Assembly: GCA_963803165.1 (NCBI GenBank)
Contig: CAWDLK010000003.1
Span: 42,513-106,512 of the forward strand
Direction of reading: 5' to 3'
Source: an uncultured Chloroflexia bacterium
GTDB taxonomy: Bacteria > Chloroflexota > Dormibacteria > Aeolococcales > Aeolococcaceae
DNA length: 64,000 bases
Below are positions 1 through 64,000 of this stretch, one piece after another; within the stretch, counting starts at the first letter, position 1, and each line of letters starts with the position of its first letter. A model generated the notes under the pieces. That model ran no database searches. It was not told the origin of the DNA and saw only the letters and a list, made by a program, of their open reading frames with translations. A program made the translations under genes and the position numbers.

Positions 1-803
1 CGGAGCACGTCCCCGCTCTCCAGCGCCGCGGAGAGGATCAGCCGCCCCTCCTCCACCCGAGCCCAGGCGCCCAACGGCAGCAGGCACCCCCCGCCCAGCT
101 CGGCGAGCACCGCGCGCTCGGCAGCCGCGGCGGCACGCGTCGGGGCGTCGTCCGCCCTCCGGCAGGCGGCCGCGGCGGGCACCAGCGCCGCCGTCTCGAG
201 GGCGATCGCCCCCTGGCAGGGCGCGGGGACGAAGATGCGCGGGTCGAGCCTCTCGGTGAGGCGATCGGCAGCACCGATCCGGTCGAGGCCGGCGCAGGCG
301 AGCAGGAGCCCGTCCAGCCCACCCTCGCCGAGGCGTCGCAGGCGGGTGTCGACGTTGCCGCGCACCGGCGTCGCGGAGAGGTCGGGGCGGAGGGCACGGA
401 GGAGGGCGGCGCGACGGGCGCTGCCGGTGCCGATGACGGCCCCTGCCGGGAGCTCCATGAGCCGCCGGCCGTCCCGGCTGATCAGCCCGTCCCGGGGATC
501 GGCGCGCTCCAGGAAGGCGGCCAGGGTCAGCCCGTCGCCCAGCCCGCTGGGCAGGTCCTTGGCGCTGTGGACCGCGACGTCGGCCCGCCCCTCCGCGATC
601 GCCACCTCCAGGGCCGCGCTGAACCAGCCCTCTCCCTGCAGGCCTCCGACCGGCGTCGAGGGCGCCTCGTCGCCCTGGGTCCGGACCACCACCGTCTCGC
701 CGACCTCGATGCCGCGGGAGCGCAGCCGCTCCGCCGCCAGCACCGCCTGGGCACGGGCCAGACGGCTGCCGCGCGTGGCCAGCCGGAGGGCCGCCGCGGT
801 CAC
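1..803 (-). CDS. hemC: porphobilinogen deaminase (hydroxymethylbilane synthase); partial, runs off window start; GTG start overlapping hemA stop (GTGA)
   Basis: Manual minus-strand translation from 803 downward: VTAAALRLATRGSRLARAQAVLAAERLRSRGIEVGETVVVRTQGDEA..., HemC-like N-terminus; the frame shows a C-terminal-domain-like tail near position 1-60 (...RVEEGRLILSAALESGDVL). Absent from ORF track because of GTG start. Confidence 0.7.
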   Translation of the reverse strand, partial: MTAAALRLATRGSRLARAQAVLAAERLRSRGIEVGETVVVRTQGDEAPSTPVGGLQGEGWFSAALEVAIAEGRADVAVHSAKDLPSGLGDGLTLAAFLERADPRDGLISRDGRRLMELPAGAVIGTGSARRAALLRALRPDLSATPVRGNVDTRLRRLGEGGLDGLLLACAGLDRIGAADRLTERLDPRIFVPAPCQGAIALETAALVPAAAACRRADDAPTRAAAAAERAVLAELGGGCLLPLGAWARVEEGRLILSAALESGDVL

Positions 804-2074
804 CGCTCGCCGGTGCCGGGGTCGTCCAGGCCGAAGGCCTCGCGGAGGCGAAGCACCATCCCGGGGTCCTCCGCCGCGCCGCGCAGATGGGTGACGGGAG
901 CGTGGAGCAGCTTGCGGACGAGGCTGCGGCTCAGCCGGTCGATCCGCTCCGCGACGTCGGCGTCGCCGGCGGGCAGGCGGGCCAGGGTCCGCTCCACCTC
1001 GCGGCGGCGGATGGCCTCCGCGCGCTCCAGGAGGGCCCGGATGGTGGGGGTGGAGGCATCGCGCTGGCTGAGCACCGCCAGGGTCCTCTCCACCTCCTCG
1101 CTGACCAGGGCGGTGGCGGCCGCGATCGCCTTGCCGTGCTCACCGAGGCCGCCCCCGATGCGGCGGCCCAGCTCGTCGATGTCGATCAGGGTGACCCCCG
1201 GCAGACCGGCGACGTCCGGGGCGATGTCCCGGGGCACGGCCATGTCGATGAGGCAGAGCGGACGTCCGCCCCGCGTCTCCTGAACGGCCGCGCAGAGCTC
1301 ACGGTCGATCACCGGCTCGGCGCTGGTGGTGGCGGTGACCACCAGGTCGCACCCGGCCATGGCCTCGGCGAGGCTCCCGGTGCCGACCATGGTCGCCCCG
1401 AGCTGGGCCGCGAGCGCGGCCGCCGAGGCCCCGCCCCGGGAGCTCACCTGGAGCCGCGCGCCCATCCGGCGCAGGCGGCGGGCGGCCAGGGCGCTCATCT
1501 TGCCGGCACCGACGATCAGCGCCGCACGGTCCTCCAGGCTGCCCAGGACCTGGCCGGCGATCGACATCGCCGCCTCGCTGAGGCTGCCGGCACCGCGACC
1601 GAGGGACGTCTGGGTGCGGACCAGCTTGGCGGAGCCGATGGCGCGCCGAAAGACGAAGTCGAGCTGCGCGTCGAGGCTTCCCGTCTCCAGGGCCAGGCGC
1701 AGCGCCGACTTGACCTGGCCGAGAACCTGGGTCTCGCCCACGACCATGGACTCGAGACCCGCGGCGACGCGGAAGAGGTGCGCCACCGCCTGCTCGCCGG
1801 GGAAGACGACCACATTGCCGGAGGGGGTGCCGCCCCCCGCGGGGTCGAGGTAGCGGCGCAGCCGCGAGACGACCTCCTCCTCGTCGGCCCCGTCGTGGAG
1901 GCTGACGTAGAGCTCGGTGCGGTTGCAGGTCGAGATGGCCGCGGCACCGCTCAGACCGCCGTGTCCGATCAGGAACCGGAGAAGGCGGCGGGCCTCAGGG
2001 TCGGGCAGCGCGGCCCGCTCCCGGACCTCGAGGGGGGCGGTGCGAAAGCTGATCCCGGCGGCGATCAGGCGCAT
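800..2074 (-). CDS. hemA: glutamyl-tRNA reductase
   Basis: 424 aa; N-terminus MRLIAAGISFRTAPLEVRE and catalytic TCNRTELY motif; NADPH-binding GAGKMS; hemA-hemC order typical. Confidence 0.92.
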   Translation of the reverse strand: MRLIAAGISFRTAPLEVRERAALPDPEARRLLRFLIGHGGLSGAAAISTCNRTELYVSLHDGADEEEVVSRLRRYLDPAGGGTPSGNVVVFPGEQAVAHLFRVAAGLESMVVGETQVLGQVKSALRLALETGSLDAQLDFVFRRAIGSAKLVRTQTSLGRGAGSLSEAAMSIAGQVLGSLEDRAALIVGAGKMSALAARRLRRMGARLQVSSRGGASAAALAAQLGATMVGTGSLAEAMAGCDLVVTATTSAEPVIDRELCAAVQETRGGRPLCLIDMAVPRDIAPDVAGLPGVTLIDIDELGRRIGGGLGEHGKAIAAATALVSEEVERTLAVLSQRDASTPTIRALLERAEAIRRREVERTLARLPAGDADVAERIDRLSRSLVRKLLHAPVTHLRGAAEDPGMVLRLREAFGLDDPGTGER

Positions 2075-2173
2075 TGAATCCGAGTATAGGTACGGCCCCG
2101 CGGCCGACCGTGGAATCGCCCCCGCGAGGGCGCCGGCTCACCGCCTCCCCCAGCGGACCTCTCAGCAGCTAGG

Positions 2174-3121
2174 ATGGCCGCAAACCTGCTCATGTCCCTC
2201 TCCACACCAATGCCGGCGCCGCCGTCGCCTGAGTCTTCCAAGGGGGGACCCGAGCCGCCTGACTCGGCGCAGCCGGCTGCGTCCGGAACCGGGCGCCGCC
2301 ACTACGGGCGCCGCCGCGGAGCGGTGCCGGTCGGCGACAGCTTCGTCCCCCGGCTGGGCCCGGCGGGCTCCGAGCCCTTCGCCGCCATCGACGACCCCGA
2401 CGACGAGCCGCCGCGCGGGCGCCCGGGTCCGGAGACGCCGATCGACGAACTGCGCTTCGTGGCCGTCGACTGCGAGACCACCGGCCAGACGCCCCACCGC
2501 CTGGTCGAGCTGGGAGCCGTCGCCTTCACCCTCGAGCGGCACATCATCTCCCTGGAGACGCTGGTCCACAGCAACGACCACATCAACCCGTTCGCCCGGC
2601 GCATCCACGGCATCTCCAGCGAGACGCTGGGCGGCGCCCCCCCGGTGCGGCCGGTCCTGGAGCGCTTCCGCCGCTTCTGCCGGGGGGCGGTCCTGGTCGA
2701 GCACAGCGCCGACGCCTTCGACAGCCGGCTGATCGCCACCACCCTCGGCGAGAGCCTCGACGCCGACAACCTCGACACCTCGCGCCTCGCCGCCCGGCTC
2801 TTCGACCTCCACGACACCATCGGCCTGGAGCGGCTCTGCCAGGAGCTGGCGGTCCCGCACCGGCGCCCCCACCACGCCCTCGCCGACGCCGAGGCGACCA
2901 TGGGCTGCTTCCTCGAGCTGGTCCGCCGCGGGCGCGAGCCCTACGGATGGCGGACCCTCGGCGACCTGCTCGCCGACGGCCAGCCCCCTCCCCCGCGGTG
3001 GGTCGACGCCGAGGGCGGCGGCTCCACGGGCAGGGACGACGCGTCGCGTCGCCGCCGCGGCGGCCGGCGGCGCCGGCGGGCTGCCGGCGGCGGCGACACC
3101 CCGGACACGGGCGCGGCGTAG
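2174..3121 (+). CDS. DnaQ-like 3'-5' exonuclease (DEDDh family, DNA pol III epsilon-like domain) with low-complexity N- and C-terminal tails; start uncertain
   Basis: Exo I motif FVAVDCETTG, Exo III motif HRALADAEAT; Arg-rich C-terminal tail. Confidence 0.75.
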   Translation: MAANLLMSLSTPMPAPPSPESSKGGPEPPDSAQPAASGTGRRHYGRRRGAVPVGDSFVPRLGPAGSEPFAAIDDPDDEPPRGRPGPETPIDELRFVAVDCETTGQTPHRLVELGAVAFTLERHIISLETLVHSNDHINPFARRIHGISSETLGGAPPVRPVLERFRRFCRGAVLVEHSADAFDSRLIATTLGESLDADNLDTSRLAARLFDLHDTIGLERLCQELAVPHRRPHHALADAEATMGCFLELVRRGREPYGWRTLGDLLADGQPPPPRWVDAEGGGSTGRDDASRRRRGGRRRRRAAGGGDTPDTGAA

Positions 3122-3139
3122 CCGCCCGGGCCCGCGGGC

Positions 3140-4126
3140 TCAGAGGGCGAGGTCGGCGAACACCGGGAAGTGGTCCGAGGCGCTCGCGACCTCGTGCGCC
3201 GCCCTGCCGCGCCCCACCAGGACGTCGCAGCCGCGGACCATGGGGAGCGCCTCGGGACTGGCGAAGACGTAGTCGATGCGCGCCGCCGGCATCCAGGTGG
3301 CACAGGTGTAGCCGTGGGCGCGGGGGTGGAGATGGCGGTAGCAGTCGACGTATCCGGCGTCGAGCAGGCGGGGCACGGTCCAGCGCTCGATCGCCCGGCC
3401 CAGCAGGCGATCGACGCCCCGGTGCTCGGGAACCAGCGCGGTGAGCGGCCCGGTCAGCCAGGGCAGCGAGGGCACGCCGGCCTTGAGCGCCGGGTCGATG
3501 CCGTGCGCCAGCCACTCCGCGTCGTCGCCCGATTCCGGCCACATCCAGCCGTCGGTCTGGCGCACCAGCAGCCGGGCCTGGCGGAGCTCGTTCATCCGCC
3601 GGAAGAACCGGGTCGCCTCGACGTGCTCGCCGGGAGAGAGGGAGTTGAAGTCGCCGAGGACGAGGTGGGGCATGGAGGGCTCCGCCCCGATGTCGGAGAG
3701 GATGAACTCCAGCTCACGGAGCCGGCGCGCCTCGCCCTTGGCACGCTCGCCGAACCGGGCGGCGAGGTGGACGACGTGGAAGCGGAGGGGGTCGCGCCCC
3801 GGCGGGCGCACGATGACCTCCAGATGGCTGCGCAGCATCCCCGGGTGGCGGTGGTTGCGATGGGCGGCGATGGGCAGCCGGGTGAGCAGCGCGAGCCCCA
3901 GGGGCCCCTCGTCGCTCGGTGCCCCGTACACCGCGGTCATGCCGAGCTGATCGGCCAGCCGCGCCAGCAGCGCGCCGTCGCGCACCTCCTCGAGGGCGAC
4001 GAGATCGGCTCCGCTCCGCTCCAGGACGCCGGCGATCCGCTCCTCGCGGCGCTCCCCGCCGAGCAGGATGTTGTAGGCGAGGACGCGGATCCCGGACCTC
4101 TCCCCGGGCTCCGCCTCAGCCGGCAT
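3140..4126 (-). CDS. endonuclease/exonuclease/phosphatase (EEP) family protein
   Basis: 328 aa; C-terminal SDHFPV motif typical of EEP fold; IRVLAYNIL N-terminal motif. Confidence 0.85.
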   Translation of the reverse strand: MPAEAEPGERSGIRVLAYNILLGGERREERIAGVLERSGADLVALEEVRDGALLARLADQLGMTAVYGAPSDEGPLGLALLTRLPIAAHRNHRHPGMLRSHLEVIVRPPGRDPLRFHVVHLAARFGERAKGEARRLRELEFILSDIGAEPSMPHLVLGDFNSLSPGEHVEATRFFRRMNELRQARLLVRQTDGWMWPESGDDAEWLAHGIDPALKAGVPSLPWLTGPLTALVPEHRGVDRLLGRAIERWTVPRLLDAGYVDCYRHLHPRAHGYTCATWMPAARIDYVFASPEALPMVRGCDVLVGRGRAAHEVASASDHFPVFADLAL

Positions 4127-4197
4127 CGGTCTCGCCCTCCCAGCGGCGAAGCGGACGGCCGAGGTTCGCCGGCCCCGGGCGGCGAATACAATCGCGA

Positions 4198-4845
4198 CCG
4201 ATGCCGGACACGGACGGCGCCAGAGCTTGCCGCCGCCTCGGCGCGCCGGCCGAGCTCCTCCTCCTCGACCCGTCGCCGAGCGCCGTCCGCCTCGCCACCG
4301 CGGTGCTGGGGGTCGCGCTGGCCGCCGGTTGGGGGTTCGCCGCCCTGGCCCTCCACGAGCATGAGCTGGGCGTCCTGGAGGCGGGAGACGTGCTCAACCC
4401 GCTGGGCCAGCTCTTCGCCGACGGCTCCTCGGCGGTCACCGCCTGGCCAGGTTGGGTGGCCGCGGCCGTCGTCGGCCTCAGCGCGGCCCGGCTCCGGGGG
4501 GCGCCGATGGAGCCGCCCACCGGCCGCCGCAGCGCCCGGGAGCTGAACACCGAGGAGCTGCGCGCGGGGCTGCGCCGGGAGTACCTGGGCGTCCGATTGA
4601 CCCTGGTGGCGATGACCCTGCTGACGCTCGCCGACCTCTCCCGGCTGGCCGTCAGCGGAGTCGCCGCGCTGCTCGCCGTGAACGGGGCCGGCGACGGGCT
4701 GGGCTGGAACGGGGTGGAGGTCGCGGGCCTCATCGCCGCGACCGCCGCCCTCACCATCTGGGTGCTCAGCTTCCGCGAACAGCTGGACCGCGTGGGTGCG
4801 CTGGCCGCCCCCACCAGCGGGGGATCGCCGGTGCCCGGCGGCTGA
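4198..4845 (+). CDS. hypothetical membrane protein (start inferred downstream of overlapping minus-strand gene)
   Basis: C-terminal two-thirds of ORF 3919..4845 is hydrophobic/TM-like (AVRLATAVLGVALAAGWGFAALAL..., LTLVAMTLLTLADL...); the first ~90 codons overlap the EEP gene and are RP-rich, so the start is placed at the internal Met (MPDTDG). Confidence 0.4.
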   Translation, partial: PMPDTDGARACRRLGAPAELLLLDPSPSAVRLATAVLGVALAAGWGFAALALHEHELGVLEAGDVLNPLGQLFADGSSAVTAWPGWVAAAVVGLSAARLRGAPMEPPTGRRSARELNTEELRAGLRREYLGVRLTLVAMTLLTLADLSRLAVSGVAALLAVNGAGDGLGWNGVEVAGLIAATAALTIWVLSFREQLDRVGALAAPTSGGSPVPGG

Positions 4846-4905
4846 CCCCGGATGCCGTGGCGGGCGGAGCGCAGCGCCCCTCCCGCCGGCCTGGCGCCGT
4901 CCAGG

Positions 4906-5961
4906 TCAGATGCGCCGGCCGACGACGTAGTCGCAGGCCGCCTCCAGCGTGAGGCGGGCCGGGGAGGGCGGGAACGCCGCCAGCTCGGCGCGCGCCTCGC
5001 GGGCAAACTCCTGGGCCGCGCTCTCGGTCGCCGCCACCGCGCCGCTGCGCCGGACCAGCTCGACGACCAGCTCGTAGTCGAGTTCGCCGTGGGGCTGGTG
5101 CCCCACCGCGCGGGCCAGCTCGGGACCCACCTCCGGGTCCTGGAGCGCGAGCATGAAGGGAAGCGTCACGGTCCCCTGCCGGAGGTCCGCCCCCACCGGC
5201 TTGCCCAGCTCCGCCTCGGTGGCGACGTAGTCGAGGAGGTCGTCGGCGATCTGGAAGGCCATCCCCAGCCGGTGGCCGTAGCGCTGCAGCGCCGCCCGCT
5301 GCGGCGGCTCGAGGCCGCCCACCACCGCGCCGCAGAAGCAGCAGGTGGCGACCAGGGTCGCCGTCTTGCGGGCGATCTTGCGGTGGTAGTCCTCCAGCGA
5401 CTGGTGATAGTCGTCCTTGCTGGTCATCTGGAGGAGCTCGCCCATGCAGATGGTCATCACCGTGTTGCTGATGGCGGAGTCGATGAGCGGCTCGCCGATG
5501 CCGGCGGTGAGGTTCGCGCCCTTGGCGAAGTAGTAGTCGCCGATGATGATCGCCGGGGCCGGACCCATCGTCTCGTGGAGCGTGGTCATGCCCCGCCGCG
5601 TGGGCGAGCGGTCGATGAGGTCGTCGTGCACCAGGGTGGCGGTGTGGATGAACTCGATGCCCATCGCCAGGTCGTAGACGTGGTCCATCTGGGGGTGGCC
5701 GAGCCGCGAGGTGAGGATGACCAGCGCGGGGCGGATGCGCTTGCCCCCGGCGCGCACGATGTGACGCATCGCCTCGGCCATCGGTCCCAGGTCGGCGGCG
5801 ACCGCCGCCTCGAGACGGCCCTCGAACTCGGCCAGCTCCGCCAGGATCGGCTCGAAGAGCGCCTGCGTCTCGCTCGTCACGGGAGCCGCGGCGTCCGTCT
5901 TCGGGGGCCACCTCCGGGTGGGCTCCTCCATCGCCTGACGGAGAGCTCCGCTCGCGTCCAT
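4906..5961 (-). CDS. polyprenyl diphosphate synthase (trans-isoprenyl diphosphate synthase family)
   Basis: FARM LVHDDLIDRSPTRRG and SARM FQIADDLLD motifs; the track ORF (446 aa) has an RS/RP-rich N-terminal extension that overlaps murD; start placed at the internal Met (MDASGALRQA), giving ~351 aa, typical for the family. Confidence 0.85.
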   Translation of the reverse strand: MDASGALRQAMEEPTRRWPPKTDAAAPVTSETQALFEPILAELAEFEGRLEAAVAADLGPMAEAMRHIVRAGGKRIRPALVILTSRLGHPQMDHVYDLAMGIEFIHTATLVHDDLIDRSPTRRGMTTLHETMGPAPAIIIGDYYFAKGANLTAGIGEPLIDSAISNTVMTICMGELLQMTSKDDYHQSLEDYHRKIARKTATLVATCCFCGAVVGGLEPPQRAALQRYGHRLGMAFQIADDLLDYVATEAELGKPVGADLRQGTVTLPFMLALQDPEVGPELARAVGHQPHGELDYELVVELVRRSGAVAATESAAQEFAREARAELAAFPPSPARLTLEAACDYVVGRRI

Positions 5962-6052
5962 CTGTGAACGGAGGATATCAGCCGAGCCGGGCACGACCCG
6001 CCCCGGAGCGGGGCCGGCAGCACCTCGCCGGCCGCCCGCGGGCCGGCTCGCC

Positions 6053-7438
6053 TCACCCCGGGGTGGACGCCTTCGCCGCACCGCCGCCCCCCTTGACCCT
6101 GAGCTCGGCGACCAGCGCCCGGAAGGCGTCCCCCCGCTCCTCGAAGTCCCGGAAGGCGCCGTAGCTGGGGGCCGCCGGGGAGAGCAGCACCACCGAGCCC
6201 GGGACACTCCGCTCGACGGCGAGCTGGACGGCCTCGGCGAGGTCATGGGCGCCGGCCAGCGGCGGCGCCCCGGGGGCTCCGCGGAGGTCGCCGGCCAGCC
6301 GCTCGCCGCTCGGAGGCAGCGTCACCACCGCCAGCACGCCGGGTCGCGCACAGAGGCGGCGCACCAGGGGGGCGTGGTCCTGACCGCGATCGAATCCTCC
6401 CGCGATGAGGACCACCGGCCGCTCCTCCAGGGCGTCGAGGGCGGCCACCGCCGCCTCCGGGATGGTCGCGATGCTGTCGTTGACGAAGCCCACCCGGTCG
6501 ACCTCGCCGACCGGTTCGAGGCGGTGACGCAGCGGCTGGAAGTCGCAGAGCGCCGCCACCCGCGACCTCGCGTCGACGCCGGCCTCCTCCACGGCGGCGA
6601 GGGCGGCGCAGGCGTTGAGCAGGTTGTGCCGGCCCCGGAGCTGGAGCCCGGCGCCATCCAGCAGCCGCTCCTCGCCCCGGACGATCCAGCCGCCGTCCAG
6701 GTGGTATCCGGCGGGGTCCCCGAACCAGACGTGGCGGCCGGGCAGCGACGCCGCACGGCGGCGGGTCCCCTCGTCCTCGCGATTGAGGACGCAGGTCCCA
6801 TCCGGGCGATGGCCGAAGAGGTTGAGCTTGTCGGCGACGTACCGCTCCTCGCTGCCGTGCCAGTCCAGATGCTCCCGGTAGAGGTTGAGGAGGACGCCGA
6901 TGCGCGGCGACCGCTCCAGGTCGCTGGTCTGATGGCTGGAGAGCTCGAGCACCCAGAGGTCGGGCGCGGGGTCGGGCGCGAGCCAGCGCAGCAGGGGAAC
7001 GCCGATGTTGCCGGCCAGCACGGTCCGCAGCCCGGCCGCCCGCGCCAGGTGGTCGACCAGCGAGCTGGTGGTGCTCTTGCCCTTGGAGCCGGTGACCGCG
7101 ATCACCCGATCGTCGGCGTGCTCGGCGAACCAGAGGTTGGTCGCCGTGGTCACCCGGGTCGCGGCGGCCACCCGCCGAGCGTCGTCGCGATAGCGGCTGA
7201 TCCCGGGCGAGCGGATGACCACGTCGCATGCCGAGAGGCGGTCCACGCCGGCGGGGCCGTGCAGCCATTGCCGCGCGGGCGCGGCCTCCCGCTCCGTCTC
7301 GGAGGGGGCCGCGTCGGTCACGATCAGGACCTCCCCGGGAGGGACGGGCAGCGCCTCCAGCGCCTCCAGCGAGGCCCGGCCCTCGCGCCCGAACCCCCAG
7401 AGGCCGGCCCGCCGCCCGCCGAGCTCAGCCAAGCGCAT
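6053..7438 (-). CDS. murD: UDP-N-acetylmuramoylalanine--glutamate ligase (MurD-type Mur ligase); located outside any dcw cluster and overlapping murL-like gene, so probably the L-Glu-adding MurD2 type
   Basis: 461 aa; P-loop VIAVTGSKGKSTT, Mur ligase middle/C domains, C-terminal SPAAPSYGAFRDFEERGDAF as in MurD; 14-nt overlap with upstream PP-loop gene. Confidence 0.85.
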   Translation of the reverse strand: MRLAELGGRRAGLWGFGREGRASLEALEALPVPPGEVLIVTDAAPSETEREAAPARQWLHGPAGVDRLSACDVVIRSPGISRYRDDARRVAAATRVTTATNLWFAEHADDRVIAVTGSKGKSTTSSLVDHLARAAGLRTVLAGNIGVPLLRWLAPDPAPDLWVLELSSHQTSDLERSPRIGVLLNLYREHLDWHGSEERYVADKLNLFGHRPDGTCVLNREDEGTRRRAASLPGRHVWFGDPAGYHLDGGWIVRGEERLLDGAGLQLRGRHNLLNACAALAAVEEAGVDARSRVAALCDFQPLRHRLEPVGEVDRVGFVNDSIATIPEAAVAALDALEERPVVLIAGGFDRGQDHAPLVRRLCARPGVLAVVTLPPSGERLAGDLRGAPGAPPLAGAHDLAEAVQLAVERSVPGSVVLLSPAAPSYGAFRDFEERGDAFRALVAELRVKGGGGAAKASTPG

Positions 7439-8798
7439 CGGCGAAGCCTCGGTAGGCCGCCGGGAGCGCGTGCACCGCGGAGGGGTGGAAGACCGCCTGG
7501 ACGGCGCCGGCCGTCAGCGAGGCGACCCGCGGCTCCGCGCCCAGCGCCCTCACCACCGCCGCGTCGCGCCAGCTCTCCGCGGCCGCCAGCAGGTGCATGG
7601 CCACCCTCGCCTCCTCCACCTCGCCCACGCACTCCAGCGGCTTGTCGGCATCCAGCCCGAGCAGGGCGGCGAAGCCACCCAGCTGGCCCGCGTCATCGAG
7701 CGGGTCGACGCCCATGATCGAGACAATGCTGTCCCTATCCAGGAAGGGAGCCAGCGCCAGCGCCACGAACCGGCACTTGGGGCAGTCGCCGCACCAGCTG
7801 GGGGTGCGCCGGTCGCGGTCGAGCAGGTAAGCCCGGTTGCAGCTGACGAAGGCCCGGTGGTACGCGGGGAGGGCGGCGAAGCGCCGGGCGATGGCCAGCT
7901 CCGACCACGGCCGCAGCAGGGAGAAGTAGACGAGGTCCGCCGCCACCCGCTCGGTGACCACGGCGGCGAAGCGCCGCTCGAAGTCCCAGCTCTTGCTGTA
8001 TTGGTGGTTGACCTCGACGCCGTCCCAGACCAGGCTGGGAGCGGACGCCGAGCGCTCGTCGGCCATCACGACCTCGTCCGCACCGTGGACCAGAGCGGCG
8101 ATCACCGCCAGGCAGGAGGTGATCGCGGTCACCGGGACGTGGCCGTTGTAGGCGCCGCCCCGGTTGAGCTCGAGCAGCGCGGGGTCGAGGGTGCGGGTGA
8201 CGGTCACGTGGGGGAGCCCGGCGACGGCGGCGGTGCGCTGCACCGCGGACGCCGACCCGACGCTGAAGAGCAGCGGCTCGGGCCCGGCGGCGCGCACCGC
8301 CTCCAGGACCACGATCGAGTCCTTGCCGCCGCCGACCGGCACCAGCGGCCGGTCGGGGAGGCCGGCCCGGCCCGCCGCGGCGGACGCCCCGCCGGCGGAG
8401 GGGAAGGTGGGGATGGCGCGCCCGCGCAGGCCGTTGACGAAGCGGCACTCGGCGAGGCCGGCCGTGTAGAGGTGGCGCAGGAACGCGGCCAGCTCGGCGC
8501 CGGGAAGCTCGCCCTCGATGGAGATCTCCGGGGCGAAGCAGGCCTTGTAGTAGCTGACCCCGGCCACCAGGTGGAGGAGCCGGATGGCACGCTCCAGCGC
8601 CGACATCCGCTCCGGGCTCAGCCCGGTGACCGGCGTCCCCAGCTCGACCAGCTCGTGGAGCTCCTCGGCGTCGAGGCCGTAGCCGAGGTCGATCCGACCG
8701 GTCTCCGCCACCAGCCGGCAGTCGAGGAAGCGGAACCGGCGGACGGTGTCGGGAGCGAATGCGGGGGCCGGCACCGGCGGCCGCTCGGGAACGGGCAC
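7425..8798 (-). CDS. murL: PP-loop ATP pyrophosphatase-like protein with C-terminal Cys cluster; candidate UDP-MurNAc-L-Ala-L-Glu epimerase (MurL-like)
   Basis: 457 aa; PP-loop PVGGGKDS (SGGxDS type); C-terminal CNRAY...SWCGDCPKCRF four-Cys cluster; directly upstream of and overlapping a MurD-type ligase, the arrangement reported for murD2-murL. Confidence 0.65.
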   Translation of the reverse strand: MPVPERPPVPAPAFAPDTVRRFRFLDCRLVAETGRIDLGYGLDAEELHELVELGTPVTGLSPERMSALERAIRLLHLVAGVSYYKACFAPEISIEGELPGAELAAFLRHLYTAGLAECRFVNGLRGRAIPTFPSAGGASAAAGRAGLPDRPLVPVGGGKDSIVVLEAVRAAGPEPLLFSVGSASAVQRTAAVAGLPHVTVTRTLDPALLELNRGGAYNGHVPVTAITSCLAVIAALVHGADEVVMADERSASAPSLVWDGVEVNHQYSKSWDFERRFAAVVTERVAADLVYFSLLRPWSELAIARRFAALPAYHRAFVSCNRAYLLDRDRRTPSWCGDCPKCRFVALALAPFLDRDSIVSIMGVDPLDDAGQLGGFAALLGLDADKPLECVGEVEEARVAMHLLAAAESWRDAAVVRALGAEPRVASLTAGAVQAVFHPSAVHALPAAYRGFADALG

Positions 8799-8821
8799 CG
8801 GCCCAGTATGCGAGCGCGAGA

Positions 8822-9880
8822 TCAGGTGGTGGCCCAGCTCTCCCGACCTGCGCCGGGGATCCCGCCGCGGACGGCGTGCGGGGTGACCAGCCAGTCACCG
8901 ACCCGGGCGCGCAGCCCCGGAGCGTTGAGCACCGAGACGTGCCCCTGCGGGTAGCTCCACAGCTCGGCGCCCCAGGCCTCGGCCAGCGCGGCCATGGGCG
9001 CGTCCCCGACCACGCCGTCCAGGGTGGGGCGCACGATGGCGATCCGCCCTCCCGAGGTGACGGGCGGACGGAAGGTGCGGGCCACGATGGGGGCGAGAGC
9101 GGCCCCGACCACGTGGCGGGCGGCATCGCGGTCGGGACCCCAGATGCCGCCGGCGTCCCCCTCCAGCCCCACCTCGCGGCGGATGCGCCCGGGCAGGTGA
9201 TCCATGACGGTGCCCGCCGGGTCACAGAAGGGGGCGATGGCGACGACCGAGTCCAGCTCGAGGTGGGCCGCGAGGAGCACCGCCATCAGCCCTCCCAAGG
9301 AGGTGCCACAGACCGCGATCCGGTCGCTCACCTCGCTGCGCGCCCAGGCGAGCACCGCCGCGCAGTCCTCCACCGACTGGCGGACGATCTCGCGCGTCCA
9401 GCGGAGGTCGGCGCGGATGTAGCCCTCGCCGCTCCTCGTCCCGGCCCGGCGGCGGCGCAGGTGCAGCGGGAGGTCGATCCGGGCGGCGTGGGCGCCATTC
9501 CGAGTCAGCGCGCGGCAGCGCCGCTCCTCGTACCAGGGCCGCGGCTCCAGCAGCCCATGGACCATCAGCACGAAGGGGAGGTCGCGCCTTCCCGGCACCA
9601 CGTGAGCGGTGGCCTCGAGACGCCGGCTGCCGGGATCGTCTCCCGGGCCCCGACTGGGCCCGGTGAGGTCGCGGACCTCCACCCCACGCCCGTAGCGGCG
9701 AAGGACCGGACCGGCGACAATCGGCGCGGGGTCGTGGACCCGGCTCTCGGCCCAGAACCCGCGGGGATCAGCGGGCGCCCAGCTGTCGGGGGGCGGCGGC
9801 TCCACCGGGAGGCGGGCGAGCTGCCAGCGCACCCCCGCATCCATCGCCCGCGCGATCACCTCGCCGACCCGGTCGAGCAC
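8822..9880 (-). CDS. alpha/beta hydrolase fold protein
   Basis: 352 aa; nucleophile elbow GTSLGG (GxSxG), HGLLE oxyanion-region motif. Confidence 0.7.
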   Translation of the reverse strand: MLDRVGEVIARAMDAGVRWQLARLPVEPPPPDSWAPADPRGFWAESRVHDPAPIVAGPVLRRYGRGVEVRDLTGPSRGPGDDPGSRRLEATAHVVPGRRDLPFVLMVHGLLEPRPWYEERRCRALTRNGAHAARIDLPLHLRRRRAGTRSGEGYIRADLRWTREIVRQSVEDCAAVLAWARSEVSDRIAVCGTSLGGLMAVLLAAHLELDSVVAIAPFCDPAGTVMDHLPGRIRREVGLEGDAGGIWGPDRDAARHVVGAALAPIVARTFRPPVTSGGRIAIVRPTLDGVVGDAPMAALAEAWGAELWSYPQGHVSVLNAPGLRARVGDWLVTPHAVRGGIPGAGRESWATT

Positions 9881-10009
9881 TGCAGCTCCTCGCAGCAGAA
9901 CGGTCCCGCGCTCAATGTACCCCGGCCGCCGTCTTCCGAGACGCGGGAGCCCCGGACCTCGCCCACGTACGGCCGGCGCGGTCGGGACGCCCCGGCGAGT
10001 ACCGGGCCC

Positions 10010-10095
10010 GGGGATCGAACCCGGACGGGGACGTGGCCCCCGCGGTTTTTAAGACCGCTGCGTCTGCCGATTCCGCCAGCCCGGTGCAGGGATGC
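10010..10095 (-). tRNA. tRNA-Leu (anticodon UAA, reads UUA/UUG), type II long variable arm, 86 nt, CCA not encoded
   Basis: Manual fold of the reverse complement: acceptor ACCGGGC/GCCCGGT, D-arm TGGCGGAATCGGCAGACGC (Leu-like GCG/CGC 3-bp stem), anticodon stem GCGGT/ACCGC with loop CTTAAAA (U33, UAA, A37), variable arm GGGGGCCACGTCCCCGT, T-arm CCGGG-TTCGATC-CCCGG, discriminator A. Confidence 0.75.
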
Positions 10096-10127
10096 CAGTC
10101 TATCCCCCGGCCCTATACTGCGGACGG

Positions 10128-10694
10128 ATGTTCGCCAGGTGGGCCTCCGGCTCCAGCTACCGCCGCAGCCAGCAGGCCACCGGCGTGCCGGTCCGCCCCA
10201 GCGCGATCGCCCGGGGCCTGACCCTCCGAGTCCTCGACGTCGGCGAGGAGGCCTCCGAGAGGGAGCGCATCGCCCAGCACCTGGTCGACGAGCTGAGCCG
10301 GGCGGCGGGGCTCCCGCCCTGCCAGGTCGTGGTCCCCGACCGTCCCCAGGTGCACCGCCATGACGGCCGCCGGCTGCAGTCCAAGACGTACGGCTACTAC
10401 AGCTACCGGCTCGATGCCCAGGGTGGGGTGGCCTGGGCGCGGATCCGCATCTACCACCGCACCGCGGTGCAGCAGCGGGTCATCTCCTCCAAGGTCTTCC
10501 TCAACACGCTGCTCCACGAGTGGGTCCACCACTACGACTTCCACGGCCTCCGGCTGCCCCGCTCGTACCACACGAGCGGCTTCTTCGCGCGGCTGCGAGC
10601 GCTGGCCGACGCGCTGGAGGTGGGATTCGTCCTGCCCCCGGAGCCCGACGCCACGCCGGCACCCGGCGAGCCCGGCCCGGCCGCCGCGGGCTAG
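10128..10694 (+). CDS. hypothetical protein with HExxH zinc-metallopeptidase-like motif
   Basis: LLHEWVHHYDFHG (HEWVH = HExxH); the annotated ATG at 10092 overlaps tRNA-Leu, so start moved to the Met at 10128 (MFARW). Confidence 0.5.
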   Translation: MFARWASGSSYRRSQQATGVPVRPSAIARGLTLRVLDVGEEASERERIAQHLVDELSRAAGLPPCQVVVPDRPQVHRHDGRRLQSKTYGYYSYRLDAQGGVAWARIRIYHRTAVQQRVISSKVFLNTLLHEWVHHYDFHGLRLPRSYHTSGFFARLRALADALEVGFVLPPEPDATPAPGEPGPAAAG

Positions 10695-10746
10695 TGGCCG
10701 CGGCTCCGACGCGCACCGAGGGGGGGCTTGGCTAGAGTTCACAGCG

Positions 10747-10784
10747 CGGCGACGTAGCCAAGTGGTAAGGCACGGGTCTGCAAA
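10747..10784 (+). repeat. 38-nt direct repeat = 5' half of tRNA-Cys(GCA) (positions -1 to 37); putative left att site of integrated island
   Basis: cggcgacgtagccaagtggtaaggcacgggtctgcaaa is identical to 24751..24788 (5' half of the intact tRNA-Cys); identity stops inside the anticodon loop. Confidence 0.8.
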
Positions 10785-11035
10785 TCGCCGCGATCGGTGT
10801 CCTTGGGCGTCCAGCGCCGTCCTAATCGCAGCCGCCCGAATTCGGGAAACGGCCTCGGTAGTGCGTTTCGAACGACGTCGGACGCCCAGAGGCGTGCGAA
10901 AACTCGTCTCGGGCGGACGAGAAGGTGTCAAGAAAGGTGTCAGCCCCTGGGCTTCGCAGACCCGCCGGACGTGACCGCCGCGACCAACCAGCACCCCTCT
11001 GACGCGCCTCCGTTACAGACGGTGCCGCTCCTGGA

Positions 11036-11428
11036 TCAGGCGATCGGCACCACCCAGAAATGAAGCTCGGGTAGCGGTTCGTAGTCGAGTGTCGCTTCGA
11101 TGACACCTTCACCCGGCCCGTAAGTGGGAAAGCGTAGCTCAGACACAACGTTCAGGTAGGCCCGCCCCGCTGGGTCCGTGCCGGCCGCCCTCAGCGGCAG
11201 CTCGGACCAGGGCAGCACCTCCAAACCGCCGTGAGAGATGCGCAGGCGTAGCCAGTGAACGGGCCGGATCTCCCACTGCTCGAGTTGTATGCGCGTGAGC
11301 AAGCGGATCTGGTTGGTCGCGGGGAACGATCTCACGTTGAGCTGGTCGACGCCGGCCGACCGGATGTCAATGAGGCCTTCTCGGTTGATCCTAGCCTCGT
11401 TGGCGAGTAATTGAGCGAGAACCTTCAC
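11036..11428 (-). CDS. hypothetical protein, translationally coupled to hicA-like gene (GTGA overlap)
   Basis: Track ORF 11036..11473 overlaps hicA by 49 nt from its ATG; an in-frame GTG at 11428 gives a 4-nt overlap with the hicA stop; no recognisable domain. Confidence 0.35.
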   Translation of the reverse strand: MKVLAQLLANEARINREGLIDIRSAGVDQLNVRSFPATNQIRLLTRIQLEQWEIRPVHWLRLRISHGGLEVLPWSELPLRAAGTDPAGRAYLNVVSELRFPTYGPGEGVIEATLDYEPLPELHFWVVPIA

Positions 11429-11634
11429 CGCAGCCTTTCGGCCTCCTCCTTGGTGATGCCCGCCTGCCGCCATATGGAGCTGAGCACCCCCCGCGTCACC
11501 TCCTTCTTGTTGCGCGGGACGGTTACGGTCCGAGGATGTCCGTCCTTCACGTATTGGTCCTCGCCGGTGCGGCGATCCCGGGTGAAGCCAAGCTTCTGGA
11601 GCACCCTACCCACATCCTGGCTTGACCAGGTCAC
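11425..11634 (-). CDS. hicA: HicA family toxin-like protein (YcfA/HicA fold, type II TA)
   Basis: 69 aa; VGRVLQKLGF...GHPRTVTVPRNKKEVTRGVLSSIWRQAGIT matches the HicA pattern (..G..V..GSH..F....G..TVPHP.KDL..GTL.SILKQAGL). Confidence 0.65.
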   Translation of the reverse strand: MTWSSQDVGRVLQKLGFTRDRRTGEDQYVKDGHPRTVTVPRNKKEVTRGVLSSIWRQAGITKEEAERLR

Positions 11635-11666
11635 CCGGGTGGGCCGCGTCTGTCAAGGTGGTGTAA

Positions 11667-12979
11667 GAGAGACCGACGCCATCCGCGCGTCGATCGACTC
11701 GTTCACGCTGCTGCGGTGATCGCGGGCAAGCCCTCCGTGTCGATGGTGGAGTAGGTCTTGGTGAGCGACTCGGCGCTCATGTAGCGGCGGCCCACGGCCC
11801 ACTCGTCGTTCTGCTCGGCGAGCACGGCCCCGACCAGGCGGATGACCGCGTCGCGGTTGGGGAAGATGCCGACCACGTCGGTGCGTCGACGGAGCTCCTT
11901 GTTGAGCCGCTCCTGGGGGTTGTTGGACCAGATCTGGCGCCAGTGCTCCTTGGCGAAGGCGGTGAAGGCCAGCAGGTCGGGGGTCGCCTCCTCGAGCAGA
12001 TCGGCCGCCCGCGGGAAGCGCTCGCGGAGCTGCTCCACGATCCGGCCGTGCTGGGCCCAGGTCGAGGTGGCGTCGGGCTGGGCAAAGGTGGAGCGCACCA
12101 GGGTGGCCACCGCGGCCTGGGCGGATCGGGGCACCCGGCTCAGCAGGTTGCGCATGAAGTGGGTCCGGCACCGCTGCCAGCTGGCGCCGTCGAGGATGGC
12201 GGCGATGGCGTTCTTGAGCCCTTCGTGGGCGTCGGAGATCACCAGCCGGACCCCACGCAGTCCTCGGGCCACCAGGCCCCGCAGGAAGGCCGTCCAGGCG
12301 GCTCCATCCTCGGCGCTGACCACGTCGACGCCCAGGATCTCCCGCTTGCCCTCAGCGGTCACCCCGGTGGCAACGACGGCACAGACGTTGACGATCCGGC
12401 CGTCTTCGCGGACCCGCTGGGTCAGGGCGTCGACCCAGACGTAGGGGTAGCCGGCGGGGTCCAGCGGCCGGTTGCGGAAGCTCGCCACCATCGGGTCCAG
12501 CTCCTGGGCCATGGCGCTCACCTGGGACTTGCTCAGCCGCTCGATGCCGAGCGTCCGGACCAGACCCTCGACCCGGCGGGTGGAGACGCCGCGGACATAG
12601 CACTCGGCCACCACCGCCACCAGGGCCCGCTCCGATCGCCGGCGCTGCTCCAAGAGCCAGTCCGGGAAGTAGCTGCCCGAGCGCAGCTTGGGGATGGCCA
12701 GGTCGATCGTACCCGTTCGGGTGTCCCAGGTCCGCTCCCGGTACCCGTTGCGGGAGTTCACCCGCTCCGGGGTCCGCTCGCCATAGCCGGCCCCGCAGAG
12801 GCTGTCGACCTCCGCGTTCATCAGGGCGCCGGCGAAGGTCGTGATCATCTCCCGCAACAGGTCGGCGTCAGCCGCCTCCACCTGCTTGCGGAACCAGGTC
12901 AGGGCATCCATGCTGGGTGTGGCCACCGTCATCTCCTCGAGGTTGGTGATGCTTCCTCAAAGGATGGCGGTGGTCTCTC
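11667..12979. mobile_element. IS256-family insertion sequence (~1.3 kb) with ~18-bp imperfect terminal inverted repeats
   Basis: IRs GAGAGACCGACGCCATCC (11667..11684) and GAGAGACCACCGCCATCC (reverse complement of 12962..12979), 16/18 match; encloses the Mutator/IS256 transposase. Confidence 0.75.
11703..12932 (-). CDS. IS256 family (Mutator-type) transposase
   Basis: 409 aa; typical IS256 transposase sequence (…DGRIVNVCAVVATGVTAEGKREILG…ISDAHEGLKNAI…WQRCRTHFMRN…), DDE residues spaced as in the family. Confidence 0.9.
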   Translation of the reverse strand: MTVATPSMDALTWFRKQVEAADADLLREMITTFAGALMNAEVDSLCGAGYGERTPERVNSRNGYRERTWDTRTGTIDLAIPKLRSGSYFPDWLLEQRRRSERALVAVVAECYVRGVSTRRVEGLVRTLGIERLSKSQVSAMAQELDPMVASFRNRPLDPAGYPYVWVDALTQRVREDGRIVNVCAVVATGVTAEGKREILGVDVVSAEDGAAWTAFLRGLVARGLRGVRLVISDAHEGLKNAIAAILDGASWQRCRTHFMRNLLSRVPRSAQAAVATLVRSTFAQPDATSTWAQHGRIVEQLRERFPRAADLLEEATPDLLAFTAFAKEHWRQIWSNNPQERLNKELRRRTDVVGIFPNRDAVIRLVGAVLAEQNDEWAVGRRYMSAESLTKTYSTIDTEGLPAITAAA

Positions 12980-13043
12980 CCTTTGTGGAGACCCTCAGGC
13001 TCCTCGTACACCACGTCCCTGGACGCTAACCCCGGCTTCCCCG

Positions 13044-13397
13044 TCAGGCGGGAAAGTGCAAGATCACTGGCACTCCCTGGCCAGGGTCGTGGCTGAGGAG
13101 AAACTCAGCGTGGGCCTCCTTCGGCACCGGGAACCCGGGGCTGATCCCCCGCTCCGCGGCCAGGGCCTGAGCATCATGCACCGCTTGCTGGAGGGCGCTC
13201 AAGGCTGCCTCAGCGCTCTCAGCTTGCGTCGCGATGTCGAGCTCTAGGCAGAGCGCGGCCCACTGACCGCCGCCCTGGTACGCCGCTACCCCCGTGAGGG
13301 TCGCCACTGGCGCAGCCGGCAACCCACCGGGCAGGCGTTGCTCATCCGTCGCGGTGGCGACGGACTCCACGCGGAAGTCACAGAGAGCGATCGTCAT
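13044..13397 (-). CDS. hypothetical protein; weak resemblance to HicB/UPF0150 antitoxin N-terminal domain
   Basis: 117 aa; segment GGQWAALCLELDIATQAESAEAALSALQQAVHD resembles the HicB-like core (W.A...DLPG....G.T.EEAL.N..EAI); on the same strand as and upstream of hicA, separated from it by the IS256. Confidence 0.3.
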   Translation of the reverse strand: MTIALCDFRVESVATATDEQRLPGGLPAAPVATLTGVAAYQGGGQWAALCLELDIATQAESAEAALSALQQAVHDAQALAAERGISPGFPVPKEAHAEFLLSHDPGQGVPVILHFPA

Positions 13398-13565
13398 CGC
13401 CGATAATCATGCTCCCGGCGACCGCGGTGCCGGGAGCCGAAGCTCGATTGTGTCAATCGCGGCCCGCCTCGGCACCGGTCGCCGCAAGGTTGCCGCGGTC
13501 GTCCTCGACGTCCCGCCGGGACCGCCGGGGATCTCGATTCGCCACGCCAGAGCCCCTCGCCGCCC

Positions 13566-15089
13566 TCAACCGAAGGGGGTCTGGGTCCACTGGAGCCCGC
13601 CGTCCTGGGTGGTCCAGATGCTGTGTGGGTCGCCGATCCACCACCCGACCTGCGCACTCTCGAAGCCCAGCCATGCCGGACTGCCCGCCTGGGTCAGCTG
13701 CTGAGTATCGGTCGCGGTGGCGGTCCAGTGGTCTCCTGCGTCCGTCGAGACGAGCACTTCGGCGGTGAAGGATCCATTGCCACCGATGGGGCCGGTGGAG
13801 ACGGCAAGGACATTCGGGCTGGCAGCCGCCAGCAGGGCAAGAACCTGCACGTCGGGCAGGCTGCCTGTCGATGTCCAGACCCCGCCGCTGTCGGTGGAGG
13901 TGACGACGAAGGTGCCGCTCCCCGTATGCGGGCTGCACAGCCCGGCGTAGAAGCCGCCCGGGGCTGAGGTCAGATCGATGAGGTCCTCCTCCGTGCTCGT
14001 GCCGGTGGCTCCCTGGCCGGAGCACGGGTCGCTCGTCGTCTGCCAGGTGGACCCTCCGTCGGTCGACCGATAGACAGTCGCCTGCGCCGACGTCGGGCCG
14101 GCCTGGCTCCCGTACAGGGCGACCAGCAGCGCGGAGCCTGAGGCGGCGATCTGCGCGGAGTCACTGCGATCCGGGTACGCCAACTGGGCGATCAGCGTGT
14201 GCCACACGCTGGATCCGATCGCCGCATCCTGCAGGGTGGGATTGCACGGTCCGGGGCAACCGCCGCTGTCATAGGCGACGCGATAGGCATAGCCATCGGC
14301 GACGGTGAGCGTCTCCACCTGCAGCCCCAACTGCGGCTGCCAGTTGAGGCCTCCATCGGTGGTCATGAGCAGCCTTGGCCCGTACAGGTAGCCGACCGTC
14401 GGGCTGGCGAAGGCCAGCTCGCTGACGCAGGCAATGCTGGAGCAGTCGGCGGACCCGGTCTGGACCTGCGCCGGCGGGTCGGGCAGCGCCTGCCACTGCG
14501 CTCCGCCATCGGTGGTGTGTGCCAGGACGGCACAGCTTCCCGTGGCGCATGGCTGCACCGCGAGCGCCCATCCCTCGGTGGTGCTGATCCAGCTGAGATC
14601 CAGGAGGGAGGCATCCGCCAGGCTCGGCGCCGCGGTCGTCGAGAAGGACAACGGCGCGCTGGCCATGGGCGGCGGGCTCGGTGGCCCCTTGGGGCCGAGC
14701 TTGATCACCACCGCAACCAGGAGGCACTGGTCCTGACATGCGGTCGTCGTCTGGTTCGACCCGCTGAAGGCAGACGCCTGCGCGGTGAAAGCTCCCGAGG
14801 CGGTGCCGGTGGTCCCCGTGTACAGGGTGATGCCCGAGTCTTCACCGCAACTGCTCGCGCCACCAGCGGAGGGCGATCCGGCGCACTCGTAGACCGACAC
14901 CGTGGCGTCCAGGGGGAACTCACTCAGGCGCACCTGCAGCTGCTGACCGCCGACCAGCCCCGCGCTCGGCGAGACGCTCAGGGCGGGCGAAGCAGTCGCT
15001 GACGGGCTGGTCGACGCCGTTGGCCCCCGCGACGGGCCGGCCACGCTCGGCCCGCACCCGAGGGCGAACAGCGCAAGACCGGTGGCCAT
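13566..15089 (-). CDS. BNR/Asp-box repeat lipoprotein (Ycf48/sialidase-like beta-propeller)
   Basis: Lipobox LALFALGC; repeated SxDGGxxW motifs (TTDGGAQW, TTDGGLNW, STDGGSTW, TQDGGLQW); start moved to the Met at 15089 preceding the signal peptide. Confidence 0.7.
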   Translation of the reverse strand: MATGLALFALGCGPSVAGPSRGPTASTSPSATASPALSVSPSAGLVGGQQLQVRLSEFPLDATVSVYECAGSPSAGGASSCGEDSGITLYTGTTGTASGAFTAQASAFSGSNQTTTACQDQCLLVAVVIKLGPKGPPSPPPMASAPLSFSTTAAPSLADASLLDLSWISTTEGWALAVQPCATGSCAVLAHTTDGGAQWQALPDPPAQVQTGSADCSSIACVSELAFASPTVGYLYGPRLLMTTDGGLNWQPQLGLQVETLTVADGYAYRVAYDSGGCPGPCNPTLQDAAIGSSVWHTLIAQLAYPDRSDSAQIAASGSALLVALYGSQAGPTSAQATVYRSTDGGSTWQTTSDPCSGQGATGTSTEEDLIDLTSAPGGFYAGLCSPHTGSGTFVVTSTDSGGVWTSTGSLPDVQVLALLAAASPNVLAVSTGPIGGNGSFTAEVLVSTDAGDHWTATATDTQQLTQAGSPAWLGFESAQVGWWIGDPHSIWTTQDGGLQWTQTPFG

Positions 15090-15845
15090 GATGCATGGCA
15101 GACGGGCATGGGAGCGCCCGTGTTCCCGGGAAGGCGCACACCCTTCCACGAACGCCATCACCGAGACGGCAAGCACGCCCACAGGTCTCACCGGCGGCTC
15201 CTCGAACCTGGTCAAGCATATGACGCCGCGAGGGCCCTATCTGTTACGCGGACCGGTGCGGCTGGGCAAACCGCCAGCCGTCGCACGCACCTCCGACGCG
15301 GCCGACCAACACCGGCTGTGACAGCGGCGGCGCCTCCTGCCGCCGTGCCGCCGCCGCGGATTCTGCTCAGTCGACCTACACCCAGCCAACCGATCGGCCC
15401 AAGCGCGTCACCTCTGGGGCGGTTGTTAGCCAGATCAGAGCCGCCGACCGAGGGGATTCGAGAAATCGTTGCTAAATCGCCTCGGGGAGCGCGGACTCGA
15501 ACCGCGGACCCCTGGTCCCCCAGACGCACCAGGCACATCGTTGACGGCGTAGGCGTCACGCATCTGAATACACGGAGCCGCGCCAAACCGCACCCAGCCG
15601 CACCGCTGTGAAGGGCAGTTGGCATCGAGTCTGGCATCGCCCGTAGGGCCACCGACCCTGGTATGGCGTCGCCACGGGAAGTATGGCGACCGCACAACAT
15701 CCATTGCGCTCGCATAGGTTTCGACCCCTGGTCCGCCTCGAACTCCGGACCCCTCGTCCCGTACAAGGTGCCTCCCGCCGCCTCGAGGGCGTCGGAAGGG
15801 GCTAGCTGCCGGAGACCACGAGGCAGTCGCAGCGGCGGCAATATC

Positions 15846-15875
15846 GGCCACGGCCACGGCCACGGCCACGGCCAG
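15846..15875. repeat. hexanucleotide microsatellite (GGCCAC)x5
   Basis: ggccacggccacggccacggccacggccag read directly; lies in non-coding island DNA. Confidence 0.85.
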
Positions 15876-16092
15876 CCAAGATGCGCTACTAACGAGGGCA
15901 GATGATCGCCAGTAAGTCAGTGCTCTCGTCGCCGGGGGACTTCATCCATGACTCACAAGACTCGGGGCGATCCCCGCGCCGGACTAAACCCGCCTACCTA
16001 CGTTCCGCGTCTGCTACGCTCAATTCCGCCTTCGGGCACCGCCCCTCGGGGCCAGCTACCTACGGGTCCACACCTCCAAGGAGGTCACGCCG

Positions 16093-16986
16093 ATGCTCAC
16101 CCTTACCCCCTTCGAGCGAAGCCTGCGCGCCCTGCTGGTCGAACACCTCCGCGACGCGGGCGGCGATCAGGACAAGGCCCTCATCACCGAGGAGGACCTC
16201 GACGCACGCATCGCTTCCCGCCCGCGGCACGGCAGCGACGCCCTCCGACCGCCCCACGACCGCTTCTTCCAAGCGTTGAGCCACATCTGCATCTACGAGG
16301 ACGAGCACGGACGGCCGCTTCTCGGCGCCATCGTGGTCGTCGAGAGCACGCGCCGCCCCGGCGATTGGTTTCAGCGCCTCACCGGCCACCTTGGGTTCGA
16401 GACCACCGGCACACGCCTCTGGTCGGACGAGCTGGACGCGCTCATCGATCTCTGGTCGTGGCAGCTCGCCCCGGACACCCTCGTCATCGCCGACATCATC
16501 GACCGTGGCGTCGAGACGCTAGACGCTCATGTCCGCGCTCTTGAGCGTTCCGTGCGCCGGGGCAGCCGTCTCCCCTACCTCAGCCGATCCGCTTCCTGGC
16601 CGTGCCAGCGCAACCACGACTTCATCCCGATGCTCCGGGCCAAGAACGTCGGCGACGCTCCGGCCGTCGATGCCCTCTACTGGGGCATGTCGAACTTCGC
16701 GCCCGCGCACCGCTCGGACCCCTTCAGCCTCGCCGCTGGCGAGGGGCCCGTCGACATCCCGCTGCGTCACTCCCCCACGACGCTCATGCGCGAGGTGATG
16801 GGCGATATGGTCGACGACGTCGCCGAGGTCCTCGTGTACGGCGACGGCGCCGGGCGCTGGCTGCGCCAGCGCCCCCACCTGGCCCAGCGCGCCGACGTCT
16901 GGGTCGACGACGGCCGCGCCGATCCGCCCGCCTGGCTCGCCTGGTACCGCACCATGCTCCGCGAGATTGGCTTGCGCCGTTCCTGA
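16093..16986 (+). CDS. hypothetical protein (297 aa), no recognisable domain
   Basis: Strong RBS AAGGAGG 8 nt upstream of ATG (16073..16080); coherent non-repetitive protein composition; inside island. Confidence 0.6.
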   Translation: MLTLTPFERSLRALLVEHLRDAGGDQDKALITEEDLDARIASRPRHGSDALRPPHDRFFQALSHICIYEDEHGRPLLGAIVVVESTRRPGDWFQRLTGHLGFETTGTRLWSDELDALIDLWSWQLAPDTLVIADIIDRGVETLDAHVRALERSVRRGSRLPYLSRSASWPCQRNHDFIPMLRAKNVGDAPAVDALYWGMSNFAPAHRSDPFSLAAGEGPVDIPLRHSPTTLMREVMGDMVDDVAEVLVYGDGAGRWLRQRPHLAQRADVWVDDGRADPPAWLAWYRTMLREIGLRRS

Positions 16987-17093
16987 ACCCACGCGCCAAC
17001 TCCCTGCAGCGCGATCGCCAGGGCTAGACGTTGCCGTGATTGCTGCCACGCATCACATGCACGAGTAGATGCGACACGCCGCGCAACCTCGAT

Positions 17094-18266
17094 CTACGGT
17101 GGGGCTTGCACATCGCTCCCCGGTAAGGCCTCCATAGGTCCAAGGTGGTAGCCAAGCGACCAAAGTCCGTATGCCACCTCGCGGAAGCAGTCGTAGCTGG
17201 CAAGCCACGCTCGAGCGTTACGGCACTCTGCATCCCGTGGCTCCCACCGGAACCCGTGTTGTGCCATGAAGGAGAGGACTTCGCTTGTCTCGGCGCGTGG
17301 CTGATCGACGGCTAAGTGCCTGGCCACGAGTGCCACGGGGCTGCGGTCAGACGCGTCGAGAGGTGAGCCGAGCGCAAATTCAGACACCCGCTCACCAGCG
17401 GCCATCATCCTCTCCAGTTCTGCCATCAAAGGGGGCCCGACCTCTTTTGCTATTGTGGCGACGCGCTCTCGTATCGACCGTCCGCGCTCGCTTCTCAAGT
17501 AAGCCACCAGAAGCCCAACCGCCACGAGGCCTAACGCCAGCGCTGCCTCCCGTCCGATTGTGCTGGCTAGCTTCTTCGCCCCGCTTACCCCGGCGTACCC
17601 GACGGCGCGCGCCGCGAGCTCGACGCCGTTGACACTGATGCCCATCTCCCCGAGCGTGTAGACATCCACGGCCACGGCGTCTGTCTTGGTATCCGGCAGG
17701 CCCAGCGGACGGAAATCACGACGGTTGTCCGTGACGAGGACGCTAGGTGCGAGGAGTAGAGCCAGCGCTGCTGTCGGGGCATCTGCGGCGTGGAGCGTAG
17801 CCACAGCCGCCACGCGCTGGTCCATCATCGCCTCTGGCGGAACCGGAACCACTCGGACGTTGGGAACGATTACATCGTTCCACACCAGGCGCACGCCTTC
17901 CACGTCTCCCCGGCGATCTGCTATATCCCGCAAGTGGCGGATCGCCTCCTCCATGACACATGGCGTGGCGAACAGGGCGATCCCGGTCCAAATGCTGTAC
18001 CCGGGACTCGCGCGACCGAGCAGTGCCGGCTTGTAGCCCTTGCGAACCGCGTAGTCCACATTGCGGATCAAGACGTCAGCGTCCACAACCACTGGGGTCG
18101 GAAAGAGAAGTGCCCCGCGGCCGGCGGCCCCACTCCTGGGCCCGCTCAACGGTCCTTCCAAACTATTAGCCCTCTGCACTCGGATGCCCGCCAAGGCCCT
18201 GAGCGCGATCCGGTTCTGCCACCGTAGCCCGGGTATCCCCCGGAATCGACGCCGACGCGGCCGCAA
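17094..18266 (-). CDS. PIN-domain protein fused to a C-terminal region with a transmembrane helix; start uncertain (N-terminal ~50 codons overlap upstream gene)
   Basis: PIN acidic residues in order: VVVDADVLI ... CVMEEAIRHL ... LHAADAPTAALALLL ... VLVTDNRRDF; predicted TM ALALGLVAVGLLVAYL; ~150 aa C-terminal domain of unknown function. Confidence 0.55.
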   Translation of the reverse strand: MRPRRRRFRGIPGLRWQNRIALRALAGIRVQRANSLEGPLSGPRSGAAGRGALLFPTPVVVDADVLIRNVDYAVRKGYKPALLGRASPGYSIWTGIALFATPCVMEEAIRHLRDIADRRGDVEGVRLVWNDVIVPNVRVVPVPPEAMMDQRVAAVATLHAADAPTAALALLLAPSVLVTDNRRDFRPLGLPDTKTDAVAVDVYTLGEMGISVNGVELAARAVGYAGVSGAKKLASTIGREAALALGLVAVGLLVAYLRSERGRSIRERVATIAKEVGPPLMAELERMMAAGERVSEFALGSPLDASDRSPVALVARHLAVDQPRAETSEVLSFMAQHGFRWEPRDAECRNARAWLASYDCFREVAYGLWSLGYHLGPMEALPGSDVQAPP

Positions 18267-18858
18267 CTGGCAGGTCCGCCGCCTCCTGCTCCATCGCGTC
18301 GATGACGAAGTCGATCTCGCGACGGGAAACGCTCACGAAGTGGAACCGGGTGACCCATGACCCGTCCCCTGAGGTAAGCGTCTGAGCCAAGTCCTGGTAC
18401 TGCACGAAGCCGTTGGCACCGGCCAAGTAGTCGGCAGGCAGGGGCCCACCCCCTAAAGCCGGCAGCTGGAGAGGAGGGTCTAACCGAGCATCCAGGCACT
18501 CACCGGCGGCGATGATTCCCGCGAGGATTCGGCGCTCCACTGGCGGACCATCCCCATTCCTCGTCGTGAGCACGCCGCGGACGTTGAACGCCGGCCCGCG
18601 CCCGCCGTTCTTCAAGGGCAGCAGGAGATCGCCGCTCTCATAACGCGTGTCGGCCCTTCCAGAGATGTAGTCCGCCGGCAGGTGGGGACAAACCACGGCG
18701 TGCTGCGCCCCCCATTCCCGAGCCCAGGCGTCGCTCAGCGCCTCCTTGCGATCGCGCTGCTCCCTCCGGATCGCGCGAGCATTCCAGACAAACCCACCCG
18801 TGCCGAGCACCACGGAAACGAGCAGGGATGACAGGGCGATCCAGAACGATCCGTCCAT
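18166..18858 (-). CDS. hypothetical membrane-anchored protein (N-terminal TM helix)
   Basis: 230 aa; N-terminal WIALSSLLVSVVLGTGGFVW hydrophobic helix then soluble domain; sits between the 500-aa gene and the PIN gene on the same strand. Confidence 0.45.
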   Translation of the reverse strand: MDGSFWIALSSLLVSVVLGTGGFVWNARAIRREQRDRKEALSDAWAREWGAQHAVVCPHLPADYISGRADTRYESGDLLLPLKNGGRGPAFNVRGVLTTRNGDGPPVERRILAGIIAAGECLDARLDPPLQLPALGGGPLPADYLAGANGFVQYQDLAQTLTSGDGSWVTRFHFVSVSRREIDFVIDAMEQEAADLPVAAASASIPGDTRATVAEPDRAQGLGGHPSAEG

Positions 18859-18924
18859 GCGGTCCAGAATGCTACCCGGCGCGTGCGCAACTCATTGGCG
18901 CCATCCAAACCCTGGGAGCAGCCA

Positions 18925-20427
18925 CTACAGCCCCAGCTGCCAGCGAATGCTTTGGCGCATCCAAGTTTCGAAGGGGTTGCCCGGTACCCCGTGTGGTGGG
19001 GCGCAGTGCTCTGGCAGCAGGGTCACGTGAGCCAGCCGCTCGACCGGCGTTAGCTCCATCAACCGGTCAAGCAACGGCGTCACGGTTTGGAAAAGTCGTT
19101 CCACGAGCCTTCCTGGATCAACGTGGGTGCGGCCCAACACCACTGCCCGGGCGCCCCATAAACTGCGACCGCCCTCGGCGTCCATGGCGGCCAACAGCTC
19201 CGCCTCTTCGCCAGCCGGCAGGCCCACCAGGGTCTCCTGCGGGCCGTGGTCTTGCGTGTAGGCGATGCCCTGCAACGCCGTACCGTGGACCGAGTTCCGA
19301 AGCAGGCGGACGATCGTCAGGACGTGGTTACCCGCGGTTCCATCGGCGACTACGTCAGCGAGGGTCGGCTCCGCCGCATGGCATTTCTGCCACCAGCTGT
19401 TCCGCTGCCAACCGACCAGGTGCTCGTCGTGCTGGATCCCGAGAACGCGGTGGGCAACTCGCGCGGCGATGTCGACGGCAGACATGAAGGAGACGAGGAC
19501 CACGTCCAGCGTGGACAGGGCGTCGTCGCGGAGGTCGTTGTTCTGCTTCTGGTTCAGAGCAAGATGGATGGCGTCGCGTAGCTCGAGAGCTCGGTCCACC
19601 CGTTGCAGAAGGCTACCGGCTAGCAGCAGGAGGGAGTCGTCGCCTGCGCCGGAGGCGTACTGGCCGCAGGCGTTGAACCACCGCCATGCCGCCGGCAGGA
19701 TGTCTCGGGTGCCGACCCAGAAGTAGAGGCCGCGATTGAAGCTGACGTGGTTGAGGATGTGGAACTCGCCCTGAGCCCGAAGGTACAACCCAACGAGCGT
19801 CAAGGCCTCTGCCGGGGTGCACACGGTGGTGCCGCGGTTGGCATACCCGCGGTACTTGTGGAGGAAGGATCGCTCGGTGACATAGAGATCAGCCTCGACC
19901 GCCTGGCTGGCCACCTGGGCCGCAATGGCGTCCTCCCGCCGATGGTTCCGGGCCTCCTCAGGAGCGAGGTGATCATAGGCATCGGTAGAGGTGTCGTTCT
20001 CGGCGACATCGACCGCGTTGCCACGGAGTCCAGCGGTCATGTACCCGTTGGCGTGCTCGGCCACTGTGACACCTCGGTATCCCGGCGGCGCCTCAGGGTT
20101 GACAATAGCCCAGCCGGGGTAGGCCTCGACCCCGGTTCGGTGGAGGACGGGCTGAACGCCGGGAGGAGGTCCGGTTGGAGAATATCGGAAGCAGCGGATG
20201 AGCTCGTTGTCCAAGAGGTCGGAGAGCAGGCTCGTCTGATCCAGGTGCTGAGTGGGGTCCAAGCGCGTCGTGTCTGTCTTCAGGTCAGCATCGATGGCCA
20301 CGACCATCTTGCGCAGCGGTCTTCGGTGAAAGAACACCGGGACCGCTTGACTGGGGTCGGTCGGCCAGACCGGGGCCCTAACGGTCTGCCGCGAGACGTC
20401 GAGCTGCTTCATCGACGCCCACCACAA
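18925..20427 (-). CDS. hypothetical protein (500 aa), no recognisable domain; possible Rx3H HEPN-like segment
   Basis: Long coherent ORF in lower-GC island DNA; segment RLLRNSVHGTALQ read directly; no assignable motif. Confidence 0.5.
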   Translation of the reverse strand: MWWASMKQLDVSRQTVRAPVWPTDPSQAVPVFFHRRPLRKMVVAIDADLKTDTTRLDPTQHLDQTSLLSDLLDNELIRCFRYSPTGPPPGVQPVLHRTGVEAYPGWAIVNPEAPPGYRGVTVAEHANGYMTAGLRGNAVDVAENDTSTDAYDHLAPEEARNHRREDAIAAQVASQAVEADLYVTERSFLHKYRGYANRGTTVCTPAEALTLVGLYLRAQGEFHILNHVSFNRGLYFWVGTRDILPAAWRWFNACGQYASGAGDDSLLLLAGSLLQRVDRALELRDAIHLALNQKQNNDLRDDALSTLDVVLVSFMSAVDIAARVAHRVLGIQHDEHLVGWQRNSWWQKCHAAEPTLADVVADGTAGNHVLTIVRLLRNSVHGTALQGIAYTQDHGPQETLVGLPAGEEAELLAAMDAEGGRSLWGARAVVLGRTHVDPGRLVERLFQTVTPLLDRLMELTPVERLAHVTLLPEHCAPPHGVPGNPFETWMRQSIRWQLGL

Positions 20428-20602
20428 CTCCGTCGTACGCCGGGGCGCGTTCCGGGTGCCTGCAAGCGACTAAGCCAGATGGAGGCCCGGTGCGTGGGGG
20501 TGCCGCGAGTCCCGACCAAGCTGGCGGCCCAGGCGGTAGCCGGGGTGACGGCGAGAGCGAAGAGAAGGGCAACGAGGGGAACGAAGCGACGGGCAGCGGT
20601 GC

Positions 20603-21103
20603 TCACGGCTCGGTGTCCGGAGGCGGGGGCAGGATCGAGACCAACTCGCCGGTGATCTGCACCCCATGGTGGTCGATGAGCTCCTGGAGGTACAGGCCGA
20701 GCTGTCCGCGGAGCTTCCCGAGTGCCTCATGGAGCGCCCCGGACTCGGGGCCCCAGCCGACGGGTCCACCCCACCGGCGACTACGCAGACCCCGCTGCAC
20801 TTCATCGAGGAATGCCCGGCACGCGGCTGCCATCCTCCGCAGGGTCACAGCGAGGTCAACGTCGCGGGGAAGGCGTCCGATCTCGTCAACGAGGTGACGC
20901 CGGATTTCGATGACCGAGACCACGCAGTGGTCGAGGATCTCGATGTCCAGCGGGTTGTATAGGACCCGGCGATCCTCCAGGAACGCGACCAGTCTTGCGA
21001 GCACCTCCTTCTCGACATCCGGTAGGTTCTCCCAGCCAACGCCACCGCCGACGACGGGAAGGCTCACGCTGGTGAGCCGCTTGCGGATACGAGGCCGCGG
21101 CAT
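20603..21103 (-). CDS. hypothetical protein (166 aa)
   Basis: Coherent composition, same strand and upstream of 500-aa gene; no motif recognised. Confidence 0.4.
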   Translation of the reverse strand: MPRPRIRKRLTSVSLPVVGGGVGWENLPDVEKEVLARLVAFLEDRRVLYNPLDIEILDHCVVSVIEIRRHLVDEIGRLPRDVDLAVTLRRMAAACRAFLDEVQRGLRSRRWGGPVGWGPESGALHEALGKLRGQLGLYLQELIDHHGVQITGELVSILPPPPDTEP

Positions 21104-22582
21104 CCGGGCAACGATACCTCGCGAGCCGGGGAAGATCTGGCCCCCCGGCCAGCGGAGCCAGCATGGCCGGCAGCAGCAGCGCCTGCGCTCGGAGGCTCAC
21201 CGCCCCCTTCTCGGGCGTCTCTGGATTCCAAGACCCGAGGTGTCAGGGGTCAACGCATCGCCATCGCGGGGCTTCTGGGCCTTCCCGCGGTGGCCCCGAT
21301 GGGTAAAGGTTTGAGGACCTTCAGGGGCCAGCGCAGCCGGCGGACGGCGTCACGGGCCCGGCGCTGCTCGGCCTGGGCTCGCCGGCTAAGCAGGCGGTAG
21401 CTGCCGTCGCGGAGAGCGGCGATGGCAGGGAGTGCCAGCTCCATGGTGGCCATCGCTTGGGCGGCGAGGACGTCGAGCTTCTGGAGCACCGCCCGGGCGT
21501 CGCGGAGCAGTGTCTCGGTCCGTTTGACCTCCCGGGCGAGGTTGAGCGGATCCCGCGTGGTCGTCGCATCGCCTCCCGTCGCATCATCCCCGGACGCTCC
21601 ATCCGCTGCGTTCGCGATGCAGCCTTCCGATCGCTGCGCTCCTCCCCATCGCCCAGCACGCCGCGTACGTCTGCATTCCCCTCGCCCCACGCCTGCTGGC
21701 GCGTTCGCGCTGTTCTCGGATACCGTACCCTATGCACCCTCCGGTCATCTGTTCGATCCACCCTCCCTGGCGCCACCCTCGACGCCCTCCTGGCACTCGT
21801 CCCGGCGCAGCCCGGGGCGCGGTGGACGGGGCAGCGAAAGGAGGGTTTCGGGGCTCGGCAGCTGCACGCGATGCGCAGGTGTCAGCGGTCGAGGGCAACC
21901 GGCACCGGGCCTCCTGGAGCTCCTTTGAGCACGCGTCCGTGTGCTCAAAGGAAGAGGGGATCTGGTTCGGGATAGGGTGGCGGTGGCCACTCAGCGTCGC
22001 GCCGGGCTGGGTCGTGGCGTGCACTGCCTCGCCCTGCCCGACGACCACAGCCAGTACGAGCTCGGTGAGCGCGAGACCCGGGACCACCCTTCTCCTCACC
22101 GCGAGGGCGAAGGGTGAGACAGCAGCGCATGCGGTTGGCGCGAGCGGCCGACGACAGGCCGGTACGGGTCGTTTGCTGCGTACTGCGCGATCGGTCACGC
22201 CCTCCTCGAGAAGCGCTGGGCTGTAACAAGTCCGTGACGGCGCAGGATCACTCAGCCGCTCCTGTACCCGCAAACGCACCGTCATGAACGCGTCTGTACC
22301 CCCATACGGAGCTAAGGATCGCGTCTGTACTCGCAGTCCCTTCGAACGATGTGGCACCCGTACGCAGGGCTCGGTGCGTACTGTGCGATCGGGTCGGCTT
22401 CGCGCTGAGAGTCGGCGGGACTGCGTACGGGGTTCGTACGCCCCATCTGCTCGCATGGGCCCGTGGAGCGACGAGCCTGGTCACTGTCGGACGGCACGGA
22501 GATGCCCGGGGCGGCACCCCTCCGCACAGACCGCGACGTGACAGCCAACGCCGATGACGTCGGGCCTTCGGGCCCGAACAAC

Positions 22583-22780
22583 ATGGCTTCGGTCGCCTCT
22601 CCGCAGCTCCTGCTATCGGTACCCGAGGCGGCTCGGGCGCTCGGGATCGCCCGCAGCTCGCTCTACGTCCTGATGGACCGTCATGAGCTCACCAGCGTCT
22701 CCATCGGGCGCCGACGGCTGCTCCCTGCGCGCGCCCTCGAGGAGTACGTCGACCGTCTCATCGAACGTTCCCGCTGCTGA
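22583..22780 (+). CDS. xis: excisionase / AlpA-MerR-like HTH DNA-binding protein
   Basis: LLSVPEAARALGIARSSLYVLMDRHELTSVSIGRRRLLPARALEEYVDRL, typical excisionase-family HTH; start placed at the internal Met (MASVASPQ) because the upstream part of the track ORF is non-protein-like; adjacent to int. Confidence 0.65.
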   Translation: MASVASPQLLLSVPEAARALGIARSSLYVLMDRHELTSVSIGRRRLLPARALEEYVDRLIERSRC

Positions 22781-22825
22781 CCCCGGGGGTCCAGGAACGG
22801 GGCGGTCCCCTCCACGCTCCTCTGG

Positions 22826-23077
22826 TCAGGCTGCCGGCTGGACCGGGCGCACCGCCTCGCGAAGCCCCTCCGGATCGAGGTCGGCCCCGTTCGGCCACAC
22901 CACCGTGCCGAGCTCCGGATCGACCTGCACACGGCGGAAGATCGCCAGGTCGCGCAGCGGCTCGAACACCTCACCCCAAAGCTGCTCGGTGAGGTCGATG
23001 TCGCCGACGCTGCCATCGCTGAAGGTGAGCCGCAGCTCGTACCCCTCGCGCGGCTCGACGCTGATCACCTTGACCAC
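22826..23077 (-). CDS. DUF2442 domain protein
   Basis: 83 aa; MVKVISVEPREGYELRLTFSDGSVGDIDL...EPLRDLAIFRRVQVDPELGTVVWPNGADLDPE matches the DUF2442 consensus. Confidence 0.75.
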   Translation of the reverse strand: MVKVISVEPREGYELRLTFSDGSVGDIDLTEQLWGEVFEPLRDLAIFRRVQVDPELGTVVWPNGADLDPEGLREAVRPVQPAA

Positions 23078-23086
23078 GACCCCATC

Positions 23087-23356
23087 CTAAGCCAGCGGCT
23101 CGATGGTGACCAGCGGGCGCTGTTCGAGCACCCGCTGCCAGTTGTCGCGTAGCTCGTCGAGATGGAGGGACGCCCACTCCATCACGTGCCCGAGCGCCCG
23201 GGGAGGGAGCCAGCCGTCGAGGACCGCGAGCGGCTCGATGCCGATCGAGGCCTCGTGCTCGCCGTAGAGGGCGTGGAAGTGAGCGGCGTGATGCCGGCCC
23301 GCCGCCTCCCAGTACATGGCGATGACGATGCCGTAGAAGGCGCTGATCCGGGGCAT
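23087..23356 (-). CDS. DUF4160 domain protein (partner of DUF2442)
   Basis: 89 aa; MPRISAFYGIVIAMYWEAAGRHHAAHFHALYGEHEA, conserved DUF4160 N-terminus; abuts the integrase stop. Confidence 0.75.
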   Translation of the reverse strand: MPRISAFYGIVIAMYWEAAGRHHAAHFHALYGEHEASIGIEPLAVLDGWLPPRALGHVMEWASLHLDELRDNWQRVLEQRPLVTIEPLA

Positions 23357-24648
23357 CAGGCTTCGGGCCGACGACCCATGCGCCGGCGGGCTATCTCTTC
23401 GACAGCCTCACGCTGCATGGTCGGGGTCACGTGCGAGTACAAGTCGAGGGTGATGCCCACCGAGGCGTGGCCGAGCCGCTCCGAGGCCACCTTCGGGTGC
23501 ATCCCGTTCTTGAGCCAGTCCGTCGCCGCTGAGTGGCGCAGGTCGTGGAAGCGGACGTCGGGGAGGGCGGCGCGCCGGAGGAGACCATCGAGGGCGCGAG
23601 TGAGGGTGGTAGTGCTCAGGTAGCGGCCGAACTCGTTGGGGAAGACCAGGTCCTGCTCCACCCACATGGACCCAGCCCGGAGCCGGTCCTGCACCTGGCG
23701 CGCCCGATGTGCACGGAGGGCCTCGACTGTCTCGGGGAAGAGCACCAGGTTGCGCCGCGACCGGCGTGATTTCGGCGCGCCGATGGTGAGCTTCGACCGC
23801 AGTGCCCCTTGCAGCGACCCGGTGACCGACAGCATCCCCCGCTCCAGGTCGACGTCGCGCCAGCGAAGCCCGAGGATCTCGCCCTGGCGCAGCCCCTCCC
23901 GAATGGCCAGGACGAGGAGCGCCTCCAGCCGGTCGCCACGGACCGCCTCCACGAAGCGGTCGTAGTCGGCGTCGGCGAGGACGCGCATCTCGGTGCGGGC
24001 CATCGCCGGACGGGCGTCCTCGTCGACCAGGTCCGCCACGTTGCGGGCGACCTTGCCCTGGCGCACCGCCTTGGCCAGGGCGCGATGGATGACGGCGTGA
24101 ACGTGGTGGGCGGAGGTGGAGCTCAGCCCCATGCCGCCCTCGGCCGGGCTAGCGGTCATCCGCCGGTAGAGACGCTCCAGATCGCCCGGCTCCAGCTTCA
24201 CCAGAGGCTTGGTGGCGAACTCTGAGCGGAGGAGGTGGGCCCTCACGTAGCGGGAGTAGAAGTCGATCGTCGCGGGCTTCAGCTTCGCGGGGAGGCTGGC
24301 GACCCACTCCTGGAGCCAGGCCCCGACGGTGACCCGGGCGTCGGGCAGCGGGAGGCCCTCACGCTGCGTCTGGAGGGCCTCGGCGAGGGCCGCCTCGGCC
24401 TCGTCCTGGCTGTGCCGGTAGAACAGGCGGTAGGTCCCGTCCTCGAGCCTCAGGCGGCCGACCCAGCGGCCATCCTTCCGCTGGATGACGCCCCCCGTGC
24501 CCTTCTTCCGGCGGCCGCGGCGCGTCTCCTGGCGGGCGCCGCGCTCCGCTGACACCCCGTGTGACACCCTGCCGCGGCGACGGGGGCTCTCCGGCTCTTG
24601 ATTCCCGCTATCCTCGTTCACGTCGGCGCTCCTGGTGGAGCCGGCCAC
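23356..24648 (-). CDS. int: tyrosine-type site-specific integrase (phage integrase family)
   Basis: N-terminal SAM-like domain (GVIQRKDGRWVGRLRLEDGTYRLFY), catalytic HDLRHSAAT...LGHASVGITLDLYSHV (R..HxxR..Y); GTG start; an alternative GTG at 24621 has an AGGAG RBS. Confidence 0.9.
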   Translation of the reverse strand: MAGSTRSADVNEDSGNQEPESPRRRGRVSHGVSAERGARQETRRGRRKKGTGGVIQRKDGRWVGRLRLEDGTYRLFYRHSQDEAEAALAEALQTQREGLPLPDARVTVGAWLQEWVASLPAKLKPATIDFYSRYVRAHLLRSEFATKPLVKLEPGDLERLYRRMTASPAEGGMGLSSTSAHHVHAVIHRALAKAVRQGKVARNVADLVDEDARPAMARTEMRVLADADYDRFVEAVRGDRLEALLVLAIREGLRQGEILGLRWRDVDLERGMLSVTGSLQGALRSKLTIGAPKSRRSRRNLVLFPETVEALRAHRARQVQDRLRAGSMWVEQDLVFPNEFGRYLSTTTLTRALDGLLRRAALPDVRFHDLRHSAATDWLKNGMHPKVASERLGHASVGITLDLYSHVTPTMQREAVEEIARRRMGRRPEA

Positions 24649-24751
24649 GTCCCCGGCCGTTGCAGCAGCGCGGGGACTTCACACCTCTAGATGCTATAAG
24701 GTGTCAGATAGGGTGTCAACCTGATACCTTATGAGCGAAATTCCCTGACAC

Positions 24752-24825
24752 GGCGACGTAGCCAAGTGGTAAGGCACGGGTCTGCAAAACCCTGATCGTG
24801 GGTTCGATTCCCACCGTCGCCTCCA
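24752..24825 (+). tRNA. tRNA-Cys (anticodon GCA), CCA encoded
   Basis: Manual fold: acceptor GGCGACG/CGTCGCC, D-arm GCC-AAGTGGTAA-GGC, anticodon loop CTGCAAA (GCA), T-arm GTGGG-TTCGATT-CCCAC, discriminator T, CCA; C27-U43 mismatch in anticodon stem. Confidence 0.88.
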
Positions 24826-24899
24826 ATTCGATGTCACCCGCGCGGGGCGTCACCCGGGCGGAGGGCGCTCCCACTCCGCCGATGGCAGGCGCCCCTCGG

Positions 24900-25874
24900 T
24901 CAGGAGGAGCCGACCGCGGTCTGGGAGTCGAGGGCGGTCTCGATGCCCTGGATGGTCGCCGACGTGCACACCGACGACGGCTGGTTGCCGTCGGCGAGAC
25001 AGACCGCCGCGGTGATCCAGTTGGCGTTGCCGACGATCGCCCGGGTCACCGAGCTGCTCGGCTTGCCGAGGTCGGAGGCGATCTGGGTCCAGGTGAGTCC
25101 CTGGAGCAGCCCGGGATCGTAGCTGGGCGCGTAGAGGACGAACCGACCGGCGATGTCGAGGAAGGGAACGCCGGTGGCCTGCACGGTGTAGGGGGGCTGG
25201 TCGTAGGTCGTGTACACGCTCTCGACCTGCGCGCTCGGAGTCTGGAGCGGATTGTCGTTGCGGTCCTCCAGCTCGGTCGCGCTGAAGTCCACGTACTGGC
25301 TCTGGTAGCTGCTGTCGACGAAGGTGAAGGTGCTGGTGTTGGGGTCGACGTCGGTGCTGTCCGACGACATCTCCTTGAGGTTGCTGAAGCTGCCCAGGCG
25401 GGAGAGGGCCATGATCAGGCTCCACCGCTCGGCGGCGCAGTAGGGGCAGTACTCGGCGCCGACGTAGACGACCTCGGGCAAGCCGTCGGAGCCCTGGATG
25501 GTCCCGCTCCCGCCCAGCCGGATGAGCTGCCCCGTCTGTCCTCCCTTGTCCACGGTGCTGAAGAGGCTCGCGCTGGGGTCGGTCACGGCGTTGAGCACCG
25601 ACGTGGGGACCGTCGTCGGGGTGGAGACCGCGTACGCGGCGCCGCCGGAGTTGAAGGTGATGATCGCGAAGACGGCGATCAGCGCCACCACCACCGCCGA
25701 TCCACCTCCGAGGGCAAGGGGGCTCTGCCACCAGGGCTGCCGCGTCGCGACCGACCCCGGGCGGGCCTGGCGGCGCCTCTGCTTCTTGGTGAGCGGGCGC
25801 TGGCCGGCGAGCGGCGACGACGACGATCCGCTGCGCGACCGGGGGGCGGGACGGGATGGCGGTCTTTGAGGCAT
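24900..25874 (-). CDS. DUF929 family membrane-anchored thioredoxin-like protein
   Basis: N-terminal TM ([15 protein letters not shown]), CxxC motif [13 protein letters not shown] characteristic of DUF929. Confidence 0.7.
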
Positions 25875-26013
25875 GGTTCTCTGGGGGGGGGGAGGTGGGC
25901 GACAGCCACCCCTGCCCGATCGGGATCGGAGCGGCTCTCGCAGCCACGGGAATCGTACCCGAGGTGCCTCGCGGGACCCCCCGGCCGCATCTCGCGGAGG
26001 GGCTGCGCGGAGG

Positions 26014-27468
26014 CTACTCGCCCTTCAGGCGCTTGCGGATCTCGGTCAGCCGCGCCGCGATGGCCGCCTCGGCGCCGCGCCCCCCCGGCTGGTAGTAGGT
26101 CCGCCCGACGAGCCGGTCGGGGAGGTGCTGCTGCTCGGCCACGCCATCCGGCTCGTCGTGCGCGTAACGGTACCCTGCACCGAAGCCCATCGACCGCCCC
26201 AGGGCGGTGACCGCATTGCGGAGGTGGAGCGGCACCGGCTCGTGGAGGGTGTCGAGCACGTCCTGCCGCGCGGCACCGTAGGCTCGGAGCGCGGAGTTGC
26301 TCTTGGGGGCGACGGCCAGGTAGAGGGTCGCCTCGGCGAGCGGCAGGTACCCCTCGGGCATGCCCACGAAGTGCGCCGCCTGCTGCGCGGCCACCGCAAC
26401 CGAGAGCGCCCCGGGATCGGCCAGGCCGACGTCCTCGGCGGCCAGCACCACCAGCCGGCGGGCCACGAAGAGCGGGTCCTCCCCCGCCTCCAGCATGCGC
26501 GCCAGCCAGTAGATCGCGGCGTCGGGGTCCGAGCCGCGGATGGACTTGATGAAGGCGGAGATCAGCCAGTAGTGCTGGTCACCCGCCCTGTCATAGAGGA
26601 GTGCGGGCGACTGCAGGGCGCCCTCGACGTCGGCGACGGCGACACTGTCGCCGCCCCGCTGGGCGACCGCGACCACCGCCAGCTCCAGGGCGTCGAGCGC
26701 CACCCGCGCATCTCCCCCCGAGAGGCCGACCAGGCGCGCCTCGGCCGCGGGCTCCAGCCCCACCCGCTTCCCGCCCAGGCCGCGCTCACCGTCCTCGAGG
26801 GCCCGGTGCACCAGAGTGCGGAGCGCCGTCTCGTCGAGCGCCTCGAGCCGGACCACCCGGGCCCGGGAGAGCAGGGCGGCGTTGACCTCGAAGCTGGGGT
26901 TCTCGGTGGTCGCGCCGAGGAGCTGGACGAGGCCACTCTCGACATGGGGGAGCACCGCGTCCTGCTGGCCCTTGTTGAAGCGGTGGATCTCGTCGATGAA
27001 GAGGACGGTGCGGCGGCCGAGGCGGCGGCGCTCCCGCGCGCGGGCGACGATCTGACGCAGGTCGGCGACGCCGGCGGCGACCGCGCTCACATGCTCGAAG
27101 CTGGCCCGGCTCCTCGCCGCGAGGAGCATGGCGAGCGTCGTCTTGCCGCTGCCCGGAGGGCCCCAGAGGATGAGGGAGGGGAGCTGATCCGCCTCCACCG
27201 CCTCGCGCAGGACGCTGCCGGGACCGATCACCGCGTCCTGTCCCACCAGCTCCTCGAGGCTGCGCGGGCGCATCCGCGTGGCGAGCGGGGCGGACGGCCC
27301 CACGGGGTCCACCGGTGACGGCCCGGAGCCCGCCCCCGCGGGCGGGTCGCCCCGGGCAGCCCCACGCACGGCGGCCGGCTCCCCGCCCTCGCCCGGGACA
27401 TCCCCGAAGAGGTCATCCTGGGCGGAGGGCGGGTCAGTCATGGCCGCGGAACCATCCGAGCGCGGCAC
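26014..27468 (-). CDS. rarA: replication-associated recombination protein A (AAA ATPase RarA/MgsA)
   Basis: Walker [14 protein letters not shown], Walker [12 protein letters not shown], MgsA C-terminal helical domain; low-complexity N-terminal extension so start uncertain. Confidence 0.9.
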
Positions 27469-27489
27469 CGCGAGCTGCGCAGGACGGGA

Positions 27490-28449
27490 TCACCTCCCGG
27501 CTGGCGGCCCCTGGACGGCCGGGGCCTGCACCACCTCGCCGCCCGACGGCACGGCGCCGAGGACGCTCCGGATCGCCTGCGCCGCCCCCATCAGGGCCGA
27601 CGACTCCGCCGGGACCACGATGGTGGTGTTGTCGCTGTCCGCGAACTTGCTCAGGGTGTCCAGCTGAAGGATGGCCACCAGGGTGGGATCGGGAGCGGCG
27701 CTCTTGATGGCCTCGTACACGGTGCTGATCGCCTTGCCACGGCCCTCGGCCTCCAGGATCGCCGCCTGCCGCGCGCCCTCGGCGCGGAGGATGGTGGCCT
27801 GCCGCTCGCCCTCCGCCTGCTTGATCGCCGCCTGCCGGTTGCCCTCGGCGATGTTGATCGACTGCTGCTGCTGGCCCTCGGACTGGAGGATGCGAGCCCG
27901 CTTCTCCTGGTCGGCCTGCTTCTGCAGGGCCATGGCCTGGAGGATCTGAGCGGGGGGGCTGATGTCGACGATCTCGATCCGGTTGATCCGGATCCCCCAC
28001 TTGTCGGTGACCTGCTCCATCTGCTGCTGCATACCCGCGTTGATCCGCTCGCGCTGGGAGAGAGCGTCGTCCAGGGAGACGTTGCCGAATGCGTTGCGGA
28101 GCGTGGTGCGCGCCTGCTGATCGATGGCGATGAAGTAGTCGGAGACGTTGAACAGCGCCGCCTTGGCGTCGATCACCTGGCTGAAGATGGTGGCGTTGAC
28201 GGCGACGGCCACGTTGTCCCGGGTGATGACCTCCTGCCGGTCCCCGGTGCGGGGGGTCTCGCGCATGTCGACCCGGACCAGCTGGTCGAAGAAGGGCCAG
28301 ATCAGGGTGATCCCCGACCCTGCCTCTCGGTGGTAGCGGCCAAACCTCGTGATCACCCCCATGAAACCCTGCTGGATCCGGTTCACGGCGGTGCCGAGCC
28401 CGACCAGCAGGAGGAGGACGACGACAGCGGCGGCGATGATCAGCCCCAT
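27490..28449 (-). CDS. SPFH/band-7 (stomatin/HflC-like) membrane protein
   Basis: N-terminal TM then SPFH core (ITRDNVAVAVNATIF...), coiled-coil Q/A/E-rich region. Confidence 0.85.
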   Translation of the reverse strand: MGLIIAAAVVVLLLLVGLGTAVNRIQQGFMGVITRFGRYHREAGSGITLIWPFFDQLVRVDMRETPRTGDRQEVITRDNVAVAVNATIFSQVIDAKAALFNVSDYFIAIDQQARTTLRNAFGNVSLDDALSQRERINAGMQQQMEQVTDKWGIRINRIEIVDISPPAQILQAMALQKQADQEKRARILQSEGQQQQSINIAEGNRQAAIKQAEGERQATILRAEGARQAAILEAEGRGKAISTVYEAIKSAAPDPTLVAILQLDTLSKFADSDNTTIVVPAESSALMGAAQAIRSVLGAVPSGGEVVQAPAVQGPPAGR

Positions 28450-28495
28450 GGATCAGCTCCTCAGATGTGGGCCGGAATCACCAGCGCAAACCGGC

Positions 28496-28957
28496 CTATG
28501 TCTCACGAGGCGCGCCGCTGGCGCGCACCAGGAGTGTCGTGCCCCGCACCGCGGCGACGACCACCGCCGTATCGGGTGAGAGCGGTTGGGCGCTGTCGGT
28601 GATCGCCAGCCACCGCTCGTTGGCGAGCAGGGCGTGGCCGGGATGGTGCTCGTCGCCCACGGTGTCGACGGTCATGGCGCGGGCGCCCACCAGCCCGCCG
28701 GCGAGCCCCGGGAATCGATAGGGGGCGGCGAGGCGTCCCTCCATCGCATGCTTCAGGAGCGGACGCACGGCGAACACCCCGGCGACGGCGGCGGCGGCCC
28801 CCAGCAGCACCTGGATGTAGAGGGCCAGCCCAAAGGCACCGAGGACGGCCGCCACCACCGCGCCCACCGCCACGAAGAGCAGATAGAACGCCTGGGTGTG
28901 GACCTCCCCCGCGGCGAGCAGCACCGCCATGATGAGCCAGAAGATCCACCACTCCAT
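28496..28957 (-). CDS. NfeD-family membrane protein (stomatin operon partner)
   Basis: Three TM helices (WWIFWLIMAVLLAAGE..., FYLLFVAVGAVVAAVLGAF...) followed by a beta-rich C-terminal domain; directly upstream of the SPFH gene; start moved to MEWWIF. Confidence 0.7.
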   Translation of the reverse strand: MEWWIFWLIMAVLLAAGEVHTQAFYLLFVAVGAVVAAVLGAFGLALYIQVLLGAAAAVAGVFAVRPLLKHAMEGRLAAPYRFPGLAGGLVGARAMTVDTVGDEHHPGHALLANERWLAITDSAQPLSPDTAVVVAAVRGTTLLVRASGAPRET

Positions 28958-29052
28958 TGACGGGGAAGTGTAGTCCTCCGGGGAGCCCCCCAAACCTCGC
29001 CGATCGCGCCTGGCGCCGCGCTCCCTCCTGGATCAGAGTACGATCCCGTGCC

Positions 29053-29337
29053 ATGAAGGGTGACCGGGTCGAGATCGTCATCGACACCGGTGGGTCGGCG
29101 GAGACCTACGAGATCGTCGCCACCCGCGAGGGGCGCAAGGTCGAGGTCAACACCGTGCGCGGCGTGGTGGAGGTGAGCGAGGTCACTCGCTCGGGCCAGC
29201 CGGTGCGCACCGGGCGCTTCATGGCCAGCAGGGTGATCGCCCTGGTCGAGCATCCGGCGAGTGACGAGGCGGCGGTCCCGGAGGGATCCGCGAGGCCTCG
29301 GCCGGCCAGGACCGAGCAGAGCGAGACGCTCCTCTGA
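29053..29337 (+). CDS. hypothetical small protein
   Basis: MKGDRVEIVIDTGGSAETYEIVATREG... plausible composition after the internal Met; no clear RBS. Confidence 0.3.
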   Translation: MKGDRVEIVIDTGGSAETYEIVATREGRKVEVNTVRGVVEVSEVTRSGQPVRTGRFMASRVIALVEHPASDEAAVPEGSARPRPARTEQSETLL

Positions 29338-29386
29338 CAGGCGGACGTAAACTCCGCCCCGAGCCCTCTCCAACGCCAGGAGGTCG

Positions 29387-29713
29387 TTGCCGATGAACAC
29401 CGTCCCCGAGATCTTCGACGAGGTCAACGCCCGGTTGACCGACCCCGCCAAGGTGGGTGGCACCAACGCCGCGTACCAGTTCGACCTCACCGGTGACGAC
29501 GGTGGCCCCTACCACATCGTGCTCAAGGACGGGAAAGGGGAGGCGGGCGCGGGGACGGTCGAGAACCCCAACACGACGATCTCGATGTCGGCCGGTGACT
29601 TCGTGGGTCTGGCGACGGGGAAGCTCGACCCGACTATGGCCTTCATGACCGGCAAGCTGAAGGTCAGGGGCGACATGGCCCTCGCCATGAAGCTCCAGAA
29701 CCTGCTCCGCTAG
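29387..29713 (+). CDS. SCP2 sterol-binding domain protein
   Basis: 108 aa; C-terminal MAFMTGKLKVRGDMALAMKLQNL typical of the SCP-2 fold; RBS CAGGAGG upstream. Confidence 0.8.
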   Translation: MPMNTVPEIFDEVNARLTDPAKVGGTNAAYQFDLTGDDGGPYHIVLKDGKGEAGAGTVENPNTTISMSAGDFVGLATGKLDPTMAFMTGKLKVRGDMALAMKLQNLLR

Positions 29714-29751
29714 CCGCCGCTGCGCGTCCAGCACGCCGAACGACCCTCCGG

Positions 29752-30087
29752 ATGCCGATCCCCGCACCCGACCGCACCCGGCCGCTCCGCTTCGATTACG
29801 ACGAGACCCGCCGGGCTCTGCTTGTCGAATGGGGAGACGGGACGATCCATCGCATCCCCTTCGCGGTGCTGCGGCGCGCCTGCCCCTGCGCGGTGTGCGC
29901 GGGCGAGATGGGGTCTCCGGGACGCTTCGCCGCCGAGCCCGAGCTGGGCGCCGGCGAGGACGACCTGGCCGACATCGGGCTGGTGGGAGCGTACGGCCTC
30001 AACGCCGTCTGGGCGGACGGGCATTCCACCGGCATCTACACCTTCGAGCGGCTCCGCGAGCTGGGCGAGAAGGCCGGGGTGACCTAG
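29752..30087 (+). CDS. DUF971 family protein (gamma-butyrobetaine hydroxylase-like N-terminal domain)
   Basis: LRRACPCAVCAGE Cys-cluster motif and LVEWGDG/HSTGIY pattern of DUF971. Confidence 0.75.
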   Translation: MPIPAPDRTRPLRFDYDETRRALLVEWGDGTIHRIPFAVLRRACPCAVCAGEMGSPGRFAAEPELGAGEDDLADIGLVGAYGLNAVWADGHSTGIYTFERLRELGEKAGVT

Positions 30088-30093
30088 CCGGGC

Positions 30094-30888
30094 ATGGGGG
30101 ACGCGACCTCCTCCCCTCCCCTGCTCGCCGCTCTCGACGGCGCGGTCCTCCTCCTCACCCTCAACCGGCCTGCCACGCTCAACAGCCTGACCTCCGAGCT
30201 GCTGGCGGCTCTGGGCCGGGTGCTCGACGAGGACGCCGCCGAGCCCGCGGTCCGGGCGGTGGTCATCACCGGCGCCGGCCGCGGTTTCTGCTCCGGCCAG
30301 GACCTGGCCGAGCTGCCCGACCGGGTGAGCGGCGTCGACGTCCGCGCCCGGCTGACGGCCGACTATCTGCCCGTTGTCCAGGCGATCGCGACCCTGGAGA
30401 AGCCGGTGCTCGCGGCGGTGAACGGGGTGGCCGCGGGAGCCGGCTTGGCCCTGGCCCTGGCCTGCGACCTCCGGCTGGCCGCCGAGACGGCGACGTTCGT
30501 CCAGGCCTTCGTCCGCCGTGGCCTGGTCCCTGACGCAGGCGCCAGCTACTTCCTGCCCCGGCTGGTCGGCCTGGGACGGGCGCTGGAGCTGACCCTGCTC
30601 GGGGACCCCGTCTCGGCGGCGGACGCCGATCGGATCGGCCTGGTCAACCGGGTGGTCCCCGACGCGGAGCTGATGCCGGCCGCTCTCGAGCTCGCCGCGC
30701 GCCTCGCGGCCGGGGCCCGGTCGGTCGGGCTCGCCAAGCGGCTGCTCCGCCAGAGCATGGGGGCGTCGCTCACGCAGCAGTCTGCCCGGGAGGCGGACAC
30801 CCAGGCCGAGGCGGTGGCCACCGAGGACTTCGCCGAGGGGCTCGCCGCCTTCCGGGAGAAGCGCCCACCGCGGTTCCGTGGGCGCTAG
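30094..30888 (+). CDS. enoyl-CoA hydratase/isomerase (crotonase) family protein
   Basis: AVVITGAGRGFCSGQDL oxyanion-hole motif, AAVNGVAAGAGLALALACDLRLA second motif. Confidence 0.88.
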   Translation: MGDATSSPPLLAALDGAVLLLTLNRPATLNSLTSELLAALGRVLDEDAAEPAVRAVVITGAGRGFCSGQDLAELPDRVSGVDVRARLTADYLPVVQAIATLEKPVLAAVNGVAAGAGLALALACDLRLAAETATFVQAFVRRGLVPDAGASYFLPRLVGLGRALELTLLGDPVSAADADRIGLVNRVVPDAELMPAALELAARLAAGARSVGLAKRLLRQSMGASLTQQSAREADTQAEAVATEDFAEGLAAFREKRPPRFRGR

Positions 30889-30924
30889 GGGCGATCCGAG
30901 GCTCGCGGTATACTTCGCCCTCGC

Positions 30925-30999
30925 GCGGGAGTAGCTCAGTGGTAGAGCACTACCTTGCCAAGGTAGGGGTCACGGGTTCGAGCCCCGCCTCCCGCTCCA
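30925..30999 (+). tRNA. tRNA-Gly (anticodon GCC), CCA encoded
   Basis: GCGGGAGTAGCTCAGTGGTAGAGCACTACCTTGCCAAGGTAGGGGTCACGGGTTCGAGCCCCGCCTCCCGCTCCA; anticodon loop TTGCCAA; 7-bp acceptor GCGGGAG/CTCCCGC. Confidence 0.9.
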
Positions 31000-31159
31000 G
31001 CCCCCTTCGCTCCGACGTGGTGGCCTGGCCTCACCCGGCCGGATGGCGAGACCGGTTGAGGGCCCCCTGTGCGGCACGCCCGAGTTCATTGAAGTCCGGC
31101 CATGCAGCCCTGGCCGCCTCGGCTGCCTCTTGAGCCCCCGGAGTGTCGCGCAACATCGA

Positions 31160-32358
31160 TGCCGTGTAACCGCACTGGGGGTCAGACCGCGCCAACTCAA
31201 TGAGGTGGTCGTTGAAGCGTCCGCCCCACATCCGAAACACGTCCTCCAGTGGCCCACAGCCGAGGCGATCTAGTGTCCCGTACCGGAGATTCGTAGACAA
31301 ACCGTTCGATGCTGGCCAGGATCTCGTCAGCGCTCGTGACCCAGACGAAGGGGTGCGGGTCGGCGTTGCAGGTGGCGAGATAGAGGCGGATGTCGTCCTC
31401 CAGGGCCCGGGTGCTGCGGTGCACGCCACGGCGCAGCTGCTTGCGGGTCAGCTCTGCGAACCAGCGCTCGACCTGGTTGATCCACGACGAGTAGGTCGGG
31501 GTGAAGTGGAGCTGAAAGCGCGGGTGCTGCAGCAGCCAGCGCTGGATCGACGCCGTCTTGTGGGTGCTCAGGTTGTCCAGCACCAGGTGGAGGTCGAAGT
31601 CCTCGGGCACCTCCTGGTCGATGCGGTCGAGGAAGCTGCGGAACTCGACGGCCCGGTGCCGGCGACGGACCTGGCCGATCACCTTGCCGGTGGCGACATC
31701 GAGAGCGGCGAACAGCGAGGTGGTGCCGTGCCGCCGGTGGTCGTGGGTCTGGCGCTCCACCTGACCCGGCCCCATGGGCGGCATCGGCTGAGTGCGGTCC
31801 AGGGCCTGGATCTGGGTCTTCTCGTCGACGCACAGCACCAGGGCGCGGTCGGGGGGGTTGAGGTAGAGACCGACGATGTCGCGCACCTTCTCGATCAGCT
31901 GCGGGTCGGTGGAGAGCTTGAAGTGCTCGCTGCGGTGCGGCTGCAAGCCGAAGGCCCGCCAGATCCGCTGCACGCTGGTGTGGCTGAGCCCGCTCGACCC
32001 CGCCATCGACCGGGTGCTCCAGTGGGTGGCGTCGCGGGGCGTCGACTCCAAGGTCTTCACCACCACCGCCTCGACCTGGTCATCGCTGATCTTGCGGGGG
32101 ACGCCACTGCGCGGCTCGTCGAGGAGGCCGGCCACCCCACGGCTGATGAACCGGGACCGCCACTTGCCGACCGTGGCGTTGGTGACCTGCAGCTCCTCGG
32201 CCACCGGGGTGTTGGTCACGCCGCCGGCACAGCGGAGCACGATGCGCGAGCGCAAGGCCAATCCCTGCGCCGTGGTGCGCCGCCGGGCGAAGCGCTGGAG
32301 CGTCCGCTGGTCCTCCGGGGTGACCACGAGCGGAGCCTTGGGACGACCTCGGGTGGTC
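31160..32358. mobile_element. IS630-family insertion sequence (boundaries approximate), inserted into an older IS630 copy
   Basis: Encloses an intact IS630-type transposase; the right end abuts a truncated paralogous transposase fragment; IRs not resolved by eye. Confidence 0.45.
31197..32327 (-). CDS. IS630 family transposase (HTH + DDE)
   Basis: 376 aa; N-terminal HTH region, [17 protein letters not shown]-region [24 protein letters not shown], typical of IS630/Tc1-mariner. Confidence 0.85.
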
Positions 32359-32610
32359 TTGGGTGGCGGCGCCCTTGGGCACCTCCCGGTCGATGCGACG
32401 GATGAATCGCAGAACCTCGTCGTGCCGATGCCGAGGCAGACATTGGCCGATGACCGTGCCGGTCAGCACGTCGAGGGCGGCGAAGAGGGTGGTGGTCCCG
32501 TTGCGCTTGTAGTCGGGGGTCAAAGTGCCGGCCCGCCCCGACTTCATCGGCAGGGTGGGTTGGGTACGGTCGGGCGCCTGAATCTGCGACTTCTCGTCCA
32601 TGCAGAGCAC
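32350..32610 (-). pseudogene. truncated IS630-family transposase fragment (middle portion only)
   Basis: Translation [18 protein letters not shown]...[19 protein letters not shown]...RIDREVPKG is paralogous to the central part of the intact IS630 transposase; frame decays where the intact IS begins. Confidence 0.6.
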
Positions 32611-32626
32611 GACAGCTTGCCACCTG

Positions 32627-32656
32627 TCGCCTTTGTGATATATACTGCCGATCTAG
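32627..32656 (+). promoter_or_regulatory. sigma70-like promoter upstream of vapB (TTGCCA -35, TATATA/TATACT -10) in an AT-richer patch
   Basis: ttgccacctgtcgcctttgtgatatatact read directly; spacer 16-18 nt; followed by RBS CAGGAGG and vapB ATG at 32681. Confidence 0.35.
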
Positions 32657-32680
32657 ATCATCCACCTCAGGAGGCTCCCA

Positions 32681-32923
32681 ATGTCGGACACCGGCATCGC
32701 CAAGCTATTTCGCAACGGGCGGAGCCAGGCGGTTCGGCTACCGCAGCAGTTCCGATTCAGCGGTGACCAGGTCCGCGTCCGCCGCGTCGGGAGCGCCGTC
32801 ATCCTCGAACCGATCCTGAGTCCCGAGAGCTGGTTCGCGGAGCTCGACCGCCTCGGACCGGAGCCATTCATGGTCGAGGGTCGGGATCAACCGCCGACAC
32901 CGCCCGGCCGCGACCTGTCGTGA
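32681..32923 (+). CDS. vapB: VapB antitoxin (AbrB/MazE/SpoVT-fold)
   Basis: IAKLFRNGRSQAVRLPQQFRFSGDQVRVRRVGSAVILEP matches the swapped-hairpin antitoxin N-terminus; ATGA overlap with vapC. Confidence 0.8.
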   Translation: MSDTGIAKLFRNGRSQAVRLPQQFRFSGDQVRVRRVGSAVILEPILSPESWFAELDRLGPEPFMVEGRDQPPTPPGRDLS

Positions 32924-33330
32924 GTTACTTGCTCGATACGAATGCCTGCATCGCCCTCATCAACGGGAGACCAACGGCGGTGAGGCGACGATTCGAGGAG
33001 GCGAGCCAGGCGGCAGCCCGGATCTCCACGTCGTCGGTGGTCACCTTCGAACTCTGGTACGGTGTGGCGAAGAGTGCTCGACCCGAAGCCAACGCGGATC
33101 GGCTCGTGACGTTTCTAGCGGGGCCCGTCGACGTCATCGACTTCGATGACGACGATGCGCAGGCGGCCGGACAGGTCCGCGCCTCGTTGGAGGCGGCGGG
33201 AACCCCGATCGGCGCCTACGATGTGTTGATCGGCGGTCAGGCGCTGCGGCGCGGCGCCACCCTGGTGACGGCCAACACCGACGAGTTCCGCCGGATCGCC
33301 GGCCTCTCTTGGGAGGACTGGGGCGCGTGA
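32920..33330 (+). CDS. vapC: VapC toxin (PIN-domain ribonuclease)
   Basis: MSYLLDTNACIALI N-terminus, conserved acidic residues (D6, E44 region, D...TANTDEFRR); 136 aa. Confidence 0.85.
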   Translation: MSYLLDTNACIALINGRPTAVRRRFEEASQAAARISTSSVVTFELWYGVAKSARPEANADRLVTFLAGPVDVIDFDDDDAQAAGQVRASLEAAGTPIGAYDVLIGGQALRRGATLVTANTDEFRRIAGLSWEDWGA

Positions 33331-33494
33331 CTCGCCTTCGCTGACCTCGACAGCGGCACCGGCTGTGACCCCCACGAGAACCAGACCATCGTGGACCCCT
33401 AGGGCCATGGGGGCCACGACTTGTGAAATGAGGCAGAGCGCGGGTCGCCCGAGGACAATCCGCGTTCGGAAACGGCCGAAAGACCCGCTCCCTT

Positions 33495-33541
33495 CTTGCC
33501 AAGGTAGGGGGTCACGGGTTCGAGCCCCGCTTCCCGCTCCA
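33495..33541 (+). repeat. 47-nt degenerate direct repeat of the 3' end of tRNA-Gly (anticodon loop to CCA): att-type island boundary
   Basis: cttgccaaggtagggggtcacgggttcgagccccgcttcccgctcca vs tRNA-Gly 3' part (one extra g, one C>T); ~40 nt upstream of it is also similar to the region upstream of the second copy at 34346. Confidence 0.8.
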
Positions 33542-33617
33542 GCCTCCTCGAGGCGAGTTCAGATGACCCCGTCGAGGGCGCCCCGGAAGAACGCAGGATG
33601 CGCACACGCTCCTCTCG

Positions 33618-33887
33618 TCACGGCTGATCTCCGTAATGGTACCGAGCCTGGAGGACGACGATGTCCTCGCCCTCAATCAGGTACACGAGCCGGTGCTCGT
33701 CGTCGATCCGGCGCGACCAGCATCCCTGAAGGACGTGTCGCAGTTGCTCGGGCTTGCCGATACCCGTGAATGGATCCCGGGTGACGTCCTGAAGCAACCG
33801 GTGGATCCTCTTCACCGTCGTGCGGTCCGTCGACTGCCAGTAGAGATAGTCTTCCCATCCGTGCGGGGTGAAGACCAGCCGCATCAC
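33618..33887 (-). CDS. yoeB: YoeB/Txe family toxin (type II TA, mRNA interferase)
   Basis: 89 aa; MMRLVFTPHGWEDYLYWQ...KRIHRLLQDVTRDPFTGIGKPEQLRHVLQGCWSRRIDDEHRLVY...ARYHY matches the YoeB consensus. Confidence 0.85.
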   Translation of the reverse strand: MMRLVFTPHGWEDYLYWQSTDRTTVKRIHRLLQDVTRDPFTGIGKPEQLRHVLQGCWSRRIDDEHRLVYLIEGEDIVVLQARYHYGDQP

Positions 33888-34132
33888 GCCAGCTCGTACG
33901 CTTGCCGGTCCTCCGCTCGGGCCTGTTCCAGGCTCTCCAGTAGCCTCCTGGCGTTCGCCGGGACCCTAAGCAGATATGCCGTCGCTTCGAGGGCGTCGTA
34001 GTCGGCTCGGGCCATCAGCACGGCATCGCCCCGCTTGGAGGTGATCTCCACTGGCTGACGATCGTTGTTGACCTGTTCGATCAGAGGAAACAGGTTCCTC
34101 CGTGCGTCGCTGGCGGTTACAACCATATCCAT
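33884..34132 (-). CDS. yefM: YefM/Phd family antitoxin
   Basis: MDMVVTASDARRNLFPLIEQVNNDRQPVEITSKRGDAVLMARADYDALEATAYLLRVPANARRLLESL; stop overlaps yoeB start (ATGA); start moved to the internal Met because the track N-terminus is Gly-rich non-protein-like. Confidence 0.75.
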   Translation of the reverse strand: MDMVVTASDARRNLFPLIEQVNNDRQPVEITSKRGDAVLMARADYDALEATAYLLRVPANARRLLESLEQARAEDRQAYELA

Positions 34133-34345
34133 GCCCTCTTGACTGGTACAGGATATGGTACCACTCGATAGCCCGGAGCGGAGCTCTCGGAGGTTGGGAG
34201 GGGCTCCCCAGCGACGCCCCCCACCGTGACCCTCAACCATTCCAAGACCCCGCTCCCCGTCGGGTCGCGATGGGTGAAATGAAGGCGCGCTGGAATCCTC
34301 AGGGGGCAGCCTCGGGTTCGGAGCCGTGCCGAAACGCCCGCGCCT

Positions 34346-34372
34346 CTTGCCAAGGTAGGGTCACGGGTTCGA
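34346..34372 (+). repeat. second, shorter degenerate copy of tRNA-Gly 3'-half (anticodon loop to T-arm): relic att site
   Basis: cttgccaaggtagggtcacgggttcga matches tRNA-Gly 30952..30980 with one g missing; upstream ~60 nt resembles the sequence upstream of the 33495 repeat. Confidence 0.6.
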
Positions 34373-34402
34373 CGGCACACTTCGCGGATGTCTCGGATCC
34401 CC

Positions 34403-36643
34403 TCAGTGGGTTCGCGCGGCCGCGACGCCGGCGGATCTCCGGCGCCGGCGGCTCAGCAGGAAGCCGAGGATGCCGGCGACCAGCACGATCGCGACCCCGA
34501 CGCCCACCAGCAGCGGCATCGCGGATCCCGCAGGGGTCGAGGTGCCCACCAACTCGGCGACCATCTCGACGACACTGTTGTCGCTGTCGGTGATGTAGAT
34601 GTCGCCGGCGGCGTCCACCGCCACTGCCCAGGGAGAGGTGAGGTCGGAGCTGGTCGCCGGACCGGCGGTCGGCGCTCCCGCATCTCCGGTCCCCGCCACC
34701 ACCGAGAGAACCCCTGACCTGGTCACCTTCTCGACGACGCCGTTGCCGGAGTCGGCGATGTAGAGATTGCCCGCCGCATCCACCGTCACGCCGCCCGGTC
34801 CGGAGAGGTGAGAGTTGGTCGCCGGGCCAGGTGTCGGCGCGCCCTGGTCTCCGGTCCCCGCCACCACCGAGAGCATCCCCGACGTGGTCACCTTCTCCAC
34901 GACGTCATTGCCAGTGTCGGCGATGTAGACGTGGCCGGCGGCGTCCACCGCCACCCCTAGCGGATCGGAGAGGTCGGAGCCGGTCGCCGGACCGGGTGTC
35001 GGCTTCCCCGGGTCTCCGGTACCGGCGACCACCGAGAGAGTCCCCGACGGCGTCACCTTCTCGATGACGTCGTTGCCCGAGTCGGCGATGTAGACGTTGC
35101 CGGCGGCGTCCACCGCCACCCCGCTGGGGTGACCGAGCTCGGAGCTGGTCGCCGGGCCGGGTGTCGGCTTCCCCGGGTCTCCGGTGCCGGCCACCACCGA
35201 GAGCGTCCCCGAGCGGCTCACCCTCTCCACCACATCGTTGGCGGTGTCGGCGATGTAGAGGTCTCCGACGGCGTCCACTGCAACCGCGGAGGGAAAGTCG
35301 AGGTCGGAGCTGGTCGCCGGGCCGGGGGTCGGCTGACCGAAGCGCCCGGAGCCGGCCGCCACCGAGAGCGTCCCGGATGGCGTCACCTGCTCCACCACGC
35401 TGCGGTCGGCGTCTGTGATGTAGAGGTTGCCATCGGCGCCCACCGCAACCCCACCGGGCTCGTCGAGCTGGGAGCCGATCGCCGGGCGGGGGGCGGGCAA
35501 TCCGACTTTTGCGGTCCCCGCCACCACCGAGAGCAGCCCCGATGGCGTCACCTTCTCCACCACGTTGTTGTCGGCGTCGGCGATGTAGAGGTCGCCGGCA
35601 GCATCAACCGCCACCGCGGTGGGCGTGCCGAGGTCGGAGCTGGTCGCCGGGCCGGGGGTCGGCGCCCCCAGCGTCCCGGTCCCGGCCACGACCGCGAGCA
35701 TCCCCGATGGCGTCACTTTCTCCACCACGTGGGCGAGGAAGTCCGCGATGTAGAGGTTGCCCGCCGCGTCCACCGCCAGCCCCTCGGGCAGGCCGAGGGC
35801 GGCGCTGGTCGCTGGCCCGGGTACCGGCGCTCCCAATCCGCTGCGTCCGGTCCCGGCCACCACCGAGAGCGTTCCCGAGTGCGTCACCTTCGCCACAACG
35901 TTGTAGTCGGTGTCGGCGATGTACAGGTTGCCGGCGGCATCCACCGCCACGCCGTAGGGCTCGCCGAGGCGGGAGCTGGTCGCCGGTCCCGGAGTTGGCG
36001 CTCCCGGACGGTCAGTCCCGGCCACCACCGACTCCTGCCCCGACGCCGTAACCTCCTCGATCTCGTCGCTGTCGATGCTCGCGATGAAGAGGTTGCCGTC
36101 GGCATCCTCCGCCACCGCGTTGGGAGCCCCGCCCGCCTGCCCGAGCCCGGCGGCCACCGACAGCGTCCCGGATGGCGTGACCTTCTCCACCATGTTGTTC
36201 CCGTTGTCGGCGATGTACAGATTGCCGGAGCCGTCCACCGCCAGTCCGCTCGGCCCCTCCAGCTCGGAGCTGGTCGCCCGACCGGGTGTGGGCTTCCCCA
36301 CGCGACCGTCCCCGGCCACCACCGACAGCCTCCCCGACGGGGTCACCCTCTCCACCACGTCCCTGCCGCTGTCGGCGATGTAGAGGTTGCCGGCGGCGTC
36401 GACTGCCACTCCATAGGGACGGTCGAGCTCGGAGCTGGTCGCCCGGCCGGGCGTGGTCCCGGCCACGACGCAGAGATCACGGACCTGGGCGGTGCAGGCC
36501 GGGCCCTCTCGGCCGCCGCTCGCCGCGACCTGAGGGGCGCCCGGCAGCGTTGCGACCAGCAGCACCAGGGCGGCCGCCAGCAGAGCCGCTTGCCCGGGGC
36601 CCTCGCCGAAGGTGCCGGCCCTCAGCTGGACGGCGATGCGCAT
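34403..36643 (-). CDS. NHL-repeat cell-surface protein (signal peptide, ~13 NHL repeats, C-terminal TM anchor)
   Basis: Repeated GVAVDAAGNLYIAD(S/T)GN(D/N)VVEKVTPSG(T/L)LSVVAGTG units; N-terminal signal-like LLAAALVLLVATLPGAPQVAA; C-terminal LLVGVGVAIVLVAGILGFLLSRRRRR. Confidence 0.8.
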   Translation of the reverse strand: MRIAVQLRAGTFGEGPGQAALLAAALVLLVATLPGAPQVAASGGREGPACTAQVRDLCVVAGTTPGRATSSELDRPYGVAVDAAGNLYIADSGRDVVERVTPSGRLSVVAGDGRVGKPTPGRATSSELEGPSGLAVDGSGNLYIADNGNNMVEKVTPSGTLSVAAGLGQAGGAPNAVAEDADGNLFIASIDSDEIEEVTASGQESVVAGTDRPGAPTPGPATSSRLGEPYGVAVDAAGNLYIADTDYNVVAKVTHSGTLSVVAGTGRSGLGAPVPGPATSAALGLPEGLAVDAAGNLYIADFLAHVVEKVTPSGMLAVVAGTGTLGAPTPGPATSSDLGTPTAVAVDAAGDLYIADADNNVVEKVTPSGLLSVVAGTAKVGLPAPRPAIGSQLDEPGGVAVGADGNLYITDADRSVVEQVTPSGTLSVAAGSGRFGQPTPGPATSSDLDFPSAVAVDAVGDLYIADTANDVVERVSRSGTLSVVAGTGDPGKPTPGPATSSELGHPSGVAVDAAGNVYIADSGNDVIEKVTPSGTLSVVAGTGDPGKPTPGPATGSDLSDPLGVAVDAAGHVYIADTGNDVVEKVTTSGMLSVVAGTGDQGAPTPGPATNSHLSGPGGVTVDAAGNLYIADSGNGVVEKVTRSGVLSVVAGTGDAGAPTAGPATSSDLTSPWAVAVDAAGDIYITDSDNSVVEMVAELVGTSTPAGSAMPLLVGVGVAIVLVAGILGFLLSRRRRRSAGVAAARTH

Positions 36644-37233
36644 CCGGAGGAGCAGAGCTGCCCGGCGATGGTCGACGCCACGGGCTCGACCGCAGACAGC
36701 AGGGACGATCCGCTGCGGCTCGAAGCCTTGACCGCGATCACCACCAGGGTGTTGCCAGCGACAAAGCCGAGGCCTGCGCTGTTCGCCTCCGTCTCCCCGT
36801 AGGCCGACGACCCGATCCCGGAGACCGGCTGATAGCTGGTGGAGCTGCCGGCGTGAGAGGCGATGGCCAACTCAATGTCGGAGAGCGAGGTATCGCCCGA
36901 GGCGGGCTCCTCGAAGACGAGCACCTCGGCGACGATGTGGCCCCCACCGCTCTGGCTGTAGTCGCAGAGGTCGGATGTGTTGACCAGCACGGGGATGCTG
37001 GAGTCCCCGGTGATGGTCGCCGCCTGGGACTGGGTCACCATGGTGCAGGCCGCGATGACGACGGGCGACGGGGTGCTCGACGGGCTGGGGGACGGAGTGG
37101 GCGTGGGGGTGGCCGGCCTCGGTGTGCTCGAGCCGCCGCACGCCGAGATGGCCAGCGCCGCCGCCACGGCAAGGACGGAACCCGTCGACAGGAACCTGGT
37201 GCTCACAGTGGTGCCTCCCTCTGTTGCCATCAT
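36622..37233 (-). CDS. hypothetical lipoprotein with Pro/Thr/Ser-rich linker
   Basis: Lipobox AALAISACGGSS, then PTPTPSPSPSSTPSP linker and a globular domain; start moved to MMATEGG. Confidence 0.55.
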   Translation of the reverse strand: MMATEGGTTVSTRFLSTGSVLAVAAALAISACGGSSTPRPATPTPTPSPSPSSTPSPVVIAACTMVTQSQAATITGDSSIPVLVNTSDLCDYSQSGGGHIVAEVLVFEEPASGDTSLSDIELAIASHAGSSTSYQPVSGIGSSAYGETEANSAGLGFVAGNTLVVIAVKASSRSGSSLLSAVEPVASTIAGQLCSSGCASPSS

Positions 37234-37347
37234 CGTAGCCGGCTCCCTGCGGCCGGGCAAGGAGGCGGCCACCCCCCTGCCGGTGGTGTCTCCCTCCCGG
37301 GCGCCGGGGTGCGTCCACGCCGGCGCGGCTCGACTTGTCCTCGACCT

Positions 37348-37895
37348 CTACCTTCTCGGCTCGTACCGCATCGCCACTGCCCCCGAGCCGAACTCCAGCC
37401 GGCCAACGAGCTTCAAGTCGACCGGCCTCGACACGCCCGCGAACAGCCTCGGCCCGTGGCCCGCGAGCCTGGGGTGCACCACGAACTCGTACTCGTCGAT
37501 CAACCCCAGCTCCGTCAGCGCCAGGGGGAGCTTCACACCTCCCACCAACAGTCCCGTGCCCGACTCCCGCTTGAGTTGCTGAACGGCCTCGCCCAGATCC
37601 CCGCGCACGAGCTCCGAGTTCCAATCGACCTGCTCCAGGGTGCTCGACACGACGTACTTCCTCGCCGCGTCGATGGTCTGGGCGAAGGGCTCCATCCAAT
37701 CAGGTCTCGCCCCCTGGGCGCCGGCGGCCGCCACGCTGATTCCATCATCTGGCAGGTCACCCGGCCAAAGAGCAGGGCATCGGCCTGACGGAGGTTCTCG
37801 GCCGCGTGACGATGCAGGTCTTCGTCCGCGGGGATCGCTCGGTGATCGCAGCACCCGTCCACCGTGACATTGATGGAGTACCGAAGGGGTCGCAT
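37348..37895 (-). pseudogene. dihydrofolate reductase-family (RibD C-terminal domain-like) gene split by a frameshift near a G5 run (~37705-37730)
   Basis: N-terminal part in one frame (MRPLRYSINVTVDGCCDHRAIPADEDLHRHAAENLRQADALLFGRVTCQMMESAW) and C-terminal part in another (PDWMEPFAQTIDAARKYVVSSTL...LLVGGVKLPLALTELGLIDEYEFVVHPRLAGHGPRLF); junction at cccagggggcgagacc. Confidence 0.5.
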
Positions 37896-38080
37896 CTCAC
37901 AAGACTACCCCGAGGTGGGCGGCGTGCCCCCGCTCGACCCGGTCCCGAGGCCATGTCCCAATTCCACCAGGGCTATCGAGCCCCCGCGTCTCCACCGTGA
38001 TCCCGGTTGATTGCACCGAGACCACGAGTGATCCGCCGGCCACCACTGCCCAGATTGGCCGGTGCTAGAATCGCCCCGCG

Positions 38081-38998
38081 ATGCCGGACTGGCTCCGCCC
38101 CTTCCGCCGGATGGTGGGTGGACGACGTCCGATGCTGCTGGCCTCGGCTGTCCTGGCGTCGATGACCGCGGCGTGCGCGTCGCTCTCGACCGCGCCCACG
38201 CACAGCGCTGCCACCCGCACACCCTCGCAGCCGTCCACGCCTACCGCTTCCCCCCCGGCGATCCCGTGGATCCCCAACTCGGAGGATCAGGTCACGGTGC
38301 AGGCAATCGCCCTGACTGCCGCCGAACTCAGCCCCTTCTCTGTCCACCCACCCATAGCCGCCGTTCCCGCAGCTGCTCCGTCGGGGTGGACCGTGATTGC
38401 GGATGAGCCTCTCGACTTTGCGCAGCCGAGCAGCCCCGCGTGTCTCAACGTGGTGTCCCCATACACAGCCGGATGGTATCGGGCCTACAGCTATGACCTC
38501 GAGCCGAACGACGCTGAGGAGGGGCATGGGGTCCTGGACGTGTTCGCTCAGGAGAACGCGGCTGCCGTCACCGCCGAGCAGGCTCAGGTGGCGACTCCGG
38601 CGTATTCCGAATGCTACGCGGGTCAGGTCGGCGGCGACATCGCCGGCACCGGGGCGTCGGTTGCCGGGCCGGTCACCGAACAGGCCGAGAGCATCGACGC
38701 CGGTGTGCCCAGCGTCATGCGTCTGTACACCTTCCCCTACCTCTACCTCGGCGAGACCATGACCAACTACAACTCGGTGATCTGGCTCGCATATGGCCGC
38801 TATCGGGCCATCCTCGATCTCTGGACCTGCTGCGGCCTCCCACCCGTCTCCGACTTCACCGCGGACGTCCAGCTCTTGGGCGCGCGGATGCGAGCTGCAC
38901 CGGCCGGGTCCGGTACCACTCTCGAGGCGACCCATCCGAGCTACCCGACCGACGCGCCGAGGACCCGCGAGAGGCGCGCGAACCTCCTGGTCAGATAG
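38081..38998 (+). CDS. hypothetical lipoprotein
   Basis: Signal peptide plus lipobox LASMTAAC; Ala/Pro-rich linker; C-terminal domain with WTCCG motif; start may be at a downstream Met (38111). Confidence 0.55.
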   Translation: MPDWLRPFRRMVGGRRPMLLASAVLASMTAACASLSTAPTHSAATRTPSQPSTPTASPPAIPWIPNSEDQVTVQAIALTAAELSPFSVHPPIAAVPAAAPSGWTVIADEPLDFAQPSSPACLNVVSPYTAGWYRAYSYDLEPNDAEEGHGVLDVFAQENAAAVTAEQAQVATPAYSECYAGQVGGDIAGTGASVAGPVTEQAESIDAGVPSVMRLYTFPYLYLGETMTNYNSVIWLAYGRYRAILDLWTCCGLPPVSDFTADVQLLGARMRAAPAGSGTTLEATHPSYPTDAPRTRERRANLLVR

Positions 38999-39038
38999 CC
39001 GGTGAGGGCGCACCACATTCCAGAGACCAGCAGCACCA

Positions 39039-41423
39039 TCACGCCGCTCTCCCGCCGGCCCGAGGCTCGTAGGTCGTGAGCGAGACCGGGGCACCTGCCG
39101 GGGTCGGGGTGGGCGCCGGAGTGGGGCTGGGTCCGGCCGACGGCGACGGGCCGGGCGACCCGCTGGGGGTGGGCGCCGGGCTGGGCGACGACGTCGGGCT
39201 GGGGCTCGCCGTGGGCGAGGGGGTGGGCGTGGGGCAGGGCGATGATCCGCCGCCGGTGCACTCGGGGAGGACGCCTGCGGGCGGCATGAAGGGCTGCGGC
39301 CGCGGCAGCGACACGGTGAAGGGCTCGTCGATGTAGCGCGCAGGCCCGGTGGTCCCCCAGATGTTGTCCATCGACACCTGCCGGTTCTGCGCCCCGTCGG
39401 TGTTGCCCACCCAGGTGGCCACCACCCAGCTCGGCGTGTACTCCATGTACCACGCGTCCAGGTAGCTGTCGGTCGTCCCCGACTTCCCGGCGGTGGGCCA
39501 GCGGAAGTCCAACCCCCAGTAGCCCGGATAGCCACGCAGGATCTGGGTGATGCTCCACGCCTGGGCGGCGGTCATCACCTGACGCTGACCCGGGTCGCTC
39601 GCGGGGGCGCTCCAAAGGGTGTCGCCGCTGGCGTCGGTGACCTTCAGGATCGTCTGCGGGGTCACGGTGTGCCCGCCGTTGGCGAAGGCGGAGTAACCGA
39701 CCGCCTGGTCGAGCACCGACGTCGCCGAGCTCCCGATCGCCGAGCTGAGGTCATCCGCGATCGGGGTGGTCACCCCGACGGAGTGGGCAAAGGCGATGAT
39801 CTTGGACATCCCGATCATCTGGGCGGCCTGCTCGGTCGCGATGTTGCGAGAGTGGAGCAGCGCAGTGGCCGCGGTGATGTCCCCCTCGTACCCCCGGTCC
39901 CAGTCCTGGACCCCACCGAGGGCCCGGGACTCCGCGGCCGTGTCCTGGAGAATGGTGTTCGGGGTGATGGTGCCGTCCTGGAAGCCGGTCTCGTAGACGT
40001 ACGGTTTGAAGGACGACCCCGGCTGCAACCCGTCCAGGGTGACGAAGTCGTCCTCGCCGTCGATGGCCGGGTCGTCGTAGTTCGCCGATCCCACCCAGGC
40101 CAGCACCTGGCCGCTGCTCGGATCCATCATCAGGAGGGCCGCGTTGTTGGCCCCGCCGCCCATCCGCGCCAGGCCTTCCTGCACGGCGGTGTCGGCGTCC
40201 TCCTGGTAGGTCAGATCGAGGGTGGTGGTCACCGTCAGGCTTCCGAGGAAGGCGCCCGGCTCATCCTCGAGGAGCTGGGGCAGCTCGTCCTCGACGTACT
40301 GCACGAAGTGGGGGGCGGGGCCGACCTGCGGCGCCTGCCCATGGGCCAGGTCGGCCTGGATCGCCGCCCGGTTGGTCGCGTCGGGGCTGCCGTCCGCGTC
40401 GAGCGGGTCGACGGCGCGAGCTGCTGCCTCGGTCACCTCGCCGGACGCGACCAGCGCGGTGAGCACGTAGTCCATGCGGCTGTAGGCGCCGTTCGGGTTG
40501 ACGTAGGGGTCGTACGACGACGGCGCCTGGGGGAGGCCGGCGAGCATCGCCGCCTCACCCAGGTCGAGCTGGGAGGCGGGCTCGCCGAAGTAGCGCTCCG
40601 CCGCCTCCTGGATGCCGTAGGCATCCTCCCCGAAGTAGGTCAGGTTGAGGTACATGTTGAGGATCTGCGCCTTCGAGTACTGGCCGGCCAGCTGCTGGGC
40701 GAGCAGGGCCTCGCGCACCTTGAGCAGCACCGACTTGGCGGCGCCCTGGCCGTAGAAGGCCTCCTTGGCGACCTGCTCGGTGATCGTGCTCGCACCCTGA
40801 GCGGGGCTGCGCAGGATGACGTCCACCACCAGCGCCTTGAGGATCCGGGCCGGGTCGAAGGCCCCCTCGGAGTAGAAGTTCCGGTCCTCGGCGGCAACGA
40901 TCGCGTCCTGCATGATCGGGGCGATCTGCTGGAGCGGGACGTCGGCGCGCTTCTCCCCGTTGTCACCGACCTCGCCCAGCAGCCTCCCATCCCGGTCGAC
41001 GATGCGGATGGTGCCCGTCGCCGCCCCGATGGCGTCGAGGTTGGGGAGGGTCATCGCCGCGTAGAGGACCAGTCCCCCCAGGACGGCGATGATGCCCACG
41101 ATCGCGCCGCCCCCGAGCCAGAGCCCCCGGCGCAGGGGGGATCGGCGTCGCCACCAGCGCCCGGCGCGGCTGCGCAGCCCCGCCTGCAGGCCGGCTCGAC
41201 GCCGGCGCGGCCTGCCCAGCCCGGGGCCCGACCCGATCGCGGGCGGCCGCATCGCACCACCGCCCTCTCCCGTCGCGTCGATCCCCTCCCCCGGACCATC
41301 CAACCTCATTGTCCCTTCCTCGTGTGGCCACGCTCGGCAAGGCGGCCGGCGTGGTCCGCGGTGATCACGGGGCTCTCCGTCCGGGACCTCCCACGGATCG
41401 GCGATGGCGACCACCCTGGCCAA
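39039..41423 (-). CDS. class A penicillin-binding protein (bifunctional glycosyltransferase GT51 / D,D-transpeptidase) with Pro/Ser/Thr-rich C-terminal tail; start uncertain
   Basis: GT51 motifs IVAAEDRNFY, TITEQVAK; transpeptidase SxxK (SSFKP), SxN, KTG (KSGTT); TM helix near residue 100; true start probably an internal Met (MRLDG or MRPPA). Confidence 0.85.
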   Translation of the reverse strand: MARVVAIADPWEVPDGEPRDHRGPRRPPCRAWPHEEGTMRLDGPGEGIDATGEGGGAMRPPAIGSGPGLGRPRRRRAGLQAGLRSRAGRWWRRRSPLRRGLWLGGGAIVGIIAVLGGLVLYAAMTLPNLDAIGAATGTIRIVDRDGRLLGEVGDNGEKRADVPLQQIAPIMQDAIVAAEDRNFYSEGAFDPARILKALVVDVILRSPAQGASTITEQVAKEAFYGQGAAKSVLLKVREALLAQQLAGQYSKAQILNMYLNLTYFGEDAYGIQEAAERYFGEPASQLDLGEAAMLAGLPQAPSSYDPYVNPNGAYSRMDYVLTALVASGEVTEAAARAVDPLDADGSPDATNRAAIQADLAHGQAPQVGPAPHFVQYVEDELPQLLEDEPGAFLGSLTVTTTLDLTYQEDADTAVQEGLARMGGGANNAALLMMDPSSGQVLAWVGSANYDDPAIDGEDDFVTLDGLQPGSSFKPYVYETGFQDGTITPNTILQDTAAESRALGGVQDWDRGYEGDITAATALLHSRNIATEQAAQMIGMSKIIAFAHSVGVTTPIADDLSSAIGSSATSVLDQAVGYSAFANGGHTVTPQTILKVTDASGDTLWSAPASDPGQRQVMTAAQAWSITQILRGYPGYWGLDFRWPTAGKSGTTDSYLDAWYMEYTPSWVVATWVGNTDGAQNRQVSMDNIWGTTGPARYIDEPFTVSLPRPQPFMPPAGVLPECTGGGSSPCPTPTPSPTASPSPTSSPSPAPTPSGSPGPSPSAGPSPTPAPTPTPAGAPVSLTTYEPRAGGRAA

Positions 41424-41591
41424 TCGCCCATGGGGACAACGCGGGCGGTACCGGCCAGGGTTTCGCTCGCCTCAGATCCGCCCCGCCGCCCAGCGAATCC
41501 CTGACGCGATCGCAACAGATGGGCAATGATCTCGTGACGCTGCCCCACGCCCGCGGTGGCGCTCCTCCGTGCGCACCAGAATGGGCACGCC

Positions 41592-42575
41592 ATGACGATG
41601 GATCCCACTCGCCGAGTGATCGGCATCGACATCGGGGGCACCTTCGGGACGGGCATGAGGGGAGCGCTGGTGGGCGGCGACGCGTCGCTCATCGCGAGGA
41701 AGGACGGGATCACCCCGCGGACGAGCCCAGACGACCTGATCGCGGCCATCGCGACCATGACCGGCCGGCTCGCCGAGATAGCCCAGCGGGACGGGACGCC
41801 CGTGGCCGCGGTGGGGATCGCCGTCCCGGGGCTCGTCGACGAGGCATCGGGGATGGTCCATCGCAGCCCGAACCTGAAGCTGCAGGACGTCCCCCTGGGC
41901 CAGATCCTCCGGGACAAGCTGCGGCTGCCGGTCTTCCTGATGCACGACGCCAGTGCCGGTGCGCTGGCCGAGTACTCCGTCGGGGTCGGTCGCTCGGTGT
42001 CCGACATGCTGCTCGTGGTGACCGGAGTGGGCGTCGGCAGCGCCGTCATCAGCGGCGGCCGGGTCCTCCGAGGAGCCCACGGCGCCGCGGGAGAGATCGG
42101 GCACATCTCGATCGACCCGGCCGGGATGATCTGCGGCTGTGGCGGCCACGGCTGCGTCGAGACCTACGCCTCGGAGACCTCCATCGCCCGTCGTTACACG
42201 ATGGCGGCCAAGGAGGCGATCCTCCCCGAGGAGGTCATCGCCAAGGCGGCAGAGGGCAATCCCGCCGCCGCCCGCGTCTGGAACGAGGCTTTGGGCGCGC
42301 TGGCGACAGTCATCGCCACCGCGGTGGCGCTCATCGACTGTGAGCTGGTGGTCCTCTCCGGCACCATGGGGATCACCTCGGGAGCGCTGGAGCCGCTCGG
42401 CACCCTGCTCGCCAAGAGGATCAACCTGGTCCAGCTCCCCCGCATCGAAGTCGGTGCCCTGGGTGGCCTCGCCGGGGTGATCGGAGCTGCCGCCCTCGGC
42501 TTCGAGCGCGGCGGGGTCGGCCACGCCACCCGCGAGTGGCGCGAGGCGGGCCGCATCCCAGCCGGCATCGCGTAG
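41592..42575 (+). CDS. ROK family sugar kinase (glucokinase-like)
   Basis: N-terminal GIDIGGT ATP-binding motif; ROK zinc motif CGCGGHGCVE; start placed at the internal Met. Confidence 0.8.
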   Translation: MTMDPTRRVIGIDIGGTFGTGMRGALVGGDASLIARKDGITPRTSPDDLIAAIATMTGRLAEIAQRDGTPVAAVGIAVPGLVDEASGMVHRSPNLKLQDVPLGQILRDKLRLPVFLMHDASAGALAEYSVGVGRSVSDMLLVVTGVGVGSAVISGGRVLRGAHGAAGEIGHISIDPAGMICGCGGHGCVETYASETSIARRYTMAAKEAILPEEVIAKAAEGNPAAARVWNEALGALATVIATAVALIDCELVVLSGTMGITSGALEPLGTLLAKRINLVQLPRIEVGALGGLAGVIGAAALGFERGGVGHATREWREAGRIPAGIA

Positions 42576-42627
42576 AGGCAGCGGTCCCCGCGCCAGGGTG
42601 GCGCAACCCTCTCCCGGCGCACGCCTC

Positions 42628-43359
42628 TCAGCGAGCACCCACCAGGGCAGCCGCGGCGACCGGTGAGCCGCCGCGCTCCACCCGCTCGTCGCCGACCAGA
42701 TGGCCGTCGCGGAGATGGATGATGCGGTCGGTCCGCGCGGCGAGGTCGAGGTCGTGGGTGACGATCAGGAAGGTGACCCGGCTCTCCCGGTTGATCCGGC
42801 GCATCAGCGAGAGCAGCATCTCCGCGGTCTCGGTGTCGACCTCGCCCATCGGCTCGTCGCCGAGCACCAGGGTGGGCTGGCCGATGAGCGAGCGCGCGAT
42901 GGCCACGCGCTGCTGCTGACCGCCGGACAGCTCGGAGGGCCGGTGCGAGGCGCGGTCGCCGAGGCCCATCTCCTCGAGGAGCAGCTCGGCCCGGCGGTGC
43001 CCGGCGCGGCGGTCGGCGCCGGAGTATCGGAGGGGCAGCAGCACGTTCTCGATCGCGGAGAGGGTGGGCAGCAGGTTGAACTCCTGGAAGATGAAGCCGA
43101 TCCGGCGGCTGCGCAGCTCGGCCCGCTCGCCGTCGCCCAGCCCGCCCGTGTCCACCCCGTCGAGGAGCACGCGCCCCGCGGTGGGCCGCATCAGCAGCCC
43201 GGCGCAGTCGAGCATGGTGGTCTTGCCGCTGCCGGAGCGTCCGACCACGGCGACGAACTCGCCCTGCTCGATCTCCAGGCTCACGCCCTCGAGCGCCTTG
43301 ACCACCTGGGTGGCGCGTCCGTAATGCTTGGTCAGGCCTTCCAGCCGCAGGGTGGGCAT
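42628..43359 (-). CDS. ABC transporter ATP-binding protein (MacB/LolD/FtsE-like)
   Basis: Walker A GRSGSGKTT, signature LSGGQQQRVAIAR, Walker B LVLGDEP. Confidence 0.9.
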   Translation of the reverse strand: MPTLRLEGLTKHYGRATQVVKALEGVSLEIEQGEFVAVVGRSGSGKTTMLDCAGLLMRPTAGRVLLDGVDTGGLGDGERAELRSRRIGFIFQEFNLLPTLSAIENVLLPLRYSGADRRAGHRRAELLLEEMGLGDRASHRPSELSGGQQQRVAIARSLIGQPTLVLGDEPMGEVDTETAEMLLSLMRRINRESRVTFLIVTHDLDLAARTDRIIHLRDGHLVGDERVERGGSPVAAAALVGAR

Positions 43360-43369
43360 CTCGTGTCTC

Positions 43370-44566
43370 CTACTGATTGCGCAGCGCGCGGACGGGGTCC
43401 ATCCGCGCGGCGCGGACGGCGGGAAGCAGGCCGGCGAAGGCGCCCAGCGCCACCGCGAAGCCGATGGCGAGCGCGGTCAGGCCGGGGGTGACCAGGAAGA
43501 GCCCCCCGCTCGGGTCGCTGCCGTTGAGCAGCTCGGTGAGGAGGAAGCCGAGCAGGTAGCCGACCACCCCTCCGATCAGCCCGATCAGGGCGGCCTCGGC
43601 GACGAACTCGGTGAGGATGTGGCGGGTGCGGGCCCCGACCGCCTTCTTGAGCCCGATCTCCCGCACCCGCTCGCTCACCGACATCAGCATGGTGTTGACC
43701 ACCGAGAGGCCCCCGATGATCAGCGCCAGCATGGCGGCGGCGGTGGTCATGAAGGTGAACACCGCACCCCCCGCCTTGAAGCTGTTGACGAGGGTGCTGG
43801 GCTTGGTCGCCTTCACCGTCGGGACCTGGTCGGTGATCCGATCGGCCAGGGTGTCGAGATTGACCCCGGACTTGCCGTAGGCCACGGCGCCCGAGACGAC
43901 CTGGTAGGGATCGACACCGCCGGTCAGCGCCGTGGAGAGGCTGTCACCCTGGATCATCTGAGCGTCGTGGAGGCTGACGTAGGCTCCGCTGTCCGGAGCC
44001 GTGAGGGTCTGGTTGATGATGCCGACCACGGTGAAGCGGTGGTCGACGAAGTCGGGCTTGGCGTCGCTGGGCCGCACCGGCAGGTAGATGCTGTCCCCCA
44101 CCTTCATGTGGAACTCACTGGCCATCGAGGAGCCCAGGTCCACCTGGCCCCGTGAGGCGTCATCCACCCAGCTGCCCTGAGCGAGCGACATCTTGAACGC
44201 GGAGTACCGATTCTCGGCGGGGTCCCAGTTGGCGATGTAGTCCGGGATCCCGAAGCTCATCACGTCCGTCGATCCGGGCTTGGCGTCGACCATGACCTCC
44301 GGGAACACCGCCGCCACCCCCGGAACCTTGGCGATCCGGGCTGCCGTGGAGAGGTCCATCAGACTGCCGCCCATGGCGAAGCTGGACCCCTTGTCGTCGG
44401 CGACCTGGATGCTGTTGCCGTAGTAGATGATCCCGCCCCCGATGAGGGTGTCGAAGTGCTCCGCCATGGCGCCCATGGTGGTGAGGGCGAAGATCCCCAT
44501 CACGATCCCGATGACGGTGAGCGAGGTGCGCAGCTTCCGCCGCCAGAGGTTGCGGAAGATCTCCAT
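43370..44566 (-). CDS. ABC transporter permease (FtsX/MacB-like, periplasmic domain between TM1 and TM2)
   Basis: MEIFRNLWRRKLRTSLTVIGIVMGI N-terminal TM, large extracytoplasmic domain, C-terminal 3 TM with VGARTRHIL FtsX-like motif. Confidence 0.85.
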   Translation of the reverse strand: MEIFRNLWRRKLRTSLTVIGIVMGIFALTTMGAMAEHFDTLIGGGIIYYGNSIQVADDKGSSFAMGGSLMDLSTAARIAKVPGVAAVFPEVMVDAKPGSTDVMSFGIPDYIANWDPAENRYSAFKMSLAQGSWVDDASRGQVDLGSSMASEFHMKVGDSIYLPVRPSDAKPDFVDHRFTVVGIINQTLTAPDSGAYVSLHDAQMIQGDSLSTALTGGVDPYQVVSGAVAYGKSGVNLDTLADRITDQVPTVKATKPSTLVNSFKAGGAVFTFMTTAAAMLALIIGGLSVVNTMLMSVSERVREIGLKKAVGARTRHILTEFVAEAALIGLIGGVVGYLLGFLLTELLNGSDPSGGLFLVTPGLTALAIGFAVALGAFAGLLPAVRAARMDPVRALRNQ

Positions 44567-44713
44567 GTCAGCTCTCCTGATTCCGGTCCACGGCGCGGGA
44601 TGCTACGGGGTGGCGTGATCGATCCACCATCGGGTAAGTCCCTGGAAATCCCCTGACCCCGCCCTCGCAGGGTCAGGGATTCGACCCTGGCGCAACCCTC
44701 CGGGAGGGTCCGC

Positions 44714-46409
44714 TCAGCGGCCGACCTCGCGCACCCGCATCGCCGCCATCGCACCGCCGAAGCCGATCACCACGATGCCCGCCATCACCGCGAGCCCGGT
44801 CCAGTAGACGCCGGCGGTGAGCGGGGTGCCGTAGAGCGTGAAGAGAGAGAGGTCGAGCACCCATCCCGGCCATTGGAAGAGCGGAGCGAGGAGCGGGATG
44901 TAGAGACCGGCGACCGCGACCACCGCCAGCACCGGCACCGCCAGCCGCGGCAGGCGCGCGATGACCAGCGCGCCGAGTGCCCCGAAGCTGAGCGTCATCA
45001 TGACCAGCAGCCCGGTGGCGGTGAGCAGCGCCCCGGTGCCCAGATGGACGCCCTGGCTGGGCGCGGCGAGGCCCGTGATCAGCGAGCCGAGCGCGGCGAT
45101 CAGCAGCGCCCCGACGGTGAGCGCGGCGCAGCGCTCGGCGACCACCCGCCAGCGCGCGACCGGCTGGGCGATCTCCATCTCCAATCGCCCCCCGGCGTCC
45201 TCGCCCGCCCACCCGGAGGTCTGGGCGATGGCGTAGGCGGCGAGGATGAAGGCGGCGATGCTGAGCCAGACCGAGCTCACCACCGCGGTGGCCGCGTCAT
45301 CGGTGCCGGCGGCGTGGATGTAGCGCTCGAATCCCGGCACCGAGGTCAGCAGCTTGCCCGTGCTCCGGGCGATCGACACCACCAGGCCCGCCCCGACCAT
45401 CGTCCCCACCGTCCAGCCGGCGAGCCCCCAACGCCGCTCCCAGAGGGTGCGCAGCACCGGTCGACGGAGCAGGGGGTTGGACGAGGGCGAGTGCGTCACC
45501 TCGATCCGGGTCGAGCTCCGCCTCAGCAGCGCGGCGTGGACGTCCCGGCGCCGGAAGCCCACGGCGGCCAGGACGGCGAAGACCACGGCGATCGCGTAGA
45601 GAGCGAGGGTCGCGCCCCCGTCGAACCGTCCCCCGGGGACCACCGCGGTGGTGAGGTCGGCCAGGTGGAACGGCGAGATCATCGCCACTCCGTCGAGGCC
45701 CGGGTTGACCCGGGCGAGGGCGTCGACCACGTAGAGGGCGAGCAGCACCACCCCACCGAGCACCACCGCCCCCATGCGGGTGGTGACCAGCTGGGCGGCG
45801 GCCAGCCCGATCGCGAAGCAGGCCAGCGCGATCCCGAGCAGCGCCGCCCCCTGTCCGACCAGTGCCGGGAGCGAGACCGACGCCTTGCCGGCGGCCAGGC
45901 CGCCCGCGGTCCCGAGGGCGGTGGCCGCGACCGCCGCCAGCGCGGCCAGCCCGAAGGCCGCCGAGCGCGAGAGGAGCAGCCGCGCCCGGCCGACCGGGGT
46001 GGCGAGCCACGTCTCGGTCAGGCCGCGCTCCTCCTCGTTGCGGACCAGCCCGGCGGCGGCGGCGAGCCCCCAGGTCGCGAAGACGAGGGTCAGCCAGGTG
46101 AGTCCCTTCCACCACGTGTACCCGGCGACGGTGTCGGGCCGGATCGGGAGCGGGATGAGATAGGCGAGCTGCGGACCGAGGGCGGCGGTCTGGCGGCCGA
46201 AGCTCTCGCGCAGCGCCGGGGTGCCGGCCGCCGCGAGGTAGGAGGCGGCTGACGAATACGGCGAGATGAAGCCGAGGAGGGCCACGCCGGTGAGCGGCCA
46301 GCGGTGGATGCGCAGCCCGTAGCGCAAAAGGGTGGTCAGGCCCTTCCGGCCGGCGCCCGAGCCCGGCCCCTCCCGTGCGCTCAGAGAGAGCGCCGGAGCG
46401 GCGCTCACC
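44714..46409 (-). CDS. ABC-2 family transporter permease (duplicated 6-TM halves); GTG start overlapping upstream ATPase stop
   Basis: Two homologous halves each starting LLR(Y/R)..LR..W; the track ORF (783 aa) carries a ~220-codon RP/RG-rich N-terminal artefact overlapping the ATPase gene in another frame; start placed at the GTG at 46409 (GTGA overlap). Confidence 0.65.
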
Positions 46410-47328
46410 GAGGTGCCCCGGGGGCCACCGCCTCCACCTCCGGCTCCTCGCGAAAGTAGGCGAGGAACACCTCCTCCAGGCTGGGCTCGTGGGTCACCAG
46501 GTTGAGCACCTGCGCCCGGCCCAGCGCCGCGAGCAGCGGACCGAAGCCGCCGCGCACCGAGCAGCTCAGGTGGTGGTCCTCCACGGTGACCTGCTCCACC
46601 CCGGAGAGCGCGCGAATCGCCTCCAGCGGCACCGTCCCCGCGAAGTCCGCCTCCAGGCGGTGGTAGCGGAGGTGGTGCAGCTCGTCGAGCCGGGCCACCT
46701 GCACCAGGCGACCCCGGCGCAGGATGCCGACTCGCTGGCAGACGCGCTCCACCTCGGAGAGGACGTGCGAGGAGAGGAAGACGGTGGCACCCTCCGCCCC
46801 GGCCTCGGCGACCATGCCGTAGAACTCCTGCTGGATCAGCGGGTCGAGCCCATTGGTCGGCTCGTCCAGCACCAGGAGCCGCGACGGGTGCATGAAGGCG
46901 AGCACCAGCCCGAGCTTGCGCTTGTTCCCCGACGAGTACTCCCGGTAGCGGCGGCCGAGGTCGAGGTCGAGGCGCTCGGCGAGGCGGCTCACCCGCGAGG
47001 GATCGGCGCCGCCGCGCAGGCCGCCGACGTAGGCGACCACGTCCCGGCCGCGGAGACCGCCCCACTGGGGCATCTCGCCGGGAAGGTAGCCGACCAGACG
47101 CTTGACGTCCACGGGGTCCGCCTGGCAGTCGACCCCGAAGACGTGGGCGCGACCCCGCGACGGACGGATCAGGTCCATCAGCAGCCGGATGGTGGTCGTC
47201 TTGCCGGCGCCGTTGGGACCGAGGTAGCCGAAGATCTCGCCGTCCGCCACCTCGAGGTCCAGGCCGAAGAGGCCCCGCTGCTCCCCGTAATCCTTGGTCA
47301 GCCCCTCGGTGCTGATCGCCGTGGCCAT
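46405..47328 (-). CDS. ABC transporter ATP-binding protein (ABC-2/DrrA type)
   Basis: Walker A GPNGAGKTT, signature YSSGNKRKLGL, Walker B LLVLDEPTNGLD. Confidence 0.9.
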   Translation of the reverse strand: MATAISTEGLTKDYGEQRGLFGLDLEVADGEIFGYLGPNGAGKTTTIRLLMDLIRPSRGRAHVFGVDCQADPVDVKRLVGYLPGEMPQWGGLRGRDVVAYVGGLRGGADPSRVSRLAERLDLDLGRRYREYSSGNKRKLGLVLAFMHPSRLLVLDEPTNGLDPLIQQEFYGMVAEAGAEGATVFLSSHVLSEVERVCQRVGILRRGRLVQVARLDELHHLRYHRLEADFAGTVPLEAIRALSGVEQVTVEDHHLSCSVRGGFGPLLAALGRAQVLNLVTHEPSLEEVFLAYFREEPEVEAVAPGAPR

Positions 47329-47361
47329 GCTCGCCTACCTCCGGGTGTCCGTTCCGTACCG

Positions 47362-48090
47362 TCAGTCGAACCAGAGCCGCATGGTGGAGAGGTCCATGAG
47401 GCGCAGCGTCCCGGAGCGGATGCCCAGGATCCGCCCCACGGCGTCCGTGTAGCCGGCGATGGTGGTCTCCACGACCTCGAACGGGATGCTGCCCGCTCTG
47501 CGGGCGAGGAAGAGCTCGATGGCCAGCTCCTGGGCGCCGAGCATCAGGGACACCACGGCGCGGGCGGCGCCCTCCGCGGACGCTGTCGACATCAGCCCCT
47601 CCGCATTCCCCTGCTCGACGATGCGGGCCAGCAGGGGCACCAGTGAGCGCACCGTGCTCCGGCGCAGCTTCTCGCGCGCGATGGCGTTGTCATCCGAGTT
47701 CCAGATCTCGATGAGCGCCAGCATCAGCTCCCGGCGCTCGCCCTTCCAGCCCGCGATCCCGCCGAAGAGCCGCTCGAGCTTCTCGACGGCGGAGAGCTTG
47801 GGATCGGAGACCACCGGCGCCACCGCCACCAGGGCCATCTCCACCACGCGGTCCTCGGCGGCCTCGAGCAGGGCCAGCTTGGAGTCGAAGTAGTAGTAGA
47901 AGGCGCCGCGCGAGGCATCGACCGCGTCCAGGACATCCTGGACGCTCATCCTCTCGTAGCCCTTGGTCTGGATGAGGTGCAGGGCCGCGTCCACGAACGC
48001 CTCGCGCCGGACGTTCCGGGCCTCCACGTTCACGGTGCGGGGCACACCGCGCCTCCAATAACCGACCGACTGACGGTCTAAGATTAGCAA
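47362..48090 (-). CDS. TetR/AcrR family transcriptional regulator
   Basis: N-terminal HTH RREAFVDAALHLIQTKGYERMSVQDVLDAVDASRGAFYYYFDSK; upstream of the ABC-2 pair on the same strand. Confidence 0.8.
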   Translation of the reverse strand: MLILDRQSVGYWRRGVPRTVNVEARNVRREAFVDAALHLIQTKGYERMSVQDVLDAVDASRGAFYYYFDSKLALLEAAEDRVVEMALVAVAPVVSDPKLSAVEKLERLFGGIAGWKGERRELMLALIEIWNSDDNAIAREKLRRSTVRSLVPLLARIVEQGNAEGLMSTASAEGAARAVVSLMLGAQELAIELFLARRAGSIPFEVVETTIAGYTDAVGRILGIRSGTLRLMDLSTMRLWFD

Positions 48091-48184
48091 GCGAGGTGGT
48101 TCGCGTCAAGCAGGGCACCACCCTGGACCCGCCGCTCGCCCAGGCTGGTAAGTCACCTTGACACCCACCCACCGGTAAGGTAGC

Positions 48185-48862
48185 TTGACAAACGTGACCG
48201 GCCACACCCAGAACGGGTCGATGGCCGCGGACGTCGACCGCCAGGTGATGGCCCGCATGGCTCAGGCCAACGCGGAGCTGCTGGTCCAGGTGCTCCGCGG
48301 CGAGGAGACGGTGGAGGGAGACCCGGTCATGGTCGCCCTGGCGGCGGCGCGCAGCCTCGGGGTGGTGGTCGAGGACATCCTGCGCGGGCTGGTGATCCGG
48401 GCTCGCGGCGCACGGCGGACCTGGGCCGAGATCGGCGAGGTACTCCACGTCACCCGCCAGGCCGCGCTGCAGCGCTTCGGGGGCGCCGTGGCCGGGTCCG
48501 AGACCTCCGACGCATCGGTCGAGCCCCTCCCCGGGGCGGCCGGCAAGGCGGCCGAGCTCCTCGACCACTTCCTCAACCGTCGCTGGGACGAGCTGAGGGC
48601 ACAGTTCAACCAGCGCATGCTGGACGTGGCCTCGGTCGCGCTGCTGGCCTCGGTGCGGGGCCGGCTGCCGGCCACCCTCGACTCCCCCGCCGGCGCATCG
48701 CCGCCACTGGTGACCCGGCTCGGGGAGCACACGGTCGTCGACGTCCCGCTCACCTTCCGGCGCGGATTGGGGCGCGTGCGCGTGACCGGACGGGTGGTGT
48801 TCGACGATGCGGCCCAGGTGGCGGGCTTCTTTGTGCTCCCGCGGACCCACCCGGCAGCGTGA
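48185..48862 (+). CDS. hypothetical protein
   Basis: 225 aa coherent ORF, divergent from the TetR gene; no motif recognised. Confidence 0.45.
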   Translation: MTNVTGHTQNGSMAADVDRQVMARMAQANAELLVQVLRGEETVEGDPVMVALAAARSLGVVVEDILRGLVIRARGARRTWAEIGEVLHVTRQAALQRFGGAVAGSETSDASVEPLPGAAGKAAELLDHFLNRRWDELRAQFNQRMLDVASVALLASVRGRLPATLDSPAGASPPLVTRLGEHTVVDVPLTFRRGLGRVRVTGRVVFDDAAQVAGFFVLPRTHPAA

Positions 48863-48884
48863 CGGCACGAGGAGGGGCGGTCGG

Positions 48885-50137
<1,253 letters not shown>

Positions 50138-50141
<4 letters not shown>

Positions 50142-50953
50142 GGCTCGACCGCGGTCGCCTGCTCGCCGTGGTCCGCAAGGAGTTCCGGGTGCTGGTCCGG
50201 AACCGCTTCATCATCGGGACGATGACCGTGCTCCCGGTGGTGTTTCTCCTCACCCCCATGATCGAGATCTTCCGGCTCAGCGGAGTCCCGGCCGTCATAG
50301 TGCAGCGATTTGCGGGGAGCACCTTCCTCCTCCTCCTCGTCGTCCCGGTGGTGGTGCCGGCCGCCATCGCCGCCTACTCGGTGGTCGGGGAGCGCGAGCA
50401 GGGGACCCTCGAACCGCTGCTCACCACGCCGCTCCGCCGCGAGGAGCTCCTCCTCGGCAAGGCGATCGCCGCCATCGTTCCCTCGGTCGGCATCGCCTAC
50501 GTGCTCTTCGCGGTGGTGGATGGCTGCGCCCAGCTCTTCGCCTCCGACCCCGCGGTGGCGGCGGCGCTGGTGCAGAGCTCGCAGCTCCTGGGCGAGCTCC
50601 TCTTCGCGCCGCTGCTCGCCGGCTGGTCGATCTGGGTGGGCATCGCGGTCTCGACGCGGGCGAGCGACGTCCGGGTGGCCCAGCAGCTGGGCACCCTGGC
50701 CAGCCTGCCGCCGCTCGGGGTGGTCGCGCTCATCGACCTCCAGGTGCTGACCCCGAGCATCACCCTCGCCCTGGCGTTCGCCCTCGCCCTGCTGGTCGCC
50801 GACCTCGTCATGTTCAGCATCGTCTCGGCGATGTTCGACCGGGAGCGGCTGCTCACCGGGGCACGGGCCCAGCGAGCCACCGGGCACGGCGGCGGCGACC
50901 GCTCGCGCCTCCCGGTTCGGCGGATCCCCCGCAGCGGCGGCACCGGGGAGTGA
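50138..50953 (+). CDS. ABC-2 family transporter permease
   Basis: ATGA overlap with the upstream ATPase; six hydrophobic segments; RLLAVVRKEFRVLVRNRF N-terminus typical of ABC-2 permeases. Confidence 0.75.
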
Positions 50954-51076
50954 GCTGCGGCGACACCGAGGTCGACGCGACGGTGGGCGTCCGGGTCTTC
51001 GGCGGCAATCAGGAACGCTGAGGCTGCGCGCGGCGGGCTCGCCGAAAGGTCGGGGTCTCCGCCCCCTGCCCTACAC

Positions 51077-52354
51077 CTAGGCGCGCTCGATGAGCGTCTG
51101 ACCGTTCGCGGACGACACGATGCCGGCCTCGCCGGCGGCCCAGCAATGGCCGTCGCTCATGCAGGTCATCCCCGACAGCACCGCGCCACCCGCATTGCCG
51201 GGCGGGGCGGCGTCGGAGACGATGGTCCACCCGGATCCCGCGTTCTGCTCGATCAGCGCCGCCGTGTCGAAGCTCTCGTCGCCCGAGAATCCGACGGCCC
51301 AGCAGTCGTCGACGCTGGCGCAGCTCACCCCGCTGAGCGCGCTCTGGGTGCTGCCCGGCGGTATGGGGCTCGGCACGATGCGCCACCCGGCCCCGGTGTC
51401 CTGCTCGATCAGCGTGGGACCGCCGTAGTTGACGTCGCCCCAACCGCCGACCGCCCAGCAATCCTCCGCGCCGGCGCAGCTGATGCTCTCGAGCGCGCTC
51501 TCCACGCTGCCCGGGGGGAGAGGGCTCGAGACGACCGTCCACCCGTGGCCCGTGTACTGCTCGATCAGTCCCTGATTGTCCGAGCCGTCCGCGGTCAGGT
51601 AGGCGCCCACAGCCCAGCAGTCATCCGCGCTCACGCAGGTCACGGCGGCCAGCTCGTCGGTGGCACCGGCGGAGGCGCTCGGGCTCGGGACGATCTTCCA
51701 GCCACTGCCGGTGTACTGCTCGATCACCGTGCCCACCCCCGAAGAATTGGGCCCCGAAGCGTCGGAGTAGCCCACCGCCCAGCAGTCGTCGGCACCGACG
51801 CAGGCAACGCCGTCGAGGTCGATCTCCCCATCGCCCGCTGGAGTGGGGCTGGAGACGACGCTCCAGGCGCCGTCCGCGTAGTGCTCGATCAGGGTGTGGC
51901 CGGCGCCGCTCGCGTCGGAGTAGCGCCCGACCGCCCAGCAGTCCCCGTCGCCGGCGCAGGCCATCGCCTGGACCTGGCTTGACGTGCTGCCCGGAACCGC
52001 GGGGCTCCCCACGATGCTCCAGCCGCTCCCGGTGTCGTGCTCAAAGAGGGTCCGGTCATCGCTCTCGGTGCCGGTGGAATTCCAGTAACCGAGCGCCCAG
52101 CAATCGTCGGCGCCGACACAGGTCAGCCCGTCGAGCGACGCACCGATGCTGCCGGGAGGATCGGGACTGGGGACGGCGGCCCAGGAGACCGGCCCGATCA
52201 CGGCCGCGCTGGGCGTCCCACGCGGGGAGACGCCGGCGCTGGCCGGGCTCGTGGGGGTCCCGGCGCCCTGGGACGGGCCGCAGCCATAGCCGAGGATCAC
52301 CAGACCAAGCGCTGCCGCAGCGCACCACGCACGGTCAACCCGCGGTCCCCTCAT
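51077..52354 (-). CDS. secreted/lipoprotein tandem-repeat protein (about nine ~45-aa repeats with conserved DDCWAVG and IEQYTGSGW motifs), unknown function
   Basis: Signal peptide and LGYGCGPS lipobox-like; repeats GADDCWALGY, GDGDCWAVGRY, GADDCWAVGYS, SADDCWAVGAY, GAEDCWAVGGW, SVDDCWAVGFS, SDGHCWAAGEA each preceded by (L/T)IE(Q/H)(Y/D)TG(S/A)GW. Confidence 0.65.
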   Translation of the reverse strand: MRGPRVDRAWCAAAALGLVILGYGCGPSQGAGTPTSPASAGVSPRGTPSAAVIGPVSWAAVPSPDPPGSIGASLDGLTCVGADDCWALGYWNSTGTESDDRTLFEHDTGSGWSIVGSPAVPGSTSSQVQAMACAGDGDCWAVGRYSDASGAGHTLIEHYADGAWSVVSSPTPAGDGEIDLDGVACVGADDCWAVGYSDASGPNSSGVGTVIEQYTGSGWKIVPSPSASAGATDELAAVTCVSADDCWAVGAYLTADGSDNQGLIEQYTGHGWTVVSSPLPPGSVESALESISCAGAEDCWAVGGWGDVNYGGPTLIEQDTGAGWRIVPSPIPPGSTQSALSGVSCASVDDCWAVGFSGDESFDTAALIEQNAGSGWTIVSDAAPPGNAGGAVLSGMTCMSDGHCWAAGEAGIVSSANGQTLIERA

Positions 52355-52446
52355 CGCCGGCACCCCCACGTCCCGACCATCCGCCCGGTATCCGGGACCT
52401 CGAATATACGAGGGGGGGCCTCACCCACGGCGACGAGGCGCCGGCC

Positions 52447-52965
52447 TCAGGGGGCGGCCGGGATGGAGACGCCCACGCCGCCGCGGGTCGTGCCGCCGAA
52501 GCGCGACTTCTCGACGGCGATGTCGAGCGGGGCCATGCGAGCCCGCATCTCCTCGGTGATCAGGCCCGCGGGCACCAGCCAGGAGACCTCGAACTCGAGC
52601 CCGTCGGGGTCCTGGGCGTAGAGGGCCTTGGTGGTGCCGTGGTCGGTCGATCCCACCAGGGCGCCGCGCTCGGCGAGGCGGGCGGAGATGCGCTCCAACT
52701 CGTCCAGGGTGTCGACCTCCCAGGCGATGTGGTACAGGCCGACGGTGCTCCGGCCCGCGCCCGAGGGAGCGGCCCCCTGGCCGATGGTGAACAGCCCGAG
52801 ATCGTGGTCATTGCTGCTGGCCGGCGCCTGCAGGAAGACCGCCCTCCCCCCCGACATCTCGAAGACGACCCGGAAGTCGAGGACCTCGCGATAGAAGGCG
52901 GCGGTCCGGGTGGCGTCCCGGACGTAGAGGACAGCGTGGTTCATCCGCGTGACGGGCATGGGCAC
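52447..52965 (-). CDS. VOC family protein (glyoxalase/bleomycin-resistance/extradiol dioxygenase fold)
   Basis: MNHAVLYVRDATRTAAFYREVLDF... and HIAWEVDTLDE paired beta-alpha-beta-beta-beta modules. Confidence 0.8.
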   Translation of the reverse strand: MPMPVTRMNHAVLYVRDATRTAAFYREVLDFRVVFEMSGGRAVFLQAPASSNDHDLGLFTIGQGAAPSGAGRSTVGLYHIAWEVDTLDELERISARLAERGALVGSTDHGTTKALYAQDPDGLEFEVSWLVPAGLITEEMRARMAPLDIAVEKSRFGGTTRGGVGVSIPAAP

Positions 52966-53049
52966 CTCCCATCGAATGGGTCCTGTGTGGCGGTGCCACC
53001 CAGCATAGAAACCCGGGCCGCTCCGGCGGCGCGGGGCTGAGCCGAGGCC

Positions 53050-53406
53050 TCAGGTGCCGGCCGGCAGGGGCCGGAGCACGCAGAACTCGTTGTCCTCCGG
53101 GTCGGCCATCACCGCCCAGGTGACCTCACCCTGGCCGATGTCCTTCTCGCGCGCGCCCAGCCCGGTCAGGCGAGCCACCTCGGCCGCCTGGTCGTCGGGC
53201 CGGAGGTCGAGGTGAAGCCGGTTCTTCGCAACCTTGGCGTCAGGAACCGTCTGGAAGAGGAGGTCTGGCACCCCCTCGCCGAGCTCCACCCACCAGTCAC
53301 CCTCCCCGTTCCCCTGCAGCTGCGTCTCGAAGACCGCGCTCCAGAAGCGCCCGACTCGCTCGGCGTCGTGGCAGTCGACCACCACGCACTGCCAGCGCAC
53401 CGCCAT
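53050..53406 (-). CDS. VOC/glyoxalase-like domain protein (start at internal Met; 1-nt TGATG overlap with upstream cupin gene)
   Basis: MAVRWQCVVVDCHDAERVGRFWSAVFE...NRLHLDLRPDD...EFCVL; the upstream part of the track ORF is Arg/Pro-rich and overlaps the cupin gene. Confidence 0.65.
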   Translation of the reverse strand: MAVRWQCVVVDCHDAERVGRFWSAVFETQLQGNGEGDWWVELGEGVPDLLFQTVPDAKVAKNRLHLDLRPDDQAAEVARLTGLGAREKDIGQGEVTWAVMADPEDNEFCVLRPLPAGT

Positions 53407-53822
53407 CAGCCGGCGGAGGGGGTGGGGGGGTACTCGGCGTCTCCGACCTGCTCCTCCCAGTGCGTGCCCGGCTGCTGGATGGCGAGGTGGGCCAGCGGGT
53501 GATCGGCGGTAGCCCCGTGCCAGTGCCGCTCGCCGGGACCCGTCCACACGGTGTCGCCGGTCCCGATCCCCTCGGCCTCGCCACCGTCGCTCTGGACCCA
53601 GCCCTCACCCTCCAGGACGTGGAGCAGCTGCCCGCCCGGGTGACTGTGCCAGGCGGTCCGGGCTCCCGGCACGAAACGCACCCGGATCATCTGCACCCCT
53701 CCCGGCTCGCGCGCCGGCGCCAGCTCGGTCATGGTCACCTCGCCGGTGAACCAATCCGCCCGTCCCGGCTGCCCGCGGCCGCCTGTGCGCGTGATCTCCA
53801 TGGCGATGCCTCCCGTCGTCAC
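53406..53822 (-). CDS. cupin domain protein
   Basis: Cupin motif 1 AWHSHPGGQLLHVLEGEG and motif 2 GDTVWTGPGERHWHGA. Confidence 0.7.
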   Translation of the reverse strand: MTTGGIAMEITRTGGRGQPGRADWFTGEVTMTELAPAREPGGVQMIRVRFVPGARTAWHSHPGGQLLHVLEGEGWVQSDGGEAEGIGTGDTVWTGPGERHWHGATADHPLAHLAIQQPGTHWEEQVGDAEYPPTPSAG

Positions 53823-53894
53823 CGACTGCGCCTCCCATGTTCGCCCAACCGCCCGCGGCGCGGTGCCCCTCTCTGCCCTTCCCTCCCGGCGAGC

Positions 53895-56048
53895 TCAGGC
53901 GGTGGCCCCCTCCGGCTGCGCTTCCTCGATGCGATCGAGGCCGAGACGCCGGTGGAAGCCCGCGAGCCAGCTCGGCGCCCACCAGTTCCACCTCCCCAGG
54001 ATCGCCATCAGCGAGGGGACCAGCAGGGCGCGGACCACGCTGACGTCGATCAGCACCGCCAGCGCCGCCCCCAACCCGATCTCCTTGAGCACCAGGGTGC
54101 TGGAGAGGACCAGGGCCCCGACCGCGATGCAGAAGAGGACCGCGGCCGAGGTCACCACCCGCCCCACCCGCTGCAGACCCAGGGCCACCGCGTCACGCGT
54201 ACGCAGCCCGGAGAGGTACCCCTCGCGGATGCGCCCGAGGAGGAAGACGCCGTAGTCCGTCGACAGGCCGAAGGCTAGGGCGCCGACCAGCACCGGCGTC
54301 TCGATGTTCACCCCTCCGTCCGAGGTGAAGCCCAGCACCCCGGAGAGGAATCCGTGCTGGAAGACCAGCACCAGCAGCCCCAGGGTGGCGCCGAGGGTGA
54401 GCGTGTTCATCAGCAGCGCCTTGACCGGGAGCACCACGGAGCCGGTCATCAGGAAGAGGATGACCAGGGTGGTGATCGCCAGCAGCACGGCGGCGTCCGG
54501 CAGGTGGGCGGCAAGGGTGGACTCCTCGTCGGCGAAGTCCGCCGTGAAGCCGAAGGCGCGCACCTCCAGGCTGGTCGGGATGGCTCGCACCCGGTCCAGG
54601 GTGCTCAGGGCCGGCGTTGAGATGGCCTGGCTCTCGAGCGTGGCGTCGACCTCCCACAGACTGGAGCTGATCCGGTCGGGAGGAGCCACCGACCGCACCC
54701 CGGTGATCCGCGAGACCGCCGCGTCGTAGGCCTGCACCTGCGCGGTGACGGCGGCACCGCCGCTTACCACCAGCTCGAGCGGCGCGGCGCTGATGCCGTG
54801 GTAGGTCGCCGTGATCGCCCGGTCCACCTGGGTGGCCTGCAGGCTGGCGGGAAGCTCCTGGGTGCTGTAGCCGGTGAAGTGGACGGCCAGGGCCGGGATC
54901 CCGATCGCCAGGAGGGCCGCCGCCGCCAGCGGGGCCACCGCCATCCGCCAGCGCATGACCCAGCTGGCCAGCAATGACCAGAAGCCGCGGTCGGCGCCGC
55001 TCGGCGACGAGGCGCGGCGGCGCAGCACGGGGAACATGTCCACGCGGCGTCCCAGCAGGGCGAGGACGGCCGGGAGCAGGACCACCGCATTGAGCGTGGA
55101 GCAGAGCGTGACCATCATCCCCGCCAGCCCCATCGACGAGAAGGCCGGGATGGGGAAGAGCAGCAGGGCGCCCAGGGCGGCGGTGACCGTGGCGGCGCTG
55201 AAGAGCACCGTCCGGCCCGCCGTGGCCAGGGTCCTCTCGAGCGCGGCCGGCGCGACTCCCAGGTGCGCCATCTCCTCGCGGAAGCGGGAGACGATCAGCA
55301 GGTTGAAATCGATGGAGAGCCCGATGCCCAGCGCGTAGACCAGGTTCAGCGAGTACACCGATACCGGGGTGAGGCTGGCCGCGACCAGCAGCAGGAGGGT
55401 GGTGAGGGCGATGCTGACCAGGGCGCCGAGCAGGGGCAGCAGCGCTGACACCACGCTGCCGAAGACCACCAGGAGCAGGACCAGCAGGATCGGCAGGGCC
55501 ACCGTCTCGGCGAAGCTCAGGTCCTTGAGGCTCTGGTCGCTGGCCTGGGCGTTGAGGGCGGTGGGACCGCCGAGGAGCACCCTGCCGTCCAGGGTGGGGT
55601 CGCTGTCGATGCTGGCCTGGAGGGCGTGGGTGGCGGTGTCCTCGTCGACCGTCCGCACCGTCGCCGTCACCAGGGCGGTGCGTCCGCTGTCGGAGATCAA
55701 GGCAGGCGTGCCCAGCGACCAGGCATCGGAGACCGCAACCACCTCCGGGCGGCTGCGGAGCAGGCGGACCGCGTCGGTGACCACCGCGGGGGCGGGGTCC
55801 GCGATGCTGGCGGCCGCAGGAAGGGTGACCAGCAGCTCGTAGCCCTCGTCCGGGTCGGCCCCGGTCGCCCGGAGCAGCTCAGCCCGGGCCTGGGCGCTCG
55901 CCGACGAGGGGTCGCTGTAGTCGGAGTTGCCGTTGGTCAGCTTCCCGGAGACGACTCCCGAGAGGGCGAAGCCGAGCACGGTGAGGCTGACGATCCCGAC
56001 CAGGATGCGCCAGCGGTTGCCGATCACCAGGCGTGCCAATCGGGTCAT
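53895..56048 (-). CDS. MMPL family RND-type transporter (12 TM, two periplasmic loops)
   Basis: Start MTRLARLVIGNRWRILVGIVSLTVLGF at 56048 (the track ORF has a ~310-codon artefactual N-extension); two MMPL halves; divergent from a TetR gene. Confidence 0.85.
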   Translation of the reverse strand: MTRLARLVIGNRWRILVGIVSLTVLGFALSGVVSGKLTNGNSDYSDPSSASAQARAELLRATGADPDEGYELLVTLPAAASIADPAPAVVTDAVRLLRSRPEVVAVSDAWSLGTPALISDSGRTALVTATVRTVDEDTATHALQASIDSDPTLDGRVLLGGPTALNAQASDQSLKDLSFAETVALPILLVLLLVVFGSVVSALLPLLGALVSIALTTLLLLVAASLTPVSVYSLNLVYALGIGLSIDFNLLIVSRFREEMAHLGVAPAALERTLATAGRTVLFSAATVTAALGALLLFPIPAFSSMGLAGMMVTLCSTLNAVVLLPAVLALLGRRVDMFPVLRRRASSPSGADRGFWSLLASWVMRWRMAVAPLAAAALLAIGIPALAVHFTGYSTQELPASLQATQVDRAITATYHGISAAPLELVVSGGAAVTAQVQAYDAAVSRITGVRSVAPPDRISSSLWEVDATLESQAISTPALSTLDRVRAIPTSLEVRAFGFTADFADEESTLAAHLPDAAVLLAITTLVILFLMTGSVVLPVKALLMNTLTLGATLGLLVLVFQHGFLSGVLGFTSDGGVNIETPVLVGALAFGLSTDYGVFLLGRIREGYLSGLRTRDAVALGLQRVGRVVTSAAVLFCIAVGALVLSSTLVLKEIGLGAALAVLIDVSVVRALLVPSLMAILGRWNWWAPSWLAGFHRRLGLDRIEEAQPEGATA

Positions 56049-56115
56049 CGAAGCTTCTCCCCGTCGTTGCTGATGGCAGCCGTCCGGCCTGCCGGGCGGC
56101 GGTGTCCTGGGCTCC

Positions 56116-56158
56116 CTTACGCCGTAAGTGGCGGTCGTCGTGTACCTTACACCGTAAG
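56116..56158. promoter_or_regulatory. two copies of a 13-bp imperfect palindrome CTTAC(G/A)CCGTAAG in the TetR-MMPL intergenic region: candidate TetR operator sites
   Basis: cttacgccgtaag (56116..56128) and cttacaccgtaag (56146..56158) read directly; both lie between the divergent starts 56048 and 56188. Confidence 0.45.
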
Positions 56159-56187
56159 CAAGCCCGGCGCAAGCCGGCGGCGCAAGA

Positions 56188-56936
56188 TGTGCGAACCGAT
56201 GCCCCACCCGATCTCCTCGCCCCCACCACCGAGCCCCGTGGAGGCCGGCGCCCCCCGCCCCGCGGCCGGGCTCGGGGACGGCGAGCGTGCCGCGCTCAGC
56301 CCCCAGCGGATCCTCGACGCGGCCCTCGAGCTGGTCGACGCCGAGGGCCTGGAGGCGCTCTCGATGCGGCGGCTCGGTGCCCTGCTGGGCGTCGAGGCGA
56401 TGAGCCTCTATCACCACTTCCCGAGCAAGTCGGCGCTCCTCGACGGCCTGGTGACCACGCTGCTCCGGCAGGTCCCGCTTCCCGACCCCGGCGACGCCCC
56501 CTGGGAGCAGGCGCTGCTGCGGGGCTTCACCGACTTCCGCCGGGTGATGCTCGCCCACCCCGGCGCCTTCCCCCTGGTCTCCTCCCGGCCGGCCAGCGAC
56601 CCGGAGAGCCTCACCCCCATCGCCCGTGCCTTCGGGGTGCTCGCCGGCGCAGGCTTCAGCCCGAGCCAGGTCAAGTCGGCCTGGGGCGCCCTGCTCTCGT
56701 ACGTGCTCGGCTACATCGACTGCGAGGTGACCGGGGTGGGCACGGCCGCCGAGAGCGGGGCGATGGCCGACCTCATCCGGGACCTGGACGGGCTCGGCTT
56801 CGAGGCGCTCCGCGCGTCGTGGGTCGAGGCAGCTCTCCACGAGCGGACCAATGACGACGAGTTCGCCTGGGGCCTGGAAACGCTGCTCGCCGGGCTCCGC
56901 CTCCGCCTCGCGGAGAACGGACGGCAGCCCGCGTAG
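56188..56936 (+). CDS. TetR family transcriptional regulator (divergent from MMPL transporter gene)
   Basis: HTH RILDAALELVDAEGLEALSMRRLGALLGVEAMSLYHHFPSKSALL; start is the first ATG after the intergenic region. Confidence 0.8.
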
Positions 56937-57022
56937 CCTCAGCCGCCGCGACCCCCGGCGACCGGCCGCCGCGCCCGCCCGGCCCCTGACGGCCAGGCCC
57001 ACCGCCCGCTACACTGGCAAAC

Positions 57023-57712
57023 ATGCGTTCGCCAGTGGGCCCGCTCGACGCCGCCTACCCGGACAACCTGCGCCCCCTCGCCGGCGCGCCTCCGCTCTTC
57101 TGCCGGGGTGAGCTGCGGCCCGACGACGCCCGCAGCGTCGCGGTGGTGGGGACGCGCTCGCCGAGCCCCGAGGGGCTGACCCTGGCCCGGCGGCTCGCCG
57201 CAGAGCTGGCCCGGGGCGGGTTCACCGTGGTCTCGGGGCTCGCCCGCGGCCTCGACACCGCCGCCCACGCCGCCGCGCTCGAGGCCGGGGGACGCAGCAT
57301 CGCGGTGCTGGGCTGCGGCATCGGCCGCGTCTATCCGCCGGAGAACGCCGGCCTCGCCGACCGCATCGCCGGGCGGGGTGCCGTGGTCTCGCAGCACCCG
57401 GGGGAGGCGCCGCCCTCCCCCGCGGCTCTTCGGGAGCGCAACCGGGTCATCGCCGGTCTGGTCCGCGCCGTGGTGGTGGTCGAGGCCGGCCCGACCTCGG
57501 GGGCTCGCATCGCGGCCCGCTGGGCGATGGCTCTCGGCCGGCCGCTCTGGATCACCCAGCTGGTGGCCGCAGAGCCGTGGGTCGGGGGGCTCCTCGCCCA
57601 CTCCGGGGTCCACCTCGTCGGCGGCGGCGCGCAGGGGATCCTGGCCCAGCTCGCGGAGGACGGCTGCACCTCCCCCGTCCAGCTCGCGCTGCTGATGACG
57701 GCCCCGGGATGA
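57023..57712 (+). CDS. dprA: DprA/Smf-like Rossmann-fold (SLOG superfamily) protein, short form lacking SAM and C-terminal wH domains
   Basis: VAVVGTRSPSPEGLTLARRLAAELARGGFTVVSGLARGLDTAAHAAALEAGGRSIAVLGCGIGRVYPPENAGL...RNRVIAGL matches the DprA Rossmann core; 229 aa. Confidence 0.7.
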   Translation: MRSPVGPLDAAYPDNLRPLAGAPPLFCRGELRPDDARSVAVVGTRSPSPEGLTLARRLAAELARGGFTVVSGLARGLDTAAHAAALEAGGRSIAVLGCGIGRVYPPENAGLADRIAGRGAVVSQHPGEAPPSPAALRERNRVIAGLVRAVVVVEAGPTSGARIAARWAMALGRPLWITQLVAAEPWVGGLLAHSGVHLVGGGAQGILAQLAEDGCTSPVQLALLMTAPG

Positions 57713-58368
57713 GCGGCTGCGGCGTCTGCGGGCGCCCGCTCGCGCCGGGCGCGGCCCGCTGCCGCAACCCCCTCTGCGCCAGCGCGTCCCGCTGGTTCCG
57801 CTGGAACGTCGCCGTCGCCGAGCGCAGCGGCCTGCTGGAGGAGGCGCTCAACGCCTACAAGTACCGAGGGGACCGGAGCCGGGCCTGCGTCTTCGGCGCC
57901 ATGCTCGCCGGGTTCCTGGCCCAGCGCAGCCGGCTGGTCGACGGCTTCGACCTGGTGATCGCCAGCCCGACCTTCGTGGGGACGGGCGGTCGCGACTTCG
58001 ACCACGTCCGGCTGATCCTGGCCGAGGCGGCGCGACGGTCGGCGCCCGGCGGCGGCGTGCGCTTCGACCTCGAGAGCCTCCCGGCCATCGTCAAGACCGG
58101 CCCGACCCCGCGCCTCGCCGGCCGGGCCCACCGCGAGCGCCGCCGCATCGCCGAGGAGCGGCTCCGGCCCCTGCTCCGAGTCCCCGATCCGCGGCGCACC
58201 GCGGGCGGTCGCATCCTGGTCTTCGACGACGTCTTCACCGACGGCCGCACCCTCGACGAGGTGGCCCGGGCGCTGCGTCTCCACGGCGGCGCCCGCGAGG
58301 TCTGTGGGATCGCCCTCTGCCGTCAGCCCTGGCGGGATCGCGCCAGCCTGGATGCCAGCGCCGCGTAG
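57709..58368 (+). CDS. comF: ComF-family protein (N-terminal Cys4 zinc finger + phosphoribosyltransferase-like domain)
   Basis: ATGA overlap with dprA-like stop; CGVCGRP...CRNPLC zinc ribbon; PRTase motif ILVFDDVFTDGRTLDE; the track ORF's first 44 codons overlap dprA and are artefactual. Confidence 0.7.
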   Translation: MSGCGVCGRPLAPGAARCRNPLCASASRWFRWNVAVAERSGLLEEALNAYKYRGDRSRACVFGAMLAGFLAQRSRLVDGFDLVIASPTFVGTGGRDFDHVRLILAEAARRSAPGGGVRFDLESLPAIVKTGPTPRLAGRAHRERRRIAEERLRPLLRVPDPRRTAGGRILVFDDVFTDGRTLDEVARALRLHGGAREVCGIALCRQPWRDRASLDASAA

Positions 58369-58380
58369 CAGACTCGCGCG

Positions 58381-58980
58381 ATGGCCCTCAGCGCCCGCGA
58401 CCGGGACGTCCTGGGCTACGCCGTGCGCCACGGCATGGTCACCGCCGATCAGCTCGGCGCCCGCTTCTTCGCCTCCACCCCGTCGGCGCGCCGACGGCTG
58501 CGCACCCTCGGCGCGGCCGGGTTGGTGATCAGCGACCGGGTGCTCCTCACCCTGCCCGCGGTGGTGCGCGCCACACCTGCGGGTGCGCGCCTGGCGGGCT
58601 GCGACCTCCTTCGCCAGGCCCGCGAGGCGCGTGTCGCCGCGGTGGTCAGCACCCAGCAGCTTCCCGACCCGCGCACCGCCCACGCGCTGCGCGGCGCCCT
58701 GCTCGGCGCGGGGTTGCTCATCGCCCACCGCATCGGACCCGACGATGCCGACGCGGTGGCCCGCGTGATCGGCACCGAGCGCGCGGTGCAGGTCACCCGC
58801 ACCCTGGGTGAGGAGGGCTCGCCCCCGCGCCGCTCGGTCCGCTCCGTCGACCGCTTCGCCGTCGACCCCAACGTGATGAAGCAGCTCGCCACCGGGGAGG
58901 CGGTGGTGCTGAGCGTCGCGAGCGTTCGCAGGGTGGCCATCGTGCGCGTGCTCCGGCCGGTGATCGCCGAGGCGGTGTGA
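58381..58980 (+). CDS. hypothetical protein, possible N-terminal winged-helix domain
   Basis: 199 aa between the comF-like and M48-like genes; RDVLGYAVRHGMVTADQLGARFF...RRRLRTLGAAGLV resembles a MarR/replication-relaxation-like wH; stop overlaps the next start (GTGA). Confidence 0.45.
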   Translation: MALSARDRDVLGYAVRHGMVTADQLGARFFASTPSARRRLRTLGAAGLVISDRVLLTLPAVVRATPAGARLAGCDLLRQAREARVAAVVSTQQLPDPRTAHALRGALLGAGLLIAHRIGPDDADAVARVIGTERAVQVTRTLGEEGSPPRRSVRSVDRFAVDPNVMKQLATGEAVVLSVASVRRVAIVRVLRPVIAEAV

Positions 58981-60044
58981 GCGCGCTGCCCCTCTCCACC
59001 GCGACGCCGGCGAGAGCCCACCTCGCCGGACGACCGTGCCGGCGGGCATCCGCCGCCGGCTGGCTGGCTGCCGGGCTGCGCCGCCGCGGAGCCGCCTCGG
59101 CCGTCAGCCTCGTCTGTGCGTGGTCGGGCGTCTGGCTGGCGGTCTGGCTGCTGGTCGCCGACGCCGTGACCGGAGCGCTGCTCTCCGCCCTCGGTGACGC
59201 GGTCAGCACGGCCCTGGTCGGGGGCGGCGGGACGGGGCCGGGTGGGGCGGCGCTCTCGGTAGCGGGTGGCGCGCTGAGCGGCGCGGCGGCCGGGCTCTGG
59301 TCCAGCGTCACCGGCCTGGTGGTGGACGAGCCCCTCCAGTTTCTCACCGCCCTGCTCGCGGGGCTCGTGGTGTCGCTGGCGCTGATCGGCCTGACCGTGG
59401 CGCTGGAGCCGTGGGTGCTCCGCGCGCGCGGCTGCCGGCGCCCGAGCCGGCGCGAGGCCGCCCGGATCGCGCCGCTGCTGGAGGCGGCCGCTGCCGGCCT
59501 GGGGCTGGACGCCCTCCCCCTGCTGCTGATCGACGACGGCGACAACCTCCGGGTCCGCGCCCACGCCCGCCACCTCGTCGTCGGCCGCAGCCTCCTCGAG
59601 GAGATCGGCGAGGGCCCGGCCGGCGACGCCGCCCTGGAGGCGGTGCTCGGCCACGGGCTCCACCACTGGGCGGTGGGCGACGGCGTCGGGCTCCTCGCGG
59701 TGCAGTGCTTCGGCCTCCCGCTGGTGCTCCTCTACGACGCCGGCTGCTGGCTGGCGCAGCGGGGGAGCCCGTTCGTCGCGGTGGCCGGCTGGGCCGTGCT
59801 CTGGCCGGCGTGGCTGCTGGTCCGGCTGATCCTCGAGCCGGTGGTCACCCTGGGCTCGCGGAGGCAGGAGTACGAGGCCGACGCCGCCGTCGCGGCCGCC
59901 GGCCAGGGGGAGGCGCTCCACCGCGCCCTGAGCCTGCTCGGCGAGCTGGAGCCGGGCCGGTCGGGCTGGGCCCGGGTGATCGCGGCCACGCATCCGCCGC
60001 TCGAGCTGCGGCTCGAGGCGCTGGAGCCGGGACCGGAGGGGTAG
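58977..60044 (+). CDS. M48/HtpX-like integral membrane protein with degenerate active site (HGLHH in place of HExxH)
   Basis: Four or more TM segments; EAVLGHGLHHW aligns to M48 EAVLAHELSH with Glu to Gly; downstream QEYEADAAVAAAG and C-terminal ATHPPLELRLEAL are M48-like. Confidence 0.45.
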   Translation: MSALPLSTATPARAHLAGRPCRRASAAGWLAAGLRRRGAASAVSLVCAWSGVWLAVWLLVADAVTGALLSALGDAVSTALVGGGGTGPGGAALSVAGGALSGAAAGLWSSVTGLVVDEPLQFLTALLAGLVVSLALIGLTVALEPWVLRARGCRRPSRREAARIAPLLEAAAAGLGLDALPLLLIDDGDNLRVRAHARHLVVGRSLLEEIGEGPAGDAALEAVLGHGLHHWAVGDGVGLLAVQCFGLPLVLLYDAGCWLAQRGSPFVAVAGWAVLWPAWLLVRLILEPVVTLGSRRQEYEADAAVAAAGQGEALHRALSLLGELEPGRSGWARVIAATHPPLELRLEALEPGPEG

Positions 60045-60057
60045 CGGCGGGAGCGGC

Positions 60058-60750
60058 TCAGCTCCTGAGGTCCACCAGGTCGACGCCCGAGGTGGTGACC
60101 ACCTGCAGCGCGGCGAGCCGGCCGGCGCCGATGCCGGTGGCCCCGACGATGTCCACGCCACCCGTGTAGCCGACCTTCCAGGTCCCGGCCACCTGCTCCG
60201 ACCCGTCCTGGGCGACCGCCACCAGCTGGCACTGGTCCCCAGGGGTGACCCCGGAGACGTCGAGGCGGATGGAGGTCCCCCAGGGCTCGGCGTAGAGCTC
60301 GGCGCTGGCGCTCACCCCGGTGCCGGGATCACTGCCCGAGAGCCGGGCGGCGACCACCGCCGCGGGCGCCGCCGGAGCCGGGCGGGTGGCCACCAGGACG
60401 CCCACCGCGGCCCCCAGGGCCACGACGGCGACCGCGCCGGTCGCCATCACGAGGCGCAGGCGCAGGCGGCGCCTGCGGCGCTGCCGGGCCAGCTCGGCCA
60501 GGGTCCTGGCCACCAGCGACGGCCGCGCCGGAGCGGGAGCCGCTGCGGTCGCGGCGGCGAGCCACTCGGTGCGCGGCACCCGCCCGAGCGTGGGCGTGAG
60601 CTGGGCCAGCGCGGCCAGCTCCCCCCGGCAGTCCACGCAGCCCGCCAGGTGGCCCTCGACCTCGGCGCGCTCCTCCGGGTCGAGGGCGCCGAGCACGTAG
60701 GCGCCCAGGGCGATCCGCCGCTCACCACACGAGCTGTTCATGGCCTCCAA
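60058..60750 (-). CDS. anti-sigma factor (zf-HC2 zinc-binding N-terminal domain, single TM, extracytoplasmic domain)
   Basis: HLAGCVDCRGEL (HxxxCxxC) motif; TM LVMATGAVAVVALGAAVGVLVA; overlaps the sigma factor gene. Confidence 0.75.
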   Translation of the reverse strand: MEAMNSSCGERRIALGAYVLGALDPEERAEVEGHLAGCVDCRGELAALAQLTPTLGRVPRTEWLAAATAAAPAPARPSLVARTLAELARQRRRRRLRLRLVMATGAVAVVALGAAVGVLVATRPAPAAPAAVVAARLSGSDPGTGVSASAELYAEPWGTSIRLDVSGVTPGDQCQLVAVAQDGSEQVAGTWKVGYTGGVDIVGATGIGAGRLAALQVVTTSGVDLVDLRS

Positions 60751-61364
60751 CCTCGTTCCTCCAGCGCCAGGCGCAGGGCGCGGAGCGCGTAATAGGTGCG
60801 TGACTTGACGGTGCCGGCCGGGATGCCGAGGGTCGCGGCGGCCTCGGCCACCGAGCGGCCGCGGTAATAGGTCTCCACCAGCACCCCGCGGTGCTCGGGG
60901 CTCAGCATGCCGAAGGCCGCGCTCACCTCCCAGGCGTCCACCGCCCGGTCGATGCCGTCGCCCACGGCGCGCGTGTCCAGGCCGTCGGTGCCGACCACCT
61001 CGGGGCGGCTCCGGCGCGCCCGGTGGTGGTCGGCGGCCAGGTTGCCTGCCACCGTGAAGAGCCAGGGTCGGAGCGAGCGGGTGCCGGCGTCGAGGTCGCC
61101 CGCATGGCGCCAGGCGCGGAGCATCACCTCCTGGACGATGTCCTCGGCCCGGCCCACGTCGCCGACCAGCCGGGTGACGTAACCGAGCAGGGCTCCGCCG
61201 TGCTCGTCCCAGAGCGCGGCGATGAAGGCCTCGCCGGGGTCCGGGCCGGCGCCGACCGACGCGCTGCGCCGCGCGGTGGGCTGCACACCCCCACCACGCG
61301 GGACGGCCGGGCGAGGTTCATCGCCGGCTGAACCGCGCGGTCCGGACTGTCGTGTGGTGGGCAT
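60738..61364 (-). CDS. ECF (sigma-70 family group IV) RNA polymerase sigma factor
   Basis: Region 2 DIVQEVMLRAWR..., region 4 SVAEAAATLGIPAGTVKSRTYYALRALR; start placed at the internal Met (MPTTRQSG), the track N-terminus being an artefact. Confidence 0.8.
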   Translation of the reverse strand: MPTTRQSGPRGSAGDEPRPAVPRGGGVQPTARRSASVGAGPDPGEAFIAALWDEHGGALLGYVTRLVGDVGRAEDIVQEVMLRAWRHAGDLDAGTRSLRPWLFTVAGNLAADHHRARRSRPEVVGTDGLDTRAVGDGIDRAVDAWEVSAAFGMLSPEHRGVLVETYYRGRSVAEAAATLGIPAGTVKSRTYYALRALRLALEERGWRP

Positions 61365-61419
61365 GGGATCGATCCTCACCGAGGCGGTGCGACCCGCCGG
61401 AGGCGACCAGCGGAGAGAC

Positions 61420-62010
61420 ATGATGAGCGCAAGCACGGCAGCCGGGCCCAGCCCCGCGCCTCGGCACACGGGACGCACCCGACCCCACTCCGGCCCCGCC
61501 GTTCTGGCCCTGCTCGGGGCCGCCACGGCCCTGCTGGCGGCCTGCGGCTCGACCTCCACGCCACCCGCCTCCTCCTCGTCCGGTGCGTCGGACAGCGGGG
61601 GGTCGGCGGTCTCGGTGGGGACGGCGACGGTGAACGGCAAGTCCGAGCAGGTGCTGACCAACGCCAGCGGCTACACCCTGTACTACCTGACCCAGGACAG
61701 CGCGACCAGCGTCACCTGCACCGGCAGCTGCGCCCAGACCTGGCCACCGCTCCTGCTCGCGTCCGGGCAGCCGACCTCCTCGTCGTCGCTGGCCCAGGCC
61801 CTGACCACCGTGACCGGGGGCAACGGCCGCCAGGTCGTGTACGACGGCCACCCCCTGTACCGCTACTCGCTGGACACGGGGCCCGACCAGTCCAACGGCG
61901 AGGGCATCGACAACACCTGGTTCGTGGCCACACCCAGCATGGGCGCAGGCGGAAGCAGCGCCGCCGCCACCGCGACACCGAGCGCGGCCGGCAACGCGTA
62001 CGGGTACTGA
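61420..62010 (+). CDS. COG4315-type lipoprotein with two Yx(F/W/Y)xxD repeats
   Basis: Signal peptide plus lipobox LLAACGS; YTLYYLTQDSA...TCTGSCAQTWPPL and HPLYRYSLDTGPD repeats; divergent from the ECF sigma gene. Confidence 0.65.
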   Translation: MMSASTAAGPSPAPRHTGRTRPHSGPAVLALLGAATALLAACGSTSTPPASSSSGASDSGGSAVSVGTATVNGKSEQVLTNASGYTLYYLTQDSATSVTCTGSCAQTWPPLLLASGQPTSSSSLAQALTTVTGGNGRQVVYDGHPLYRYSLDTGPDQSNGEGIDNTWFVATPSMGAGGSSAAATATPSAAGNAYGY

Positions 62011-62065
62011 CCTCCGGGACGGCGGCCCGCGGCGGGAGCGGTCGGTGAGCGCGTAGCCTGACCGT

Positions 62066-63088
62066 GTGAGCAGCGGGGCGGACGCCTTCCTGGCCGAGCA
62101 CGCCGGCGCGATCGCCGCGGCGGCCTCACGGATCGTGGGGCACGTGCGGCGAACGCCGGCGCTCCCCGCCGACGAGGTCGCCGCAGCCGCGGTGGTCAAG
62201 CCGGAGCTGCTGCAGCCGACCGGCTCCTTCAAGGTGCGGGGCGCCTTCAATGCGGCGCTGCGCCTGCGCGAGGTGTCACCGGGGACGGCCGGGGTCCTCA
62301 CCGTCAGCTCGGGCAACCATGGCCAGGCGGTCGCCCTCGCCGCTCGCAGCCTGGGGCTGCCCTGCGAGGTGGTGATGCCGGAGGGCTCGAACCCGGTCAA
62401 GGTCGCCGCGGTGCGCGCCCTCGGCGCCGCGGTGGTCAGCGAGGGGGTCACCGCCGCCAACCGCGAGCAGCGCGTCCTCGAGGAGCGGGAGCGGACGGGG
62501 TGGGCGCTGATCCACCCCTTCGACGACTGGGACACCATCCACGGCCAGGGCACCATCGGCCTCGAGCTGCTGGCCGACGTCGAGGACCTGGGCATGGTGG
62601 TCTGCCCGGTGGGCGGGGGCGGGCTCATCTCCGGCTGCGCGATCGCCGTCAAGGCCGCCCGGCCGGAGGTCCGGGTGGTCGGCGTGGAGCCCGAGCTGGC
62701 CGCGGACGCGTTCGCCTCGCGGCGGAGCGGCCGCCACGAACGGTTGGCCGTGCCCTCCACCACGGTCGCCGACGGCCTGCGCAGCATGAGCATCGGAGAG
62801 CGCGGTTTCGAGGTCATCGTCGGACGGGCCCTCGTGGACGAGCTGGTGACCGTCAGCGAGGCCGAGATCGAGGCCGCGCTGCTCGCGGCCTGGACCCGCC
62901 TGCACCTGGTGGTCGAGCCGTCCGGGGCGGTCGGCCTGGCCGCGCTGCTCGCCGGACGCCTCCCGGCGGCACCCGCCGGATCGCGCACCGCGCTCGTCCT
63001 CAGCGGAGGTAATGTCGATCCGCTCCTGGCGGCCCGATTGCTCGCCGCCCCCACCGCCGATCTCGACACCGGAGGATCACCGCCATGA
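62066..63088 (+). CDS. PLP-dependent threonine/serine dehydratase family enzyme
   Basis: PLP-lysine motif TGSFKVRGA, glycine-rich PVGGGGLISG loop; GTG start. Confidence 0.8.
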   Translation: MSSGADAFLAEHAGAIAAAASRIVGHVRRTPALPADEVAAAAVVKPELLQPTGSFKVRGAFNAALRLREVSPGTAGVLTVSSGNHGQAVALAARSLGLPCEVVMPEGSNPVKVAAVRALGAAVVSEGVTAANREQRVLEERERTGWALIHPFDDWDTIHGQGTIGLELLADVEDLGMVVCPVGGGGLISGCAIAVKAARPEVRVVGVEPELAADAFASRRSGRHERLAVPSTTVADGLRSMSIGERGFEVIVGRALVDELVTVSEAEIEAALLAAWTRLHLVVEPSGAVGLAALLAGRLPAAPAGSRTALVLSGGNVDPLLAARLLAAPTADLDTGGSPP

Positions 63089-63957
63089 AGCTGGGTCTGC
63101 ACATCCCCGACTTCACCTGGCCCGGCGGGCCGGAGCACCTCGGCCATGACCTGGCGCGGGTCGCCCAGGCCGCCGAGGAGGCGGGGTTCGACCGGGTCAG
63201 CGTGATGGACCACTTCTTCCAGATCGGCCACCTCGGGCCGCCCGAGCACGAGATGCTGGAGGCGTACACCACCCTCGGCTACCTGGCGGCGCACACCAGC
63301 CGGGTCAAGCTGCTGACCCTGGTGACCGGGGTGGTGTACCGCCAGCCCGGCCTCCTCGCCAAGGCGGTGACCACCCTCGACGTCCTCTCCGGCGGGCGGG
63401 CCATGCTCGGCATCGGCGCGGCCTGGAACGAGGAGGAGTCGCGCGGACTCGGGCTCAACTTCCCCCCCATCGCGGAGCGGTTCGAGCTGCTCGAGGACGC
63501 GCTCCAGATCTGCCTGCAGATGTGGAGCGGCGACGACGGACCCTTCACCGGCAGGCGCGCCACGCTGGAGCGCACCCTCAACTCGCCCCAGGCGCTGAGC
63601 CGGCCCCATCCGCCGATCCTCATCGGCGGTTCCGGCGAGCGCAAGACGCTTCGGCTGGTGGCCCGCTATGCGCAGGCCTGCAACCTCTTCCCCACCCCCG
63701 AGCTCGACCACAAGCTCGAGGTGCTCCGTGAGCACTGCGAGCGCGAGGGCCGCGACTACGACGAGATCGAGAAGACGGTGGGATTCACCTTCGACGTCGG
63801 TCAGAACGGCGAGCGCGTCGGCGAGATGGTCGAGCAGCTGCGCGACCTGCACCGGCGCGGCTTCACGGTCGCCCACGGGCGGGTCACCGACGTCTGGCGG
63901 ATCACCCCACTGGAGATCATCGGCCAGGAGGTGCTGCCGGCGATAGCGGAGCTGTGA
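63085..63957 (+). CDS. LLM-class (luciferase-like) F420-dependent oxidoreductase
   Basis: MKLGLHIPDFTWPGG N-terminus and LLM TIM-barrel motifs (VMDHFFQ, GGRAMLGIGAAW); ATGA overlap with the upstream gene. Confidence 0.8.
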   Translation: MKLGLHIPDFTWPGGPEHLGHDLARVAQAAEEAGFDRVSVMDHFFQIGHLGPPEHEMLEAYTTLGYLAAHTSRVKLLTLVTGVVYRQPGLLAKAVTTLDVLSGGRAMLGIGAAWNEEESRGLGLNFPPIAERFELLEDALQICLQMWSGDDGPFTGRRATLERTLNSPQALSRPHPPILIGGSGERKTLRLVARYAQACNLFPTPELDHKLEVLREHCEREGRDYDEIEKTVGFTFDVGQNGERVGEMVEQLRDLHRRGFTVAHGRVTDVWRITPLEIIGQEVLPAIAEL

Positions 63958-64000
63958 TCGCGGGCACCGAGCCGGCGCCTCCCGTCGCCCGGCCGCGGCG

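Follow-up and report, generated by a model that had tools for sequence, protein, structure and literature searches.

The window, that is the whole 64,000-nucleotide stretch analysed here, contains an intact tRNA-Gly(GCC) gene and, downstream of it, two segments that each carry a toxin-antitoxin gene pair and each end in a copy of the tRNA 3' part. The relatives with which it was compared are Dormibacteria metagenome-assembled genomes and peat metagenomes; L-numbers label loci within these. The features are as follows.

30925–30999, plus strand: intact tRNA-Gly(GCC) (ARAGORN; Rfam tRNA, 65.7 bits)
30955–30999, plus strand: attL-type core, the 3' part of tRNA-Gly(GCC), within a junction profile match at 30951–31004
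31000–31196, no strand: spacer from the tRNA to the IS630 gene, with no profile match past 31004
31197–32327, minus strand: IS630-family transposase open reading frame, 376 aa, apparently full length (DDE_3, 2e-23; N-terminal HTH_32/29/28/23)
about 32374–32619, minus strand: older IS630 transposase fragment (tblastn, 60% aa identity, E 2e-28; weak DDE_3)
32617–32646, plus strand: sigma-70-like promoter site, TTGCCA-18-TATACT, upstream of vapB
32681–32923, plus strand: vapB antitoxin (AbrB/MazE fold), 80 aa (PF04014, 1.6e-6)
32920–33330, plus strand: vapC PIN-domain toxin, 136 aa (PF01850, 3e-20)
33338–33494, plus strand: P arm of cassette 1, about 155 nt (independent profile, E 2e-42; conserved block-wise, 16 junctions)
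33495–33541, plus strand: copy 1, the tRNA-Gly 3' part from the anticodon loop through CCA, an internal att core
33542–33583, plus strand: P' arm of cassette 2 (GCCTCCTCGAGGCGAGTTCAG...), 95.8% identical to L005 with the core included
33618–33884, minus strand: yoeB toxin, 88 aa (PF06769, 3e-38)
33884–34126, minus strand: yefM antitoxin, 80 aa (PF02604, 7e-18; gene call in L001)
34199–34345, plus strand: P arm of cassette 2 (34199–34372 matched by the independent profile, E 6.8e-25)
34346–34372, plus strand: copy 2, a truncated tRNA-Gly 3' part; the profile alignment stops exactly at 34372

The original prediction placed two degenerate copies of the tRNA-Gly 3' part here, and both are confirmed, co-oriented with tRNA-Gly(GCC) and 3' of the intact gene. 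Copy 1 corresponds to tRNA positions 31–76 with the two differences anticipated, one inserted G (GGGGG for GGGG) and one C to T change, and its match to the tRNA-Gly locus extends 7 nt beyond CCA. Copy 2 has one G deleted and ends after GGGTTCGA (TTCGA); its core being cut off in this way, the array no longer has its distal end. The stop codon of an NHL-repeat gene lies just past copy 2, at 34403. The 13-mer GTCACGGGTTCGA is found at three places in the window, where 0.13 would be expected, and at no others. The copies do begin in the anticodon loop, at the same nucleotide (loop position 32), and tRNA identity starts at this T32 in all 16 junctions examined. The anticodon loop is reportedly the classic integration sublocation of tyrosine integrases, as Williams is said to have described in 2002.

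Segment 1, between the tRNA and copy 1, contains IS630 sequences and vapBC. The full-length transposase gene shares about 70% nucleotide identity with IS630 transposases annotated on plasmids of Streptomyces and Rhodococcus; terminal inverted repeats were not found for this copy, and a candidate end at 31270–31298 has no inverted-repeat partner. The older fragment corresponds to residues 161–242 of the full-length copy, and direct repeats D1 and D2 (70–72%) are a further sign of it. Because it abuts that copy on one side only, the proposal that an intact IS630 is nested within an older one is unsupported. The vapB and vapC genes overlap by 4 nt, have the same lengths as their homologues, and are a predicted type II toxin-antitoxin pair with both genes intact. 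VapB is 96–99% identical in amino acid sequence to the copies in L086, L097, and L110, and an identical VapC protein is present on four public contigs. The view that vapBC has its own promoter holds, in that the sigma-70-like site is the sole one in 30850–34450 (0.2 expected), and this predicted promoter falls within a stretch upstream of vapB that is conserved with L097, L102, and L086.

Segment 2 carries yefM-yoeB only, as anticipated and as Pfam confirms. These genes, yefM followed by yoeB with one shared nucleotide (33884), also constitute a predicted type II toxin-antitoxin pair in which both members are intact, and YoeB is 88–93% identical at the amino acid level to copies in five other arrays. 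Together with both of its arms, this islet occupies 804 nt.

The sequences preceding the two copies were examined with a junction profile derived from 14 junctions, all of them in other genomes and none in this window, which was run on the entire 64 kb. It matched at 33338–33583, at 34199–34372, and at the tRNA core; the rest of the window gave no further match. The similarity noted earlier upstream of each copy is therefore real, but it is not restricted to about 60 nt, as arm conservation extends approximately 155 nt upstream of each tRNA copy. AAATGA is located exactly 64 nt upstream of TTGCC at both window junctions, and the P arm of cassette 1 starts 8 nt past the vapC stop codon. The P arm of cassette 2 is orthologous to the yefM-adjacent arm in L005, L099, and L110. 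A P' motif of about 25–45 nt after CCA recurs in at least eight junctions, and the L005 counterpart of the P' arm at 33542–33583, taken together with the core, is positioned directly 3' of the true tRNA-Gly. The conserved junction unit (arm, tRNA 3' half, and P' motif) spans 257 nt. Conservation in the arms is block-wise, with neither 3-nt periodicity nor RNA covariation, a pattern that fits protein-binding DNA. In segment 1, the P' arm expected after tRNA-Gly is absent, the profile match ending at 31004, and open reading frames in the 31000–31196 spacer have no Pfam match, nor does the spacer match any related locus.

Arrays of two to five such junctions, co-oriented with the tRNA, are present at the same tRNA-Gly in relatives, with cargo rich in toxin-antitoxin and defence genes. 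The same P arm is found in all of the relatives' junctions, and many have the conserved P' motif after CCA. The nearest relative is L005, with flanks of about 80% nucleotide identity and shared tRNA-Leu/tRNA-Cys/ECH/tRNA-Gly synteny; it has three co-oriented tRNA-Gly 3' copies, and its cassettes carry defence genes (a PDC-M55A/NsnB-like ATPase and a PDC-M34A/B pair), an aldo-keto reductase (AKR) gene with yefM-yoeB, and RHH-PIN. Contigs from peat metagenomes have up to five copies; L086 has five junctions within 8.5 kb, SoFic and yefM-yoeB each form a cassette in L099, and L102 and L110 contain further arrays. Cassette order is shuffled: AKR precedes yefM-yoeB in L005 and L086 and comes after it in L115, and yefM-yoeB follows vapBC in the window and another cassette in L092. 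L114–117 have no tRNA repeats, and in these yefM-yoeB is 8 nt from the tRNA with a partial arm left; in L115 the distal part of the P arm is still present after yefM. A completely empty tRNA-Gly site was not recovered in any relative, L005 included, and more distant Dormibacterota have no tRNA at the corresponding position. That the relatives share the P arm and that the repeats behave as att junctions supports the proposal that the arms derive from the attP sites of related elements.

The prediction that no integrase remains is borne out both in the window, where Pfam searches of 30925–34372 found none in either segment, and elsewhere, with no intact integrase among about 20 cassettes in about eight arrays of relatives. 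Directly after the tRNA in L088 and L102, a 57-aa sequence (...LRVRQGKGAKDRIVPL...), with a shorter form in L005, is probably the remnant of a tyrosine recombinase, although the match is weak (E 0.58) and it has no Pfam match. An integrase-bearing parent with a matching attP was not found in any collection searched, including the 17 metagenome loci and the loci fetched through proteins, and viral scans gave 0 matches.

The islets are old. Synonymous divergence (dS) of cassette genes is 0.27–0.58, compared with 0.40–0.71 for flanking genes in the same genome pairs, and because the two match, the islets have been passed down vertically from a time before this lineage and its closest sampled relatives diverged. 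Islet GC content is 59–68%, against 71–77% in the flanks. Degenerate and partial junctions are common in the relatives' arrays, and orthologous P arms are 59–67% identical, which is about neutral. It is an oddity that the tRNA-fragment cores (26–27 of 27–28 positions identical between orthologues) and some arm motifs (AAATGA is intact in seven of nine junctions found without using it) are conserved at well above a neutral level. The term relic, as originally applied, suits the window, which has mutations in copy 1, a truncated copy 2, and no P' arm on the tRNA-proximal side; in the lineage as a whole, core conservation suggests that the att sites may not be inert everywhere.

We favor, with good though incomplete confidence, the interpretation that this locus is a tandem accretion array of decayed tyrosine-integrase elements, now reduced to CIME-like islets, at tRNA-Gly(GCC). 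One element family, with a tyrosine integrase crossing over in the anticodon loop, would have entered tRNA-Gly repeatedly, each newcomer bringing along a further tRNA 3' part and shifting farther downstream the junction, made up of P arm and tRNA 3' fragment, that its predecessor had formed. Integrase and backbone genes would have been lost afterwards, leaving small att-bounded islets without integration or transfer genes, of the kind for which the ICE/IME literature uses the term CIME-like, from cis-mobilizable element. Islet 1 would have kept vapBC and its P arm while its tRNA-proximal part was overwritten by IS630 copies, and of islet 2 nothing but yefM-yoeB would remain between its two arms, P' and P. 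A three-step model of integration, decay to a CIME, and accretion has been described (PMC5704250), as have tandem ssrA islands in Dehalococcoides, 15 of them without an integration module (PMC3146451), and a toxin-antitoxin system that stabilises a composite island at tRNA-Trp (PMC8978831). The suggestion that the toxin-antitoxin modules kept these relics in place is a reasonable one; the pairs probably account for islet persistence, which could come about through post-segregational killing of deletants, a defence role, or both. Several observations sit less comfortably with accretion and decay: neither an integrase-bearing parent nor an empty site was recovered in the collections searched, the islets are compact in a way that is not obviously the product of independent random deletions, and the cores are near-identical and AAATGA mostly intact while the arms are about neutral, which one would not expect from pure decay.

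The compactness and the conservation can be read differently, if the cassettes are still active. In that case the cassettes would be integrase-less P'-cargo-P units cut out and put back at tRNA-Gly by a cognate tyrosine integrase acting in trans, whose gene would be carried at another site in the genome or by a visiting element, and the locus would be a toxin-antitoxin and defence platform, like trans-mobilised CIMEs or, functionally, an integron. The abundance of cassettes in arrays lacking an intact integrase is in keeping with this, as are their compactness (mostly one operon apiece), the permuted order between genomes, and the conservation of cores and arm motifs; both arms are often retained, such that each internal junction is laid out as a complete attP. 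Nonetheless, we regard continuing activity as rather unlikely. The equality of dS between cassette genes and flanks gives no sign of recent cassette transfer, and the P' boundary beside yoeB is variable (76 nt in the window, about 5–10 nt in L086 and L115, and the AKR gene in L005), unlike that of precise site-specific units. Degenerate or truncated junctions are common, those in the window being examples, no candidate integrase was found, and gene conversion from the tRNA gene could yield core conservation without any recombinase.

We also considered explanations that do not involve integration at all. The repeats could be local partial duplications or pseudogenes of tRNA-Gly, generated by slippage or unequal crossing-over, with the toxin-antitoxin genes mere neighbours; the copies are indeed short and near their parent gene, and in L114–117 yefM-yoeB adjoins the tRNA without repeats. 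We find this very improbable, given that all copies share the loop start nucleotide and have no 5' half, that a conserved non-tRNA arm precedes each, that the segments are wholly different in cargo and lower in GC, and that L115 keeps a distal P arm. Arm conservation already contradicts local tRNA duplication. It is more improbable still that the 257-nt unit acts as an RNA in its own right or moves as a miniature repeat. In favor of such a unit, an 8-bp inverted repeat (AATGAGGG/CCCTTATT) and a TTCGG/CCGAA hairpin can pair in 86% of cells, and the mean folding z-score is -1.0, but covariation is not above that of shuffles, RNAalifold finds the T-arm helix only and with a positive covariation term, Rfam gives no match, and the copies occur solely downstream of tRNA-Gly and always co-oriented.

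With accretion and decay as the preferred reading, these observations reveal that Dormibacteria, an uncultured lineage that has received little study, share a conserved hotspot for integration. Its att site consists of a P arm (about 155 nt), a core of 47 nt with the same sequence as the 3' part of the tRNA, and a P' motif. The observations also indicate that att-bounded toxin-antitoxin and defence islets outlast their integrases by long evolutionary time, and the 257-nt junction profile provides a probe for the parent element and for island limits in these metagenome-assembled genomes. The tRNA-Gly islets are essentially of the familiar genomic-island-graveyard type, and they depart from the routine only in that the age of the cassettes and their lack of integrases conflict with how strongly the att cores are conserved. 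We attach little weight to the idea that tRNA-Gly(GCC) in Dormibacteria is a toxin-antitoxin and defence platform where integrase-less cassettes, each bearing both attP halves, are excised, shuffled, and re-inserted by a tyrosine integrase acting in trans, a functional analogue of an integron; if it were, conservation of the core and arm motifs would reflect selection for recombination competence. Should that conservation stem from continued use and not from gene conversion, cassette platforms would gain a new type in this locus.

The arrays resemble chromosomal integrons in that short, mostly single-operon cassettes are split by a repeated recombination site, and toxin-antitoxin cassettes in chromosomal integrons are thought to stabilise the array. 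However, the integron hallmarks IntI, attI, and Pc are absent, and none of the arrays has an integrase next to the tRNA; an attP-like unit of 257 nt that includes a tRNA fragment takes the place of the attC hairpin, nothing points to structure-based recognition, and cassettes are in both orientations. Among actinobacterial phages that target tRNA-Gly, mycobacteriophage L5 is said to use the tRNA 3' part in its attP and attB, with a common core that reconstitutes the tRNA, and its attP reportedly is a multi-site one with arm-type sites. An integrase is absent here, and the likeness to these phages is one of general features.

Closer parallels are found in the ICESt1-related CIMEs of Streptococcus (PMC5704250), which are att-flanked, have lost integration and transfer genes, and are arranged in tandem at a target-gene 3' end through integration, decay, and further integration. 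The tRNA-Gly islets differ in that no functional parent ICE or IME is known, they are much smaller (0.8–2.5 kb, in most cases a single operon), they reside in an uncultured lineage of Dormibacteria, and at least one att site in the window is truncated. The Dehalococcoides ssrA arrays (PMC3146451) are likewise composed of many tandem islands downstream of one small-RNA gene, with direct repeats of the gene 3' end, conserved nucleotides beside the repeat, and a strain-variable hotspot; about half of those islands have no integration module and are proposed to be CIMEs, as integrase-less as the islets here. The Dehalococcoides islands have a tmRNA target, a 20 bp repeat, the serine recombinase DsiB, and reductive dehalogenase cargo, whereas the Dormibacteria islets have a tRNA-Gly target, a 47-nt anticodon-loop core, an arm of about 155 nt, and toxin-antitoxin and defence cargo.

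Downstream of the tRNA-Gly(GCC) gene lie two copies of its 3' part, both co-oriented with it, at 33495-33541 and 34346-34372 as the original prediction had placed them. These bound two segments, or islets, the first running from tRNA-Gly to copy 1 and the second from copy 1 to copy 2. The features of the region are listed here.

30925-30999, forward strand: tRNA-Gly(GCC) (ARAGORN, Rfam)
31197-32327, reverse strand: IS630-type transposase, 376 aa (Pfam DDE_3 and HTH)
about 32374-32619: older IS630 fragment, 60% amino-acid identity to residues 161-242 of the intact copy
32681-32923, forward strand: VapB (AbrB/MazE; Pfam)
32920-33330, forward strand: VapC (PIN; Pfam)
33495-33541, co-oriented with the tRNA: copy 1 of the tRNA-Gly 3' part, from anticodon loop to CCA, with one extra G and one C-to-T change
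33618-33884, reverse strand: YoeB (Pfam)
33884-34126, reverse strand: YefM (Pfam)
34346-34372, co-oriented with the tRNA: copy 2 of the tRNA-Gly 3' part, with one G missing, ending after GGGTTCGA

The match of copy 1 to the tRNA-Gly region extends 7 nt past CCA, and the 64-kb window contains three occurrences of the 13-mer GTCACGGGTTCGA, where 0.13 would be expected. Similarity over about 60 nt ahead of each copy had been predicted; the similarity is real but its length was underestimated, as this P arm is conserved for about 155 nt ahead of each copy, and in both AAATGA precedes TTGCC by exactly 64 nt. To avoid circularity, a profile of the whole junction (P arm, tRNA-Gly core and the P' motif after CCA) was built from 14 junctions of other genomes and none from the window. 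It matches the window at 33338-33583 (E 2e-42; arm, core and downstream motif), at 34199-34372 (E 6.8e-25; arm and an abruptly ending core) and, through the core only, at the true tRNA-Gly; beyond these three places it matches nothing in the 64-kb window. The islets have a GC content of 59-68%, compared with 71-77% outside.

Other natures of the repeat were considered and rejected. The copies are not debris of tRNA-Gly paralogues, since 5' halves are absent and the arms are not tRNA-derived, nor are they a dispersed repeat, since they occur only downstream of tRNA-Gly. Coding or pseudogene remnants are rejected by the absence of 3-nt periodicity in the arms, and membership of the integron family by the absence of IntI, attI and any attC-like structure. 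For a structured RNA, Rfam reports nothing beyond the tRNA, RNAalifold gives only the T-arm helix, and a hand-built closing stem (an 8-bp inverted repeat, AATGAGGG/CCCTTATT) with a TTCGG/CCGAA hairpin can pair in 86% of cells, without covariation above shuffles. We conclude that the finding is real, and that its interpretation as integrase-less islets bounded by tRNA 3' repeats is essentially right.

The predicted contents of the islets are mostly borne out. Segment 2 holds only yefM-yoeB by Pfam and is remarkably compact: its 804 nt, core to core, are made up of this gene pair with a promoter region of about 70 nt, flanked by a 42-nt P' arm and the P arm. In segment 1, vapB is preceded by a sigma-70-like site (TTGCCA-18-TATACT), in keeping with the promoter of its own proposed for vapBC, and Pfam finds no integrase between tRNA-Gly and 34372, as had been stated. 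The claim that the intact IS630 is nested in an older copy is not upheld, as the older fragment flanks it on one side only; a search for terminal inverted repeats of the intact copy found none. In relatives the tRNA-proximal part of the vapBC cassette holds a GHKL ATPase gene; in the window, homology to their cassette starts at the boundary of the older IS630 fragment, so IS activity has removed this part of islet 1. The right host flank is not syntenic with the nearest relative locus (L005) and the last core is truncated; the distal end of the array has been lost. The gene adjoining the truncated core (34403-36643, reverse strand) encodes a beta-propeller protein of 746 aa with NHL repeats and a membrane anchor at the C terminus; its internal repeats, about 165 nt each, resemble one another at 77% in DNA sequence. 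In L005 a Zn-dependent dehydrogenase follows the array instead.

A contig of GCA_052139795.1 is 99.96% identical to the window, and the species is also present in samples SRR31840415, SRR31840416 and ERR11593882. The best relatives of the flanking enoyl-CoA hydratase (ECH) are in metagenome-assembled genomes of Candidatus Dormibacteria/Dormibacterota. L005 (77% amino-acid and about 80% nucleotide identity) keeps the tRNA-Leu/tRNA-Cys/ECH/tRNA-Gly synteny and has three tRNA-Gly 3' copies downstream, bounding three segments. A pattern search of peat metagenomes gave 17 contigs, of which many carry two to four copies, and with the junction profile as many as five junctions are seen within 8.5 kb of the related locus L086. 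Cargo of these arrays is as follows.

L005 segment A: 6 kb, defence-like; PDC-M55A/NsnB-like ATPase, PDC-M34A/B pair and HEPN-TPR protein
L005 segment B: aldo-keto reductase (AKR) and yefM-yoeB, 81% nucleotide identity to those of the window
L005 segment C: RHH-PIN pair
L086 and L102: the vapBC of the window, adjoining a GHKL-type ATPase
L099: SoFic-like Fic protein
Further cargo in related arrays: LuxR regulator, AKR, IS fragments

In all arrays the junctions are co-oriented with tRNA-Gly and tRNA identity begins at loop position 32. Conserved arm blocks are CGACCCC..., GTCTCATGCGGGTCACGA, AAATGAGGG, ATTCGG, CGAAA and CGCCC.CCCTT, and many junctions have the motif G-N7-GAGGCGAGTTCAGCTGA...GAACTC after CCA. 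Short-read contigs of several samples (among them L119-L122, L103-L105, L086, L087 and L089) end at tRNA-Gly or inside the array, as expected from 47-nt repeats, and array length and polymorphism are therefore under-sampled in these assemblies. On contig L087 (1-6700), a cassette and P arm are preceded by an IS630 copy, and beyond it the place of the tRNA-Gly region is taken by housekeeping genes (by eye, isopropylmalate dehydrogenase- and citramalate synthase-like), reflecting either IS-mediated rearrangement or chimeric assembly.

Divergence at synonymous sites (dS, NG86 method) dates the cassettes. Between the window and L005 it is 0.40-0.67 for six flanking genes, 0.57 for yoeB and 0.49 for yefM; between the window and L086 it is 0.55-0.71 for the flanks and 0.27-0.58 for the four toxin-antitoxin genes. 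Cassette values are comparable to those of the flanks, which indicates that the cassettes are as old as these species splits and vertically inherited, and recent horizontal spread is rejected. Despite this age the arrays have been rearranged: AKR precedes yefM-yoeB in L005 and L086 and follows it in L114-L117 (GCA_050012735.1 and peat contigs; about 9750-10350), and the left boundary beside yoeB varies between genomes. The tRNA-Gly of L114-L117, which represent one Dormibacteria species, differs in its T arm (GTCGCGAGTTCGAGCCTCGTC) and lies 8 nt from the end of yoeB; copies of the tRNA fragment are absent, and of the P arm just the distal half survives, between yefM and a pseudogenised AKR, apparently a fixed end state of the array. 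Identity between orthologous P arms is 59-67%, close to what a dS of about 0.5 predicts, while the tRNA-fragment cores are identical at 26-27 of 27-28 positions, and AAATGA is intact in seven of nine junctions found without using it. The conserved cores reflect either gene conversion from the tRNA gene or present or recent selection for recombination. In the lineage of the window itself the sites seem to be evolving neutrally or decaying, with copy 2 truncated and copy 1 having gained two changes since the split from the L097/L110 lineage (dS 0.09-0.24).

None of roughly 20 cassettes in related arrays contains an intact integrase. In L088 (9762-9950) and L102-L109, tRNA-Gly and its P' arm are followed directly by a 57-aa ORF that has a tyrosine-recombinase-like box (...LRVRQGKGAKDRIVPL...) and is interrupted by an IS3 (rve_3) fragment. 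The one database match of this ORF, to a XerC-like recombinase, is weak (E 0.58), and the ORF is a weak, putative integrase trace, the only one in the arrays. A shorter form of this int/IS3 junction in L005 segment C (18720-18760) indicates common ancestry of the two cassettes. A search for homologues of the integrase-like 61-aa fragment gave the fragment alone, and one for homologues of the 290-aa ORF from what looks to be the youngest cassette gave no match, the query included. A motif screen of all loci (GKGxKxRxVP, HxLRH) found only the 57-aa remnant and the unrelated integrase of a tRNA-Cys island. Three scans of viral contigs (P arm and core; core and P' motif; 45-nt core alone) gave no matches, and a search for an empty site or polymorphism through exact matches to the VapC and ECH proteins gave only the same arrangement or contigs breaking at the tRNA.

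The tRNA-Cys island is a 14-kb integrative element (10748-24825) at tRNA-Cys(GCA), bounded by a 37-nt direct repeat of the tRNA 5' part, from 5' end to anticodon loop (10748-10784), and by the intact tRNA (24752-24825), with GGTGTCA repeats close to both ends. Duplication of the tRNA 5' half is the less common geometry. In L005 tRNA-Leu and tRNA-Cys are only about 800 nt apart, the empty site of the island. Its genes include the following.

11703-12932, reverse strand: IS256/Mutator transposase
22583-22780: HTH_17 excisionase-like gene
23356-24648, reverse strand: Phage_integrase gene (PF00589, 9e-23)

Two small ORFs adjoin the integrase (22800-23356, reverse strand); the gene table of the related locus L118 gives a DUF4160 protein there, and its neighbour is DUF2442-like by eye; such pairs are frequently encountered as putative toxin-antitoxin-like modules. 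The tRNA-Cys att repeat (10756-10777/24760-24781) and the tRNA-Gly core (30956-30976) share the ordered blocks GCCAA, GGTA[A/G]GG and CACGGGT (local alignment score 21, shuffles 11.1 +/- 2.2, p about 0.002, post hoc and with two 2-nt gaps), a likeness that could be due to chance. Nothing else hints that both sites could be recognised by the resident integrase, and the lead is weak. As the trans-acting enzyme this integrase is rejected, having different arms (the GGTGTCA repeats) and a different target, and the L005 array exists without the island.

We regard as probable an accretion array, as for islands derived from ICEs and IMEs, in which site-specific integration into tRNA-Gly would have been followed by decay to an att-flanked, integrase-less islet (a cis-mobilizable element, CIME) and then by integration of another element into the restored target. 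The main rival reading, in which an integrase supplied in trans still moves the cassettes, is favoured by the absence of integrases everywhere in the arrays, the retention of both arms, the permuted cassette order and the conserved cores; it is nonetheless unlikely given the dS data, the variable boundaries and the frequency of degenerate junctions. For the accretion array, the sequence of integration, CIME decay and further integration has been set out for ICE- and IME-derived islands (PMC5704250). A toxin-antitoxin system stabilises the tRNA-Trp composite island in Shewanella (PMC8978831), and we infer that the intact pairs plausibly stabilise the islets here. The locus thus adds, from an uncultured lineage, a further instance of something already known, and its one puzzling aspect is how well the att cores are kept. 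The ssrA arrays of Dehalococcoides exemplify the same course of integration, decay and renewed integration, 15 of those islands being without an integration module (PMC3146451).

Follow-up and report, generated by a model that had tools for sequence, protein, structure and literature searches.

We analyzed a 64,000-nt stretch of DNA (hereafter the window) from an uncultured bacterium of the Dormibacteria lineage, in which four consecutive open reading frames, g1 to g4, occupy positions 57023-60044 of the + strand. Their spacing is as the original prediction described it: the g1 stop and g2 start codons share a 4-nt ATGA overlap at 57709, the g2 stop codon (TAG, 58366-58368) is followed after a 12-nt gap by the g3 ATG at 58381, and the g3 stop and g4 start codons share a GTGA overlap at 58977; the overlaps and the gap were all read directly from the sequence. 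The features of the locus are as follows.

57010..57015, + strand: -10-like hexamer TACACT, 7 nt 5′ of the g1 ATG
57023-57712, + strand: g1, short DprA-like protein of 229 aa, Rossmann/SLOG domain only
57709-58368, + strand: g2, ComFC-like protein of 219 aa, counted from the ATG in the ATGA overlap, with a Cys4 zinc ribbon and a PRTase domain
58381..58601, + strand: N-terminal part of g3 (residues 1 to ~74), winged-helix domain of a MOB_C/Replic_Relax-type relaxase
58602..58609, + strand: deletion junction within g3, located by blastn against assembly L001
58610..58980, + strand: C-terminal part of g3, ~125 residues from the end of a T4CP-type (VirD4/TrwB/TraG-like) ATPase
58977-60044, + strand: g4, M48-like polytopic membrane protein of 355 aa (PF01435)

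As a whole, g3 spans 58381-58980 and encodes 199 aa. The TACACT hexamer falls within a block, GCTACACTGGCRAACATG, that is kept in six species in an alignment of upstream regions (A5: the window, L003, L006, L007, L026 and L034). A sigma-70 consensus scan gave no match. The hexamer is probably the operon's promoter and would give a leaderless or very short-leader start.

The original prediction took these genes for a four-gene operon with an unknown winged-helix protein in third place, and both claims had to be abandoned. Compared with L001 (10229→11629), a sister assembly that is 99.98% identical to the window on both flanks, the window lacks 1,407 bp (469 codons, in frame); the two blastn alignments overlap by 8 nt, and a CGACCT microhomology lies at the junction. 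The five-gene operon is intact in L001, and all other species compared carry separate relaxase and ATPase genes, with no g3-type fusion. ENA ERZ25039540 and a Logan unitig of ERR11523672 independently show the deletion allele. We conclude that g3 is an in-frame deletion fusion, a chimeric remnant that joins the winged-helix N-terminus of the relaxase to the C-terminal 125 aa of the ATPase, and that the native unit therefore has five genes, not four. The wHTH is still complete in the fusion, and the tail matches the C-termini of proteins with TraG-D_C, T4SS-DNA_transf or TrwB_AAD_bind domains; the relaxase's PD-(D/E)xK nuclease domain and the ATPase's Walker A and Walker B motifs are lost. On an evolutionary scale the deletion happened very recently, and there is thus no visible selection for the fusion.

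Orthologues of the cassette genes in other species have dN/dS values of 0.14-0.49, and the cassette's open reading frames are therefore real genes. Purifying selection acts on all five of them across species, an observation that runs counter to a mere relic.

The first gene is the minimal, Rossmann-only DprA that had been proposed. It matches DNA_processg_A (PF02481) at 1.4e-53 over residues 8-179 and begins at position 13 of the Rossmann profile; an upstream stop codon bounds the reading frame, leaving no room for an extension, and six species share the start. In canonical DprA the Rossmann domain is preceded by a SAM domain and often followed by a winged helix, whereas we found no SAM domain in g1 and no family match for its C-terminal ~50 aa. 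It scores below the curated cut-offs of TIGR00732 (173.5 bits; equivalog cut-off 191.15) and NF008007 (141.6; cut-off 495). Its best PDB sequence matches are Streptococcus pneumoniae DprA (3uqz, 9e-28) and ShosA (9vzo, 7e-21), its dN/dS is 0.31-0.49 and its NCBI name is 'DNA-processing protein DprA' (MGO8687271.1).

The Cys4 finger and PRTase domain foreseen for g2 are likewise present. The zinc ribbon (57718-57777) comprises C4, C7, C18 and C23, of which C7, C18 and C23 are invariant in alignment A2; in alignment A4 (53 sequences), C23 does not vary and the other three cysteines are conserved at 90% or more. The PRPP loop ILVFDDVFTDGRT (58216-58257) is intact; ILVFDDVFTDGRTLDE (canonical DDxxTTGxT) is invariant in Dormibacteria. 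The DDV..T.G pattern is conserved in both alignments, with D173, D174 and V175 invariant in A4. Full-length alignment to TIGR00201 comF is far below the cut-off (6.8e-7, 29.4 bits versus 233.55), as is the match to GntX (28.6 versus 304), and the alignments to both models span the zinc finger; the Pribosyltran match is also below threshold (20.6 bits; GA 26.3). Identity between the family and canonical DZR_2+PRTase ComF proteins is only 29-32%; NCBI annotates g2 as a ComF family protein.

We compared an AF2 model of g2 (pLDDT 93.5) with the PDB by Foldseek. The top match is Helicobacter pylori ComFC (7p0h, E 2.8e-5, TM 0.50, 171 columns), which suggests a ComFC-like fold to go with the shared Cys4 finger and PRTase domains, although its lead over HGPRTs and ShosT is small. 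ShosT (8zvc) ranks fifth and superposes on the model in the PRTase part only. Since ComFC is a non-toxic competence protein, the predicted structural proximity speaks against a toxin reading of g2.

We found that the two genes travel together without the rest of the operon. In the 46 non-redundant loci that were informative and had no relaxase–ATPase–M48 trio, the DprA-like gene adjoins the ComF-like gene in 43 (directly upstream in 41, convergent in 2), which bears out the earlier suggestion that a SLOG/DprA-like protein and a PRTase form a recurrent, predicted conflict-type module. The pair occurs in hundreds of soil-metagenome contigs with varying neighbours, and the 46 informative loci outside Dormibacteria show no conserved third neighbour and no adjoining transfer gene. 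Three pair loci lie on IMG/VR contigs, and in one of these an Amidase_2 lysin adjoins the pair. At another locus (L086), the pair is flanked by an HTH/M78 pair and a large serine recombinase, and the element that carries it also encodes a Replic_Relax protein. The g1 protein shares 50-52% identity with DprA-like proteins of 316-318 aa that accompany distant ComF-like genes and g2 is 41-45% identical to its distant relatives, and we therefore conclude that g1 and g2 diverged together. The DprA-like→ComF-like pair is an autonomous, widespread and uncharacterised two-gene module.

Two systems with a DprA + PRTase layout, in which a DprA-like protein that binds ssDNA and RecA accompanies an effector with a PRPP-binding PRTase, are ShosTA and PsyrTA. 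Both are experimentally defensive (PMC11961720, PMC12961424, PMC9122126, bioRxiv 10.1101/2022.05.11.491447), and by analogy with them the pair may be a defence module. ShosTA (E. coli APEC O1; type IV toxin–antitoxin/abortive infection) has the same DprA-like/PRTase gene adjacency as g1-g2 and, like the pair, lies in variable, often mobile contexts. However, ShosT (424 aa) combines an N-terminal pyrophosphatase-like hydrolase domain with a C-terminal PRTase (PMC11961720), whereas g2 (219 aa) combines a Cys4 zinc ribbon with the PRTase and has no pyrophosphatase-like domain, and ShosA has the SAM domain that g1 lacks. A phmmer comparison of g2 with the ShosT chains (E≤10) gave no match. The PADLOC ShosA model scores g1 at 180 bits and E. 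coli Smf at 195, and the ShosT model scores both g2 and E. coli YhgH at 27; because these housekeeping proteins score alike, the matches are not diagnostic. At sequence level, we found no specific tie of the pair to ShosTA.

The PRTase–DprA dyad has also been linked to a DNA motor, as in the RqlH helicase-PRTase with RqlI (PMC5512222; bioRxiv 10.1101/2022.05.11.491447). Like the pair, PsyrTA and RqlHI join a DprA-like partner to a protein with a ComFC-like PRTase domain. PsyrT and RqlH, however, carry their PRTase as a fusion with a RecQ-like SF2 helicase, while that of g2 stands alone with no helicase domain and matches the 689-long PADLOC PsyrT model only within its last ~80 positions, at 630-684. 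Unlike in PsyrTA and RqlHI, the sole motor near the pair in intact cassettes, a T4CP-like ATPase of the FtsK/HerA/TrwB class, is a protein of its own.

That ATPase belongs to the second module. In intact loci, the ancestral third gene encodes a short relaxase-like protein (209-258 aa) with an N-terminal wHTH and a C-terminal PD-(D/E)xK domain of the MOB_C/Replic_Relax type (PF13814). The intact ATPase of L001 (435 aa) matches AAA_22, TrwB_AAD_bind (29.1 bits; GA 20.5), DUF87 and, weakly, TraG-D_C, and its Walker A (G57-T64) and Walker B (D298-E299) motifs are invariant in alignment A1. Two N-terminal transmembrane segments are present in the 589-aa actinobacterial ATPase of L012 and none in the 441-aa ATPase of L014; the 435-aa Dormibacteria ATPase has none either, which is compatible with anchoring by the M48-like protein.

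The identification of g4 as an M48-like membrane protein stands (PF01435, 1.6e-10, 41.6 bits; GA 20.3); it is polytopic, with at least four hydrophobic segments. It shares with HtpX-type M48 proteins the Pfam domain, the polytopic architecture, the two histidines of HExxH and the ExxAD third-ligand motif (EYEAD, 59868-59882), yet it scores far under the NCBIfam HtpX cut-offs and its HExxH has degenerated to HGLHH (59652-59666), with loss of the catalytic Glu. A motif census of 70 loci found HExxH in every trio-only locus and H[G/A]LxH, in which Gly or Ala replaces the Glu, across the ComF-linked Dormibacteria clade. The protein is probably a pseudo-protease or a metal-binding scaffold, as judged from its motifs. 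The dN/dS of g4 is 0.15-0.36.

At 43 distant trio loci, the winged-helix gene is present in 40, the M48 gene in 32 and a tyrosine integrase within 10 kb in 25, and neither DprA nor ComF lies beside the trio at any of the 43. In Actinomycetota, the trio adjoins tyrosine integrases, and the L014 locus also encodes SSB, ArdA and a primase Zn-ribbon. These neighbours mark the trio as a module of mobile elements. It resembles MOB_C (e.g. pAD1 TraX) and VirD4/TrwB-type modules in pairing a wHTH + PD-(D/E)xK protein with a P-loop ATPase, but differs from MOB_C elements in its short relaxase-like protein and in its third partner, an M48 membrane peptidase gene; the Dormibacteria trio, in addition, has no integrase. 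To our knowledge, an M48 gene has not been described as a third partner in MOB_C modules. We identified no oriT-like repeat array near the cassette, and saw no T4SS genes or ComEC-like channel within 10 kb.

Pair and trio are joined only in Dormibacteria; elsewhere the pair occurs without the trio and the trio without the pair. The original prediction named a lack of co-conservation of the downstream genes as counting against it, and in part this is the case: pair and trio are co-conserved inside Dormibacteria, but not outside. The ComF-like gene is linked to the relaxase and ATPase genes (12-nt gap, same strand) in 17 of the 25 Dormibacteria species representatives. Synteny is conserved at these Dormibacteria-type loci, with an integrase in 0 of 25. 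Together with the clade-confined Glu loss and the dN/dS range given above, this indicates that the trio has been domesticated in Dormibacteria.

The cassette's integrity is variable. At the locus, the DprA-like gene is found in 5 of the 25 representatives and the ComF-like gene is absent from 8; the DprA-like gene is missing in 12 of the 17 ComF-bearing representatives. Many Dormibacteria thus retain a perfectly conserved ComF-like gene without an adjoining DprA-like gene, which sits poorly with the two being strictly toxin and antitoxin. Elsewhere, an integrase-bearing insertion lies inside the ATPase gene (L097/L098), a remnant consists of the ATPase tail and M48 gene only (L052), and one ComF-like gene is degenerate (L023). 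Because the cassette has been broken independently several times, in these loci, in the window and through the losses of the DprA-like gene, we consider it accessory.

We favour, with a probability of roughly 55%, the reading that the window holds a copy, damaged not long ago, of a translationally coupled five-gene cassette that is specific to Dormibacteria and was built from two older modules, one of them a probable conflict/defence-type pair. Of this reading, the analysis shows the structure of the genes, the deletion, the origin from two modules, the co-occurrence statistics, the loss of the motif and the selection.

Alternatively, and with perhaps half that likelihood, the cassette could be a non-toxic ssDNA-handling or DNA-transfer machine, combining the ComFC-like and DprA-like proteins with a motor of the T4CP type, a nicking relaxase and a (pseudo)protease in the membrane. 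ComFC would receive ssDNA at the membrane and hand it to DprA for RecA loading, as in natural transformation, and the five genes together would serve the import, export or establishment of DNA. Where the pair occurs outside Dormibacteria, it would be mobile-element cargo that protects or establishes incoming ssDNA. In S. pneumoniae and Campylobacter jejuni, ComFC is an ssDNA-binding protein that interacts with DprA (PMC9005727), and PRTase–DprA dyads recur with DNA motors (ComFA/ComFC, RqlH/RqlI; PMC5512222). Such a machine would fit the g2 model's proximity to H. pylori ComFC, the full-length ComF/GntX alignment with its zinc finger, the intact ComF-like gene in lineages without the DprA-like gene, the tight ComF-like–relaxase–ATPase linkage (17/25) and the Replic_Relax protein of the L086 element. 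It is harder to square with the 46 informative loci outside Dormibacteria that have no adjoining transfer gene or conserved neighbour, with an actinobacterial trio that works without the pair, with the lack of a ComEC-like channel or T4SS within 10 kb, and with a cassette that is repeatedly broken, including in the window.

It is very unlikely that g1 and g2 are the genome's housekeeping dprA and comFC beside unrelated genes. Their patchy distribution in the lineage (DprA-like in 5/25, ComF-like absent from 8), the prophage-like and recombinase-bearing surroundings of their orthologues, the missing SAM domain and sub-threshold TIGR00732 score of g1, and the distance of g2 from canonical ComF (29-32% identity, far under the TIGR00201 cut-off) all set them apart from competence genes, despite their NCBI names, the strong DprA domain match, the synteny in related Dormibacteria and the lack of a second dprA or comF within the 64-kb window. 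Moreover, canonical dprA and comFC are not adjacent (smf and yhgH of E. coli are ~110 kb apart), whereas g1 and g2 overlap. Least credible is a functional four-protein complex in which g3 serves as a dedicated winged-helix regulator or binds DNA, and DprA–ComF is held at the envelope by the M48-like protein, since the four intact, overlapping, in-frame genes, the complete wHTH and the purifying selection on the M48-like gene in other species are outweighed by a fusion that exists in the very recent deletion allele only (two genes in the 99.98%-identical strain and in other species), has neither nuclease domain nor P-loop and shows no sign of selection.

In the favoured reading, the pair may have a toxic or defensive role and may be functionally coupled with the trio. 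The PRTase of the first module may bind PRPP or nucleotides and/or ssDNA and be harmful or active on foreign DNA replication; its DprA-like partner would bind ssDNA and RecA and counteract or gate it. In Actinomycetota, the second module would supply integrative (mobilisable) elements with their DNA-processing and coupling functions. The Dormibacteria trio has been immobilised, with no integrase, an ATPase in which no transmembrane anchor is seen and an M48 protein without its catalytic Glu, and is kept behind the ComF-like gene under purifying selection. In the window, the deletion took the relaxase nuclease domain and the ATPase motor, and only the DprA-like/PRTase pair and the M48-like protein can still work. 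The cassette is most likely an accessory conflict or mobile-element unit of these bacteria, rather than a set of housekeeping competence genes.

The four + strand open reading frames of the original prediction, with their ATGA and GTGA overlaps and 12-nt spacer, are real and are seen directly in the sequence:

57023-57712, + strand: g1, DprA-like gene; DprA Rossmann domain (PF02481, 1.4e-53)
57709-58368, + strand: g2, ComF-like gene; weak PRTase match (the ATG of the ATGA overlap is taken as the start)
58381-58980, + strand: g3 (ORF3); only sub-threshold Replic_Relax and MarR matches
58977-60044, + strand: g4, M48-like gene; Peptidase_M48 (1.6e-10)

NCBI names three of the four genes (DprA, ComF family protein and M48 family metalloprotease, from a Candidatus Dormibacteria MAG). 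The ComF-like g2 aligns with the ComF/GntX models over its full length at a score far under the cut-off. The GC content is 77-79 % at the locus and about 72 % in the window. Upstream of g1, the block GCTACACTGGCRAACATG is kept in six species, where protein identity is only 60-70 %. The hexamer TACACT, 7 nt ahead of the g1 ATG, suggests a putative -10 element and a leaderless or very short-leader transcript. Scans for sigma-70 consensus promoters and intrinsic terminators were empty, in a region whose 77 % GC leaves such scans carrying little information.

We found that the homology matches of ORF3 fall cleanly into two sets. Its first ~75 residues resemble winged-helix (wH) proteins of 209-231 aa, including a 100 %-identical 214-aa protein of another Dormibacteria MAG, while its last ~125 residues resemble the C-termini of TraG/TraD/VirD4-type ATPases. 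Comparison with the sister contig L001 (GCA_052139795.1) reveals a deletion in the window: between window positions 58602 and 58609, L001 has 1,407 additional bases with the microhomology CGACCT flanking them, and on either side the two sequences share 99.98 % identity. The L001 operon has five genes, encoding DprA-like (229 aa), ComF-like (219 aa), wH (214 aa), ATPase (435 aa) and M48-like (355 aa) proteins. The deletion is in frame (469 codons) and has removed the entire C-terminal domain of the wH protein together with ATPase residues 1 to ~310, including Walker A and B. ORF3, previously taken for an unknown wH protein with a gene of its own, is a chimera of the wH protein and the ATPase C-terminus, and the supposed four-gene operon is a five-gene cassette with a stretch missing. 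The deleted allele is carried by a 360-kb contig in ENA (ERZ25039540) and was recovered independently as a Logan unitig of run ERR11523672, so it is real and very recent, and not a mis-assembly. The undeleted form recurs in a third assembly (L002, ENA ERZ25039473 contig_37099). At 5234-15237 of that contig there is a large inverted duplication of the M48–sigma–PALP region with many frameshifting indels, probably a long-read assembly artefact, which accounts for its fragmented gene calls. The window copy illustrates a pitfall, whereby an ORF in a MAG can look intact and yet be a deletion chimera.

Intact homologues show what the window has lost. In an alignment of 27 wH homologues, an N-terminal winged helix is followed by invariant H88, T110-E111-R112, P135-D136 and E150-x-D152…K, and 19 of the 27 match Pfam Replic_Relax (best 9.5e-14). 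Replic_Relax is a PD-(D/E)xK family and a marker for the MOB_C relaxase, whose prototype, TraX of pAD1, likewise has an N-terminal wHTH (PMC3424549, PMC5357655, PMC12857230). The intact ATPase matches TrwB_AAD_bind above its gathering score, as well as AAA_22, DUF87/HerA and, weakly, TraG-D_C. T4CPs have N-terminal TM helices, and two are present in a 589-aa actinobacterial homologue, whereas the Dormibacteria ATPase has none. The PADLOC model mad8, from the MADS defence system, also matches the intact ATPase (L001 10700-12007; 8.5e-16) over nearly the full length of the model, a weak hint that such ATPases occur in defence operons as well; no functional description of mad8 was found in the MADS preprint.

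We surveyed the trio of relaxase-like wH gene, T4CP-like ATPase and M48 gene by scanning GTDB species representatives with the ATPase alignment. The scan returned 70 loci, among them 43 distant loci (ATPase 24-47 % identical) and 25 Dormibacteria-type loci (at least 55 % identical). The distant loci belong mostly to Solirubrobacterales, Acidimicrobiales, Gaiellales and other Actinomycetota, and have the wH gene immediately upstream in 40 of 43 cases, M48 downstream in 32 and a tyrosine recombinase within 10 kb in 25. A DprA-like or ComF-like gene is present at none of the 43. Single distant loci add integrases on both sides, HTH_3 regulators, SSB, ArdA and a primase Zn-ribbon. Based on these neighbours, we therefore read the trio as the DNA-processing part of integrative, probably mobilisable, elements; it appears to represent a mobilisation module that is widespread in integrative elements of Actinomycetota and has gone unrecognised.

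The Dormibacteria-type loci have an integrase in none of 25 cases and constant chromosomal neighbours, with glyoxalases upstream and an ECF sigma/anti-sigma pair downstream. Around the cassette, a search for att-like and oriT-like repeats gave only short, chance-level matches, and there is no tRNA within 25 kb. The M48 motif HExxH is kept at every trio-only locus, deep Dormibacterota branches included, and reads H[G/A]LxH at every locus of the clade with a ComF-like gene (HGLHH in the window), in which both histidines and the ExxAD ligand motif are retained. Pairwise dN/dS values (NG86, approximate at this GC) are 0.15-0.36 for M48, 0.14-0.28 for the ATPase, 0.20-0.31 for wH, 0.17-0.36 for the ComF-like gene and 0.31-0.49 for the DprA-like gene. 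Judged from sequence comparison, all five genes of intact loci are under selection, including the Glu-less M48. Because the integrase, the T4CP membrane anchor and the catalytic Glu of the protease are missing and yet purifying selection persists, the immobilised Dormibacteria trio is a clear candidate for a set of mobile-element genes that has been domesticated, in a phylum that has received little study.

Several further features of the surroundings were recorded. In the window, the cassette has a divergent MMPL transporter/TetR regulator pair on one side (53895-56936) and a convergent zf-HC2 anti-sigma/ECF sigma pair on the other (60058-61661), with only 13 nt from the g4 stop to the anti-sigma stop codon. 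Since the MMPL/TetR pair is missing in some related species (L003-L006), the cassette flanks are themselves variable. In several Dormibacteria lineages with no DprA-like gene (L101-L103, L107, L108 and L017), the gap between the ComF-like and relaxase genes is ~670-700 bp, as compared to 12 nt, which suggests an extra small gene or an insertion. The - strand gene at 51077-52369 encodes a secreted-looking, beta-propeller-like protein of 430 aa with about eight tandem ~45-aa repeats, each bearing a DDCWAVG motif; a 447-aa relative with faint BNR/Sortilin matches is directly downstream of the cassette in L007-L009. The window region 10000-25000 has a GC content of 64-70 %, against about 72-78 % elsewhere, with tRNA-Leu (9999-10085, - strand) and tRNA-Cys (24752-24825) at its borders, and could be a genomic island.

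Cassettes have also been broken independently of the window deletion. In the metagenome contigs L097 and L098, 99 % identity with L019 extends to ATPase residue ~281 and is followed by a tyrosine-integrase gene (L097 2340-3481; L098 3335-4178), whose product shares 45-48 % identity with the integrase that neighbours the actinobacterial trio in L012. Locus L052 keeps only ATPase residues 266-430 and M48, the ComF-like gene of L023 is degenerate, and only the ATPase and M48 are left in six Dormibacteria-type representatives. Conflict or accessory systems typically combine recurrent breakage with purifying selection on the intact copies, a pattern atypical of housekeeping recombination genes. The breakpoints of L052 (residue ~266) and the window (residue ~310) are in the same ATPase stretch as those of L097 and L098; a related integrative element may target the ATPase gene for insertion.

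The family of g2 comprises 113 matches (100 to 38 % identity) with a conserved Cys4 ribbon and PRPP loop, and canonical double-zinc-ribbon ComF stands well apart from it (29-32 % identity, E about 7e-5). In the PDB, sequence and profile searches with g2 picked up nothing beyond the generic PRPP loop that purine PRTases share; the likeness to ComFC is seen only via structure prediction, where H. pylori ComFC (7p0h, E 2.8e-5, TM 0.50) is the nearest match to the AF2 model of g2 (pLDDT 93.5) and ShosT (8zvc) comes fifth. Distant g2 relatives without the trio have a DprA-like gene of 316-318 aa immediately upstream, as metagenome and viral scans confirmed. The original observation holds but is incomplete, and its interpretation is supported in part: it stands for the pair and fails for the identity of ORF3 and the operon size.

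Position of the DprA-like gene at trio-less loci (non-redundant set)
Directly upstream, same strand: 41 loci
Convergent, downstream: 2 loci
Absent: 3 loci
Unknown (contig end): 5 loci

Three trio-less loci are IMG/VR contigs, one of them adjoining an Amidase_2 lysin, and Pfam matches among the neighbours in these contigs were limited to a UvrD-like helicase and Amidase_2. In L086, the pair is flanked on one side by an HTH/M78 (ImmA-like) pair and on the other by a large serine recombinase. Clustering of the flanking ORFs revealed no conserved third gene beside the free-standing pair. Therefore, from its trio-less loci and variable flanks, the pair is an autonomous two-gene module that moves between contexts. 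The Dormibacteria DprA-like protein is N-terminally shortened (229 aa), and its gene is present in only 5 of 17 ComF-bearing species representatives; L024 and L030 have unrelated genes ahead of the ComF-like gene. A separate arrangement at L085 (6132-7363), which may be another PRTase-module variant, has a 195-aa ComF-like protein that shares 41 % identity with g2 but has no Zn ribbon; a MarR-family protein is encoded after it, no DprA-like gene comes before it, and Zeta-toxin and PRiA4_ORF3 genes are nearby.

The DprA-like plus PRTase layout of g1 and g2 is common to ShosTA and PsyrTA/RqlHI, toxin–antitoxin systems with demonstrated anti-phage activity in which the toxin, a PRTase, is neutralised by the DprA-like protein in an indirect way, via ssDNA and RecA (PMC11961720, PMC12961424, PMC9122126, bioRxiv 10.1101/2022.05.11.491447). 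We rejected the PADLOC ShosA, ShosT, PsyrA and PsyrT matches as a direct identification. The ShosA and ShosT models score g1 and g2 at 180 and 27 bits, and the housekeeping E. coli proteins Smf and YhgH/GntX at 195 and 27; such matches alone are thus uninformative on specificity and do not tell defence genes from housekeeping DprA/ComF. Because g2 also has neither the N-terminal pyrophosphatase-like domain of ShosT nor the RecQ-like helicase part of PsyrT, we place the pair within the DprA–PRTase class as a novel variant and not as a ShosTA member.

Alternatively, the pair could be a non-toxic ssDNA-handling duo, like the ComFC and DprA of transformation, which interact physically (PMC9005727). 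In favour of such a duo are the ComFC-like fold of g2, the persistence of ComF-like genes where no DprA-like partner is present and, in Dormibacteria, the close linkage to a DNA motor and a nickase; against it, transfer genes are entirely absent around the free-standing pair. A more elaborate proposal, which we consider improbable, is that Dormibacteria have hard-wired a ComFC-like/DprA-like ssDNA pair to a soluble hexameric motor of the T4CP type, a nickase with a restriction-endonuclease fold and an M48 membrane scaffold that is catalytically dead, as an undescribed chromosomal DNA-translocation or anti-conjugation/anti-phage machine and a third way of coupling the PRTase–DprA dyad to a DNA motor after ComFA–ComFC–DprA and RqlH(helicase-PRTase)–RqlI, and that the free-standing pair is, separately, a widespread and new family of two-gene defence or toxin–antitoxin systems.

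The best-supported reading, in which function is inferred, is that the locus is a lineage-specific cassette, damaged by a deletion, that fuses a conflict-type DprA–PRTase pair to a domesticated mobilisation trio of MOB_C relaxase, T4CP and M48. If the pair acts like ShosTA or PsyrTA, it would represent a third, compact DprA–PRTase defence architecture, with a Zn-ribbon ComFC-type PRTase and the DprA-like gene first. It would then blur the line between competence protein and immune effector, and would bear on the role of the ComFC PRTase domain.
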